This document shows, piece after piece, positions 1 through 37,763 of a DNA stretch of 37,763 bases. Under the pieces are notes generated by a model that was not told the origin of the DNA, ran no database searches, and saw only the letters and a program-made list of their open reading frames with translations. How positions within the stretch are numbered: the stretch's first letter is position 1; each line of letters starts with the position of its first letter. This DNA comes from a virus. Its lineage: Duplodnaviria; Heunggongvirae; Uroviricota; Caudoviricetes. The position numbers and the translations under genes were made by a program. Where the stretch lies: the IMG/VR virus record IMGVR_UViG_2522572023_000009, one strand, 5' to 3'.

Positions 1-1362
1 ATGTTTAAACCGGAACTCCTTTCCCCGGCGGGAACGCTGAAAAATATGCGTTACGCTTTCGCTTATGGCGCAGATGCTGTTTATGCGGGCCAGCCGCGTT
101 ACTCCCTGCGTGTGCGCAACAACGAATTCAACCACGAAAATCTTCAGCTCGGCATCAATGAAGCCCACGCGCTGGGGAAAAAGTTTTATGTCGTGGTCAA
201 CATTGCACCGCACAACGCCAAGCTGAAAACCTTTATCCGTGACCTGAAACCGGTGGTGGAAATGGGGCCGGATGCGCTGATTATGTCCGATCCAGGGCTG
301 ATTATGCTGGTGCGTGAGCACTTCCCTGAAATGCCGATCCACCTCTCGGTGCAGGCTAACGCCGTAAACTGGGCGACGGTGAAATTCTGGCAGCAAATGG
401 GCCTGACCCGCGTGATCCTCTCTCGCGAGCTGTCGCTGGAAGAGATTGAAGAGATCCGCAATCAGGTGCCGGATATGGAGATCGAGATCTTCGTTCACGG
501 CGCACTGTGCATGGCCTACTCCGGTCGCTGCCTGCTCTCTGGCTATATCAACAAGCGCGATCCGAACCAGGGTACCTGCACCAACGCCTGCCGCTGGGAG
601 TACAACGTCCAGGAAGGGAAAGAAGATGACGTTGGCAACATCGTACACAAGTACGAGCCGATTCCGGTGCAAAATGTTGAGCCGACGCTGGGTATCGGCG
701 CGCCAACCGACAAAGTGTTTATGATCGAAGAAGCCCAGCGTCCGGGCGAGTATATGACCGCGTTTGAAGATGAGCACGGCACTTACATCATGAACTCGAA
801 AGATCTGCGCGCCATCGCCCATGTAGAACGCCTGACCAAAATGGGCGTGCATTCGCTGAAAATCGAAGGCCGTACTAAATCTTTCTACTATTGCGCACGC
901 ACCGCACAGGTTTACCGTAAAGCTATCGATGACGCCGCTGCGGGCAAACCGTTCGATACCAGCCTGCTGGAAACTCTGGAAGGTCTGGCGCATCGTGGCT
1001 ATACCGAAGGTTTCCTGCGTCGTCATACTCACGACGATTATCAGAACTACGAATACGGTTATTCAGTTTCTGACCGCCAGCAGTTTGTTGGTGAGTTTAC
1101 CGGTGAGCGCAAGGGGGACCTCGCGGCGGTAGCGGTGAAAAATAAATTCTCCGTTGGCGACAGCCTTGAGCTGATGACGCCGCAAGGCAACATTAACTTT
1201 ACCCTTGAGCACATGGAAAACGCCAAAGGTGAAGCGATGCCGGTCGCACCAGGCGATGGTTATACTGTGTGGCTCCCGGTCCCGCAGGATCTTGAGCTCA
1301 ATTACGCTCTGCTGATGCGTAATTTCTCCGGGGAAACCACGCGTAACCCACACGGTAAGTGA
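1..1362 (+). CDS. yegQ: YegQ/TrhP, peptidase U32-family protein, 453 aa, apparently full length
   Basis: The full ORF from the track reads MFKPELLSPAGTLKNMRYAFAYGADAVYAGQPRY..., which I recognise as E. coli YegQ. Its position next to cyaR and a P2-type element matches the K-12 yegQ–cyaR–ogrK neighbourhood. Confidence 0.9.
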   Translation: MFKPELLSPAGTLKNMRYAFAYGADAVYAGQPRYSLRVRNNEFNHENLQLGINEAHALGKKFYVVVNIAPHNAKLKTFIRDLKPVVEMGPDALIMSDPGLIMLVREHFPEMPIHLSVQANAVNWATVKFWQQMGLTRVILSRELSLEEIEEIRNQVPDMEIEIFVHGALCMAYSGRCLLSGYINKRDPNQGTCTNACRWEYNVQEGKEDDVGNIVHKYEPIPVQNVEPTLGIGAPTDKVFMIEEAQRPGEYMTAFEDEHGTYIMNSKDLRAIAHVERLTKMGVHSLKIEGRTKSFYYCARTAQVYRKAIDDAAAGKPFDTSLLETLEGLAHRGYTEGFLRRHTHDDYQNYEYGYSVSDRQQFVGEFTGERKGDLAAVAVKNKFSVGDSLELMTPQGNINFTLEHMENAKGEAMPVAPGDGYTVWLPVPQDLELNYALLMRNFSGETTRNPHGK

Positions 1363-1393
1363 TTAATTTCGATTATTTTTCCCGGATGGAAAA

Positions 1394-1439
1394 TTCTTAG
1401 AAACCGATCACATACAGCTGCATTTATTAAGGTTATCAT
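1394..1439 (+). promoter_or_regulatory. Putative cyaR promoter: CRP-like site (TTAGA-N6-TCACA, 1397–1412) and -10 TATCAT (1434–1439)
   Basis: The right half-site TCACA is perfect and the left half is degenerate. The site centre lies about 42 bp upstream of the inferred cyaR 5' end, and the -10 hexamer sits 7 nt upstream of it. cyaR is known to be CRP-activated; the exact start site is not verified here. Confidence 0.4.
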
Positions 1440-1446
1440 CCGTTTC

Positions 1447-1533
1447 GCTGAAAAACATAACCCATAAAATGCTAGCTGTACCAGGAACCACCTCCTTAGC
1501 CTGTGTAATCTCCCTTACACGGGCTTATTTTTT
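1447..1533 (+). ncRNA. cyaR: CyaR (RyeE) Hfq-dependent sRNA; its 3' terminator overlaps the prophage attL core
   Basis: The sequence GCTGAAAAACATAACCCATAAAATGCTAGCTGTACCAGGAACCACCTCCTTAGCCTGTGTAATCTCCCTTACACGGGCTTATTTTTT matches my recollection of cyaR, including the CCACCUCCUUA seed region and a terminal hairpin with a U-run. It lies between yegQ and the P2-type element, as in K-12. Confidence 0.72.
1507..1533. repeat. attL core: 27-bp P2-type attachment core AATCTCCCTTACACGGGCTTATTTTTT
   Basis: An identical 27-mer recurs at 37260–37286, and the next 7 bp (ATGCATA) also match after one extra T on the right copy. It is the reverse complement of the P2 core as I recall it (AAAAAATAAGCCCGTGTAAGGGAGATT). 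Confidence 0.85.
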
Positions 1534-1595
1534 ATGCATAATCAATTGAAATAAAAGGATTTATTTCTGGTCACGTCCACACATTGACCACATCG

Positions 1596-1630
1596 ACAAA
1601 AAAGCCCCTCGACTGAGGGGCTTTCTGTTT
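1596..1630 (-). terminator. Rho-independent terminator downstream of ogr (possibly bidirectional)
   Basis: A 7-bp stem AGCCCCT/AGGGGCT (1603–1609 and 1616–1622) with a 6-nt loop is flanked by an A-run on the plus strand (a U-run on the minus-strand transcript) and by TTCTGTTT on the other side. Confidence 0.6.
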
Positions 1631-1634
1631 GTAA

Positions 1635-1853
1635 TTACATCCACATAATTTGCTGCCCTGATGGCAACGGGTGCGGCCTTACGGCGTGGACTTCTCCCGG
1701 CTTCACGATATATCGCTGTACCGACTCATAAGTGATTAATGTGGCGCTGCAATTCACGTTCTGACACTGGTGATAACGCTCTTTTGTCGTGTCAGTGATA
1801 TAGCGACTTGTACGCGCATGTGCGGCATGCTGGCATAAAGGACAATGAAACAT
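1635..1853 (-). CDS. ogr: Ogr, zinc-finger activator of late transcription, 72 aa
   Basis: The internal Met of the track ORF gives MFHCPLCQHAAHARTSRYITDTTKERYHQCQNVNC..., a Cys4 zinc finger matching P2 Ogr in length and sequence. Confidence 0.9.
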   Translation of the reverse strand: MFHCPLCQHAAHARTSRYITDTTKERYHQCQNVNCSATLITYESVQRYIVKPGEVHAVRPHPLPSGQQIMWM

Positions 1854-1934
1854 CGCGAGCACCTCTTCCGGTTTTGTTGATGGTGCCATTTTAGTTAATT
1901 TATCCTTATAAAACAAACAGATAAAACAAAAACA

Positions 1935-3098
1935 TCACTCATCATCTTCTGTTTCGTACTCCACATCAGAAAGCCTGACCTCAAGCTCCAAGGACGTCGT
2001 GAAGCCGCTATTATTCAGAAAATGTGTCACCTTAGTGATTGTCCAGTCCTGCTCGTCTATGACGCGCTTAAAGCCTGACACTTTAACCGGTGTTTCCGTG
2101 TAAATATCTGCCCGACCGGTAGCCAGGCTGATGGAGAACTCCGCCACACCCCGTTGCAGTTTATCCCACTTCGCCTGAGCGGCGCGCATGGCCTGCGCTT
2201 TCGTGGCATATACCGTAGTCAGGGCAAAAACGTTGTCAGCCTCACCGGCCATGTATTCACCTTCGCGCGCTTCCGGTACTTTAGGCGCTTTCTTCTGCCT
2301 GACCGGTTTCGCTTTCGGGTGCTCCAGTGCGCGCAGGTGTTTCTCTTTCTTTTTGCGTTTCAGTTTTACCTTCTGCTTTTGCGGCTTCGGGTCTTTGGTG
2401 TGTAACCACTTTGCCGTTACGCCGGTATAGGCTCCACGGTCAGCAATCGCAAAATGATGGCGGTCGCCGTCGCTGCGGGTTATGGTGACCTGCGGGATTT
2501 TTTTACCGCTGGCCGTCACCCCCTGCCCCGCTTTGAGAAACAACAGTTTTCCCATTTTTACCGACACCTCACCGCCGTTGCGTTCTGCAAGACGGGTCAG
2601 GAATTTCGCATCAGACTCCTGCGACTGGTCGATGTGCGGGATTTTAATTCCGGCCAGTGACGGAGCGACACTGGCTTCCAGCTTATTACGGGAGGCTATC
2701 GCCTCAACAATCGCACCGAGCGTGGTGTCATGCCATGAGCCTTCACGGCGGGAATTGAGCGTCCCGCGAAAATCTGCACTCCGGGCGCGGATGGTGACCA
2801 CATCCGGTGCGCCCCGGTGTTCAACCTCATCAACGGTAAATTTCCCTTTGCATACCAGGGCAAAACCTTTCCAGCCGATATACACCGTCAGGACAGCGCC
2901 ACGAACCGGCAGCCCGACCTGCCCGTCGGCATCGTTCAGTTCAATATCAAGCTGGTCAGCCTCAAAGCCCCGGTTATCCGTCAGGGTCATGCTCATCAGA
3001 CGGTCGCTGATATTGCCGGTAATATCCCTGCTGTCGAGCATCAGCATGTAATCCGGCGTCAGCGTACTGCCTGCATCAAATGTCAGTGCATCCAGCAT
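1935..3098 (-). CDS. D: gpD tail protein, 387 aa
   Basis: Length and position (between ogr and U) match P2 gpD. Confidence 0.85.
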   Translation of the reverse strand: MLDALTFDAGSTLTPDYMLMLDSRDITGNISDRLMSMTLTDNRGFEADQLDIELNDADGQVGLPVRGAVLTVYIGWKGFALVCKGKFTVDEVEHRGAPDVVTIRARSADFRGTLNSRREGSWHDTTLGAIVEAIASRNKLEASVAPSLAGIKIPHIDQSQESDAKFLTRLAERNGGEVSVKMGKLLFLKAGQGVTASGKKIPQVTITRSDGDRHHFAIADRGAYTGVTAKWLHTKDPKPQKQKVKLKRKKKEKHLRALEHPKAKPVRQKKAPKVPEAREGEYMAGEADNVFALTTVYATKAQAMRAAQAKWDKLQRGVAEFSISLATGRADIYTETPVKVSGFKRVIDEQDWTITKVTHFLNNSGFTTSLELEVRLSDVEYETEDDE

Positions 3099-3577
3099 TA
3101 TCCCGCCCCCGTCATACCCGTGAATTTAGTCGCCATACTGCCAGCCTTACCGATGAGCGATTCCGCCTGTTTACCGATATCGCCATAAAGCGCGGCCAGT
3201 GATTCATCAACGCGGGTGAGCGACAGCGTAAAATCAATTTTCCGGGGTGTGCCGTCTGCAAAGAAAATACTCCCTGTTTCACTCACCCTGCTGATGACAT
3301 ACATGCCGTAAATCATGCCGGTGCCATCCAGCAACGGCCACGCCCGGCCTTCATCTGCCATCAGCCTGAGCGTGGTCATCGTCAGCTTTCCGCCGGTCAG
3401 TTCAGGATAAAGCACACCGGCAAGCGTGATGTTTTCCTCACCCACACCGAGAAACTGAAAGGCATCCCGTTTGCCGATACGGGAATTTGACGGCCAGCGA
3501 TAATCTGATTCACGCTGCATGGTCTGGTGTGGCAGCGTCTGGCGCATAAAAACAAACATACCTAACGCGAGCATCAT
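3098..3577 (-). CDS. U: gpU tail protein, 159 aa
   Basis: Length and synteny match P2 gpU. Confidence 0.85.
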   Translation of the reverse strand: MMLALGMFVFMRQTLPHQTMQRESDYRWPSNSRIGKRDAFQFLGVGEENITLAGVLYPELTGGKLTMTTLRLMADEGRAWPLLDGTGMIYGMYVISRVSETGSIFFADGTPRKIDFTLSLTRVDESLAALYGDIGKQAESLIGKAGSMATKFTGMTGAG

Positions 3578-3591
3578 TTTTCGTCACCTCC

Positions 3592-6039
3592 TTAACCGTC
3601 ATGCATCATGCTGGCACGGGCGCGCGCACGTTTATCCCGCTCGTATTTTTCGAGCGCATCCTGTAACTGGCGGTCAAGCTGTGTCCCCGGCGCAGTACCA
3701 CCCGTCAGGCTGATGTGATATTCGTTTTTACTCTGGTCCACATAAGAGCGGCCAGCCGGTGCCGTGACCGGCTGATAAGCCTGATAGCCTGCATAAGAGC
3801 TGGTCGCCGGAATATAACCACCGGTGCCATACGTGGCGGCATGAGTCCTTGCGGCGGTCTGGTCAAGTGTGTCTGACTCTTTGTTGATAACACCGAGTTT
3901 TTCCAGTACCCAGTCAATACCGCTGCGCAGTTTGTTGAACGCATTAAGCGGCAGCATCAGCGCGTCAGCCAGCGCCTGCCCGAACATGACGCCCGTGTCA
4001 CGGCAACGGTTCAGGGTGTCCTGTGTGGATTTAACCGGGGCAATCAGGTTTGTAAACCACTGCCACGCGGCCTGTAACTTTTCGCCCAGCCAGTCAAACA
4101 CCGGCTTAAGTGGCGTGAAAAGTTCCCCCACCGGCGCAAATGCCGCTTTCAGCCCTTCAACCACACCGCCAAAGAATGCGCTGACAGGCTCCCAGTATTT
4201 ACGGATAAGCAACGCCCCGGCGACAATGGCGGCCACCACGGCCACAACCGGCCAGCTAATCGCCCCGATGGCCGTCATAACAGCACTGCCAACTGTCGTG
4301 AAGATTGCCCCCATTGCGCCTGCTGCCGCGATAATGGCATTGATGCCGGTGATAACCGGCCAGGCTACAAGACCAATGGCACCGATGATGCCAGTAAGCG
4401 CCAGCGCGCCACCGACAATGAGGCCGATGGTTGACGCCAGTGATTTGTTTTTCTGGATCCAGCCGTCGAGTTTTAACACATACTTTGTGGCCGTCTGAGT
4501 GAGCTTACGCAGTGCGCCTTCCTGCTGGTCAAACAGGTCAGTCCCCACCGCCTCATAAGCGGACTGAAACTCCTTAAAGTCACCGCCGAGGTTGTCCTGC
4601 ATGATATTTACCAGTTCTGCGGTCTTTCCGTCTGAGGCTTTAAACGCAGCGGTCAGTTTGTCCAGCTTTCCGGTTGAGGCGGCAGTCATCAGCACGGCGG
4701 CGGCTGAACTGGCCTCCTCCCCGAAAATGGTTTTCATGTATTCAGCCTGCTGGGCAGTACCGAGCCGGTTTTTCTCAAAACTGGCCTGCATTTCTTTCAG
4801 AATGGTAAATACTGGTCGGGTGTTTCCCTTGCTGTCTGAGGTTTTCACACCAAGCTCTTTGAGTGCATCCCATGCTTTTCCCGTCGGTGCCTGCAGGCGG
4901 CTTAACACGGCACGGCTTCCCGTCCCCGCCATTGAACCGGTAATTTTTGCATCATGCAGCGCCCCGACCATTGCGGCTGTTTCTTCAATGCTGACACCGG
5001 CATTTTTTGCCACAGGTGCGGCATAGGTCAGCGCATCGCTCATGCCGTCAAAATCGGCGGCGGTTTTGTTCATCGTCATGGAGAGAACATCCCCGATATG
5101 AGCGACCTTATCGTTTGAAAGCTGAAAGGCGGATTTCATCCCCATCAGCAGGGCGGCGTTTTCTTCCATCGTGCGACGGTTCGCCAGCGCCATATTCAGC
5201 GTGACCGGCGTTGCCGCCTGAATGGCATCAACATCCCCACCGGCTTTCGCAATGATAATCTGCGCACCGGCAGCATCATCCGCCGAGGCGGCTGTGTTGT
5301 CGCCGAGCTGGCGCGCCTGCTTGCGTAGTGCAGCCATTTCGGCGGAGTCTTTTGCCACACCGAGCACGGCCTGCAATTCTGAGTTTTTCTGCGCAAACTC
5401 ATAACCGGGCATCAGCAACTTAACTCCGGCCATCGTTCCCGCCGCCGCAATCCCCACACCGGCAGCGCCCACTGAGGCCATATTTCCGGCCAGTTCCTTG
5501 CCTGCCTGATAACGCTGTTTTACTGCGTTAAGTTTTGCCTGTTGCGCACTGACACGCGCCAGCGCGTCACGCTGACGGTTAAGCTGTGCGGTGGTTTCAC
5601 TGATACGGTTTTTCAGTCCCTGCTCATCACGTGCAAGATTGCGGGTATTAATTCCCACAACGGCCAGTTCCCGCTGCTGGCGTTTAACGGAATCCGTCAG
5701 GCGGTTATATTTCGCCTGTAAGTCCTCCGCCGCACGCTTCGCGGACTCCAGCACTTTCGCCTGAGCACGTGTCGGACGTTCGGTGTTTTTAAACTGTGTG
5801 GCAAGGGCTTCGGCCTCCTGCCGTGCCTTTTCAAGTGCATGACCAGTCACGGCGAGCTGTGCGCTGGTCTTGCGGAATCCCTCAATACGGGATGCGTGAC
5901 CGTTCAGCTCGCGCAGTGATTTTTGTGTTTCCCGGATATCCCCCGACAGCGACTTGCTCGCTGTGCGGATGGATTTAAACGGGCGGGATGCCTGGTCAAC
6001 AGCCCTGAGCAATACCTGTAATTTTACATTGTTACTCAT
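3592..6039 (-). CDS. T: gpT tail tape-measure protein, 815 aa
   Basis: Length matches P2 gpT; the protein is Ala/Gly-rich and coiled-coil-like with hydrophobic segments. Confidence 0.9.
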   Translation of the reverse strand: MSNNVKLQVLLRAVDQASRPFKSIRTASKSLSGDIRETQKSLRELNGHASRIEGFRKTSAQLAVTGHALEKARQEAEALATQFKNTERPTRAQAKVLESAKRAAEDLQAKYNRLTDSVKRQQRELAVVGINTRNLARDEQGLKNRISETTAQLNRQRDALARVSAQQAKLNAVKQRYQAGKELAGNMASVGAAGVGIAAAGTMAGVKLLMPGYEFAQKNSELQAVLGVAKDSAEMAALRKQARQLGDNTAASADDAAGAQIIIAKAGGDVDAIQAATPVTLNMALANRRTMEENAALLMGMKSAFQLSNDKVAHIGDVLSMTMNKTAADFDGMSDALTYAAPVAKNAGVSIEETAAMVGALHDAKITGSMAGTGSRAVLSRLQAPTGKAWDALKELGVKTSDSKGNTRPVFTILKEMQASFEKNRLGTAQQAEYMKTIFGEEASSAAAVLMTAASTGKLDKLTAAFKASDGKTAELVNIMQDNLGGDFKEFQSAYEAVGTDLFDQQEGALRKLTQTATKYVLKLDGWIQKNKSLASTIGLIVGGALALTGIIGAIGLVAWPVITGINAIIAAAGAMGAIFTTVGSAVMTAIGAISWPVVAVVAAIVAGALLIRKYWEPVSAFFGGVVEGLKAAFAPVGELFTPLKPVFDWLGEKLQAAWQWFTNLIAPVKSTQDTLNRCRDTGVMFGQALADALMLPLNAFNKLRSGIDWVLEKLGVINKESDTLDQTAARTHAATYGTGGYIPATSSYAGYQAYQPVTAPAGRSYVDQSKNEYHISLTGGTAPGTQLDRQLQDALEKYERDKRARARASMMHDG

Positions 6040-6459
6040 TCGTGTTTCCGCTTCGCCGGAGCGCCTTTTCGCGCCATGTGATGAGTTCGGTCAGGCTCAT
6101 GGGATACAGTTCTGATGGCGGCCAGTGAAATATCACTGCCACATCCGCCATCAGGTCATCGACCGACAGATTTTTCGGAAACGTCACTGCACCGAGTTCG
6201 GAGACAAAAAACCGACCACCTTACCGGCCAGCGCCACAAGGTCAGGCAGTTCCAGCGCGGCGACTTCCTGCTCGGTCAGCATCGGTGCCGTCATGCGCGG
6301 CAGCACCTTAATCAGTGCATCGACTTCGGAGTTTGCAACCGCAGCCAGACTGACACCGCGCAGCGTCCCGGCATTGGGTTTCATCAGCGTGACCTGTTCG
6401 ATAACCTGCTCACCACGTTTGACCGGATTTTCCAGGGTAATGACATTTTCTTTGTTCAT
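6032..6459 (-). CDS. E+E': gpE+E', -1 programmed-frameshift product, 142 aa
   Basis: A TTTTTTG slippery heptamer lies on the minus strand (plus 6205–6211) six codons before the E stop. The -1 frame is open for 57 further codons (VSELGAVTFPKNL...RRSGNTNE) and stops at 6032–6034, overlapping the T start. The 142-aa total matches P2 E+E'. Confidence 0.75.
6184..6459 (-). CDS. E: gpE tail assembly chaperone, 91 aa (zero-frame product)
   Basis: Length and synteny match P2 gpE; the protein ends ...KVVGFLSPNSVQ. Confidence 0.85.
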   Translation of the reverse strand: MNKENVITLENPVKRGEQVIEQVTLMKPNAGTLRGVSLAAVANSEVDALIKVLPRMTAPMLTEQEVAALELPDLVALAGKVVGFLSPNSVQ

Positions 6460-6515
6460 GGTTTTCTCACTTCTGAATCAGGGTTAACCGGTCAGCCTGG
6501 CTGACCGTATGAAAA

Positions 6516-7034
6516 TCACAGGCCGATATTTCGGCGGTGTTGCTCCAGCCGGTCGACGCCGTTCACCTTCTCAATCATGTTGATGGTGTCGATTTCGACC
6601 AGCTCCTTACCGTCCATCGTCAGCCGGAAATAAGTACAAATCACCGGGAGTTTCGATTCGGTATCCTCTCCCTGTTTACCCTCTCCGGTGTCGACTTCTT
6701 TCTGACGCCCACGCATGACCACTTCGACGGCCACCGTTTCGCCGGTATCGTCGCGCTGGTAAGAACCAGCAAAACGAATCGGTACGGCATCAGCACTGGT
6801 TGCAGCGTAAAGCTCCCAGATAACCGAATCCGGGAATCCACCGAGCGACCACTCCATTGACAGCGCATCATCATCAAGGCCGAGGTCTACCGGTGCGCTG
6901 CCGTTCATTCCCGCACCGCGATAATTTTCGAGCTTACGGGTCAGTTTTGGCAGCGTGACGGAATTTGCAACGCCCTGATAGCTGTAGCCGTTCAGAAAGA
7001 CATTCATGTATTTGAGTTTGCGCGGCATTGCCAT
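6516..7034 (-). CDS. FII: gpFII tail tube protein, 172 aa
   Basis: Length and synteny match P2 FII. Confidence 0.88.
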   Translation of the reverse strand: MAMPRKLKYMNVFLNGYSYQGVANSVTLPKLTRKLENYRGAGMNGSAPVDLGLDDDALSMEWSLGGFPDSVIWELYAATSADAVPIRFAGSYQRDDTGETVAVEVVMRGRQKEVDTGEGKQGEDTESKLPVICTYFRLTMDGKELVEIDTINMIEKVNGVDRLEQHRRNIGL

Positions 7035-7046
7035 CGGTCAGGCTCC

Positions 7047-8237
7047 TTAATTGCTGTTAACCGAGGTGACCAGATTTGCCAGGTATTTATCGGTGATACG
7101 CTGGCGCAGGGTCAGGTTTTCGAGAGGAGGCACCGGGGTATAGTCGTAGTCGATATACAGTTTTCCGGCCTTGAGGGTTTCCGCATCGTTGGATTCTTCG
7201 CTGAACCAGCAGGTCGCATCCACGATATAGCCGTTTGTTTTCAGCTCACGGAATTTGGCATTGATGCCGTCAACGATGTCGCGAATCAGCGTTGCGGTGA
7301 TGGGCTTGTCCACCGCCCACATGTGCGCCTCAGCCATCGTATCGGCCAGCACCTGCGCGGTGCGGGTGTAGTTTTCAAAGAGGAAAAGCGGGTCATCAGA
7401 GCAGGTACGGTTACCCCAGAATCGGAAACCGTCACGGCGAATCAGCGTAGTGACGCCTGACTCGTTAAGCAGGTCAGCATCGGTGCCGGACTCCTGCAAA
7501 TCCCAGAATACAGATGCGCTGATGCCGGTAACACCGTTCACCCCGACATTGGACAGCGTTTTATGCCAGCCCTGCTCCTGGTCGATTCTGGCACGCAGAC
7601 CCAGCGCACGGGCGGTGGCATACGCGGTGGCGGTGGTGCTGGTGACCGTATCCCATGCGAGGAAATCCGGCCAGATGACCATCAGCTCACGCTGGCTGAA
7701 ATTCTGGCGGTAGGCTTTCACCTCGGAAATGGTTTTACAGCCCCATGCGCTGATATATCCGAAAGCGCGCAGCTTCTGACAGACTGATGCCAGTGCAACA
7801 GCCACCTCTTTGGTATCCAGTCCCGGCACGCCGAGAATACGCGGTTTAACACCGGTTACCGACTCCGCCGCCAGCAGGGCTTTCAGTCCGGTGTACTGAC
7901 CGTTTTCGTCGGTGGTGCCGATGATATTGGAAACGGTCTGCGCGAGTTTCGTTTCCTCGTCGTCGCCGGTGCCGTCTTCCACACGCACAACAACGGTGAC
8001 CGGTTTTGACTGGTCAGCGATGGCCTGCAACGATGCCGCCAGCGTGCCTTTTTTACCGGCCTTTGCAATTGCGCTCTGCACATTGGTAATCAGCACCGGT
8101 TTATTGAGGGGGAAGGTTTCCGCATCCGCATCGCTGGCCGTGCAGACCATACCGACAATGGCAGTGGATACTGTGGAAATGACGCGGGTGCCGTCGTTAA
8201 TCTCCAGCACCTGCACGCCGTGATGAAAGTCACTCAT
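7047..8237 (-). CDS. FI: gpFI tail sheath protein, 396 aa
   Basis: Length and synteny match P2 FI. Confidence 0.88.
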   Translation of the reverse strand: MSDFHHGVQVLEINDGTRVISTVSTAIVGMVCTASDADAETFPLNKPVLITNVQSAIAKAGKKGTLAASLQAIADQSKPVTVVVRVEDGTGDDEETKLAQTVSNIIGTTDENGQYTGLKALLAAESVTGVKPRILGVPGLDTKEVAVALASVCQKLRAFGYISAWGCKTISEVKAYRQNFSQRELMVIWPDFLAWDTVTSTTATAYATARALGLRARIDQEQGWHKTLSNVGVNGVTGISASVFWDLQESGTDADLLNESGVTTLIRRDGFRFWGNRTCSDDPLFLFENYTRTAQVLADTMAEAHMWAVDKPITATLIRDIVDGINAKFRELKTNGYIVDATCWFSEESNDAETLKAGKLYIDYDYTPVPPLENLTLRQRITDKYLANLVTSVNSN

Positions 8238-8686
8238 CCGTTTAACTCCGTGGTTAATGGGTGCAACTATTTTCTGTTGTGCAGAGCATGAGACGCTATT
8301 TGACCTGGCTGGTCAGTGGATGAAACAACAGATAAAGAAAAGGTGGGCAATCAGTCGACCTGTCGTCATTTGCATTCACTAGAATTCAACATACATCCTA
8401 CATAGTCAAAACACTATCAAATCTGATTGCCTGCTGTGAGCCAAAAGCAAACCTCGCCAGTGAAAGGTAGAGGTAACTTAAAAGACACATAAACTGAAGT
8501 TTATCTATAGAGCTCCACCTCAGGGGGCTTTATCTGGCAGTTGGAAAATCAGAGCTTGCGCAATGAAAATTTTGATATAAAATCAACACGTTAAACACTT
8601 TCAAACAATTAGTAATTTTCTATATTCAGCAACAAACACGAATAATACATTGACTTCTCTAAATAAACCCCAAAAGGAACATATGA

Positions 8687-8899
8687 ATGCTTGAATGGTT
8701 AAATAACTATATAGGTACTGATTGGGCCACATATCTTGGAGTGTTTCTGGCGATTTTGTCATTAATTTGGGGAGGAAGCAAAGCTCTTAAAAAAAAATCA
8801 ATCAACCAAAAAGCAAAAACCAACGGAGGCATAGTTATTCAGGTTGGTGGTAATTTCCAAGGAGAAAATAACAATGAATCAAAAAGCTCAAGCAAATGA
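8687..8899 (+). CDS. Cargo ORF1: small protein (70 aa) with one N-terminal transmembrane helix and a Lys/Asn/Ser-rich tail
   Basis: ATG at 8687 follows an AAGGA ribosome-binding site with ~9 nt spacing. The protein has a hydrophobic helix (WATYLGVFLAILSLIWGG). The gene is AT-rich, lies on the strand opposite the late operon between FI and G, and contains an A9 homopolymer (about 8789–8797). Confidence 0.5.
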   Translation: MLEWLNNYIGTDWATYLGVFLAILSLIWGGSKALKKKSINQKAKTNGGIVIQVGGNFQGENNNESKSSSK

Positions 8900-9686
8900 G
8901 AACTCAACTATAATACAGGTTGCGGGAAGTTTAAATCAAGGAATCAGCTTTGCCGACTGCGAAAGATTATTCAATTTATTGCTAAAAGAGAACTTCCCAA
9001 AACTCGAAGCCATTGCAGCCTCAACAGCAAAGAGAAATGTTGACACCTTAGTCAAAGCGACATTCGAAAAAATTGATTCAAAGATTAATCAAATCAACGT
9101 GGAAAAACTTGCTCAGCCTGATGTACAAAGTACTTTTAATAGCGCAGTTCAAGGCGTTGCTAGAAAGGGTTCCAAAATAGATATCGATTTACTGGCCGAC
9201 TTACTGGAAGCCAGAATCGAAAAAGATAATACTAACTATATTGATAATTGCATTGAAGCGGCAGTGGAGATGGTGCCCAAACTAACCAGTGATATGCTAG
9301 TAATCTTGCCAGCATTGTATTTTATTCAAGAACTGGAATGGAGTAACCCTACTGAAATTGATAATGTTTATGGCTTAATCTATGACCGTTTTTTATCGCG
9401 AGGTGGTACTATATCACATTCAAAACTCAAGACGATGGCTTCTATTGGGGTGGGCATTTACGTCAATGTTATAGGAAGCAATACCTTTGAAGGCATGAAG
9501 AAAAAATACTCTTGCTTACAAGTAATTAACGCAGAATCAAAATATCCGAGAATGCATCAGGCCTTAAACTTCTATGACCAAAAAGACTTACATCAACTAA
9601 CACTTACCACTCCGGGCCAAGTAATAGCAATCAAAATGCTGGAAGAAATATTTCCCACAATAAATTTGCGCGATTTTTTGCAGTAA
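8844..9686 (+). CDS. Cargo ORF2: hypothetical soluble protein, probably 270 aa from the ATG at 8874
   Basis: The track start at 8844 is a TTG; an ATG at 8874 is preceded by AAGGAG at 8859–8864. The gene overlaps ORF1 by 26 nt. The protein is predicted largely helical and has no motif I recognise; the gene is AT-rich. Confidence 0.6.
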   Translation: MVVISKEKITMNQKAQANENSTIIQVAGSLNQGISFADCERLFNLLLKENFPKLEAIAASTAKRNVDTLVKATFEKIDSKINQINVEKLAQPDVQSTFNSAVQGVARKGSKIDIDLLADLLEARIEKDNTNYIDNCIEAAVEMVPKLTSDMLVILPALYFIQELEWSNPTEIDNVYGLIYDRFLSRGGTISHSKLKTMASIGVGIYVNVIGSNTFEGMKKKYSCLQVINAESKYPRMHQALNFYDQKDLHQLTLTTPGQVIAIKMLEEIFPTINLRDFLQ

Positions 9687-9751
9687 ATTTAGTATTAGCC
9701 AGAGTTCAAACTGATTGATATATTTTAGAGCTCGCTCATCCACTCTTATAA

Positions 9752-9775
9752 ACTAGGGTTACTGTAGTAACCCTA
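9752..9775 (+). terminator. Perfect 10-bp-stem hairpin downstream of the cargo ORFs (putative terminator)
   Basis: CTAGGGTTAC-TGTA-GTAACCCTAG; the following sequence is T-rich but has no clean U-run. Confidence 0.3.
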
Positions 9776-10027
9776 GCTGGTTCATTCTGTTAAAAAAATA
9801 ACTCCATCGTCTTTTAATATCATAGGACGTGTTCGATATCCATTTCTAAAACTAATCCGTCACTCGAACACATTAAGGTACTAAAACTAAGAATGATGGT
9901 TCTAACGTAACCCACGCACCTAAACATCTCTAAAAGAGAATGGTCCACATCCGGCACAGAGCGAACAGCTGGATTAGGTTTGACTCTGTGCCATAGATAT
10001 GTAATCTCACACTAGAGCTTATACAAC

Positions 10028-10555
10028 TTATTGCGGCATTTCCGGCCATTCAGGATTTGCAGGATCCACACGACTGACCAGAACACTGTAGCGTTCCCAT
10101 GCTTCCAGTCGGCTGCGTTCCTCCTCTGTTGCCATATTTAGCCTGACAGCGCGCTCCAGCAGCAAAATCACGGATTCAGCTTCGGAAAGTAAAGTTGCCT
10201 TTTGTGATTCTGCCAGTTGATGCTGTTCGTCTGCCGTATAAATCCGCTTAATCACGGCACCATCCTTAAACATCCATTTACCTGAGTCATCAGCACGTCG
10301 GTTGGCGGTAATATCAGGAACCTCGACAACGCTAAAACCTTCAGGGTTAAGCGTTGAAGCATCTCTGGTGATGCCGACAATTATATTATTCTCGTCGTAA
10401 ACAATCTTTATCGTGTCTTCCTGAAAATTACTTACTTCCTCATACCAGTTTTTTCCGTCTTCAGACCATAACCAGATAACATCAAAATTTTTTGTCAGTT
10501 GATATTGAGCAACAGTTTTGGGATTACCCGCAGTAATATTTTTTAAATGCTGCAT
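10028..10555 (-). CDS. G: gpG-like tail fibre assembly chaperone, 175 aa
   Basis: Length and position (downstream of H) match P2 gpG. GC content is lower than in the neighbouring structural genes, suggesting a swapped host-range module. Confidence 0.8.
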
Positions 10556-10558
10556 AAA

Positions 10559-12487
10559 TTACACCTGTGCGACGTTATACCATGTGCCATTGATGTATTT
10601 TTGTATTGGTCTGAATACTGCGGGGTCATCACCATCGACTTCACCGACAATACCAAGCCCTGTAATTACATGGCCTGATTTTTCATACATCACACCTTTT
10701 TGCATAGTCTGAACAACACGTGTGCCCAGGCGAATATCTCGTACATAGCGAGAATCCGATTCAGCTTTGGTATATGCACCAACATCTCCCGCAGAGGGTT
10801 TGCGGGTTGTGGTGTAAAACTCTGACCAGTCAGCCTCAAATCCATAACCATCACGTGCTGAACGATAAAAAATACCGCCGTTCTTATAATTCACACGGAA
10901 CTGTACGGCAGGGCAACTCCCCGCATTCATATTGAAGTGGAGGATTAATGTCGATGCACCGCTGATATCTGCATCATAAACACCGCTATTCCAGTTCCAG
11001 CCAACAGCTTTATCATTTGCAACCCTGCTTCCTGTTTGCCCTAAAGCAAATGCAGGCTGCTGGTTTTTCGTGTTGTAGTCTCGTCGCCAGCCGGGGGCAT
11101 AAGCATCACCATGATTAATATAAGTGAATTGAGCGTTAGTGGTGCCGCCTCCGGTAGAAGTGCTTGGTGTTGTTACACGGATGGTCATGGCACCTTTATT
11201 ACCCATAACCTCAATAACGCAACCTGCAAGATGAATAGTTCCACAGCCAGTATCGGTAATAATTTTATTATTGCCGTATGACCATGAACATTTGCACATC
11301 CAGTACGGATGATTAAATGCACCACGGGAATCCAGCCATTCAATAAACTGAGCGGTTGTCCAGTTTCCGGCTTCAGTGCTCAAAGCGCCGCTATAAGCAC
11401 GACAGGCACCGATATTTTTCGTGAAGGTATCCTTTCCCGGAATATCCGCACCGTTCTGATCTTTCTGAAGACGTTTTTCAGCATTGTCATAGGCAGACTT
11501 CACTGCTTTTGGTGTTGCGGCCAGCGTTTCAGAATCGCTGTTGATGGCACTATTGAGCTGAACAAGACCTTTCCGCGCCGTGGTGGCGTCCTGTGCAGTG
11601 TATTTCCCGTTAGCAAGGTCATACGCTGTCTTAACCGCCTTTGGCGTTGCCGCAAGCGTTTCAGAATCGCTGTTGGTGGCGCTACTGAGCTGGACAAGAC
11701 CTTTTCGCGCTGTGGTGGCGTCCTGTGCAGTGTATTTCCCGTTAGCAAGGTCATATGCTGCCTTTACCGCTTTTGGTGTTGCGGCGAGCGTTTCAGACGT
11801 GCTGTTGGTGGCGCTACTGAGCTGGACAAGGCCTTTTCGCGCTGTGGTGGCATCCTGCGCAGTGTATTTCCCGTTAGCAAGGTCATAGGCGGCCTTTACC
11901 GCTTTCGGCGTTGCGGCCAGTGTTTCAGACGTGCTGTTGGTCGCGCTGCTTAACTGAGTAAAACCTTTTGCGGTCAGCGAGGCGTCCGGGTGACGTCGTG
12001 ACTGTTCGTGCTCTGCAATTTTGTCATCAACATAATCCTGCGTTGCCATCACCGTTGTGGTGTCAATGGTCAGCGCCACTGAGGCCACACTGCTGACGAT
12101 GATGACCATACGGCAGGTCTGCGAACGTCCTGAGCCTTCGGCAAGAGCTGGCTTATAACTTTCGGCCATGTTCGCCACGGCAATTAACGTTCCCGCATCA
12201 TCGTACAGGCCAAGCTCACGCATCCAGAAACCGCCCACCTCCGGCGGAATAACCAGCTCTGCGATAATATAATTACTGTTTCGTTTGTCCTGGCTGATTT
12301 TGTTCAGCGCATGTCGCCAGACTTCATGGATAAGCCCGGTCTGTCCGGCATCCGGGACAGGCAATTTACCACCGCCATCCCCGACGGCCATCGTGGTAAT
12401 GTTGACCTTCCGCCCTCCCGGCGCGGTTGCCGCTGCCAGCTTTGCTGCACCGGCAGTGGTGATAACGGTTTTGAATTTTGTGCTCAT
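10559..12487 (-). CDS. H: gpH tail fibre protein, 642 aa, with internal tandem repeats and a divergent C-terminal domain
   Basis: The N-terminus is P2 H-like. Four tandem 44-aa repeats (KG[FL]xQLSSATNS[TD]SETLAATPKAVKAAYDLANGKYTAQDATTAR) are of the phage tail-fibre repeat type. Confidence 0.88.
   Translation of the reverse strand: MSTKFKTVITTAGAAKLAAATAPGGRKVNITTMAVGDGGGKLPVPDAGQTGLIHEVWRHALNKISQDKRNSNYIIAELVIPPEVGGFWMRELGLYDDAGTLIAVANMAESYKPALAEGSGRSQTCRMVIIVSSVASVALTIDTTTVMATQDYVDDKIAEHEQSRRHPDASLTAKGFTQLSSATNSTSETLAATPKAVKAAYDLANGKYTAQDATTARKGLVQLSSATNSTSETLAATPKAVKAAYDLANGKYTAQDATTARKGLVQLSSATNSDSETLAATPKAVKTAYDLANGKYTAQDATTARKGLVQLNSAINSDSETLAATPKAVKSAYDNAEKRLQKDQNGADIPGKDTFTKNIGACRAYSGALSTEAGNWTTAQFIEWLDSRGAFNHPYWMCKCSWSYGNNKIITDTGCGTIHLAGCVIEVMGNKGAMTIRVTTPSTSTGGGTTNAQFTYINHGDAYAPGWRRDYNTKNQQPAFALGQTGSRVANDKAVGWNWNSGVYDADISGASTLILHFNMNAGSCPAVQFRVNYKNGGIFYRSARDGYGFEADWSEFYTTTRKPSAGDVGAYTKAESDSRYVRDIRLGTRVVQTMQKGVMYEKSGHVITGLGIVGEVDGDDPAVFRPIQKYINGTWYNVAQV
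11468..11968 (-). repeat. About 3.8 tandem copies of a 132-bp coding repeat inside H
   Basis: Near-identical 132-bp units are visible in the DNA and in the H translation (residues ~174–340). Confidence 0.85.
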
Positions 12488-12497
12488 TATTCCTCAC

Positions 12498-13028
12498 TTA
12501 TCCGGGGTAAACCGTAATTACATCGCCGTCGTAAGCCACACCACCGGCGAACAGGTAGCCGGGAATGTCCCGGGTAATGTTCAGGCCAATAAGATGGCGG
12601 CTTGCAGGTTTGGCATCAGCAATCAGCCGTTCCATTTCCTGATACATTGCCTCTGTGATGCCGCTTTCCAGTACACCAATATCAAGCCGGAAGGTGCCGG
12701 GCGGGTCACTGTTTTCCCACCACTCCGTCACGTTGATGAGATAGCCGAGCGGCTCCACCACACGCCGGATTGCGCCGATAGTGCCTTTATGACAGTGGAT
12801 GAAATAGGCATCGCGGATAACGGCGCGTTTTGTCGCTTCCGGCCACTTTTCATCCCACCTGTCGACCGAAAACGCCCACGCCAGCCACGGCAGCAGATTT
12901 GCCGGACAGGTATCCGGGTTCCACAGTTCACGAATCCTGACCGGCGTTTTTTCAATTTCCGCACAGGCTTTTGCGGCAGCAACTTCAAGCGGTGATGAGC
13001 CGGTCGGCAGCAGTCGCGAATCACTCAT
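12498..13028 (-). CDS. I: gpI baseplate protein, 176 aa
   Basis: Length and synteny match P2 gpI. Confidence 0.85.
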   Translation of the reverse strand: MSDSRLLPTGSSPLEVAAAKACAEIEKTPVRIRELWNPDTCPANLLPWLAWAFSVDRWDEKWPEATKRAVIRDAYFIHCHKGTIGAIRRVVEPLGYLINVTEWWENSDPPGTFRLDIGVLESGITEAMYQEMERLIADAKPASRHLIGLNITRDIPGYLFAGGVAYDGDVITVYPG

Positions 13029-13929
13029 CCGAGCCTCCGGTCACGACGCGGTATTCGGTACAGAAAGACGCCTGCGTACTGTTGAGCACGATGTCGGCCA
13101 GCGGTGCAGTCAGTTCGACACGCTGCACGCCTTCCACATGCAAAGCGGCATAAATGGCAGACAGACGGATGTCGCGCCCCAGCCGGTGCTGTGCCGTGAT
13201 ATACGCTTCCAGTTTTTTCACGGCGGCAGCGCGAATGGGTTCGCTTTCGGGACCAGGGTAAAGATACAGCGTGGCGTTTATCTGGTATTCAACGATGTCG
13301 GCAGACTGCACGGTCACGCGGTCGGCCACCGGCCTGACGTCCTCGCCATTAAGGGCGTTACGCACCACGGCCAGCAGGTCTTCGGATGCCACACCGTTAT
13401 TTTCACGTGACAGCACAGAGATAGTGACGCAGGCCGGAGACGGACTGGTGACAGAGATATCCGCGACACGCCCGTCGGCACTGCGGCCATGATACTGATA
13501 CGCACCCACCGACCCGGCGACGCTTAAACCTTCAAACGCCTGCTGAATACGCAGACGATAATCGGTGTCAGATTCCATCACTGCCGGTGTCGGCGGGATA
13601 GTCGAATCATCTGCCGGGGTGATAGTCAGGCGCGTGGTGTTGTAATTGGCACCAATCACATCAAGGTCATTACCGGCTGCACAGGCCAGCATCACCGCCC
13701 GTGCAGCCTCATTCACACGCTGACGCCAGATAAGCTCACGATAAGCATTTTCCTCCAGCAGTTTGACGAGAGGCTCGGATTCCAGCGTCAGGGTACGGGC
13801 GACCGCCTCCTGCTGGTCTTCCGGGTAAAGGGAAATCAGTGTCGCCTTGCGTTCGGCAAGAATGGTTTCAAAGTCCAGCTCCTCAACCACATCCGGTGCG
13901 GGTAGCTGGTTCAGGTCGATAATCGGCAT
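13021..13929 (-). CDS. J: gpJ baseplate protein, 302 aa
   Basis: Length and synteny match P2 gpJ. Confidence 0.88.
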   Translation of the reverse strand: MPIIDLNQLPAPDVVEELDFETILAERKATLISLYPEDQQEAVARTLTLESEPLVKLLEENAYRELIWRQRVNEAARAVMLACAAGNDLDVIGANYNTTRLTITPADDSTIPPTPAVMESDTDYRLRIQQAFEGLSVAGSVGAYQYHGRSADGRVADISVTSPSPACVTISVLSRENNGVASEDLLAVVRNALNGEDVRPVADRVTVQSADIVEYQINATLYLYPGPESEPIRAAAVKKLEAYITAQHRLGRDIRLSAIYAALHVEGVQRVELTAPLADIVLNSTQASFCTEYRVVTGGSDE

Positions 13930-13933
13930 GGTT

Positions 13934-14281
13934 TCAACTCACAGGGATGGTTAACGAAAGTGGCTGGCCGGTGTCGTTGTGCTGACCGGTTAACGTGACC
14001 GTTATTCGCCCGTCAAAACTGCGCGCCGTGGTGACGGATGACAGGGTGACGCGGGGTTCCCATTTCAGCACCGCCATGTAACAGGCGACCTTAATCTGCA
14101 ACTCAAGCGCCGGGGTCTGCGGCTGGTCAATCATTGACGCCAGCAACGAGCCGTAATCACGACGCATCACCCGTGAGCCGACCGGTGTGCGCAGGATATC
14201 GCCGATACTCTGGCTGATATGCTCAAGGTCAGTGACCGTCAGGCCATCACTGCGATTCATTCCGAGATAACGCGCAGTCAT
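13934..14281 (-). CDS. W: gpW baseplate wedge protein, 115 aa
   Basis: Length and synteny match P2 gpW. Confidence 0.88.
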   Translation of the reverse strand: MTARYLGMNRSDGLTVTDLEHISQSIGDILRTPVGSRVMRRDYGSLLASMIDQPQTPALELQIKVACYMAVLKWEPRVTLSSVTTARSFDGRITVTLTGQHNDTGQPLSLTIPVS

Positions 14282-14913
14282 AGAGGTCCCCCTGTTGTGC
14301 CGCCACTGTCGCCGGGGTGTTTATGGGTATGCAGTACCTTACCGTTTGATGAGAGTTCACCGCCGGTGTGTTCAATGTTGCCGCGCATCGTCCCGCCCTT
14401 CTGCACTTCCAGCGTGCCGGTAATCAGCCTGTTGGTGCAGACCACCTCCGGTGTGTCCAGGGTGACGCGGGTTGATGCTTTCACCATGACCACAGGCACC
14501 GTGGCAGTAACAGAATCAGAAGCCGTCACGCTGGCCGTTTTAATTCCGCTTACCGTGAGTGCACTGGTTTCGGGTTCATATTCAATCACCGCCCCGTCAG
14601 GGAAACGGATATGCAGGGCATCCGCCGACACAGACGGCGAGGGGTTATCACCGGAATAAATCCCCGGCAGAACGAACGCCGTGTCGAGTTCACCACCCAC
14701 GGCCAGAATCAGCACCTGTTCCCCCACGGAAGGTGCCCACCATGTGCGCGAACGTCCTGCGCGATGGGTCAGCCACTGAAGCCAGTCGGTGCACATGCCG
14801 CCGGTCTGCACACGGCAGCGACCGGCGTTAAGGTCGGTTTCGACGATAATGCCGGTGCGAATCATGTTGCGCAGTGCGTGCGCGAGTTCCTGAATATTTG
14901 CGAGAGTGTTCAT
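14278..14913 (-). CDS. V: gpV baseplate spike protein, 211 aa
   Basis: The track ORF begins at a TTG six codons upstream. Starting at MNTLANIQELA gives 211 aa, as I recall for P2 gpV. Confidence 0.85.
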   Translation of the reverse strand: MNTLANIQELAHALRNMIRTGIIVETDLNAGRCRVQTGGMCTDWLQWLTHRAGRSRTWWAPSVGEQVLILAVGGELDTAFVLPGIYSGDNPSPSVSADALHIRFPDGAVIEYEPETSALTVSGIKTASVTASDSVTATVPVVMVKASTRVTLDTPEVVCTNRLITGTLEVQKGGTMRGNIEHTGGELSSNGKVLHTHKHPGDSGGTTGGPL

Positions 14914-14996
14914 GCATGTGAGATTGCACAATATATAAAAGTTATGCTATCTGGATTCATTTGTAGAACCACCAGACAACATTCAAGGAGAGCGTA

Positions 14997-15782
14997 ATGG
15001 TCAGCTATAATGTGACTAATGTGTGGGAGCTAATCGTTTTTTTTCTTTGTAGCTTTGCAGTATTAGCATTTTTTAGCTTTGGTAAAAGTAACCTTATGAG
15101 GCTTATTGCACATTATTTCAATTTTGGATATTCAGACAAAAAATTAAAAAGACTTGACCGCGAGTGGCGCGACATTCAACCATTTAAAATAATTAACGGA
15201 ATCAATGTATCAGGCATTGAAAATGTGAGAATGATACAGCAGGAACTGATTGATGGAAAACTAAAAACATCGTATTTTTTCCTTACTCGCATCTGGGGTG
15301 ACATAACAAAACCACCACACATAATTAAAACAATAATTGTAATTCTGGCCAGTATTTTTTACATTCTCCTCGCATGTTACATACACAACGAACAATCCGC
15401 TATAGTAAGGGATGCCATAGGCATACCATATAAAAACATGATGTACTATGTTTATAGTGACAAAGTTCTTTTATCCTTCAAAAATAAAGCTGTTGAATTT
15501 AATAAAACTTATAGCCTTGCCGATTGCAAGAGACTGCAAAACGTATTTATAAAAGACACACTTCCTGAGATCGCCTGCAATAAGCTATTACAGCTAAACG
15601 AGGAGGACTCCGAATGGTTAAGTCAGGAGATTAAAGATAATAACAGCCACAAAAAAGCATTATTAATACTATCCCTCGTCTATTTCACTTCAGGTCTGGT
15701 TATATTCCTGTCATATACAAAATTCTTTTACGCCAATAAGAAGGTTTTAGAATACAAAGCATCAAATAAAAATCACTCATAA
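14997..15782 (+). CDS. Cargo membrane protein, 261 aa, about three predicted transmembrane helices, unknown function
   Basis: An AAGGAG ribosome-binding site sits 7 nt upstream of the ATG. Hydrophobic helices lie near residues 10–30, 120–140 and 220–242. The gene is strongly AT-rich, lies between V and S on the strand opposite the late genes, and is followed by a terminator. Confidence 0.65.
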   Translation: MVSYNVTNVWELIVFFLCSFAVLAFFSFGKSNLMRLIAHYFNFGYSDKKLKRLDREWRDIQPFKIINGINVSGIENVRMIQQELIDGKLKTSYFFLTRIWGDITKPPHIIKTIIVILASIFYILLACYIHNEQSAIVRDAIGIPYKNMMYYVYSDKVLLSFKNKAVEFNKTYSLADCKRLQNVFIKDTLPEIACNKLLQLNEEDSEWLSQEIKDNNSHKKALLILSLVYFTSGLVIFLSYTKFFYANKKVLEYKASNKNHS

Positions 15783-15791
15783 ACCTCTAAA

Positions 15792-15828
15792 CATTGAGCG
15801 ACCAGCATGGCCGCTCAATGTTTTATTG
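15792..15828 (+). terminator. Rho-independent terminator after the cargo membrane-protein gene
   Basis: A 9-bp stem CATTGAGCG/CGCTCAATG with an 11-nt loop is followed by TTTTATTG. Confidence 0.6.
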
Positions 15829-15853
15829 CGCATCAGCCTCTGCCTGGATAAAA

Positions 15854-16306
15854 CTAACGCTCAAGGTGAGCCAGGATAATCTCTTCAATCATCTGCACAT
15901 CCTCACCGGTGAAGCCGAGCAGAGGGCGCGCCGGATAATCAATTTTCTTACCGTCTTTCCGGTTTTCTTCCGACAGACCGAACTGATGCACACTGGCGAT
16001 TTTCGGTGACTTCCCGCCGTAAAATTCCATTGCTGCCTGTTCCGGGCTGGCGCGGATATGCAAAAAACGACTGGTGATAAGTTTCGCAAACATTTTTCGC
16101 TTAACGCGACCGGTCTTTTTTCTGGCGCTCTGCTGCTGGCGTGGCGCGTAGGGTGTGCCGTCCGGGGCTTTCTGTGCCATCACCCGACGCTGCTGACTCT
16201 GCCGCAGACGTTTCGCCAGTTCGGCACTCAGTCGCCGACGCCCTGACGGTGACAGCGACTCAATCAGTCCGGTCAGCCGGTCTTCAAAACGCTTAAACTC
16301 ATTCAT
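15854..16306 (-). CDS. S: gpS tail completion protein, 150 aa
   Basis: Length and synteny match P2 gpS. Confidence 0.8.
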   Translation of the reverse strand: MNEFKRFEDRLTGLIESLSPSGRRRLSAELAKRLRQSQQRRVMAQKAPDGTPYAPRQQQSARKKTGRVKRKMFAKLITSRFLHIRASPEQAAMEFYGGKSPKIASVHQFGLSEENRKDGKKIDYPARPLLGFTGEDVQMIEEIILAHLER

Positions 16307-16766
16307 CCCACTTGCTCACCAGTTCGCCATTGATATAAAGCTCCATCGGGCGGGTGACCGGCTCCGGCGGCGGGGGTTCCGGGATATTCTTCACATGCAG
16401 TGCGCCGTCGACCTCACTGACCAGCGTGCGCTCGGTCAGCATCAGGCTGATGCTGATATCAAAGCTGCTGTCATTGTTGATGTCTGCATAAAACGTGAAG
16501 CCCTTTTTCTGGCCTGCGTCGGTGGTCATGATGTCGGGCTGATTTTCCCGCAGCCACGCCAGCACCGGCACAATGAGCAGGTCAAAATCACCGGTAAAGT
16601 CGGTCACAATGACATTGAGCGTGTAACGCTTTTCGAATGACAGCGACGTCGCCAGTGTGGAGGCAATACTCCCGTTATCCACGAATATCCGCAGCATATC
16701 GGGGTTAGTTTTCAGCACCGTGACGGCATCAGTCAGCGCCCTGCGCAGGCTGTCGGGTTTGAGCAT
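16299..16766 (-). CDS. R: gpR tail completion protein, 155 aa
   Basis: Length and synteny match P2 gpR. Confidence 0.8.
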   Translation of the reverse strand: MLKPDSLRRALTDAVTVLKTNPDMLRIFVDNGSIASTLATSLSFEKRYTLNVIVTDFTGDFDLLIVPVLAWLRENQPDIMTTDAGQKKGFTFYADINNDSSFDISISLMLTERTLVSEVDGALHVKNIPEPPPPEPVTRPMELYINGELVSKWDE

Positions 16767-17019
16767 CGTTTTCGTCCTGACAGTATTTAATCATTTTTAC
16801 CTGGCTGGCACAGCGCGCCAGCGCGTTCTCAAGCTGCCGGATATCGGCACTTAAATCACCGTTCGTCTCCGGGTCGCTGCCCGGCATCGGGCAAAGGCTC
16901 ACTTTGGGGCAGGCGTTGGGGACAATCACTGGCGTCGGTGCAGGCCGGACGCTGGTGCAACCGGCGCACAGCATCAGGCAGGTCAGCACCGTACCAGCGG
17001 CGGAAATCTTCGTTTTCAT
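16729..17019 (-). CDS. lysC: LysC, Rz1-like outer-membrane spanin lipoprotein, ~96 aa
   Basis: An internal Met gives MKTKISAAGTVLTCLMLCAGC followed by a Pro-rich segment, i.e. a lipoprotein signal with a lipobox Cys. It is embedded out of frame in the 3' end of lysB and overlaps R, as in P2. Confidence 0.7.
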   Translation of the reverse strand: MKTKISAAGTVLTCLMLCAGCTSVRPAPTPVIVPNACPKVSLCPMPGSDPETNGDLSADIRQLENALARCASQVKMIKYCQDENDAQTRQPAQGAD

Positions 17020-17299
17020 TGAGTAATCTCGTGATGGTTTTCTCGCGCTGAGCTTCACGCTTCGCGGCGTTCTCCAGTTCCTGACGCAGTGCCACCTGCG
17101 CCAGCTCGTTTTTGTCTGCCCTGGTGAGCGCAACATGAAGCTGATTTTTCAGCATGGTGATGGTCGTCTGCTGCCCGCTGGCGACGTTGCTCGCCCTGTC
17201 CAGTGAGGTGCGCAGGCTGGCGTTTTCATGCTTCGCCAGAAACAGACCTACCACCGCCAGTGATAACAACACAACCAGCACAATCATCAGCTTTGACAT
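16856..17299 (-). CDS. lysB: LysB, Rz-like inner-membrane spanin, ~147 aa
   Basis: The internal start MSKLMIVLVVLLSLAVVGLFLA gives an N-terminal transmembrane helix followed by a coiled-coil-like region. In this sequence it forms the 3' part of the 455-aa track ORF because of the K frameshift. Confidence 0.7.
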   Translation of the reverse strand: MSKLMIVLVVLLSLAVVGLFLAKHENASLRTSLDRASNVASGQQTTITMLKNQLHVALTRADKNELAQVALRQELENAAKREAQREKTITRLLNENEDFRRWYGADLPDAVRRLHQRPACTDASDCPQRLPQSEPLPDAGQRPGDER

Positions 17300-17712
17300 G
17301 GTTCCCGCCCCCCAAAACGCTGACGGCAGGCCGTACGTATCAGCCGGAAAAACAGTGACGCCACGAGATAAATCAGCGCGGTAAAAATCCATCCGGCGGC
17401 GACCAGCGAGATAAACGTCGCCACCATCACCACCAGAGCCGCTGCCCGTCTGCGCCACGGCACCGGCTGCAAAAACAGCGACGTGACAATCTTCACGGCC
17501 AGCGATTCCGGCGGAAGCTCCCGCCCGTAGCGTTCCAGTACATACTCTGTGGCATACACGCCGACACAACCGGCAACCACACAGATAACCGTCGCCAGAA
17601 TCGCCCAGGCAGCGACAAAACTGACGGCCACGCTCTGCGGGTAAATCAGGGACAGTGCCAGCATCAGCGCCAGCGACACGTTCAGCATCAGTGAAAGGGA
17701 TAATTTCTTCAT
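17287..17712 (-). CDS. lysA: LysA, lysis-timing membrane protein, 141 aa
   Basis: Length matches P2 LysA; the protein has multiple hydrophobic helices. Confidence 0.8.
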   Translation of the reverse strand: MKKLSLSLMLNVSLALMLALSLIYPQSVAVSFVAAWAILATVICVVAGCVGVYATEYVLERYGRELPPESLAVKIVTSLFLQPVPWRRRAAALVVMVATFISLVAAGWIFTALIYLVASLFFRLIRTACRQRFGGREPCQS

Positions 17713-17726
17713 GGTGTTTACTCCGT

Positions 17727-18223
17727 TTAAGCCGGTACGCCGCCAGCGGTACGCCAGACGGTGACCAGTTTTTCCAGTGAATGCTCACGCTGACCGTAAC
17801 CGGCACCCGGCAGGGACGCCCAGATATTGCGACAGCGTGAAATGGCGCGCTCAATGCGTCCCGCCGGATGTCATCCAGCGCACCGCGTTCGCGGATCAAC
17901 TGAATGGCGAGTCTGTCCTGTGACAACGGACTGAAATCCGGCAGGGCAAGCTGTTTGCGGTAATGCGGCCAGAACAGGTAAAGCTGCTGATAGCGACCGG
18001 AGGCCGTGGATTTTTCACCGCGACGGTTAAACACCTTCGCCGGTCGACCATGTGCGAACGGGTGGTCACTGTAGTCGGTGAAGATTTCCGGCTTCCCGTC
18101 CAGTCCGGTGACTATCACGTCATAGCCCCGGTTTTTCGTCAGCGGATGGTTCGCCGTCCCTTCGGACACGGCCAGCATGTCGAGAAAGGCGGCGATATTC
18201 TGATGCGTGTTAATTACCGGCAT
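17727..18223 (-). pseudogene. K: gpK endolysin (T4-lysozyme-like) carrying a 1-nt frameshift deletion near 17863–17866
   Basis: The first 120 aa (MPVINTHQNIAAFLDMLAVSEGTANHPLTKNRGYDVIVTGLDGKPEIF...ALDDIR) are endolysin-like. The natural C-terminus (AGRIERAISRCRNIWASLPGAGYGQREHSLEKLVTVWRTAGGVPA, then stop) is in another frame. The span from ATG to that TAA is 497 nt rather than the 498 needed for 165 aa plus stop. Confidence 0.6.
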
Positions 18224-18504
18224 TACGGTTTCCCCCTGCCCTTAAAGCGGCGCTGAATGGCAATCTCAATCACCTGATAACCGGCGATACCCAGCATGGA
18301 GCCGATGCCGCACACCGCAGGCAGTGACAGGTCAGGAAACTGCACCAGAACAACACCGGCAACCATCGAGACAAAACCACCGAGCAACATGCGCCCGATA
18401 AACAGACGCGGGGTGATGGGTTCACCACCGGCAAGCACCTTGCCGACAACAATCAGCACCCCAATCATGAAAAGCGACAGGACGCTTTTTTCTTCTGCTG
18501 TCAT
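18223..18504 (-). CDS. Y: gpY holin, 93 aa
   Basis: Length matches P2 Y; the protein has transmembrane segments and a charged C-terminus. Confidence 0.85.
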   Translation of the reverse strand: MTAEEKSVLSLFMIGVLIVVGKVLAGGEPITPRLFIGRMLLGGFVSMVAGVVLVQFPDLSLPAVCGIGSMLGIAGYQVIEIAIQRRFKGRGKP

Positions 18505-18507
18505 GCG

Positions 18508-18711
18508 TTACTCCCACAGATTGACAGTTTCAGCCACGGGCGCGGTCTGAACGTCGGGCAGTTCGACGGCGGTGCCGTGTGGCAGCACCGCACCCAGTTC
18601 AGCCAGTCCCGGATTTGCGGCGAGCACGGTCTCAACCACGCCCTCAGTGCGCCCGTAATACCGGACACAAATGGCGTCGAGCGTGTCGCCCTGTAGCGCA
18701 AAGGTCTTCAT
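18508..18711 (-). CDS. X: gpX tail protein (LysM-like), 67 aa
   Basis: The internal start MKTFALQGDTLDAICVRYYG gives 67 aa, as in P2 X. Confidence 0.8.
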   Translation of the reverse strand: MKTFALQGDTLDAICVRYYGRTEGVVETVLAANPGLAELGAVLPHGTAVELPDVQTAPVAETVNLWE

Positions 18712-19220
18712 CAGATTTGACTCACGATGCAGCGTGGCTTGTCCTGGATACGCGCCACCGCCCAGCGCATATCCCGCCACAGTTCATCAATGGTGCTGTC
18801 AATGCTGTCAGCCTTCTTGTCGCCTTTCGCACTGGCATCCACGCCGCGATAACGCTCATAAAGCGACGCGGTCGCCATCGCACACACGGCGCGCTCGTAG
18901 TAAAAAACTTTGATGCTTTCACCGTCGATGTCGTCCGCCGGGACGTCCGCCAGACGCGTAAAACCGGCGGCAATTTTCTGTTCGCGGTACTCGTACAGCT
19001 CCGCATTCGTCTCCGCCATGCCTGACTTGATGGCCTCACGCAGACGGGCGGGGGCGACGGTCTGCTCAAGGCGCATACGTTCCCGGACGCGCTTCGGGTC
19101 GATATCGGGAAAAAAGAACGTGTTTTTAATCACCGGCTCGTCGCCTGCCGGTTGCGGGATGACCACCGTACCCTCACCGGACACGGGAGCCTCCTTTCGC
19201 GGAATAATCAGCGTCATCAT
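18711..19220 (-). CDS. L: gpL head completion protein, ~169 aa
   Basis: The internal start MMTLIIPRKEAP gives 169 aa, as in P2 L. Confidence 0.8.
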   Translation of the reverse strand: MMTLIIPRKEAPVSGEGTVVIPQPAGDEPVIKNTFFFPDIDPKRVRERMRLEQTVAPARLREAIKSGMAETNAELYEYREQKIAAGFTRLADVPADDIDGESIKVFYYERAVCAMATASLYERYRGVDASAKGDKKADSIDSTIDELWRDMRWAVARIQDKPRCIVSQI

Positions 19221-19319
19221 GACTACCTCTGAAAAGTCGGGCGGTGGACGCCGGTGCAGTGTCAGGTGATTCACCCTCACTGACCGGCGTGCCGCCCTGG
19301 CGCGGGGCGCATTCGGTTG

Positions 19320-20063
19320 TTAACTGGCTTTCTTTTTCGGGCGTCCACGTTTTGCCGGTGTCGCACTCCGGGTCTTACGCGGGGCGCGGGTGGCCGCTTT
19401 TGGCTGTGGCTCCGGCTTCGGTTTCAGTTCCCGCTCCAGTCGTTCAATCTCTTTTTTGACGCCTGCCTGACAGTCGAGCTGTGTCGCACGTTGCAGGTGC
19501 GCCAGCGCACCTGCGGCATCACCAGCGTCACGCAGAAACAGACCGGTGATTTTGTGCAGCTTTGCGCGCACTTCATCAGGCATGTCAGCCGTGGCGGTAA
19601 GTTCAAGGGTGTCCGTCAGCAGGCGGGGATCCACAGACTCACCAGCAGCGTGGGCGCGCATGGCCGCGAGCGCCACCTCCTCGGTGAACATGTACGGCGG
19701 GGTGCGGCGGTGTTTACCCGGCATGGTCAGACCGTACTTCATGGCATAACGGGCAATCTCCAGCGCACCGGCAATATCGCCGGTATCCAGACGCCACAGC
19801 ATGACTGTCATCAGAATGTCATCCTGTGCGCCTTTGCCCTGCTCCAGCACGCCGTTCACCCACGGCAACCAGAACGGCAGCAGTTCGCGTTTTTTTGCGG
19901 CCTTCAGCTCTTTTGAATAAATCGCTTTCAGTGTGCGCTGGTCTGCGGCCAGCTTGACCAGCATCTGCTCATAGACAGTTGCATGTCGCAGCGGGGCGGC
20001 TTCCCGCTGCGCGGTCATCGCTGCCGAGACCCGCATCATGTGGCGCTGTGCGGGACTCGTCAT
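19320..20063 (-). CDS. M: gpM terminase small (endonuclease) subunit, 247 aa
   Basis: Length and synteny match P2 gpM. Confidence 0.85.
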   Translation of the reverse strand: MTSPAQRHMMRVSAAMTAQREAAPLRHATVYEQMLVKLAADQRTLKAIYSKELKAAKKRELLPFWLPWVNGVLEQGKGAQDDILMTVMLWRLDTGDIAGALEIARYAMKYGLTMPGKHRRTPPYMFTEEVALAAMRAHAAGESVDPRLLTDTLELTATADMPDEVRAKLHKITGLFLRDAGDAAGALAHLQRATQLDCQAGVKKEIERLERELKPKPEPQPKAATRAPRKTRSATPAKRGRPKKKAS

Positions 20064-20066
20064 CGG

Positions 20067-21140
20067 TTACGCTCCCGGCTCTGCGGTCGCTTTAGCCGGT
20101 GTGGAGAAGTCACCGACCTTAATTTTTTCCACCAGACAACCGGCGGCGTAGTCTTCCACCACGTAATCAATGTTCATTGACTCGTAGTTCTCCACGCGGT
20201 CGAGTTTCGGGTTTTCCTCAATCACGCGCCGATGGCTGTCATCCATGTAGTAGATGGACAGGTTTTCCAGCTTCGTGATGAGCATCGCATCCGCCGGGAA
20301 GTACGGGACGCGTACCGCTGGCAGGTTACCGATGCGTTTCTGGCTGATGATGACGTCAGCGGCCAGCATTTCGCTGTTGTCTTGCTCTTTGTTAACGATG
20401 GGGAAATACTTGTCCGCCAGTAGCTGACGCCCCACAATCACCACAAGGTCAGGGTCTTCCTGATACCACGGTTCAATCAGGTTGTTGGTCGCATCCATCA
20501 CCAGTGCATCGAGGCTTACATAATCACCGCCCTTACCCACGCGGATGACCTCAGAGGTGGTGCGGCCTTCCTCGTCAGTGACCTTGCTCATCACGCGCGC
20601 CGGGGCTTCATTGCGGTATTTCTGCAGCCAGCCGACCGCCACATCCTGCAGCATCGGATTGCTGCTGCGGTCAGAGGTTTCGGCACGCTTCACGCCGTTA
20701 AAACCGGCCATGATGAAATCAAGGGACTGGCGTTTGATAATGGCGTTACGGATACGGAGCTGGAAATCCTGATAACGCGCCCACAGGTCCAGCGTTTTGT
20801 AGCGGATATAAAAATCGAAGTTAATCTGGTCGCATTCGTACTTGTTTGACGCCAGCTTCGAGAAGTCCTTCGGCTGACGCTCGGTGCCACCGGCGGTGTC
20901 GGTGGTGCTGGCGATGGAGCCGGTGACACCAATACCAATTTTTTCCCCTTTCATTTCGCTGACCGGCACAATGTTGATGCGGGTCAGAAAGTCAGAGGAC
21001 TCCTGCATGGTGTTCATCAGGGTCTGGGTGACCGACGGTTCAACGGTGAATTTTTTCGACACATCACCGGCGTCGATGCCGTTCAGTTCGGCAACACGGG
21101 ACAGGTAGGCATTAAATTTAAAGCGGGTTTCCTGGCGCAT
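20067..21140 (-). CDS. N: gpN major capsid protein, 357 aa
   Basis: Length and synteny match P2 gpN. Confidence 0.9.
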   Translation of the reverse strand: MRQETRFKFNAYLSRVAELNGIDAGDVSKKFTVEPSVTQTLMNTMQESSDFLTRINIVPVSEMKGEKIGIGVTGSIASTTDTAGGTERQPKDFSKLASNKYECDQINFDFYIRYKTLDLWARYQDFQLRIRNAIIKRQSLDFIMAGFNGVKRAETSDRSSNPMLQDVAVGWLQKYRNEAPARVMSKVTDEEGRTTSEVIRVGKGGDYVSLDALVMDATNNLIEPWYQEDPDLVVIVGRQLLADKYFPIVNKEQDNSEMLAADVIISQKRIGNLPAVRVPYFPADAMLITKLENLSIYYMDDSHRRVIEENPKLDRVENYESMNIDYVVEDYAAGCLVEKIKVGDFSTPAKATAEPGA

Positions 21141-21198
21141 AGTTTTTCCTGAAATTAAGGGTTAATCGTGAAGGTTTTCCCGGACTGACTGACGCCGG

Positions 21199-22053
21199 TC
21201 AGCAGTTCGTCATCAGGGCGTCACCGCCACCGCCGGTGGCTTTGCTGCGGCGCTGCTGGGTCAGACTTTCGGTGTGGTCGAGACTGTTTTTCAGGCGGGT
21301 GAATGCCTGACTGGTTTCATCCGCCCTGTTAGTCACCTCCTGCTTAAGTGCGGAAAAGGCAGTTTCCATCTCAGCGAGGCGCTGCTCAGTGGCGCTCAGT
21401 TTTTCCTGCACATGCTCAGCGACAGCGGTCACCGCTTCATGCACGTCATTCAGACGGGCGTCATCGCTGGCCTGTTTGCGGCCAAAAATGGATTTCACCT
21501 TTTCGGTCAGGGCGGTGAACACGGTTTCAGGCAGGTCTTCAAATTCCAGCTCAACGGGCGTTGCCACTGAAATCAGGTTTTCAGGGCTTAATTTGAAGCG
21601 GTTCAGAGGGTTGTGTTTTGCCGTGCGGCAGAATTCCAGGTATTCCGTGCCGAGGCTTGCCGGGTCATCGGTGACGGCCAGACCCACCAGATAACATTTG
21701 CCTGTATTGGCAAAGTTCGGCTGAATTTCCATTGAGGTATAGACCTTCTGCGCGGCCTTGTTCATCGCGATAAGGTCATCGGTCGGGGTGATTTTCGCAA
21801 ACAGCGCCCATTTGCCTTTCAGCGCCGAATCATCGTCAATCTTTTCGGCCTTCAGTTCGGCCACATCGCCATAACGTTTAAAAATACCGTCAGGCAGGAT
21901 GCCGCGCAGATGTTCCAGGTTAATGCGGCAACCATAGACACGCGGGTCAAAGGTTTCGGCCATTTCCTGAATATCCTGCGCACTGATGACACGCCCGTCA
22001 CAGGTGTCACCCTCAACGCCGATACGAAAGAATTTTGAGACTTTTTTTGCCAT
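21199..22053 (-). CDS. O: gpO capsid scaffold protein, ~284 aa
   Basis: The internal start MAKKVSKFFRIGVEG gives 284 aa, as in P2 gpO. Confidence 0.85.
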   Translation of the reverse strand: MAKKVSKFFRIGVEGDTCDGRVISAQDIQEMAETFDPRVYGCRINLEHLRGILPDGIFKRYGDVAELKAEKIDDDSALKGKWALFAKITPTDDLIAMNKAAQKVYTSMEIQPNFANTGKCYLVGLAVTDDPASLGTEYLEFCRTAKHNPLNRFKLSPENLISVATPVELEFEDLPETVFTALTEKVKSIFGRKQASDDARLNDVHEAVTAVAEHVQEKLSATEQRLAEMETAFSALKQEVTNRADETSQAFTRLKNSLDHTESLTQQRRSKATGGGGDALMTNC

Positions 22054-22226
22054 TGTCAGGAGTCCTGAATAGTGATTAGAGGAGTCACATGTCGGCATCA
22101 GTTTCCCGACGATGCGCATCCTCCGCCATCAGTCCCGGATGGCTTATCACTGACACAACAGCACCTTAGCGAATCGCGGGGCGCGACTCAGTAGCCTTGC
22201 CGTGTATTCATCACGGCGAGGTATTC

Positions 22227-23999
22227 ATGACCATCACCACAGACACCACTCTTTTACACGACCCGCGTCGTCAGGCGGCGCTGCTGTACTGGCAGGGATT
22301 TTCCGTGCCGCAGATTGCCGCCATGTTGCAGATGAAACGCCCGACGGTGCAGAGCTGGAAACAGCGCGACGGCTGGGATAGCGTTGCCCCCATCAGCCGT
22401 GTCGAAATGAGTCTGGAAGCGCGGCTGACCCAGCTCATCATCAAACCGCAGAAAACCGGCGGTGACTTCAAGGAAATTGACCTGCTCGGACGCCAGATTG
22501 AACGACTGGCACGGGTCAACCGTTACAGTCAGACCGGCAACGAGGCAGACCTTAATCCGAACGTCGCTAACCGCAACAAAGGCGGGCGTCGCAAACCGAA
22601 AAAGAATTTTTTCAGTGACGAGGCCATCGAAAAGCTGGAGCAGATTTTCTTTGAGCAGTCTTTCGAATATCAGTTGCACTGGTATCGCGCCGGGCTTGAG
22701 CACCGCATCCGCGATATCCTGAAATCCCGCCAGATTGGCGCGACATTTTATTTTTCCCGCGAGGCGCTGCTGCGCGCCCTGAAAACCGGTCATAACCAGA
22801 TTTTTCTGTCGGCCAGTAAAACGCAGGCGTATGTGTTCCGCGAATACATCATCGCCTTTGCCCGTCTGGTTGACGTTGACCTGACCGGTGACCCGATTGT
22901 CCTGGGCAATAACGGCGCAAAACTGATTTTTCTCGGCACCAACTCCAACACCGCGCAGAGCCATAACGGCGACCTGTACGTCGACGAGATTTTCTGGATC
23001 CCGAATTTTCAGGTACTGCGTAAGGTGGCATCAGGTATGGCCTCACAGAGTCACCTGCGTTCGACCTATTTCTCCACCCCGTCCACGCTGGCGCACGACG
23101 CCTACCCGTTCTGGTCGGGTGAACTGTATAACCGGGGACGCGCCAGCGCCGCCGAACGCGTGGAAATCGACGTCAGTCATAACGCCCTTGCCGGTGGGCT
23201 TCTCTGTGCGGACGGCCAGTGGCGACAGATTGTCACCATTGAGGACGCCCTGAAAGGTGGCTGCACGCTGTTCGACATTGAGCAGCTCAAACGCGAAAAC
23301 AGCGCCGACGATTTTAAAAACCTGTTCATGTGTGAATTTGTTGACGACAAGGCGTCGGTGTTCCCGTTCGAGGAGCTGCAACGCTGCATGGTCGACACGC
23401 TGGAAGAATGGGAAGACTATGCACCCTTTGCCGCCAATCCGTTCGGCTCCCGCCCGGTATGGATTGGTTACGACCCGTCACACCGTGGCGACAGTGCCGG
23501 ATGCGTGGTGCTGGCACCGCCGGTGGTGGCCGGTGGCAAATTCAGAATACTTGAGCGTCACCAGTGGAAAGGCATGGACTTTGCCACTCAGGCTGAATCC
23601 ATCCGCAAACTCACCGAAAAATACAACGTCGAATACATCGGTATTGATGCCACCGGCCTCGGTGTCGGCGTGTTCCAGCTCGTGCGCTCGTTCTATCCCG
23701 CCGCGCGCGACATCCGCTACACGCCGGAAATGAAAACCGCAATGGTGCTCAAGGCAAAAGACGTCATCCGCCGTGGCTGTCTGGAATATGACGTCAGCGC
23801 CACCGACATCACCAGCTCGTTTATGGCTATCCGCAAGACCATGACCAGCAGCGGACGCAGCGCCACCTATGAGGCCAGCCGCAGCGAGGAAGCCAGCCAC
23901 GCCGACCTCGCCTGGGCGACCATGCACGCCCTGTTAAATGAGCCACTCACCGCCGGTATCAGCACTCCGCTGACATCCACCATTCTGGAGTTTTACTGA
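22227..23999 (+). CDS. P: gpP terminase large (ATPase) subunit, ~590 aa
   Basis: The track ORF begins at a TTG; the ATG at 22227 (MTITTDTTLLHD) gives 590 aa, as in P2 gpP. It is transcribed divergently from O, as in P2. Confidence 0.9.
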   Translation: MTITTDTTLLHDPRRQAALLYWQGFSVPQIAAMLQMKRPTVQSWKQRDGWDSVAPISRVEMSLEARLTQLIIKPQKTGGDFKEIDLLGRQIERLARVNRYSQTGNEADLNPNVANRNKGGRRKPKKNFFSDEAIEKLEQIFFEQSFEYQLHWYRAGLEHRIRDILKSRQIGATFYFSREALLRALKTGHNQIFLSASKTQAYVFREYIIAFARLVDVDLTGDPIVLGNNGAKLIFLGTNSNTAQSHNGDLYVDEIFWIPNFQVLRKVASGMASQSHLRSTYFSTPSTLAHDAYPFWSGELYNRGRASAAERVEIDVSHNALAGGLLCADGQWRQIVTIEDALKGGCTLFDIEQLKRENSADDFKNLFMCEFVDDKASVFPFEELQRCMVDTLEEWEDYAPFAANPFGSRPVWIGYDPSHRGDSAGCVVLAPPVVAGGKFRILERHQWKGMDFATQAESIRKLTEKYNVEYIGIDATGLGVGVFQLVRSFYPAARDIRYTPEMKTAMVLKAKDVIRRGCLEYDVSATDITSSFMAIRKTMTSSGRSATYEASRSEEASHADLAWATMHALLNEPLTAGISTPLTSTILEFY

Positions 24000-25033
24000 T
24001 GAGCAAGAAAAAAGGGAAAACACCGCGACCAGCGGCAAAAACAATGACCGCCAGCGCCCCGAAAATGGAGGCATTCACCTTTGGTGAGCCGGTGCCGGTA
24101 CTCGATCGCCGTGACATTCTGGATTACGTCGAGTGCATCAGTAACGGCAGATGGTATGAGCCACCGGTCAGCTTTACCGGTCTGGCAAAAAGCCTGCGTG
24201 CTGCCGTGCATCACAGCTCCCCGATTTACGTCAAACGTAATATTCTGGCCTCGACATTTATCCCGCATCCGTGGCTTTCCCAGCAGGATTTCAGCCGCTT
24301 TGTGCTGGATTTTCTGGTGTTCGGTAATGCGTTTCTGGAAAAGCGTTACAGCACCACCGGTAAGGTCATCAGACTGGAAACCTCACCGGCAAAATATACC
24401 CGCCGTGGTGTGGAAGAAGATATTTACTGGTGGGTGCCGTCCTTCAACGAGCCAACACCTTTCACGCCCGGCTCCGTGTTTCACCTGCTGGAGCCGGATA
24501 TCAATCAGGAGCTGTACGGCCTGCCGGAATATCTCAGCGCCCTTAACTCTGCCTGGCTGAATGAGTCGGCCACGCTGTTCCGCCGCAAGTATTACGAAAA
24601 CGGCGCACATGCCGGATACATCATGTACGTCACCGATGCCGTGCAGGATCGCAACGATATCGAAATGCTCCGCGAAAACATGGTGAAGTCGAAAGGCCGC
24701 AACAACTTTAAAAACCTGTTTCTCTATGCCCCACAGGGGAAAGCCGACGGCATTAAAATTATCCCGCTCAGTGAAGTGGCAACGAAGGACGATTTTTTTA
24801 ATATCAAAAAAGCCAGCGCCGCTGACCTGCTGGACGCGCACCGCATCCCCTTTCAGTTGATGGGCGGCAAGCCGGAGAACGTCGGGTCGCTGGGCGATAT
24901 TGAGAAAGTGGCAAAGGTCTTTGTCCGCAATGAGCTTATCCCGCTACAGGACAGGATCCGCGAGATAAACGGCTGGCTCGGCCAGGAAGTCATCCGCTTT
25001 AAAAACTACTCACTGGACACTGACAACGGCTGA
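23999..25033 (+). CDS. Q: gpQ portal protein, 344 aa
   Basis: Length and synteny match P2 gpQ. Confidence 0.9.
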   Translation: MSKKKGKTPRPAAKTMTASAPKMEAFTFGEPVPVLDRRDILDYVECISNGRWYEPPVSFTGLAKSLRAAVHHSSPIYVKRNILASTFIPHPWLSQQDFSRFVLDFLVFGNAFLEKRYSTTGKVIRLETSPAKYTRRGVEEDIYWWVPSFNEPTPFTPGSVFHLLEPDINQELYGLPEYLSALNSAWLNESATLFRRKYYENGAHAGYIMYVTDAVQDRNDIEMLRENMVKSKGRNNFKNLFLYAPQGKADGIKIIPLSEVATKDDFFNIKKASAADLLDAHRIPFQLMGGKPENVGSLGDIEKVAKVFVRNELIPLQDRIREINGWLGQEVIRFKNYSLDTDNG

Positions 25034-25038
25034 ACATC

Positions 25039-25060
25039 GCCGCCTGCGGGCGGCTTTTTT
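25039..25060 (+). terminator. Rho-independent terminator after Q
   Basis: A GCCGCC-TGCG-GGCGGC hairpin is followed by TTTTTT. Confidence 0.65.
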
Positions 25061-25203
25061 ACACCCCGTCATCACGCCCTCATACGCTCACCACCGCACA
25101 AAACACCCCGCAGACACACCAACGGCCCCGGCGAACAATCTAAACGCCATCACGACGCGCTCAGACGCTGAAAAAATAAAATCAGCACCACCGCCAGCGC
25201 GCA

Positions 25204-25222
25204 GTGCTTTCCCCGCCTCGCC
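25204..25222. other. cos: cos site (19-nt P2 cohesive-end sequence, reverse orientation)
   Basis: GTGCTTTCCCCGCCTCGCC is the reverse complement of the P2 cohesive end GGCGAGGCGGGGAAAGCAC as I recall it, and it lies next to Q as in P2. Confidence 0.8.
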
Positions 25223-25345
25223 CGCCCGCTTCATGGGTCGGTTTTAATGCAGGTGCATGACATGATTTCTCCGCGCCGACACTGGCACGGAGCACTCTTA
25301 ACAGATAAACAATAATCATGCATTCTAATGCAGCAACATAAAAGT

Positions 25346-27367
25346 TTATAATTTCCTCAACAATTTCCCATTGTTCTTATCAAAGGATATCATTGTATAG
25401 TCATACCCTTCTAATGCCTCTTTTAAGACATTTTCATCTTCTGATGTAGCAAAAATGATCTGCCCTTGTCCTTTTGTTGTTTCTGCAGCATCTTTAAGTA
25501 ACTCGGCAAAACTTACTTTATTTGCTTCTTGTTGACGAGGCTCATCAAACACAATCAATCCAGGGTGATTTGTTTGAAATTTAGAACCAACAACAAATAA
25601 ACTTATTAAATAACCCCAAATGATTCTTATTCCATCACTAGCTGATGTGTCAAAACCTATATCATATCCTTCCCTAGTAGGTAAGTAATTATCTTCTGAT
25701 ATTGACACAAGTTTAGAATCAAAACTTGTAAAATTATATTTTTCTAATCGTGCAACGACTTCTTTATTAAGAAATTTTAACTTATCGGCATCATTACGCG
25801 ACAAGAAATTATCTGGCAATCCTTTTCTTTTCGCGATAAGCTTTTTATATCTACGGTGTAATGAATCCAACTCCAGTCTAATGTCCAATATACTTTTAAT
25901 GCCATCGTTAATGGCATTAATTTTATTCTCAATGTTTATTTTACGTCTCAGAAACTCCTCCTGAACAACCATTGAGGGATATTTTGACTCCCTTAATGCA
26001 TTAATATCAACTCTAATCTTGGCTATTTCCCCCTCTAAATCACTCCTCTCAACATCTTTAAGCTTTAATTGCTTTTCACTATCCGACAGAACAAACTCAA
26101 ATGCTTTTACTTGCTCTTTAATAAAGTTCAAACTATCTTCATATGTCATCAGATTTTCTTGCGATGAAAAACTTAGCAAATTATCATTATAACTTGCACC
26201 ACAAGTCGGACAAATATTTGACATTAAATCTGTTGACTTATACGCATCCGAAGATGATATTTTCTTTAAATCTTCATACTTCCTTTTATCTTCCAACAGA
26301 TTATACAATCTGTTTTTGGTCGCCTGAATTTGATATTGAATATAACTTCTATGCTCACAAATCTCTTTAATCTTTAATTCCAGAGAGTTAATTTCATCAT
26401 TTTTTTGACCTAATAACTTAACCACTGATAATTGTAAAGTTTGTTCTTCTTGCTCACCAAGAGTGTCAAACTTAATTTCTTGCAACTCTTTTTCCAGTTC
26501 ATTACGAACATCAACAATAGATCTAACGACACTACCATTTTTAATAATCAAATCTATCTTATAATGATCAAATTTTGCCACTGGTTGTTCAGGAATCCCT
26601 GTGACAACTGACGACAATTTAGAAGCAATAACTTCTGCATTGTGTTTAATTAACTTCCAATCATGATAAATAATATCAAGTTCATTTCTTAACGAACTAC
26701 GCAATAAAATATTATCATTAACATCAAGAGACATTAAAAATTCTAGAGCTCTTTTCTTTGGCTCTTTAATTCCAAATTGTGTTGGTACAGTCGCCATAAT
26801 TGACGACCATCCTTTTTTTTGCTCAACATACCATGCAGGGAAAAGTACGGATGGATAAAGAATAGTGTCCTTCCCATTATGGTTTGGAACATTTGGCAAA
26901 CTCCAACCTATAAAATCAGCTAACCACTTATAGAAACCACGTTCCCTTTCAGTATCGCCCTCTCTATGTAAAAAATAAGTACCACTCTTACTTTTTACAT
27001 TATTCTTCTCATCTATATAAATAACATTATTATTATCGTGACCGATAATATTCCTTTTCAAAGATGCTTCTATTCCCTTATGATTCTTTATTTTTAGCAA
27101 AACATAAGATGATATTACACTAACTTCAACATTATCTTTTGTCGTTAGTGCTCTAGTCAAAGATGGAGGGAATGGGATTTTTCCAGAACCGACACCTAAT
27201 GCCTTTTCCATCCCAAGTGCATATGCAATCCCATTCATGCAAGTTGATTTACCATGAGAATTCTCAACTCTTAATAAAAACAAGCCATTTGAAAAAGGTA
27301 TACTAACACCATAACGCCCATCCGAAGTATTTGCTACTAACTCCAATGAAATAATTTCCAACGACAT
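25346..27367 (-). CDS. Cargo gene 3: SMC/Rad50-like ABC ATPase with coiled-coil and CxxC hook, 673 aa (candidate LmuB/DdmC-like)
   Basis: An N-terminal P-loop (ENSHGKST), a long Lys/Glu/Leu-rich coiled-coil region with a central CPTC motif, and a C-terminal Walker B/D-loop (LIVFDEPRQQ). There is no nuclease domain after the ATPase C-lobe. The gene is strongly AT-rich. Confidence 0.7.
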   Translation of the reverse strand: MSLEIISLELVANTSDGRYGVSIPFSNGLFLLRVENSHGKSTCMNGIAYALGMEKALGVGSGKIPFPPSLTRALTTKDNVEVSVISSYVLLKIKNHKGIEASLKRNIIGHDNNNVIYIDEKNNVKSKSGTYFLHREGDTERERGFYKWLADFIGWSLPNVPNHNGKDTILYPSVLFPAWYVEQKKGWSSIMATVPTQFGIKEPKKRALEFLMSLDVNDNILLRSSLRNELDIIYHDWKLIKHNAEVIASKLSSVVTGIPEQPVAKFDHYKIDLIIKNGSVVRSIVDVRNELEKELQEIKFDTLGEQEEQTLQLSVVKLLGQKNDEINSLELKIKEICEHRSYIQYQIQATKNRLYNLLEDKRKYEDLKKISSSDAYKSTDLMSNICPTCGASYNDNLLSFSSQENLMTYEDSLNFIKEQVKAFEFVLSDSEKQLKLKDVERSDLEGEIAKIRVDINALRESKYPSMVVQEEFLRRKINIENKINAINDGIKSILDIRLELDSLHRRYKKLIAKRKGLPDNFLSRNDADKLKFLNKEVVARLEKYNFTSFDSKLVSISEDNYLPTREGYDIGFDTSASDGIRIIWGYLISLFVVGSKFQTNHPGLIVFDEPRQQEANKVSFAELLKDAAETTKGQGQIIFATSEDENVLKEALEGYDYTMISFDKNNGKLLRKL

Positions 27368-27368
27368 A

Positions 27369-27845
27369 TTAACCCACCTGAAATATTTTATTAATGTTAG
27401 TTTCGGACAGTCCAGCCTTATGTTTATTTAGCACCAACCTTTCTTCTTTGAACACATCAAGAGAAAGCAATTTCTCAGCGACCTTAAGCCCCTTTTCATT
27501 TATTTTGAACGCTCGTTCATTTCTCAAAATAAAATCCTCTGCTAATAATAGCTGTATTGCTCTATCTAAAGTTGGATCCAATCTTACTTCAGGCTTTAAA
27601 CCTTCTTTGTTTAAAAGCCAGAATTCAAACATTGCTTCATTATTCTCTGACTTTAACATCCAATTAATTAAATGAAGTTTTTTTAAAGAACAGCAACCAG
27701 CTCTCCCTGTGACAAGGAATATTATCAGCAACAAACTGCAACGCCACAATGGTCTCATATCACATGGCAAATGTTCAGGTCGTTTATTAAACGTAAACGG
27801 CCTTCCTATTATTTCATCTATCGTTATATGCATTTGCTTTTCCAT
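27369..27845 (-). CDS. Cargo gene 2: small hypothetical protein, 158 aa (candidate middle component)
   Basis: Tightly coupled to its neighbours (1-nt gaps on both sides), on the same strand and AT-rich; no motif I recognise. Confidence 0.6.
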   Translation of the reverse strand: MEKQMHITIDEIIGRPFTFNKRPEHLPCDMRPLWRCSLLLIIFLVTGRAGCCSLKKLHLINWMLKSENNEAMFEFWLLNKEGLKPEVRLDPTLDRAIQLLLAEDFILRNERAFKINEKGLKVAEKLLSLDVFKEERLVLNKHKAGLSETNINKIFQVG

Positions 27846-27846
27846 T

Positions 27847-37259: not shown

Positions 37260-37286
37260 AATCTCCCTTACACGGGCTTATTTTTT
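37260..37286. repeat. attR core: 27-bp P2-type attachment core, identical to attL
   Basis: AATCTCCCTTACACGGGCTTATTTTTT, about 80 bp downstream of the int stop. Confidence 0.85.
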
Positions 37287-37445
37287 TATGCATAAGCCCT
37301 ATCTCTGGTAACCGTCTTCCATTGACCACATCGATAGAATCCTCCTTCATAGCACGATGCCTTTCACTTATCGGCATCGTGCTCCCACAGGTTCCGGCTA
37401 CGCACAGCCAGAACGCGCATATTTGACGCTTACCAAAAAATATTC

Positions 37446-37763
37446 TCACTCTCCACATTTGAATGTCAGACGAGCGACACCATGTAATCCTACACCTTCT
37501 GTCTTCAGCTCAACTATTTGCATTTTTTTGCCCTGAGTAACACAGAAATGAGTTGCATCATTTTTTACTATATTTTCTGCACCAGATATTCTACCCCTGG
37601 CTAAAGAAGCTTCGGCTTCGGTGTAGTATTGGTTATCGAGTTTACGCTGAATATTACTTTTATATGCAAGACCAAATTTACCGATACTTGTCTCATCATT
37701 ATGCACAGCACAACCAGACATAATAAAAATACTAATTAATGATATAGCAGCTATCTTTTTCAT
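37446..37763 (-). CDS. yegR: YegR, small hypothetical protein with a lipoprotein-like signal, 105 aa
   Basis: MKKIAAISLISIFIMSGCAVHN... matches E. coli YegR as recalled, and the start codon sits at the window edge. This is the gene that flanks the P2 remnant in K-12. Confidence 0.8.
   Translation of the reverse strand: MKKIAAISLISIFIMSGCAVHNDETSIGKFGLAYKSNIQRKLDNQYYTEAEASLARGRISGAENIVKNDATHFCVTQGKKMQIVELKTEGVGLHGVARLTFKCGE

Follow-up and report, generated by a model that had tools for sequence, protein, structure and literature searches.

An AT-rich cargo insert of ~1.5 kb, flanked in a P2-like prophage by FI (the tail sheath gene) and gene G, encodes a small membrane protein (ORF1) and a larger soluble protein (ORF2) that meet at a duplicated peptide motif: one copy lies in the C-terminal tail of ORF1 and the other at the N-terminus of ORF2. 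This duplication is not an incidental local tandem duplication but a conserved, co-evolving core feature of a whole protein family. Our preferred reading, to which we assign a probability of roughly 45%, is that the insert is a two-gene anti-phage (conflict) module in which ORF2 would act as the sensor and ORF1 as the effector, with abortive infection brought about via homotypic assembly of the motif. The analysis covered a window of 37,763 nucleotides (the whole stretch of DNA that was available), and a literature search found no paper describing the ORF1-ORF2 pair.

The Z/fun insert and its two genes

The preliminary description of this DNA placed an AT-rich insert, transcribed against the late operon, between FI and G. 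The coordinates of the flanking genes agree with that placement, and both cargo boundaries are homologous to the inverted repeats annotated at the Z region of P2-EC53 (Table 1). The GC content of the insert is 0.34–0.38, compared to ~0.55–0.58 in the late genes, and ORF1 and ORF2 are both located on the plus strand, opposite to the late operon. The insert occupies the Z/fun cargo hotspot, and the two-gene cargo module proposed there is genuine. Lamassu is present at the other hotspot of the same prophage.

Table 1. Coordinates of the Z/fun insert, its two genes, and its borders within the window
Feature	Position	Strand	Description
FI (sheath)	7047-8237	-	Flanks the insert
FI-side cargo boundary	8399-8450		Homologous to the "right inverted repeat" of the Z region in P2-EC53
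ORF1 RBS, AAGGAA	8674-8679	+	Read from the sequence; 7 nt 5' of the ORF1 ATG
ORF1	8687-8899	+	70 aa; N-terminal TM helix, basic linker, C-terminal coupling motif; annotated WP_001704939.1
Predicted TM helix, WATYLGVFLAILSLIWGG	8723-8776	+	ORF1 codons 13-30; Kyte-Doolittle 17-mer mean 1.76
A9 homopolymer	8789-8797	+	ORF1 Lys35-37; allele-specific, not conserved
ORF1 motif copy, NQKAKTNGGIVIQVGGNFQG	8804-8863	+	ORF1 residues 40-59
ORF2 RBS, AAGGAG	8859-8864	+	Read from the sequence; within ORF1, 9 nt 5' of the ORF2 ATG
ORF2	8874-9686	+	270 aa; LPO_1073/Vpar_1526 family; disordered N-terminal motif and all-alpha body
ORF2 motif copy, NQKAQANENSTIIQVAGSLNQG	8877-8942	+	ORF2 residues 2-23; predicted disordered in the monomer
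Hairpin	9753-9776		Perfect 10-bp stem, 4-nt loop; between convergent ORF2 and gene G; dG -15.2 kcal/mol, z -3.3
G-side cargo boundary	9953-10055		Homologue of the P2-EC53 Z region "left inverted repeat"; overlaps the 3' end of gene G
Gene G	10028-10555	-	Flanks the insert on the other side

The two ORFs are real genes under purifying selection (dN/dS ~0.16–0.20 for each), and their reported architecture was confirmed in its details. ORF1 is a 70-aa protein with a single hydrophobic stretch, predicted to form a TM helix, followed by the basic segment KALKKKS; the equivalent of the TM segment is modeled as a helix in a natural fusion protein (P0032). The reading frame of ORF2 has the expected length, begins within ORF1, and lies in its +1 frame with a 26-nt overlap. 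Both start codons are preceded by the good ribosome-binding sites that had been claimed for them, and the AAAAGGA block at the ORF1 site is also kept in TUM14664. Promoter and terminator scans returned no more sites than were found in shuffled sequence, and the promoter scan gave no convincing plus-strand sigma-70 promoter upstream of ORF1. The hairpin downstream of ORF2 has no canonical U-tract and gave no call in the terminator scan; it is a possible terminator. An Rfam search of positions 8200–10100 gave no match.

Neither protein was recognized in the preliminary description, and for ORF2 that statement no longer holds. ORF2 is a member of NCBIfam NF045477/Pfam PF28206 (LPO_1073/Vpar_1526), a named but uncharacterized family. 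It scores 179.3 bits against the NF045477 HMM (cut-off 45; E = 1.1e-52), with the match spanning HMM positions 1–255 of 257, and it also matches PHROG 19542 (E = 1e-22). RefSeq annotates ORF2 under the same family name, and its homologues carry precomputed PF28206 assignments. The family comprises 1,149 representatives at 50% identity (E ≤ 1e-3). The AlphaFold2 model of ORF2 (pLDDT 84) contains a low-confidence N-terminus (residues 1–21, pLDDT <50) ahead of the all-alpha body, and the fold had no counterpart in the PDB or BFVD. Because of this, the term sensor is applied to ORF2 on the basis of its architecture. The residues that are widely conserved in the family (Q, G, P, A, and L) suggest no catalytic site and, likewise, no ligand. 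ORF1 has no Pfam domain and lacks a Bell/HeLo-like domain, and the PADLOC-DB v2 models matched neither ORF1 nor ORF2 at E ≤ 1.

Kinship of ORF2 with Abi-alpha (DUF4393) was considered and gained no support from the profile comparisons. The idea was prompted by a single UniRef name, "DUF4393 domain-containing," on one entry for a 77%-identical homologue (P0003). Three Pfam scans, in which PF14337 was sought in 28, 10, and 10 family members at E ≤ 0.1–1, gave no match to that profile; all 82 homologues listed carry PF28206 only, and hhalign comparison with the DUF2806 neighbor protein in Aeromonas returned a probability of 1.3%.

A proposed coupling motif shared by both proteins across the family

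When the end of ORF1 was aligned locally with the start of ORF2, the score was 39 (z = 4.4, p = 0.003 relative to shuffled sequences), which bears out the duplicated peptide motif seen on first inspection. The same kind of alignment gave z values of 4.1–10.9 in 13 other loci and was significant in 14/14 tested. Wherever the upstream DNA was readable and sufficient (~30 loci), a Vpar_1526 protein that begins with the motif was immediately preceded by a small membrane ORF with the motif at its end, at identities down to 26%; these upstream ORFs contain one or two TM segments each. In the family alignment, the ORF1 C-termini and ORF2 N-termini share columns and a Q is invariant. In one branch, IQV(G/A)G appears in both motif copies; in the other, QAG(G/R)D does. 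Across 14 lineages, motif similarity averaged 50 for cognate pairs versus 34 for non-cognate pairs (permutation p < 1e-5), and the cognate partner was the row maximum of the similarity matrix in 7 of the 14, an excess along the diagonal that is partly accounted for by subfamily structure.

The composition of the motif (G 15%, Q 12%, N 10%, K 9%, V 9%, I 7%, L 3%, P 0%) was compared with that of amyloid signaling motifs, which are enriched in Q, N, G, V, and I and depleted in P and L (and K) (bioRxiv 10.1101/2020.01.06.895854). The excess of G, Q, N, V, and I and the depletion of P and L fit this bias, and the K content departs from it. Chou-Fasman beta propensity is highest at IVIQV and TIIQV, and in AlphaFold2 monomers of ORF2 and of one natural fusion, the motif is disordered and the body is confidently predicted. 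Among 25 motif-bearing sequences, two matched Pfam EAD10 (PF19954; best E = 4.3e-4), with ORF1 from the window not matching, and none matched Pfam RHIM (PF12721) at E ≤ 10. The tetrad at the motif core is IQVG in ORF1, IQVA in ORF2, and QAGG/QAGR in the broader family; the IQVG form presumably resembles the (I/V)Q(I/V)G tetrad of RHIM and BASS3, a resemblance we treat as only a lead. A profile search of the PDB with the motif alignment retrieved only nanobody N-termini (best E = 0.0095). These were taken as a chance resemblance and indicate, at most, that motif-like sequences can adopt a strand-turn-strand conformation.

The motif is also retained in natural single-chain proteins. One (P0032) has the architecture TM-motif-motif-body, and four others (P0036, P0037, P0092, and P0172) are TM-motif-body chains. 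In eight further representatives, the order is HNH-motif-body: a predicted nuclease takes the place of the membrane segment, and Cys, His, and Asn are conserved at positions that fit an HNH nuclease. Defense sensors typically have an N-terminal killing domain that can be swapped. Because cis fusions retain the motif where two-protein templating would be needless, the motif could be a constitutive oligomerization or docking element instead of a triggered switch. The tandem DNA repeat described across the gene junction stands insofar as two block pairs (8792–8823 versus 8865–8896, spacing 73 nt; 8837–8856 versus 8913–8932, spacing 76 nt) are 75% identical, but Tandem Repeats Finder does not call the 73/76-nt repeat as an array. 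In silico loss of one repeat unit (73 or 76 nt) generates an in-frame TM-motif-body protein of 307–308 aa.

The pair was found in enterobacteria, Motilimonas, Thorsellia, Campylobacterota, Fibrobacter (26% identity), and Aeromonas, and in 11 prophage contigs from IMG/VR belonging to a distant branch. Besides the Z/fun position, it occupies a second P2 setting, the cargo site adjoining the portal gene Q (L029–L036). In integrase-proximal islands, it accompanies either PD-T4-3 and PDC-S56 or an int/HTH_17/DUF927 backbone, and in type I restriction-modification (RM) loci, it is inserted between hsdS and the downstream genes. Further settings are a Thorsellia prophage and a Zot-encoding contig (inovirus). 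A tblastn search of 50,697 cultured phage records returned no member of the ORF2 subfamily.

A proposed mechanism and its alternatives

The insert is a good candidate for an undescribed anti-phage system because its layout matches that of motif-coupled (amyloid-signaling) abortive-infection systems. ORF2 would serve as a sensor or regulator, with its all-alpha body placed behind a flexible motif, ~21 residues long, in which G, Q, N, and beta-branched residues abound. ORF1 would be the effector, a predicted single-pass inner-membrane protein whose putatively cytoplasmic C-terminal tail bears the second, co-evolving motif copy, and the two proteins would be coupled through homotypic assembly of their motifs. 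In this scheme, a phage cue would cause the ORF2 bodies to oligomerize, and their N-terminal motifs would then stack into a beta assembly. This assembly would recruit or template the ORF1 tails, and the resulting clustering of TM helices would damage the membrane, leading to abortive infection or premature lysis. The motif-motif interaction, the triggered oligomerization of the bodies, the beta or amyloid character of the assembly, the membrane damage, and the anti-phage phenotype are all steps that we infer. In a more specific version, the family would be a minimal and widespread amyloid-like immune module: a 21-residue motif of RHIM/BASS type, carried by a 270-aa sensor that is neither an NLR nor a TGP protein, would template the same motif on the 70-aa single-pass membrane protein, and clustering of the latter would kill the infected cell. 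This version is attractive but doubtful. The suggestion in the preliminary description that the insert has a defense or exclusion role is favored by the genomic context, the architecture, the HNH variants, and the missing PADLOC match. Its idea of slippage at the A9 tract has no support, ORF2 belongs to a named family, and the motif duplication is more than a local feature.

An exclusion function could be achieved with the same parts if the pair were a constitutive split membrane protein. Beta-strand complementation would hold the motif copies together permanently and anchor ORF2, through ORF1, at the inner membrane. The complex would stop a competing phage at DNA entry or at some other early stage, and the host would survive. 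P2 Z/fun excludes T5 from the same locus, and the insert occupies a classical exclusion-gene position. The TM-motif-body chains P0036 and P0037 indicate that a permanently membrane-tethered form is viable, and one 73/76-nt deletion separates the split form from the fused form. In addition, membrane fractions from uninfected V. parvula contained Vpar_1526, the namesake of the family (PMC5491611). However, strong conservation of the motif extends to the cis fusions, where a tether would demand no specific sequence; the motif is also predicted to be unstructured in the fusion monomer. The HNH-motif-body variants point to the logic of a destructive effector and not to a passive block, and we consider permanent tethering unlikely.

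A function outside inter-phage conflict would make the insert a moron involved in lysogenic conversion or envelope physiology, such as stress tolerance, the timing of prophage lysis, or a surface change. At this P2 site, other cargo bears the annotation "putative lysogenic conversion protein," no known defense model matches either protein, and the fold is novel. This reading is nonetheless improbable given the recurrence of the pair at independent defense-type sites (both P2 hotspots, type I RM operons, and PD-T4-3 islands) and the existence of nuclease-fused variants.

The pairing of a small hydrophobic protein with a larger one, encoded by overlapping genes of a translationally coupled operon and found on many mobile elements, is also reminiscent of a toxin-antitoxin (TA) or addiction pair. 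ORF2 would then restrain the toxin ORF1 through the motif and stabilize a prophage or island, with no phage sensing involved. The gene order and relative sizes are opposite to those of most type II TA pairs, though, and the covalent fusions (P0032, P0036, and P0037) and HNH fusions fit neutralization by a labile partner poorly. The family also sits specifically in defense hotspots and RM operons, and we regard simple addiction as distinctly improbable. Many TA systems also defend, and this explanation therefore overlaps with the conflict module that we favor.

The least plausible alternative is a phase-variable or frameshift-regulated gene, in which slippage at A9 or in the 26-nt overlap would switch ORF1 or yield an ORF1-ORF2 fusion; in its favor are the position of ORF2 in the +1 frame, an A5 run (TCAAAAAGC) in the overlap, and the existence of natural fused proteins. 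The A9 tract lies exactly where it was first noted and is the longest homopolymer in the window, but its role as a slippage site is unsupported. Relatives read AAAAAATAAG or CGCAAAA at this position, and the tract has the same length in four independent copies of the allele (RM12761, RM13516, C325, and an IMG/VR contig); its absence in relatives and its constant length between copies rule out A9 phase variation as a family feature. A change to A8 or A10 would merely truncate ORF1 ahead of the motif. The overlap is reduced to 4 nt in one relative (L007) and is missing from others (L024 and L027–L036); therefore, frameshift fusion cannot be family-wide, and a programmed frameshift was rejected.

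Comparison with known defense and exclusion systems

To our knowledge, coupling of a sensor to a separate killer by an EAD or amyloid motif has been shown experimentally in bacteria for Bab/Agp only. Such coupling is predicted mainly for the NLR, vWA-MoxR, and TGP systems of multicellular bacteria. The LPO_1073/Vpar_1526 family would follow this two-gene logic with parts that are wholly different and far smaller, and it rides on P2-like phages (in both hotspots), satellite-like islands, inoviruses, and RM operons. If the proposal is correct, prion-like templating would be a common currency of defense in unicellular bacteria and their phages (>1,000 clusters at 50% identity), and no smaller sensor-effector pair of the amyloid-like kind would be known; one recombination event can convert the pair to a single chain. 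It would also give a function to a Pfam/NCBIfam family that now has none and add a system that is missing from PADLOC-type annotation. At ~1 kb, the module offers a compact system for asking how a short shared motif passes on an infection signal, how split and fused forms behave, and what the all-alpha fold senses.

Two systems resemble the insert in setting or size. P2 Z/fun shares its position, flanking inverted repeats, orientation against the late operon, and low GC content; its sequence is unrelated, and only the flanks match other P2-like phages. Abi-alpha (EF2833; DUF4393/PF14337), from prophage 6 of Enterococcus faecalis, is a single gene that causes premature lysis of infected cells, and the paper describing it links it to DUF2806 (PMC6356687). 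Like ORF2, Abi-alpha is a prophage-encoded helical protein of ~270 aa. It differs in working as a single gene and, by comparison with the PF14337 profile, in family, since the ORF2 family carries PF28206 only.

In the Bell/NLR BASS systems and the fungal HET-S/NWD2 pair, a membrane-targeting effector bears a motif at its C-terminus, and the receptor encoded next to it bears one at its N-terminus (Dyrka et al., bioRxiv 10.1101/2020.01.06.895854). The two genes lie collinearly and in many cases overlap, as they do here (26 nt), and the motifs are similar in length and, apart from the K content, in compositional bias. In contrast, the pair described here has no NB-ARC or NACHT receptor, no TGP protein, and no Bell/HeLo domain, and it is distributed mostly in unicellular Proteobacteria, Bacteroidota, and others, and in their phages, whereas the Bell/NLR systems occur in multicellular Actinobacteria and Cyanobacteria.

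EAD-coupled systems carry one copy of a small, non-enzymatic module on a core protein, mostly at its N-terminus, and a second copy on an effector encoded by an adjacent gene (Kaur, Burroughs, Iyer, Aravind; PMC7159879, PMC8195603). The same arrangement of core and adjacent-gene effector was found in all loci examined here. Adjacent copies are the most alike in both cases (50 for cognate versus 34 for non-cognate pairs here, partly at the subfamily level), and other members fuse the effector straight to the core, as in the TM-motif-body and HNH-motif-body proteins. Unlike in those systems, the core here is no NTPase, vWA-MoxR, or TGP system, and the motif of ~21 residues is shorter than domains typically are. 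The identity of EAD10 with BASS11 is an assumption that we draw from the EAD and Bab/Agp papers, and it is stated in neither.

A close parallel is Bab/Agp, from prophage hotspots of E. coli, for which an abortive-infection phenotype was shown experimentally and in which BASS11 amyloid templating couples the two proteins (bioRxiv 10.1101/2024.11.07.622273, Ibarlosa et al.). For the present pair, amyloid formation, prion behavior, and an abortive-infection phenotype would be predictions. The effector also differs here: it is 70 aa long, its TM helix is plain, and it lacks a Bell ("MEPIS") domain. The cis fusions of this family keep the motif. The likeness lies in the layout: both systems consist of adjacent collinear genes in prophage or defense hotspots, the upstream one encoding a small protein that has a hydrophobic helix in its N-terminal part and a motif of ~20 aa at its C-terminus, and the downstream one encoding a larger soluble protein with that motif at its extreme N-terminus. 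In both, the motif is rich in G, N, and Q, with glycines placed between short beta-prone stretches.

A rare two-gene insert in a P2-like prophage

The window, a P2-like E. coli O145:H28 prophage, is in this region 100% identical to strains RM12761 and RM13516 and 99.9% identical to strain C325. Between the sheath and fibre-assembly genes, GC content drops from about 0.55–0.58 to 0.34–0.38. The 217 bases directly past FI align with other P2-like phages, in which this flank includes what is annotated, in the P2-EC53 Z region, as the "right inverted repeat". Because P2-like flanks and inverted-repeat homologues bound the insert, the cargo is placed at about 8451–9952, the classical Z/fun position. 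FI and G lie on the minus strand, confirming the preliminary description of an AT-rich insert opposing the late operon. The cargo is rare, with the module found at the Z/fun site in 3 of 5,426 complete E. coli genomes; a fourth E. coli copy (TUM14664, 84% identical) occupies another island, adjoining an integrase.

The gene pair described from the sequence, a 70-aa protein with one transmembrane segment (ORF1) and an overlapping partner of about 270 aa (ORF2), each with a good ribosome-binding site, corresponds exactly to the RefSeq CDS annotation. The overlap is 26 nt, with ORF2 in the +1 frame relative to ORF1, and both genes are under purifying selection (dN/dS 0.16–0.20 versus three relatives). 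Residues 13–30 of ORF1 are hydrophobic (Kyte–Doolittle 17-mer mean 1.76) and precede a basic segment, KALKKKS; ORF1 is therefore predicted to cross the membrane once, with its C-terminus in the cytoplasm. A promoter scan upstream of ORF1 gave no convincing candidate. The sole terminator-like element, a strong, perfect 10-bp hairpin without a U-tract (9753–9776; CTAGGGTTAC-TGTA-GTAACCCTAG, dG -15.2, z -3.3), is situated between ORF2 and G, which are convergent, and may be a bidirectional terminator or the remnant of a recombination site. The A9 homopolymer noted in ORF1 is present (8789–8797), but its suggested role as a slippage site is not sustained: the tract is allele-specific, has the same length in four copies of the allele, and slippage would merely truncate ORF1. 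Since several lineages have an overlap of 4 nt or none at all, programmed frameshift fusion was excluded as a property of the family.

At the P2 old/tin hotspot, adjoining portal gene Q, this prophage also harbors a three-gene Lamassu system that is complete and AT-rich (GC 0.32–0.40). A further AT-rich insert, the third (GC 0.37), is located among the baseplate and tail genes and encodes, in the orientation opposing the late genes, a 261-aa ORF that had no PADLOC match and may be another cargo gene. Tail fibre H contains four tandem units of ~38 aa (...SSATNSTSETLAATPKAVKAAYDLANGKYTAQDATTARKGLVQL...), which give rise to a long spurious ORF on the opposite strand.

Coordinates of features in the window and in loci containing related modules
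Feature	Sequence	Position	Strand	Details
Tail tube FII	window	6516-7034	-
Sheath FI	window	7047-8237	-
ORF1	window	8687-8899	+	70 aa; RBS AAGGAA 7 nt upstream
ORF2	window	8874 (ATG)-9686	+	270 aa; AAGGAG 9 nt upstream
"Left inverted repeat" homologue (P2-EC53 Z region)	window	about 9953-10055
Fibre assembly G	window	10028-10555	-
Fibre H	window	10559-12487	-
Spurious ORF opposite H	window	11309-11953
Third AT-rich insert	window	14997-15782	+
Portal gene Q	window	23999-25033
Lamassu system	window	25346-28767	-	PADLOC: LmuB E = 1e-98, LmuC E = 2.5e-23, LmuA E = 1e-29
Extra Fibrobacter-lineage genes	L008	6599-8254
Extra Fibrobacter-lineage genes	L018/L021	3834-5498
Genes accompanying the module in the TUM14664 island	L002	483-2872 and 7698-8519
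DUF2806 gene and 78-aa ORF	L040	3844-4950

The ORF2 family and its shared motif

Neither protein had been thought to match anything recognizable; for ORF2 this is incorrect, as it belongs to NCBIfam NF045477 (LPO_1073/Vpar_1526 family protein, E = 1e-52) and also matches PHROG 19542 and, in precomputed results, Pfam PF28206 (Vpar_1526). A profile searched against 1.84 billion cluster representatives retrieved 1,149 members at E <= 1e-3. The family is uncharacterized in the literature; either locus tag is named in one paper only, a proteome survey of Veillonella in which Vpar_1526 turned up in the whole-cell, membrane, and surface fractions (PMC5491611). The AlphaFold2 model of ORF2 (28 homologues) is confident (pLDDT 84, pTM 0.77) and predicts an all-alpha protein whose first 21 residues, the motif, are disordered. 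Foldseek searches of PDB and BFVD with this model returned nothing significant, and PADLOC models gave zero matches to ORF1 and ORF2. Near-invariant positions across the broad family are limited to Q, G, P, A, and L, which argues against an enzymatic role.

Loci were fetched from genomes, metagenomes, and viral contigs and compared. In all those with enough upstream DNA, a small membrane ORF (59–88 aa, one or two hydrophobic helices) lies immediately 5' of the Vpar_1526 gene, and the motif at its C-terminus recurs at the N-terminus of the Vpar_1526 protein. The pattern was seen in Citrobacter, Salmonella arizonae, Motilimonas, Thorsellia, a Campylobacterota MAG, Aeromonas, and Fibrobacter (whose protein shares 26% identity with ORF2), and the layout recurs in a distant branch represented by 11 IMG/VR contigs. 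When 17 ORF1-type tails were aligned jointly with 8 ORF2-type heads, the motifs occupied the same columns, showing an invariant Gln and Q.Q....NS..IQ(V/A)GGD as the consensus. The peptide duplication originally noticed in the window is real (score 39, z = 4.4, p = 0.003 versus shuffles), and intra-locus similarity is significant in 14/14 loci (z = 4.1–10.9). The accompanying claim of a degenerate tandem DNA repeat stands in part: two 75%-identical blocks occur at spacings of 73 and 76 nt, but Tandem Repeats Finder made no call.

Independent divergence since an old duplication predicts equal similarity of cognate and non-cognate motifs. Instead, cognate pairs averaged 50 and non-cognate pairs 34 (permutation p = 0.002 with 7 lineages, < 1e-5 with 14), as illustrated by GIQVGGN/SIQVAGD, ISIQAGGDVHIG/TAIQAGGDVNIG, YQAGRDINI/YQAKRDIII, and TQAGRDVHV/IQAGRDVHY. 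Judged from these alignments, the excess means that the two copies underwent co-evolution or concerted evolution, with part of the signal at subfamily level. The duplicated motif is assigned as a conserved, putative coupling element of a large, uncharacterized, mobile two-gene family, and ORF1 and ORF2 very probably act together through it (probability about 0.85).

The motif contains 15% G, 12% Q, 10% N, 9% V, 9% K, 7% I, 3% L, and no P, with beta propensity maxima at IVIQV and TIIQV. Pfam EAD10 weakly matched 2 of the 25 motif-bearing sequences (best E = 4.3e-4), window ORF1 not among them. The IQVG stretch bears what we take to be a resemblance to RHIM; the RHIM profile matched none of the 25. 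A profile of the motif alignment weakly matched camelid nanobody N-termini in PDB, which fold as strand-turn-strand within Ig domains; the similarity almost certainly reflects convergence or chance.

Genomic contexts of the module

Judged by their neighbors, the sites occupied by the module are typical of defense cargo, and the module is probably an anti-phage or conflict system. Beyond the P2 Z/fun hotspot of the window, it occupies a second P2 cargo site adjoining portal gene Q (L029–L036), a Citrobacter island beside integrases, a satellite-like int/cargo/HTH_17/DUF927 element, a Thorsellia prophage between IstB-like and terminase genes, and a contig encoding Zot. The TUM14664 island includes an integrase, a PD-T4-3 GIY-YIG protein (E = 3e-140), PDC-S56 candidate genes, and phage gene fragments. 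Other copies lie immediately 3' of hsdM-hsdS in type I RM loci (L018, L021) or, in Fibrobacter locus L008, beside a HATPase_c_3 protein with type I RM matches in the neighborhood. In the Fibrobacter lineage, two conserved genes (367–370 and 181 aa) directly follow the Vpar_1526 gene, in or beside type I RM loci. Their products had no Pfam or PADLOC match, the larger products (367 and 370 aa) share 72% identity across loci, and both genes may be additional system components.

In Aeromonas veronii (JBRWYS010000012.1), genes for a 286-aa DUF2806 (PF10987) protein and then a 78-aa ORF were observed, the former 1 kb upstream of the local pair. DUF2806 is reported to be distantly similar to Abi-alpha (PMC6356687). 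hhalign of this protein against the Vpar_1526 profile gave a probability of 1.3%, the sole aligned piece being a C-terminal LTxVG..A motif. Kinship of the Vpar_1526 family itself with Abi-alpha, suggested by one UniRef name, failed every test run.

Natural fusions and likeness to known coupled systems

About 10% of the 150 best representatives exceed the usual length. P0032 is a single chain of ORF1-like transmembrane segment, motif, second motif, and body (the all-alpha remainder of ORF2), and four others (P0036, P0037, P0092, P0172) have one motif between transmembrane segment and body. In eight representatives of about 400–470 aa, the membrane segment is replaced by an N-terminal domain with invariant C..C, H-I, N-L, and C positions and sub-threshold HNH_2 matches, followed by a motif-like stretch and the body. 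AlphaFold2 modeled P0032 with a low-confidence transmembrane helix (residues 12–32, pLDDT about 50), an unstructured stretch spanning both motifs (residues 33–86, pLDDT < 50), and a very confident body. In the window, where the repeat spacing is 3n+1 nt and so matches the +1 frame of ORF2, deletion of one 73- or 76-nt unit would yield an in-frame transmembrane-motif-body protein of 307–308 aa; a single recombination event is therefore predicted to separate the split form from the fused one.

The likeness to amyloid and EAD systems, the motif composition, and the EAD10 matches led us to propose a sensor-assembly-effector mechanism. ORF2 would sense infection and oligomerize, its N-terminal motifs would build beta structure that recruits or templates ORF1 tails, and the clustered ORF1 helices would compromise the membrane; HNH variants would kill through DNA cleavage instead. 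As a whole this scheme is tentative, at slightly under even odds, and truly amyloid-like templating is unlikely. Retention of the motif in cis fusions suits a constitutive docking or oligomerization element as well as a triggered switch, so a membrane-tethered exclusion complex is a serious rival.

The layout, in which a small membrane-segment protein ending in a short motif is encoded ahead of an overlapping, collinear gene whose larger product begins with the same motif, is shared with fungal amyloid signaling effector/receptor pairs and bacterial Bell/NLR BASS pairs (bioRxiv 10.1101/2020.01.06.895854) and with Bab/Agp, an abortive-infection system of E. coli. There, the infection signal is relayed by an amyloid-forming 20-aa motif (BASS11) common to the effector (109 aa) and the TPR-GreA/B-C-PIN sensor (1094 aa) (bioRxiv 10.1101/2024.11.07.622273). 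The composition of the motif fits the reported BASS bias except for lysine. TPR-GreA/B-C-PIN proteins carry EAD10 as their N-terminal adaptor (PMC8195603) and are the Agp class, from which we infer that EAD10 corresponds to BASS11. In the EAD-coupling principle of Kaur et al., a core protein and the effector encoded beside it each have a copy, neighboring copies resemble each other most, and other members have the effector fused directly (PMC7159879). All three features occur in the Vpar_1526 family: a motif on both partners, cognate similarity, and direct fusions. By analogy, the family is best described as having an EAD- or amyloid-coupled abortive-infection architecture, but with novel components.

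Follow-up and report, generated by a model that had tools for sequence, protein, structure and literature searches.

Mobile insertion cassettes (MICs) and the Tn3-derived TIMEs have terminal inverted repeats, are flanked by target-site duplications and carry passenger genes, and encode no transposase. Tn552 has 116-bp terminal repeats, 6-7-bp duplications and a transposase of the TnsB/MuA type. In the hotspots of P2 and P4 phages, transposable elements are described as almost absent (PMC13586616). Recent P2/P4 hotspot work leaves open how defence cargo travels between phages and unrelated mobile elements, and the hotspot papers recovered by our literature search describe the locus, not its ends. 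The record for P2-EC67 (GenBank AJ512685) labels a left and a right inverted repeat. Here we propose that the AT-rich spacer adjoining the tail fibre assembly gene G of a P2-like prophage is probably the right-hand end, with the adjoining interior, of a non-autonomous transposon-like element of 1,655 bp (8371-10025).

The window, as we call the whole stretch of 37,763 nucleotides analysed, matches a P2-like prophage found in E. coli O145:H28 RM12761 at 100% identity. The locus between the sheath gene FI and G is the classical Z/fun position, and here it holds a cargo operon of low GC content (Table 1). The spacer (9687-10027, 341 nt) lies between two convergent stop codons, that of the cargo at 9686 on the plus strand and that of G at 10028-10030 on the minus strand. 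Its GC content is 0.35-0.40, versus 0.50-0.59 in the tail genes. An earlier note on this DNA had described two hairpins in an AT-rich spacer, and both are real. The second has the 9-nt arms claimed for it (9953-9961 and 9984-9992, with a 22-nt loop). The first also exists, with its 10-bp stem, although the coordinates given there (9752-9775) are one base off; it lies at 9753-9776.

Table 1. Coordinates of the features identified in and around the spacer (positions in the window).
Feature	Position	Strand	Evidence
Sheath gene FI	7047-8237	-	
Relic of ancestral G-operon terminator (phage 186 t45 homologue; GCCCACCTTTTCTTT)	8335-8362	-	Phage 186 annotation and sequence; P2 sequence
Beta-type terminal inverted repeat, FI-side arm, degenerate	8371-8455	-	nhmmer arm profile, E 2.7e-7
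Cargo operon	8687-9686	+	RefSeq annotation
Gene for 70-aa protein	8687-8899	+	RefSeq annotation
Gene for 270-aa LPO_1073/Vpar_1526-family protein	8874-9686	+	NF045477 at 1e-52
Cargo-linked 3' untranslated tail	9687-~9850	+	BLAST homology and alignment
Invariant CTTATAAA, then hairpin 1	9745-9776		Pairing in four contexts
Lineage-specific filler	~9851-9939		No detectable homologue
Alpha-type terminal inverted repeat, G-side arm	9940-10025	+	nhmmer E 1.7e-10; alignment with P2-like, plasmid and metagenome arms
Hairpin 2 (hairpin A), inside alpha arm	9953-9992		Pairing conserved in alpha arms
Tail fibre assembly gene G	10028-10555	-	Caudo_TAP 2e-33; RefSeq annotation
Fibre gene H	10559-12487	-	

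Within the spacer, three parts of different history were identified. BLAST comparison with seven P2-like records shows that phage homology stops at 8441-8452 and restarts at 9944-9955, which assigns hairpin 2 to the conserved region and hairpin 1 to the inserted one. The suspected recombination junction lies at ~9940, with hairpin 2 on its conserved side. Homology (80-83%) to the three copies of the cargo outside P2 continues past the cargo stop to 9775-9785 by BLAST, and to ~9850 by alignment, with a 27-nt deletion. Neither the spacer nor 9851-9939 had a match in phages or plasmids, and a search of E. coli genomes with 9687-9950 returned three genomes only, all carrying the same prophage. The earlier note missed an 8-nt perfect inverted repeat at 9829-9836 and 9864-9871 (GTGTTCGA and TCGAACAC, with a 27-nt spacer), which we estimate to be at chance level for its length.

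A small RNA had also been suggested for this spacer, and more generally the spacer could encode a small RNA or micro-protein of the cargo system. Promoter-like sites occur on the plus strand at 9696-9724 and on the minus strand at 9848-9819, and three mechanically called ORFs of 39-48 aa fall at least partly in the spacer. We consider this reading highly improbable. Only four promoter-like sites are present versus 6.1 expected from shuffled sequences, a search of 8000-10600 returned no Rfam match at E<=1 and no tRNA or tmRNA, folding of 9800-9945 gives nothing out of the ordinary (z = -1.6 and -0.6), and 9851-9939 is conserved nowhere. The ORFs have no Pfam or NCBIfam match; the earlier statement that the spacer contains no ORF holds for real genes.

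A feature that the earlier note missed is that the block adjoining G is a terminal inverted repeat with a partner on the far side of the cargo. We gathered 120 IMG/VR loci via the 3' end of G, the hairpin not being a selection criterion, and among them the block occurs in 67 variants. The 108 complete IMG/VR hotspots and the window together hold 45 cargo types. Across these, cargo always starts after ...GCGGACGTT on the FI side and always ends before AACGTCCGC... on the G side, and over ~89 nt each flank is an inverted copy of the other. Comparison of the junction across relatives, as the earlier note had proposed, finds fixed cargo boundaries, and conservation within the spacer. In every P2-like phage examined the cargo is bounded by these arms. 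There are two types: alpha arms have a TGGCACAG motif and hairpin A (hairpin 2 of the window), beta arms have a TCGCTCAAAG motif, and each complete unit has one of each. In the window, 2 nt separate the outer terminus of the alpha arm (...TATACA) from the stop codon of G.

Better-preserved copies have termini of the form 5'-TGTATTAGC...GCTAATACA-3' and two TGTCAGAT motifs per arm. The window arms lack TGTCAGAT motifs, so the window copy is probably immobile. Both arms are degenerate, scoring 28 and 38 bits with nhmmer versus 65-81 bits for most full-length plasmid arms. Because of this degeneracy, a direct test for inverted similarity between the two flanks of the window gave a chance-level score (17, versus a shuffle mean of 15.8), and the pairing of the repeats is evident only when P2-EC67 and consensus sequences are brought in. 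The left repeat of AJ512685 (113 nt) corresponds to window positions 9944-10057 and the right repeat (91 nt) to ~8362-8452.

The arms are also present on plasmids. Each has more than 400 plasmid matches in PLSDB, in Klebsiella, Pantoea, Enterobacter, Salmonella, Yersinia, Serratia and Providencia, and several of the plasmid copies examined are near traM, psiA or other leading-region genes. A joined arm-to-arm query gave no match across the junction; every match stops at the inner ends, which means that cargo is always present. Unrelated cargo is found between the same arms on plasmids and metagenome contigs, including type II CBASS (SMODS, ThiF, JAB, HNH-SAVED), an RT-like protein, HNH-type proteins and small uncharacterised proteins.

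The flanks of several of these units point to transposition. In six plasmid units, the flanking 7-mers, compared as direct repeats, match at 7/7 positions in two and at 6/7, 5/7, 3/7 and 2/7 in the others, and the match peaks at n=7 only. For a 3,089-bp unit on a Serratia plasmid, we identified the exact empty site, with a single CCTGATA, on two related Serratia plasmids, NZ_MT039182 and NZ_MT039152. A metagenome scan for the outer terminus recovered 33 complete units of 0.5-6.7 kb; perfect 7-bp duplications flank eight of the ten with placeable termini, and the remaining two match at 6/7 and 5/7. No transposase domain was detected by Pfam in the cargo ORFs of six elements, nor among the other cargo ORFs, which were listed or read by eye. 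The case for mobility rests on the duplications and one empty site, since neither a transposase nor an autonomous copy was found.

Some of the individual units deserve mention. Two metagenome units of 6.7 kb (L209, 4447-11154; L232, 6598-13308) are arm-bounded, have perfect 7-bp duplications and encode a type II CBASS operon and an exonuclease-like gene; that in L232 also has an Mrr-like gene. A 614-bp arm-bounded unit recurs in L146 (5549-6162) and at least 14 other metagenome loci, and has one 124-aa ORF that, judged by eye, may encode a lipoprotein. On the K. pneumoniae plasmid pINF078-VP (L139, 7699-7783), fhuE is followed by an alpha arm whose outer end overlaps with a gene annotated as an IS66 transposase; this may reflect an IS66 insertion.

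Phage 186 displays the unoccupied arrangement of the P2 site. There, the stop codon of the G homologue, the terminator t45, an activator site, the promoter pJ and the sheath gene lie within 128 bp, and there are no arms. The P2 reference retains a t45-like U-tract (TTGCCCGCCTTTTCTTT) immediately beyond the beta arm and ahead of the PF activator site; the fold at the corresponding relic of the window is weak. The position of this t45-like relic outside the beta arm means that the unit has the G stop codon on one side and the old terminator on the other. The flanking 7-mers match at 4/7 positions in the window and 5/7 in the P2 consensus, so insertion in P2 is inferred from phage 186 and relatives. 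No near-identical empty site was found for P2.

The same region invites a different reading, namely that the block after G and hairpin 2 are phage backbone, serving as terminator or 3' stabiliser of the V-W-J-I-H-G late operon, and that the cargo boundary is the mere edge of phage homology. The block does begin 2 nt past the G stop codon, is near-invariant in the 67 P2-like variants, and has a stable fold on the G-sense strand (-26.7 kcal/mol, z = -2.65). However, the same sequence with hairpin A ends plasmid cargo units that have no G gene, and target duplications surround those units. Hairpin A is followed by no U-tract. The phage 186 terminator is different and compact, its homologue in P2 lies beyond the other arm, and the V terminator is 365 nt further on in the P2 record. 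We regard a backbone origin of the block as unlikely, and favour its identity as the end of a transposon-like unit.

Considered alone, hairpin 2 is not rare, as shuffled sequences contain ~4.5 such repeats per window. As hairpin A of the alpha arms, its pairing is retained in 84% of cells across 17 arms (21-51% in slid controls) and in 85% across 32 arms (17-46%). Both sides have changed in three pairs; a Salmonella plasmid arm has GGCACAGACC/GGTCTGTGCC versus GGCACAGAG/CTCTGTGCC in P2. Covariation is modest, with 13/500 shuffles equalling the score for the 17 arms. The alpha arm thus has hairpin 2 as a conserved structural feature. The hairpin may aid recognition of the end; another possible role is that of a barrier to, or 3' stabiliser of, transcripts of the G operon. 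A further candidate, hairpin B (GTCCGCTC/GAGCGGAC) at the inner arm edge, was rejected: it shows no covariation, and many alpha arms of plasmids, like that of the window, have it in broken form.

The inner edges of the arms bear on yet another reading, in which the arms are cassette-exchange sites of the integron or pdif type and site-specific recombination occurs at the inner hairpins (AAC-GTCCGC...GCGGAC-GTT). This would fit the base-precise cargo boundaries in phages and plasmids, and the retention of inner motifs in three cargo copies outside P2. Between tandem cassettes on Yersinia and Pantoea plasmids, we identified imperfect palindromes of 60-70 nt that combine an alpha-inner and a beta-inner hairpin, and the title of Nilsson et al. 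2004 also points to site-specific recombination. Nonetheless, whole units including the outer arms insert with 7-bp duplications, and one empty site is available. Only the AAC and GTT triplets are conserved, with variable adjoining bases and no full RYYYAAC / GTTRRRY core sites. No integrase (IntI) or Xer-like site was identified near the examined units, and the failings of hairpin B count against it too. We therefore find cassette exchange quite unlikely as the main explanation, and retain the transposon-like element. Even so, simple transposition accounts neither for the sharpness of the inner cargo boundary nor for the short alpha-beta junctions that separate tandem cassettes, and the palindromes suggest a second level of modularity.

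On one Pantoea plasmid (L137), such junctions at 6231-6292, 22521-22588, 26265-26330 and 38353-38420 have the form AAC-GTCCGCTTCTGGCACAAAGCGGAC-(10-15 nt)-GTCCGCTATGAGCGAGGAGCGGAC-GTT. They are many and intergenic, resemble REP/BIME or attC elements in appearance, and are built from the inner parts of both arm types.

For the cargo pair of the window, no Pfam or PADLOC match was found; together, the 70-aa and LPO_1073-family proteins may constitute a defence or exclusion module. In three other P2 hotspots (L060, L092 and L127), a homologue of the 70-aa protein is present (39-43% identity) but none of the LPO_1073-family protein. The module was also found in three non-P2 places at 80-84% identity: adjoining an integrase in E. 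coli TUM14664, adjoining a split P4-type integrase in C. freundii, and between glyS and cueP in S. arizonae. These three copies retain only the inner 25-35 nt of the arms. In C. freundii (L131, 5536-5838), an Acb2/Tad1-like anti-CBASS gene is located a few hundred bases from the same cargo cassette.

Hairpin 1 is a perfect 24-nt palindrome with 11-nt arms (9753-9763 and 9766-9776) set 2 nt apart, and is the sole perfect hairpin with 11-bp arms in the 37.7-kb window (shuffle mean 0.19). As RNA, it would form a 10-bp stem with five G-C pairs and a 4-nt loop, with an energy of -15.2 kcal/mol on the plus strand and -17.3 on the minus strand (z = -2.6 and -3.5, respectively). Along with the invariant CTTATAAA, it is kept in all three non-P2 cargo contexts. 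Over the four sequences, pairing is retained in 85% of cells versus 25-50% in slid controls, and there is one compensatory pair (U-A versus C-G); covariation is weak, as 124/500 shuffles equal the observed score.

The position of hairpin 1, by the stop of the cargo gene convergent with G, is that of the annotated P2 V-operon terminator, and its stem is of the terminator type (5 bp or more including G+C, closed by a loop of 3-8 nt). On neither strand are there at least five U in the eight positions after the stem, where CUGGUUCA occurs on the plus strand and UUUAUAAG on the minus strand, and a terminator scan was silent. The cargo terminator suggested in the earlier note is plausible for hairpin 1, which is conserved and travels with the cargo, but a canonical U-tract is lacking. 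Hairpin 1 is probably a terminator or 3'-end stabiliser. Its most likely role is to end or stabilise transcripts at the meeting point of cargo and late-operon transcription. On the minus strand, the conserved TTTATAAG would suit a weak terminator for late transcripts entering the cargo antisense; protection of the cargo mRNA at its 3' end is another possible role of the hairpin.

In the P2-like phage L117 (8640-8700), a GC-rich hairpin, AGGGCTGC-TGTT-GCAGCCCT, takes the place of the hairpin A loop; it is very similar to hairpin 1 as found in TUM14664. Further perfect hairpins whose stems are 10 bp long were detected in the window at 1601-1624, 19493-19514, 25896-25920 and 31075-31099 (shuffle mean 0.3), and these four may be operon terminators of the prophage.

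Overall, we propose that the element inserted between the stop codon of G and the old terminator of the operon in an ancestor of P2-type phages. Its ends are asymmetric and ~86-89 bp long, with the beta arm by the FI promoter region and the alpha arm by G, and all DNA between the arms is cargo. Mobilisation may be achieved in trans by a transposase, and cargo could be swapped among P2 phages by homologous recombination via the arms or the flanking tail genes. More broadly, we put at about even the chance that the Z/fun hotspot, far from being a recombination-prone gap, is a resident member of a widespread, apparently undescribed family of non-autonomous transposons with ~89-bp asymmetric ends and 7-bp duplications. 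Mobilised in trans, members of such a family would ferry defence and accessory cassettes (CBASS, RT-type, nuclease-type, LPO_1073) among plasmid leading regions, phages and chromosomes. A full-text literature search retrieved no description of such a family, and no paper that reads the arms as transposon ends.

Several other candidates were considered and set aside. For a sigma-54-like TGGCAC motif, the distance to the GC element is wrong, and the GGGG...TAAG signature of Tn3-like ends is absent, both as judged by eye. The ends of IS100 (IS21 family) do not match the arms. The leading-region contexts brought to mind an Frpo/ssi single-strand promoter, but F-type and IncI plasmids are not evident among the matches listed, and the arms flank cargo and do not form a contiguous hairpin.

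The transposon-like ends of the Z/fun cargo, which on other replicons surround CBASS and come with target duplications, offer a concrete, testable vehicle for the spread of defence cargo. The arm profile provides a sequence handle for the discovery of new cargo systems. For the prophage itself, the meeting place of late tail-gene and cargo transcription is now located.

Comparison with known systems reveals both shared and distinct features. The repeats labelled in AJ512685, among the records of Nilsson, Karlsson and Haggard-Ljungquist (2004), are the same sequences as the window arms. That record contains repeat labels only; the target duplications, the empty site, the spread over plasmids and metagenomes and the alpha/beta asymmetry are added by the present analysis. 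The P2 V-operon terminator (AF063097, 15639-15666) abuts the fun(Z) stop in the same place as hairpin 1, but there the hairpin is followed by a long T-run, which hairpin 1 lacks. The Pantoea plasmid palindromes are similar to REP/BIME and attC elements in that they are short, imperfect and intergenic, pair alternate types and have AAC/GTT at the base. They differ in that their sequence is conserved, not the structure alone, and in that full core sites are absent. Like MICs and TIMEs, the arm-bounded units combine terminal inverted repeats, target duplication and passengers with the lack of a transposase, but their ends are long and asymmetric (~89 bp), the duplication is 7 bp, and no parent transposon was identified. 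With Tn552, the units share long terminal repeats containing repeated internal motifs, TG...CA termini and a duplication of ~7 bp, a likeness by description that serves as a lead only; unlike Tn552, they carry no transposase or ATPase genes.

Follow-up and report, generated by a model that had tools for sequence, protein, structure and literature searches.

A recent one-base deletion in K, the endolysin gene of a P2-like prophage in an Escherichia coli O145:H28 outbreak clone

The endolysin gene K of a P2-like prophage located between yegQ and yegR in an Escherichia coli O145:H28 outbreak clone most probably carries a genuine 1-bp deletion (GGG to GG, at codons 120/121) that arose recently and has been clonally inherited; we put the probability of this reading at roughly 0.93. 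The frameshift is already known, in the sense that RefSeq marks the locus as a pseudogene, and it is an ordinary inactivating mutation of the kind seen in ordinary prophage decay. The PGAP annotation of positions 17727-18223, given alike for strains RM12761 and RM13516, reads 'glycoside hydrolase family 24 protein, frameshifted'. Two O145:H28 genome papers were examined, and they mention neither this prophage nor the K frameshift.

The stretch of DNA analysed here (37,763 nt; hereafter, the window) is identical to positions 2625549-2663311 of NZ_CP007133.1, the chromosome of E. coli O145:H28 str. RM12761. This strain is the ice-cream isolate of the 2007 Belgian outbreak, and RM13516 is the clinical isolate of the same outbreak (PMC4032123). 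According to the annotation, the gene order of the prophage from ogr to int is the same as in P2, and P2-family capsid, terminase and tail genes are present. The lysis region shows 95-97% nucleotide identity to Peduovirus genomes. From these features and the att core repeats at both ends (Table 1), we classify the element as a P2-like (Peduovirus) prophage. In RefSeq, the prophage genes other than K and int are all annotated as intact, including the structural genes and the Lamassu operon. The coordinates of the features are collected in Table 1.

Table 1. Features of the P2-like prophage and its lysis, cargo and integrase regions (positions in the window)
Feature	Position	Strand	Remarks
P2-like prophage, whole	1507-37286		Between yegQ and yegR; bounded by 27-bp direct repeats
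27-bp direct repeats (att core), AATCTCCCTTACACGGGCTTATTTTTT	1507-1533 and 37260-37286		Script search
lysC (Rz1-like spanin lipoprotein)	16729-16974	minus	Intact; NF038368, E 3e-31
lysB (Rz-like spanin)	16856-17299	minus	Intact; TIGR03495, E 6e-51; shares the shifted-K frame
Read-through ORF	16856-18223	minus	455 codons: K(1-120) + 188 off-frame codons + LysB(147)
lysA (antiholin-type membrane protein)	17287-17712	minus	Intact ORF; NF038378, E 8.5e-35; crossed off-frame by the read-through
TGG in the lysB frame (TGA in 8/8 relatives)	17312-17314	minus	lysA GAG to GGG, LysA E134G
Gene K pseudogene (lambda-R-type endolysin)	17727-18223	minus	497 nt instead of 498; alignment and PGAP label
Original K C-terminal part, 45 codons + stop	17727-17863	minus	Stranded out of frame; contains the NIWASLPGAGYGQ block
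Deletion site	17864-17865	minus	GG on the coding strand (CC on +); GGG in every wild-type copy examined
Y (holin)	18223-18504	minus	Intact; stop overlaps the K start codon
LmuB	25346-27367	minus	PADLOC, E 1e-98
LmuC	27369-27833	minus	PADLOC, E 2e-23
LmuA	27847-28755	minus	PADLOC, E 9e-30
int fragments	33717-33995 and 36437-37180		Split by ISEc8
ISEc8 (IS66 family, 2442 bp) in the integrase gene	33995-36436	minus	8-bp target duplication
8-bp target duplication, AAAATAAC	33987-33994 and 36437-36444		Flanks ISEc8

The prophage also contains several cargo genes. A three-gene Lamassu anti-phage operon (25346-28755, minus strand) occupies the P2 cargo slot between the portal gene Q and the replication gene A; its genes gave no Pfam match, and all three are annotated as 'hypothetical protein' in RefSeq. 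Between the tail fibre and sheath genes (8687-9686, plus strand) lie genes for a 70-aa hypothetical protein and a 270-aa 'LPO_1073/Vpar_1526 family' protein, and a 261-aa protein is encoded at the orf30 position (14997-15782, plus strand). No Pfam or PADLOC match was obtained for these proteins of 70, 270 and 261 aa.

K starts with the ATG at 18223 on the minus strand and has its normal stop at 17727-17729, a span of 497 nt. Translation in frame 0 of K yields 120 residues of gpK followed by unrelated out-of-frame sequence, and the 45 C-terminal residues of K, AGRIERAISRCRNIWASLPGAGYGQREHSLEKLVTVWRTAGGVPA, followed by the stop, are found in another frame (frame 2). The alignment of K, which took in P2 K (AF063097 6997-7494, 498 nt), an intact copy from E. 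coli 50579417 and the copy of RM13516, contains a single gap of one G (CCGGGCGGG to CCGGCGGG; gene positions 359-361, at the boundary of codons 120 and 121); in its wider context, the wild-type ATCCGGGCGGGAC is replaced by ATCCGGCGGGAC in the window. When the G is restored, the K protein is 100% identical to both P2 gpK and the K protein of RM13514, and the five nucleotide differences between the window K and RM13514 K are all synonymous. P2 K and the window K are identical at 492 of 497 aligned nucleotides, and the latter differs in that it lacks one G and has only residues 1-120 in frame. These results agree with an earlier reading of the DNA made from the sequence alone, which had counted 497 nt instead of 498 from ATG to stop, had recognised 120 lysozyme-like codons with the C-terminal 45 codons and the stop in another frame, and had placed a missing base in the C/G run at 17863-17866, where the alignment puts the CC at 17864-17865. 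The comparison with P2 K that it had proposed as a check also shows that P2 K is 165 aa long with the C-terminus expected there. The window K thus has no uninterrupted 165-codon frame including the C-terminal NIWASLPGAGYGQ block; since the reading frame breaks off after codon 120 and leaves the block out of frame, the K locus is a pseudogene and not a functional member of its family.

The allele was found in several separately sequenced sources. RM13516 carries an identical 497-nt K. The Logan assembly of run ERR6099482 shares the deletion; over 7,368 nt, its alignment to the window contains a single substitution and is free of gaps. An identical 497-nt K is present in the NCBI draft GCA_013422455.1, with one substitution in 5,426 nt. 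Because each of these two assemblies is one SNP off the window elsewhere, they are not copies of one record. In an exact-sequence look-up, the 455-aa read-through product that results from the deletion was found on at least 24 contigs, mostly of 10-20 kb and including the Logan assembly (30 index blocks listed). The carriers of the allele are near-clonal, so 'independent' refers here to independent sequencing and not to independent mutation. A 42-mer centred on the deletion occurs in RM12761 and RM13516 and in no other of 5,426 complete E. coli genomes. Each of the 75 phage matches that cover the K-lysA-lysB segment in full is one base longer than the query. In a spread sample comprising about 1,490 E. 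coli records, all 58 full-length copies of K are 498 nt long, with no parallel K loss among these 58 prophages. In the GTDB species representatives, which comprise one genome per species and therefore offer low power, the mutant 31-mer had no exact match and the wild-type 32-mer had one, in E. albertii. The isolate, assembly, 42-mer, phage and 58-copy data together indicate that the K deletion is specific to the clone and is vertically inherited on a background in which K is almost always intact.

The repaired K protein aligns over residues 9-163 to residues 7-152 of lambda lysozyme R (PDB 1AM7/3D3D) with an E value of 4e-44. No family match for K was obtained in the Pfam and NCBIfam scans, so its family was assigned from the sequence match to lambda lysozyme in the PDB. 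The lost residues 121-165 correspond to the C-terminal part of lambda R, beginning at about residue 110. Over this segment, 25 of 43 residues are identical, including 13 consecutive ones that form the NIWASLPGAGYGQ block, which makes it the best-conserved part of K. In the mutant, unrelated sequence takes the place of the final 45 residues of this lambda-R-type muramidase/transglycosylase, and with them the invariant block is lost. The N-terminal segment is retained, with K residues 14-23 (FLDMLAVSEGT) aligned to FLDMLAWSEGT of lambda R; this LDMLAxSEGT segment presumably contains the catalytic Glu (E19 of lambda R). The repaired K thus has both the LDMLAxSEGT segment and the NIWASLPGAGYGQ block in common with lambda R, a lytic transglycosylase, whereas lambda R residues from about 110 onward have no equivalent in the pseudogene product.

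From this homology, the mutant K product is likely to be devoid of endolysin activity: the deletion shifts the frame after residue 120 and removes the 45 C-terminal residues, which would inactivate the enzyme. The cassette order Y-K-lysA-lysB-lysC is annotated as in P2, with K at the same position between the holin gene Y and lysA. In the P2 GenBank record, gpK (AAD03276.1) is described as 'endolysin; essential for host cell lysis'; lysA and lysB are given there as non-essential timing functions (AF063097; summarised in PMC3091744). Because K is annotated as essential for P2 lysis, the prophage is probably lysis-defective, and it would probably be unable to lyse its host even with the late genes expressed. 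Low-level spontaneous +1 frameshifting at CGG-C may produce a K protein one residue short. P2-type prophages are not known to be SOS-inducible, and the phenotypic consequence of the deletion in the lysogen may for this reason be close to nil.

The integrase gene contains a second lesion. It is split by an ISEc8 element; when ISEc8 and one copy of the target duplication are removed in silico, a 337-aa int ORF is regained. Few IS elements are as abundant in this strain as ISEc8 (PMC3893438). The insertion would be expected to block excision as well; taken together, the loss of K and the split int suggest an immobilised prophage that is unable to lyse its host and is at an early stage of decay. 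The same pattern, namely a frameshift in an essential late gene and an IS in the integrase with most genes intact, is seen in defective prophages of enterohaemorrhagic E. coli. Compared with generic prophage decay in enterohaemorrhagic E. coli, the present case has nothing distinctive; it is an early-stage example, in a P2-like rather than a lambdoid prophage.

Two groups of related prophages allowed the relative timing of these lesions to be considered. Strain C325 (NZ_CP124819.1) carries a sister prophage at the same yegQ/yegR site and with the same Lamassu cargo, which differs from the window by 29 substitutions and two indels over 31.1 kb (99.9% identity). Its K and its 337-aa int are intact, its LysA has G49 and it contains no IS. 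Because K, LysA and int are intact in C325, the lesions of the window arose after the two prophages had diverged. The inactivation is regarded as recent because the repaired K is identical to the P2 gpK and RM13514 K proteins and because the C325 sister is intact. The ST32 O145:H28 strains RM13514 and RM9872 carry another related P2-like prophage, whose late region is 98.96% identical over 15.3 kb. It has the same LysB and the same lysA TGG allele as the window (described below), an intact K and LysA G49, but differs in its attachment site (cpxP/fieF), its integrase, its regulatory-region HTH and Cox-family proteins, and its cargo.

Several smaller differences were observed in these comparisons. 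The cargo of the ST32 prophage includes a DNA cytosine methyltransferase, a ParB-N-domain protein and a SMEK-domain protein. At the H/G junction (window position 10547), the window and the RM13514 prophage differ by one base. The tail-fibre assembly gene is 528 nt long in the window and in C325 and 564 nt long in RM13514, and PGAP annotates both forms as intact. Within a 534-nt interval (18047-18580), seven substitutions separate the window from C325 and RM13514, all of them synonymous except Y P93Q, and the flanks of this interval are nearly identical. This pattern resembles a short recombination patch that covers X and Y together with the 5' half of K and stops some 180 nt upstream of the deletion. 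In C325, a G5 run located 13 nt before the stop of Y (equivalent to window position 18236) contains one additional G, and PGAP calls the gene 'partial' (12648-12930 of the C325 region); the added base may represent a separate lesion in a lysis gene or a homopolymer miscall in that assembly.

A further lineage-specific change, G49C, was found in LysA (codon at 17566-17568). It is present only in RM12761 and RM13516 among the 5,426 complete genomes, so that its distribution in complete genomes equals that of the K deletion, and the two sites are within 300 nt of each other. For the window LysA with G49C, 64 index blocks were listed, among them GCA_013422455.1. In an alternative reading, the prophage was disarmed and immobilised by selection and did not decay neutrally, with the loss of K, LysA G49C and the ISEc8 insertion in int favoured together because they keep a useful prophage (Lamassu, superinfection immunity) without the killing of the host. 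The three lineage-specific changes do all affect lysis or excision, two of them with matching distributions and close together in the lysis cassette, and the structural genes and the Lamassu operon are annotated as intact. However, the sample is tiny, comprising a single frameshift, a single missense change and a single IS insertion, and the high abundance of ISEc8 in this strain (PMC3893438) also counts against such an explanation, as does the lack of parallel K losses in the 58 sampled prophages. Moreover, selection against K should be weak, as P2-type prophages are not known to be inducible. We therefore consider selected disarmament unlikely. If true, it would represent an early and datable step in the domestication of a P2 prophage that carries Lamassu in the ST6130 outbreak lineage of O145:H28, for which the intact C325 sister prophage would be a natural comparator.

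The sequence-only reading had offered two explanations for the frameshift: either a decaying prophage has acquired a genuine mutation that makes it lysis-defective, or the sequence contains an indel error. In the latter case, the strain would truly have GGG and an intact K. The lesion indeed affects just one base of a short G run, and both complete genomes come from one laboratory. In addition, 454 reads, in which homopolymers are miscalled, went into the original assemblies. However, the G run is just three bases long, and RM12761 was sequenced not only by 454 Titanium but also by Illumina HiSeq and PacBio CCS (PMC4032123). The deletion also appears in the unrelated ENA run ERR6099482 and in GCA_013422455.1, and its 455-aa product is present on the contigs counted above. 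With the same deletion in several isolates and separate assemblies, a sequencing or assembly indel is highly improbable. A genuine mutation in a decaying prophage is supported by this recurrence across separately sequenced isolates and assemblies, by the ISEc8 insertion in int and by the intact sister prophage.

The deletion also creates a long read-through ORF, which ends at the lysB stop and contains the entire 147-aa LysB in frame, with the lysB ATG at 17299; 188 codons separate the deletion from this ATG. The shifted frame, which has no stop in this allele, runs through these 188 codons across lysA and passes in frame into lysB, and ribosomes following it could lower initiation at LysA and LysB. 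The original GenBank records deposit the 455-aa ORF as 'Phage lysin' (AHG15349.1 and AHY65679.1). The sequence-only reading correctly described the shifted frame as that of lysB, open across lysA and giving a 455-codon ORF; its figure of about 190 stop-free codons is here refined to 188. Its further view, that such an open frame is in itself unusual, finds only slight support. When the codon order of lysA was shuffled, this frame was stop-free in 5.0% of 20,000 trials, and synonymous resampling of lysA left it stop-free in 3.7%. Elsewhere in the window, ten more stretches of 197-353 codons, all located entirely outside annotated frames, are free of stops, and one to four stops interrupt the lysB frame between K and lysB in all eight wild-type relatives (P2 and seven others). 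In P2, these stops are located 676, 889 and 910 nt from the K start, whereas the window allele has none.

The openness of the frame is accounted for by a single codon. All eight wild-type relatives have a TGA five codons upstream of the lysB ATG, and the frame is open here because this allele has TGG instead, which removes the last stop before lysB. The TGG allele is present in 24 complete genomes, mostly O145, of which 22 are without the K deletion; in the three of these that were examined (RM13514, RM9872 and C325), K is annotated as intact. We therefore rejected the idea that the change from TGA to TGG arose together with the frameshift. The possibility that a conserved gene in the lysB frame overlaps lysA was also rejected, on the basis of the stops in 8/8 relatives, the probability of about 0.04-0.05 for an open frame and the ten similar stretches. 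The 188-residue linker is Ala/Gly/Arg-rich off-frame sequence, and in the Pfam and NCBIfam scans the 455-aa ORF gave no Pfam match and family matches from its LysB part only. The 455-codon ORF is thus not a gene; it results by accident from the combination of the new deletion with a lysA allele that is older and harmless. A programmed frameshift producing full-length K, or a selected and functional K(1-120)-X188-LysB chimera, is very unlikely: the 188 stop-free codons do join LysB exactly in frame, across a lysA frame that stays open in about 4-5% of codon shuffles, but AUC CGG CGG GAC contains neither an X XXY YYZ heptamer nor a long homopolymer, the architecture occurs in 2/5,426 complete genomes (one clone), 0/75 phages and 0/58 sampled E. 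coli copies, and the closed frame of the relatives, the TGG allele in 22 complete genomes without the K deletion, the ten comparable stretches, the linker composition and the lack of a Pfam match all argue against it.

Reading the K deletion as a genuine and recent mutation has few consequences, chiefly for annotation. AHG15349.1 and AHY65679.1 are annotation artefacts of the frameshifted K, and the RefSeq pseudogene call is correct. The prophage of the window and its intact C325 sister form a clean before/after pair for studies of early prophage decay. The P2-like prophage of the outbreak clone probably neither excises nor lyses its host, which matters only for the counting of inducible prophages and mobile defence cargo in O145:H28.

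Follow-up and report, generated by a model that had tools for sequence, protein, structure and literature searches.

The stretch of DNA analyzed here, termed the window (37,763 nt), contains a complete P2-like prophage in reverse orientation with respect to the P2 map, as shown by blastn and tblastn comparisons with P2. The window is 100% identical to the corresponding region of E. coli O145:H28 RM12761 and RM13516, with the insertion site located between yegQ/cyaR and yegR. A search of the O145:H28 genome papers for a description of this prophage found nothing relevant. Homology to P2 is organized in blocks: P2 positions 24382 to 17436, from the attP core to upstream of FI, correspond to window positions 1507 to 8448; P2 13459 to 1 corresponds to 11762 to 25222 with 97.5% identity; P2 33593 to 33546 corresponds to 25204 to 25251; the stretch from gene A to cox is found at 28924 to 33158; and the C-int region is split into 33472 to 33995 and 36437 to 37286. 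The element is bordered by two att core copies, both identical to the P2 attP core over 27 bp, at 1507 to 1533 (ogr end) and 37260 to 37286 (int end). The CyaR small RNA (1445 to 1530; Rfam, 100.7 bits) has its 3' end inside the 27-bp core, showing the prophage to be integrated in the 3' end of cyaR, which integration regenerates. With the exception of Int and the endolysin K, all P2 proteins having a counterpart in the window are full length in tblastn.

The genes required for packaging belong to this intact group. The portal gene Q (23999 to 25033, plus strand; RefSeq "phage portal protein") encodes 344 amino acids with 98.5% identity to P2 gpQ over 343 of the 344 residues. The gene of the terminase ATPase subunit P (22227 to 23999, plus strand, 590 amino acids) and that of the terminase endonuclease subunit M (19320 to 20063, minus strand, 247 amino acids), both annotated accordingly in RefSeq, show 99.7% and 97.6% identity to P2 gpP and gpM over the full length, so that the terminase genes as a pair lie within 97 to 99.7% of those of P2. 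Downstream of Q, a rho-independent terminator of the P-Q operon is detected by a terminator scan at 25039 to 25054 (plus strand) and aligns with the P2 terminator tQ (P2 160 to 181). The cos site follows at 25204 to 25222, placed between the stop codon of Q and the stop codon of the first cargo gene (25346 to 27367, minus strand), 170 nt past the Q stop compared to 167 nt in P2. Between tQ and cos, the sequence agrees with the P2 reference at ∼88% identity and with further phage genomes in the databases at 97 to 98%. On its far side, the variable region beyond cos is bounded by the replication gene A (28878 to 31151, minus strand; RefSeq "replication endonuclease"), with 96.6% identity to residues 1 to 755 of the 761 residues of P2 gpA. 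In the blastn and tblastn comparisons with NC_001895, cos is syntenic with P2 in its location, flanked by Q and its terminator on one side and by the nonessential region downstream of gene A on the other.

The plus strand at 25204 to 25222 reads GTGCTTTCCCCGCCTCGCC, and its reverse complement on the minus strand, GGCGAGGCGGGGAAAGCAC, is identical at 19 of 19 positions to the cohesive-end sequence of P2 and P4. In the P2 record NC_001895, the same sequence is annotated twice, as "cosL; left cohesive end" (1 to 19) and as "cosR; right cohesive end" (33575 to 33593), and it also forms the first 19 nt of the P4 record NC_001609. A search of the window allowing up to 3 mismatches finds GGCGAGGCGGGGAAAGCAC at this single site with 0 mismatches, and no match with 3 or fewer mismatches occurs in 100 dinucleotide-preserving shuffles; the analytically expected chance count for a 19-mer is ∼3e-7 (2 × 37763/4^19). 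Position 25222 furthermore coincides exactly with the start or end of many phage genomes whose database records are linear, in agreement with where cleavage is known to occur.

The 19-mer is embedded in a conserved core of ∼56 bp (25197 to 25252, minus strand) with the organization CTGCATTAAAACC-N17-(19-mer)-TGCGCGC. This core was defined by an alignment of seven sequences, comprising the window, P2, P4, 186, and the P2-like phage records D8, vB_YpM_22, and 12474III, for which the record ends of P2, P4, and 186 were joined first. In none of the invariant columns from CTGCATTAAAACC through GCGCGC does the window deviate from the common base. Compared to the P2 reference, the core shows 3 differences, each of them a variant present in 186 or P4. 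Its extent matches the "55-bp core" of P2-family cos sites, which is attributed to Ziermann & Calendar 1990 in the papers citing it (PMC5694545; PMC2231350); the functional extent of cos as used here is taken from these citations together with the alignment. The cos of coliphage 186 (NC_001317) shows the same architecture and the common core, including the variant CCGACCCAT found in both the window and 186, with a cohesive end, GGCGTGGCGGGGAAAGCAT, that differs from that of the window at 2 of 19 positions. With P2 and P4, in contrast, the site has in common the same 19-mer as well as the same core of ∼55 bp and, with regard to P2, the same position ∼170 nt downstream of Q and tQ.

A reading of the 19-mer as a chance or decayed look-alike, and thus as a nonfunctional cos, is refuted by the uniqueness search, the synteny with P2, and the core alignment, and its probability is practically nil: the expected chance count is minute, the shuffles yield no match, P2, P4, and 186 all share the conserved core, and the position corresponds to that in P2. 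The preliminary description had placed a P2-type cohesive-end sequence beside the portal gene, reversed in orientation, and had proposed an alignment to the P2 cos region as a check. This alignment shows no mismatch to the cohesive-end sequence, and the placement stands. Judged from its sequence, the segment is a genuine P2-type cos in its canonical place, a textbook feature that is already known.

The flank of the core contains a further repeat. The core motif TTTTAATGCAG (25242 to 25252) recurs as TTCTAATGCAG at 25323 to 25333, 81 bp farther to the cargo side, where the second copy lies inside the palindrome TGCATTAGAATGCA. Such TGCAT boxes flank cos in the window (25323 to 25333) as well as in P2, P4, and 186, and they are absent from the equivalent cos flank of vB_YpM_22 and 12474III in the alignment. 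A role of the boxes on the cargo side as extra terminase-binding elements was considered and dropped, as the boxes are not universal.

Annotations of P2 and 186 allow the cleavage positions to be transferred to the window. On this basis, the minus strand would be nicked between 25223 and 25222 and the plus strand between 25204 and 25203, a geometry that would leave 5' overhangs. P2 itself probably packages from covalently closed circles that are cleaved at cos. For P4, a user of the P2 packaging machinery, covalently closed circular monomers are described as the preferred substrate, cut at the 55-bp cos (PMC2231350), a description for which that paper cites Pruss 1974/1975 and Bowden & Calendar 1979. 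In the live phage, the terminase composed of gpM and gpP would act on a covalently closed circular monomer, recognizing the core of ∼55 bp and introducing two nicks 19 nt apart, resulting in 5'-protruding cohesive ends, followed by threading of the linear DNA through the gpQ portal. The cos site would thereby fix the virion ends of this prophage: the virion chromosome would carry Q at its left end and the cargo operon at its extreme right end, with the stop codon of the last cargo gene ∼124 bp from the terminus. With the cognate terminase and portal genes intact, the site appears to be packaging competent.

The segment between the cos core and gene A (25253 to 28923) replaces orf91-tin-old of P2 and shows no P2 homology in blastn. 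It corresponds to the variable hotspot described previously (PMC9122126), with a GC content of 33% compared to 55% for the prophage core. Three cargo open reading frames (ORFs) are located here on the same strand, 1 nt apart and running from the gene A side towards cos, all of them annotated as hypothetical in RefSeq. PADLOC profiles assign the first (27847 to 28767, minus strand; 306 amino acids as ORF, 302 in RefSeq) to the effector LmuA (1.1e-29), the second (27369 to 27845, minus strand; 158 amino acids as ORF, 154 in RefSeq) to LmuC (2.5e-23), and the third (25346 to 27367, minus strand; 673 amino acids) to the SMC/Rad50-like ATPase LmuB (1.1e-98, residues 1 to 669). The cargo is therefore classified by profile as a Lamassu defense system, LmuA-LmuC-LmuB. 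Compared to Lamassu systems of the LmuA/LmuB/LmuC (DdmABC) type, the three profiles are matched with near-full-length coverage in the order A-C-B. The translation of LmuB contains GKST at residues 39 to 42, CPTC at 386 to 389, and LIVFDE at 604 to 609, corresponding to a Walker A-like motif, a central CxxC in the presumed coiled-coil region, and a Walker B motif, respectively. The effector domain of LmuA has neither a significant hit in Pfam nor any match to NCBIfam or PDB sequences, none of the three cargo proteins has a PDB sequence match, and a full-text literature search with their accession numbers returned nothing.

The region gpA-cos-gpQ is a published defense hotspot of P2, in which P2 itself carries old and tin (PMC9122126; PMC13586616) and for which 1650 gene arrangements have been reported (Rousset et al. 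2022, PMC9122126). The cargo proteins of the window are exactly those of P2-hotspot system #51, "AAA_13/DUF3732," with 79 occurrences (Table S5B of Rousset et al. 2022, PMC9122126). Their sequences are present in Table S5 only and are absent from Table S2, which holds the systems cloned by those authors. The cargo could accordingly be ruled out as the system of "three genes with no clear predicted domain" protecting against P1 in that study. As in P2, variable low-GC cargo lies between the replication gene A and cos, without any structural difference of the hotspot; the differences concern the content, with Lamassu instead of orf91-tin-old as the neighbor of cos, and the direction of transcription, which runs towards cos in the window and away from it in P2. 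The carrier prophage also differs from P2 in being defective, as described below. An operon of three cargo genes abutting the packaging end of the genome had been recognized in the preliminary description, and this adjacency holds, with the contiguous ORFs ending beside cos. What the description missed is the canonical layout of P2 and the identity of the cargo as Lamassu; as old and tin of P2 occupy the same place, the position of cargo beside cos is simply the canonical arrangement. Neither the P2 cos sequence nor its location beside gpQ nor the adjoining defense hotspot goes beyond textbook or published knowledge, and the value of the site lies mainly in annotation, as its placement assigns three "hypothetical" genes to the gpA-cos hotspot as a predicted Lamassu system.

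Another idea is that cos could act in recombination here, with the cohesive ends as an entry point for swapping hotspot cargo, which would explain the location of Lamassu. Rousset et al. 2022 (PMC9122126) propose this as speculation, and the boundary between conserved and variable sequence only 30 to 45 bp from the cos cut, the low GC content of the cargo relative to the core, and the large number of gene arrangements at the locus (PMC9122126) are in line with it. This idea nevertheless concerns the arrival of the cargo and not what cos does; it is compatible with the explanation preferred here and offers no alternative to it, and as an account of the site itself it is highly improbable.

Two lesions distinguish the prophage from a functional phage. 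The integrase gene is interrupted by ISEc8, an IS66 family element of 2442 bp (33995 to 36436, minus strand), which splits int at ∼codon 93. The 5' fragment (33717 to 33994, plus strand) comprises ∼codons 1 to 93 in tblastn against P2 Int and is annotated in RefSeq as "site-specific integrase, incomplete." The 3' fragment (36437 to 37180, plus strand) comprises codons 91 to 337, with 99.6% identity to P2 Int residues 91 to 337. The insertion element, also named ISEc8 in RefSeq, shows the Pfam domains IS66 transposase, TnpB, and HTH_Tnp_1. Its identity is further indicated by the size of ∼2.4 kb, ORFs for tnpA, tnpB, and tnpC, the terminal inverted repeats GTAAGCGTACAG (GTAAGCG), and an 8-bp target duplication, AAAATAAC, at 33987 to 33994 and 36437 to 36444. 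The second lesion is found in the endolysin gene K (17727 to 18223, minus strand), a pseudogene with a 1-nt deletion near 17864 that is annotated as "frameshifted" in RefSeq. In tblastn, K appears in two pieces, amino acids 1 to 120 and 121 to 165, with base 17864 common to both. The shifted frame of K stays open across lysA into the lysB frame, forming an ORF of 455 amino acids (16856 to 18223, minus strand), which is probably due to chance, even though open alternative frames of this length are unusual.

The preliminary description took the packaging signal to be retained and excision to be probably lost, and both statements are borne out: the exact 19-mer and the conserved core are in place, int is split by ISEc8 with its target duplication, and no second P2-type int is detected in RM12761 at megablast sensitivity. 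Because int is split, no circle would form, and in the RM12761 strain cos would lie idle in cis for lack of a circular substrate. As the att cores are intact, along with cox and ogr, it is formally possible that an incoming phage with the same type of Int could still excise the element.

The distribution of the lesions among sequenced genomes dates this defect. A match to the cos region of any kind is found in 2156 of 5426 complete E. coli genomes (∼40%), and the block of cos plus cargo occurs in 32 complete E. coli genomes. The junction int::ISEc8, by comparison, is present in 2 of the 5426 genomes, RM12761 and RM13516 only. In strain PSUO2, this prophage is found at the same insertion site, with identical cargo, C, and Cox proteins, an intact integrase of 337 amino acids, and an intact endolysin. 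The lesions are therefore clone specific and the decay is very recent; a widespread and otherwise intact phage lineage is represented in RM12761/RM13516 by a copy inactivated only very recently.

This bears on the meaning of the intact cos. At 97.5% identity, the probability of an unchanged 19-mer amounts to 0.975^19, or ∼62%. Since the lesions are recent and an unchanged 19-mer is the default outcome, the term "retained" in the preliminary description says nothing about selection, and the intact site is best explained as the default expectation and not as evidence of maintenance. Taken together, the locus very probably represents the genuine cos of a P2-like (Peduovirus) prophage, which should be competent by sequence and idle in cis and which owes its intactness to the recency of the lesions rather than to selection.

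A selective explanation would hold that cos is kept because the prophage, dead for excision and lysis, is mobilized together with Lamassu in trans by a superinfecting P2-like phage, similar to a satellite. Such a phage would supply Int, endolysin, and particles, while cos, both att cores, cox, ogr, and the structural genes of the resident element are intact; P4 and cosmids bearing the P2 cos are packaged in trans by P2 functions (PMC2231350), and a continued exchange of defense genes by defective P2 elements has been raised as a possibility (PMC13586616). This explanation is quite improbable, as lesions confined to RM12761 and RM13516 are too young for selection to have acted or become visible, the unchanged 19-mer is expected by default, and the search of RM12761 mentioned above finds no resident source of a P2-type Int. 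The intact cos, att cores, and cox could also make the dead prophage a de facto satellite, or recombination at the cos ends could move the cargo into an incoming phage; this is unlikely as well. If it were true, the prophage could be excised, packaged, and spread by any superinfecting P2-like phage of its Int type, and Lamassu would stay mobile despite its "dead" carrier.

The RM12761 chromosome contains a second place matching the cos region, outside the window. In this genome, P/Q and a P2-type int are each found at a single place. As a second P2-type terminase/portal pair or int is lacking, the second cos-like site probably represents a P4-like satellite or an orphan cos.

Further differences from P2 are found elsewhere in the prophage. 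The second P2 hotspot, at the Z/fun position (8449 to 9941), holds different cargo with a low GC content of 36%. It consists of an ORF of 70 amino acids (8687 to 8899) overlapping the gene of an LPO_1073/Vpar_1526 family protein (8874 to 9686; NCBIfam, 1e-52), and these two ORFs have no match in PADLOC. The immunity repressor C (33302 to 33601, plus strand) is only ∼65% identical to P2 C, and cox (32905 to 33180, minus strand) shows 84% identity, compared to 97 to 100% for the genes flanking the C/cox region (33158 to 33472). On account of this divergence, the prophage is probably heteroimmune to P2. The tail-fiber gene H contains a tandem repeat of 132 bp with 3.5 copies and 89% matches (11486 to 11947). 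Divergence from P2 in the C-terminal part of H and in the assembly gene G suggests that the receptor specificity is different.
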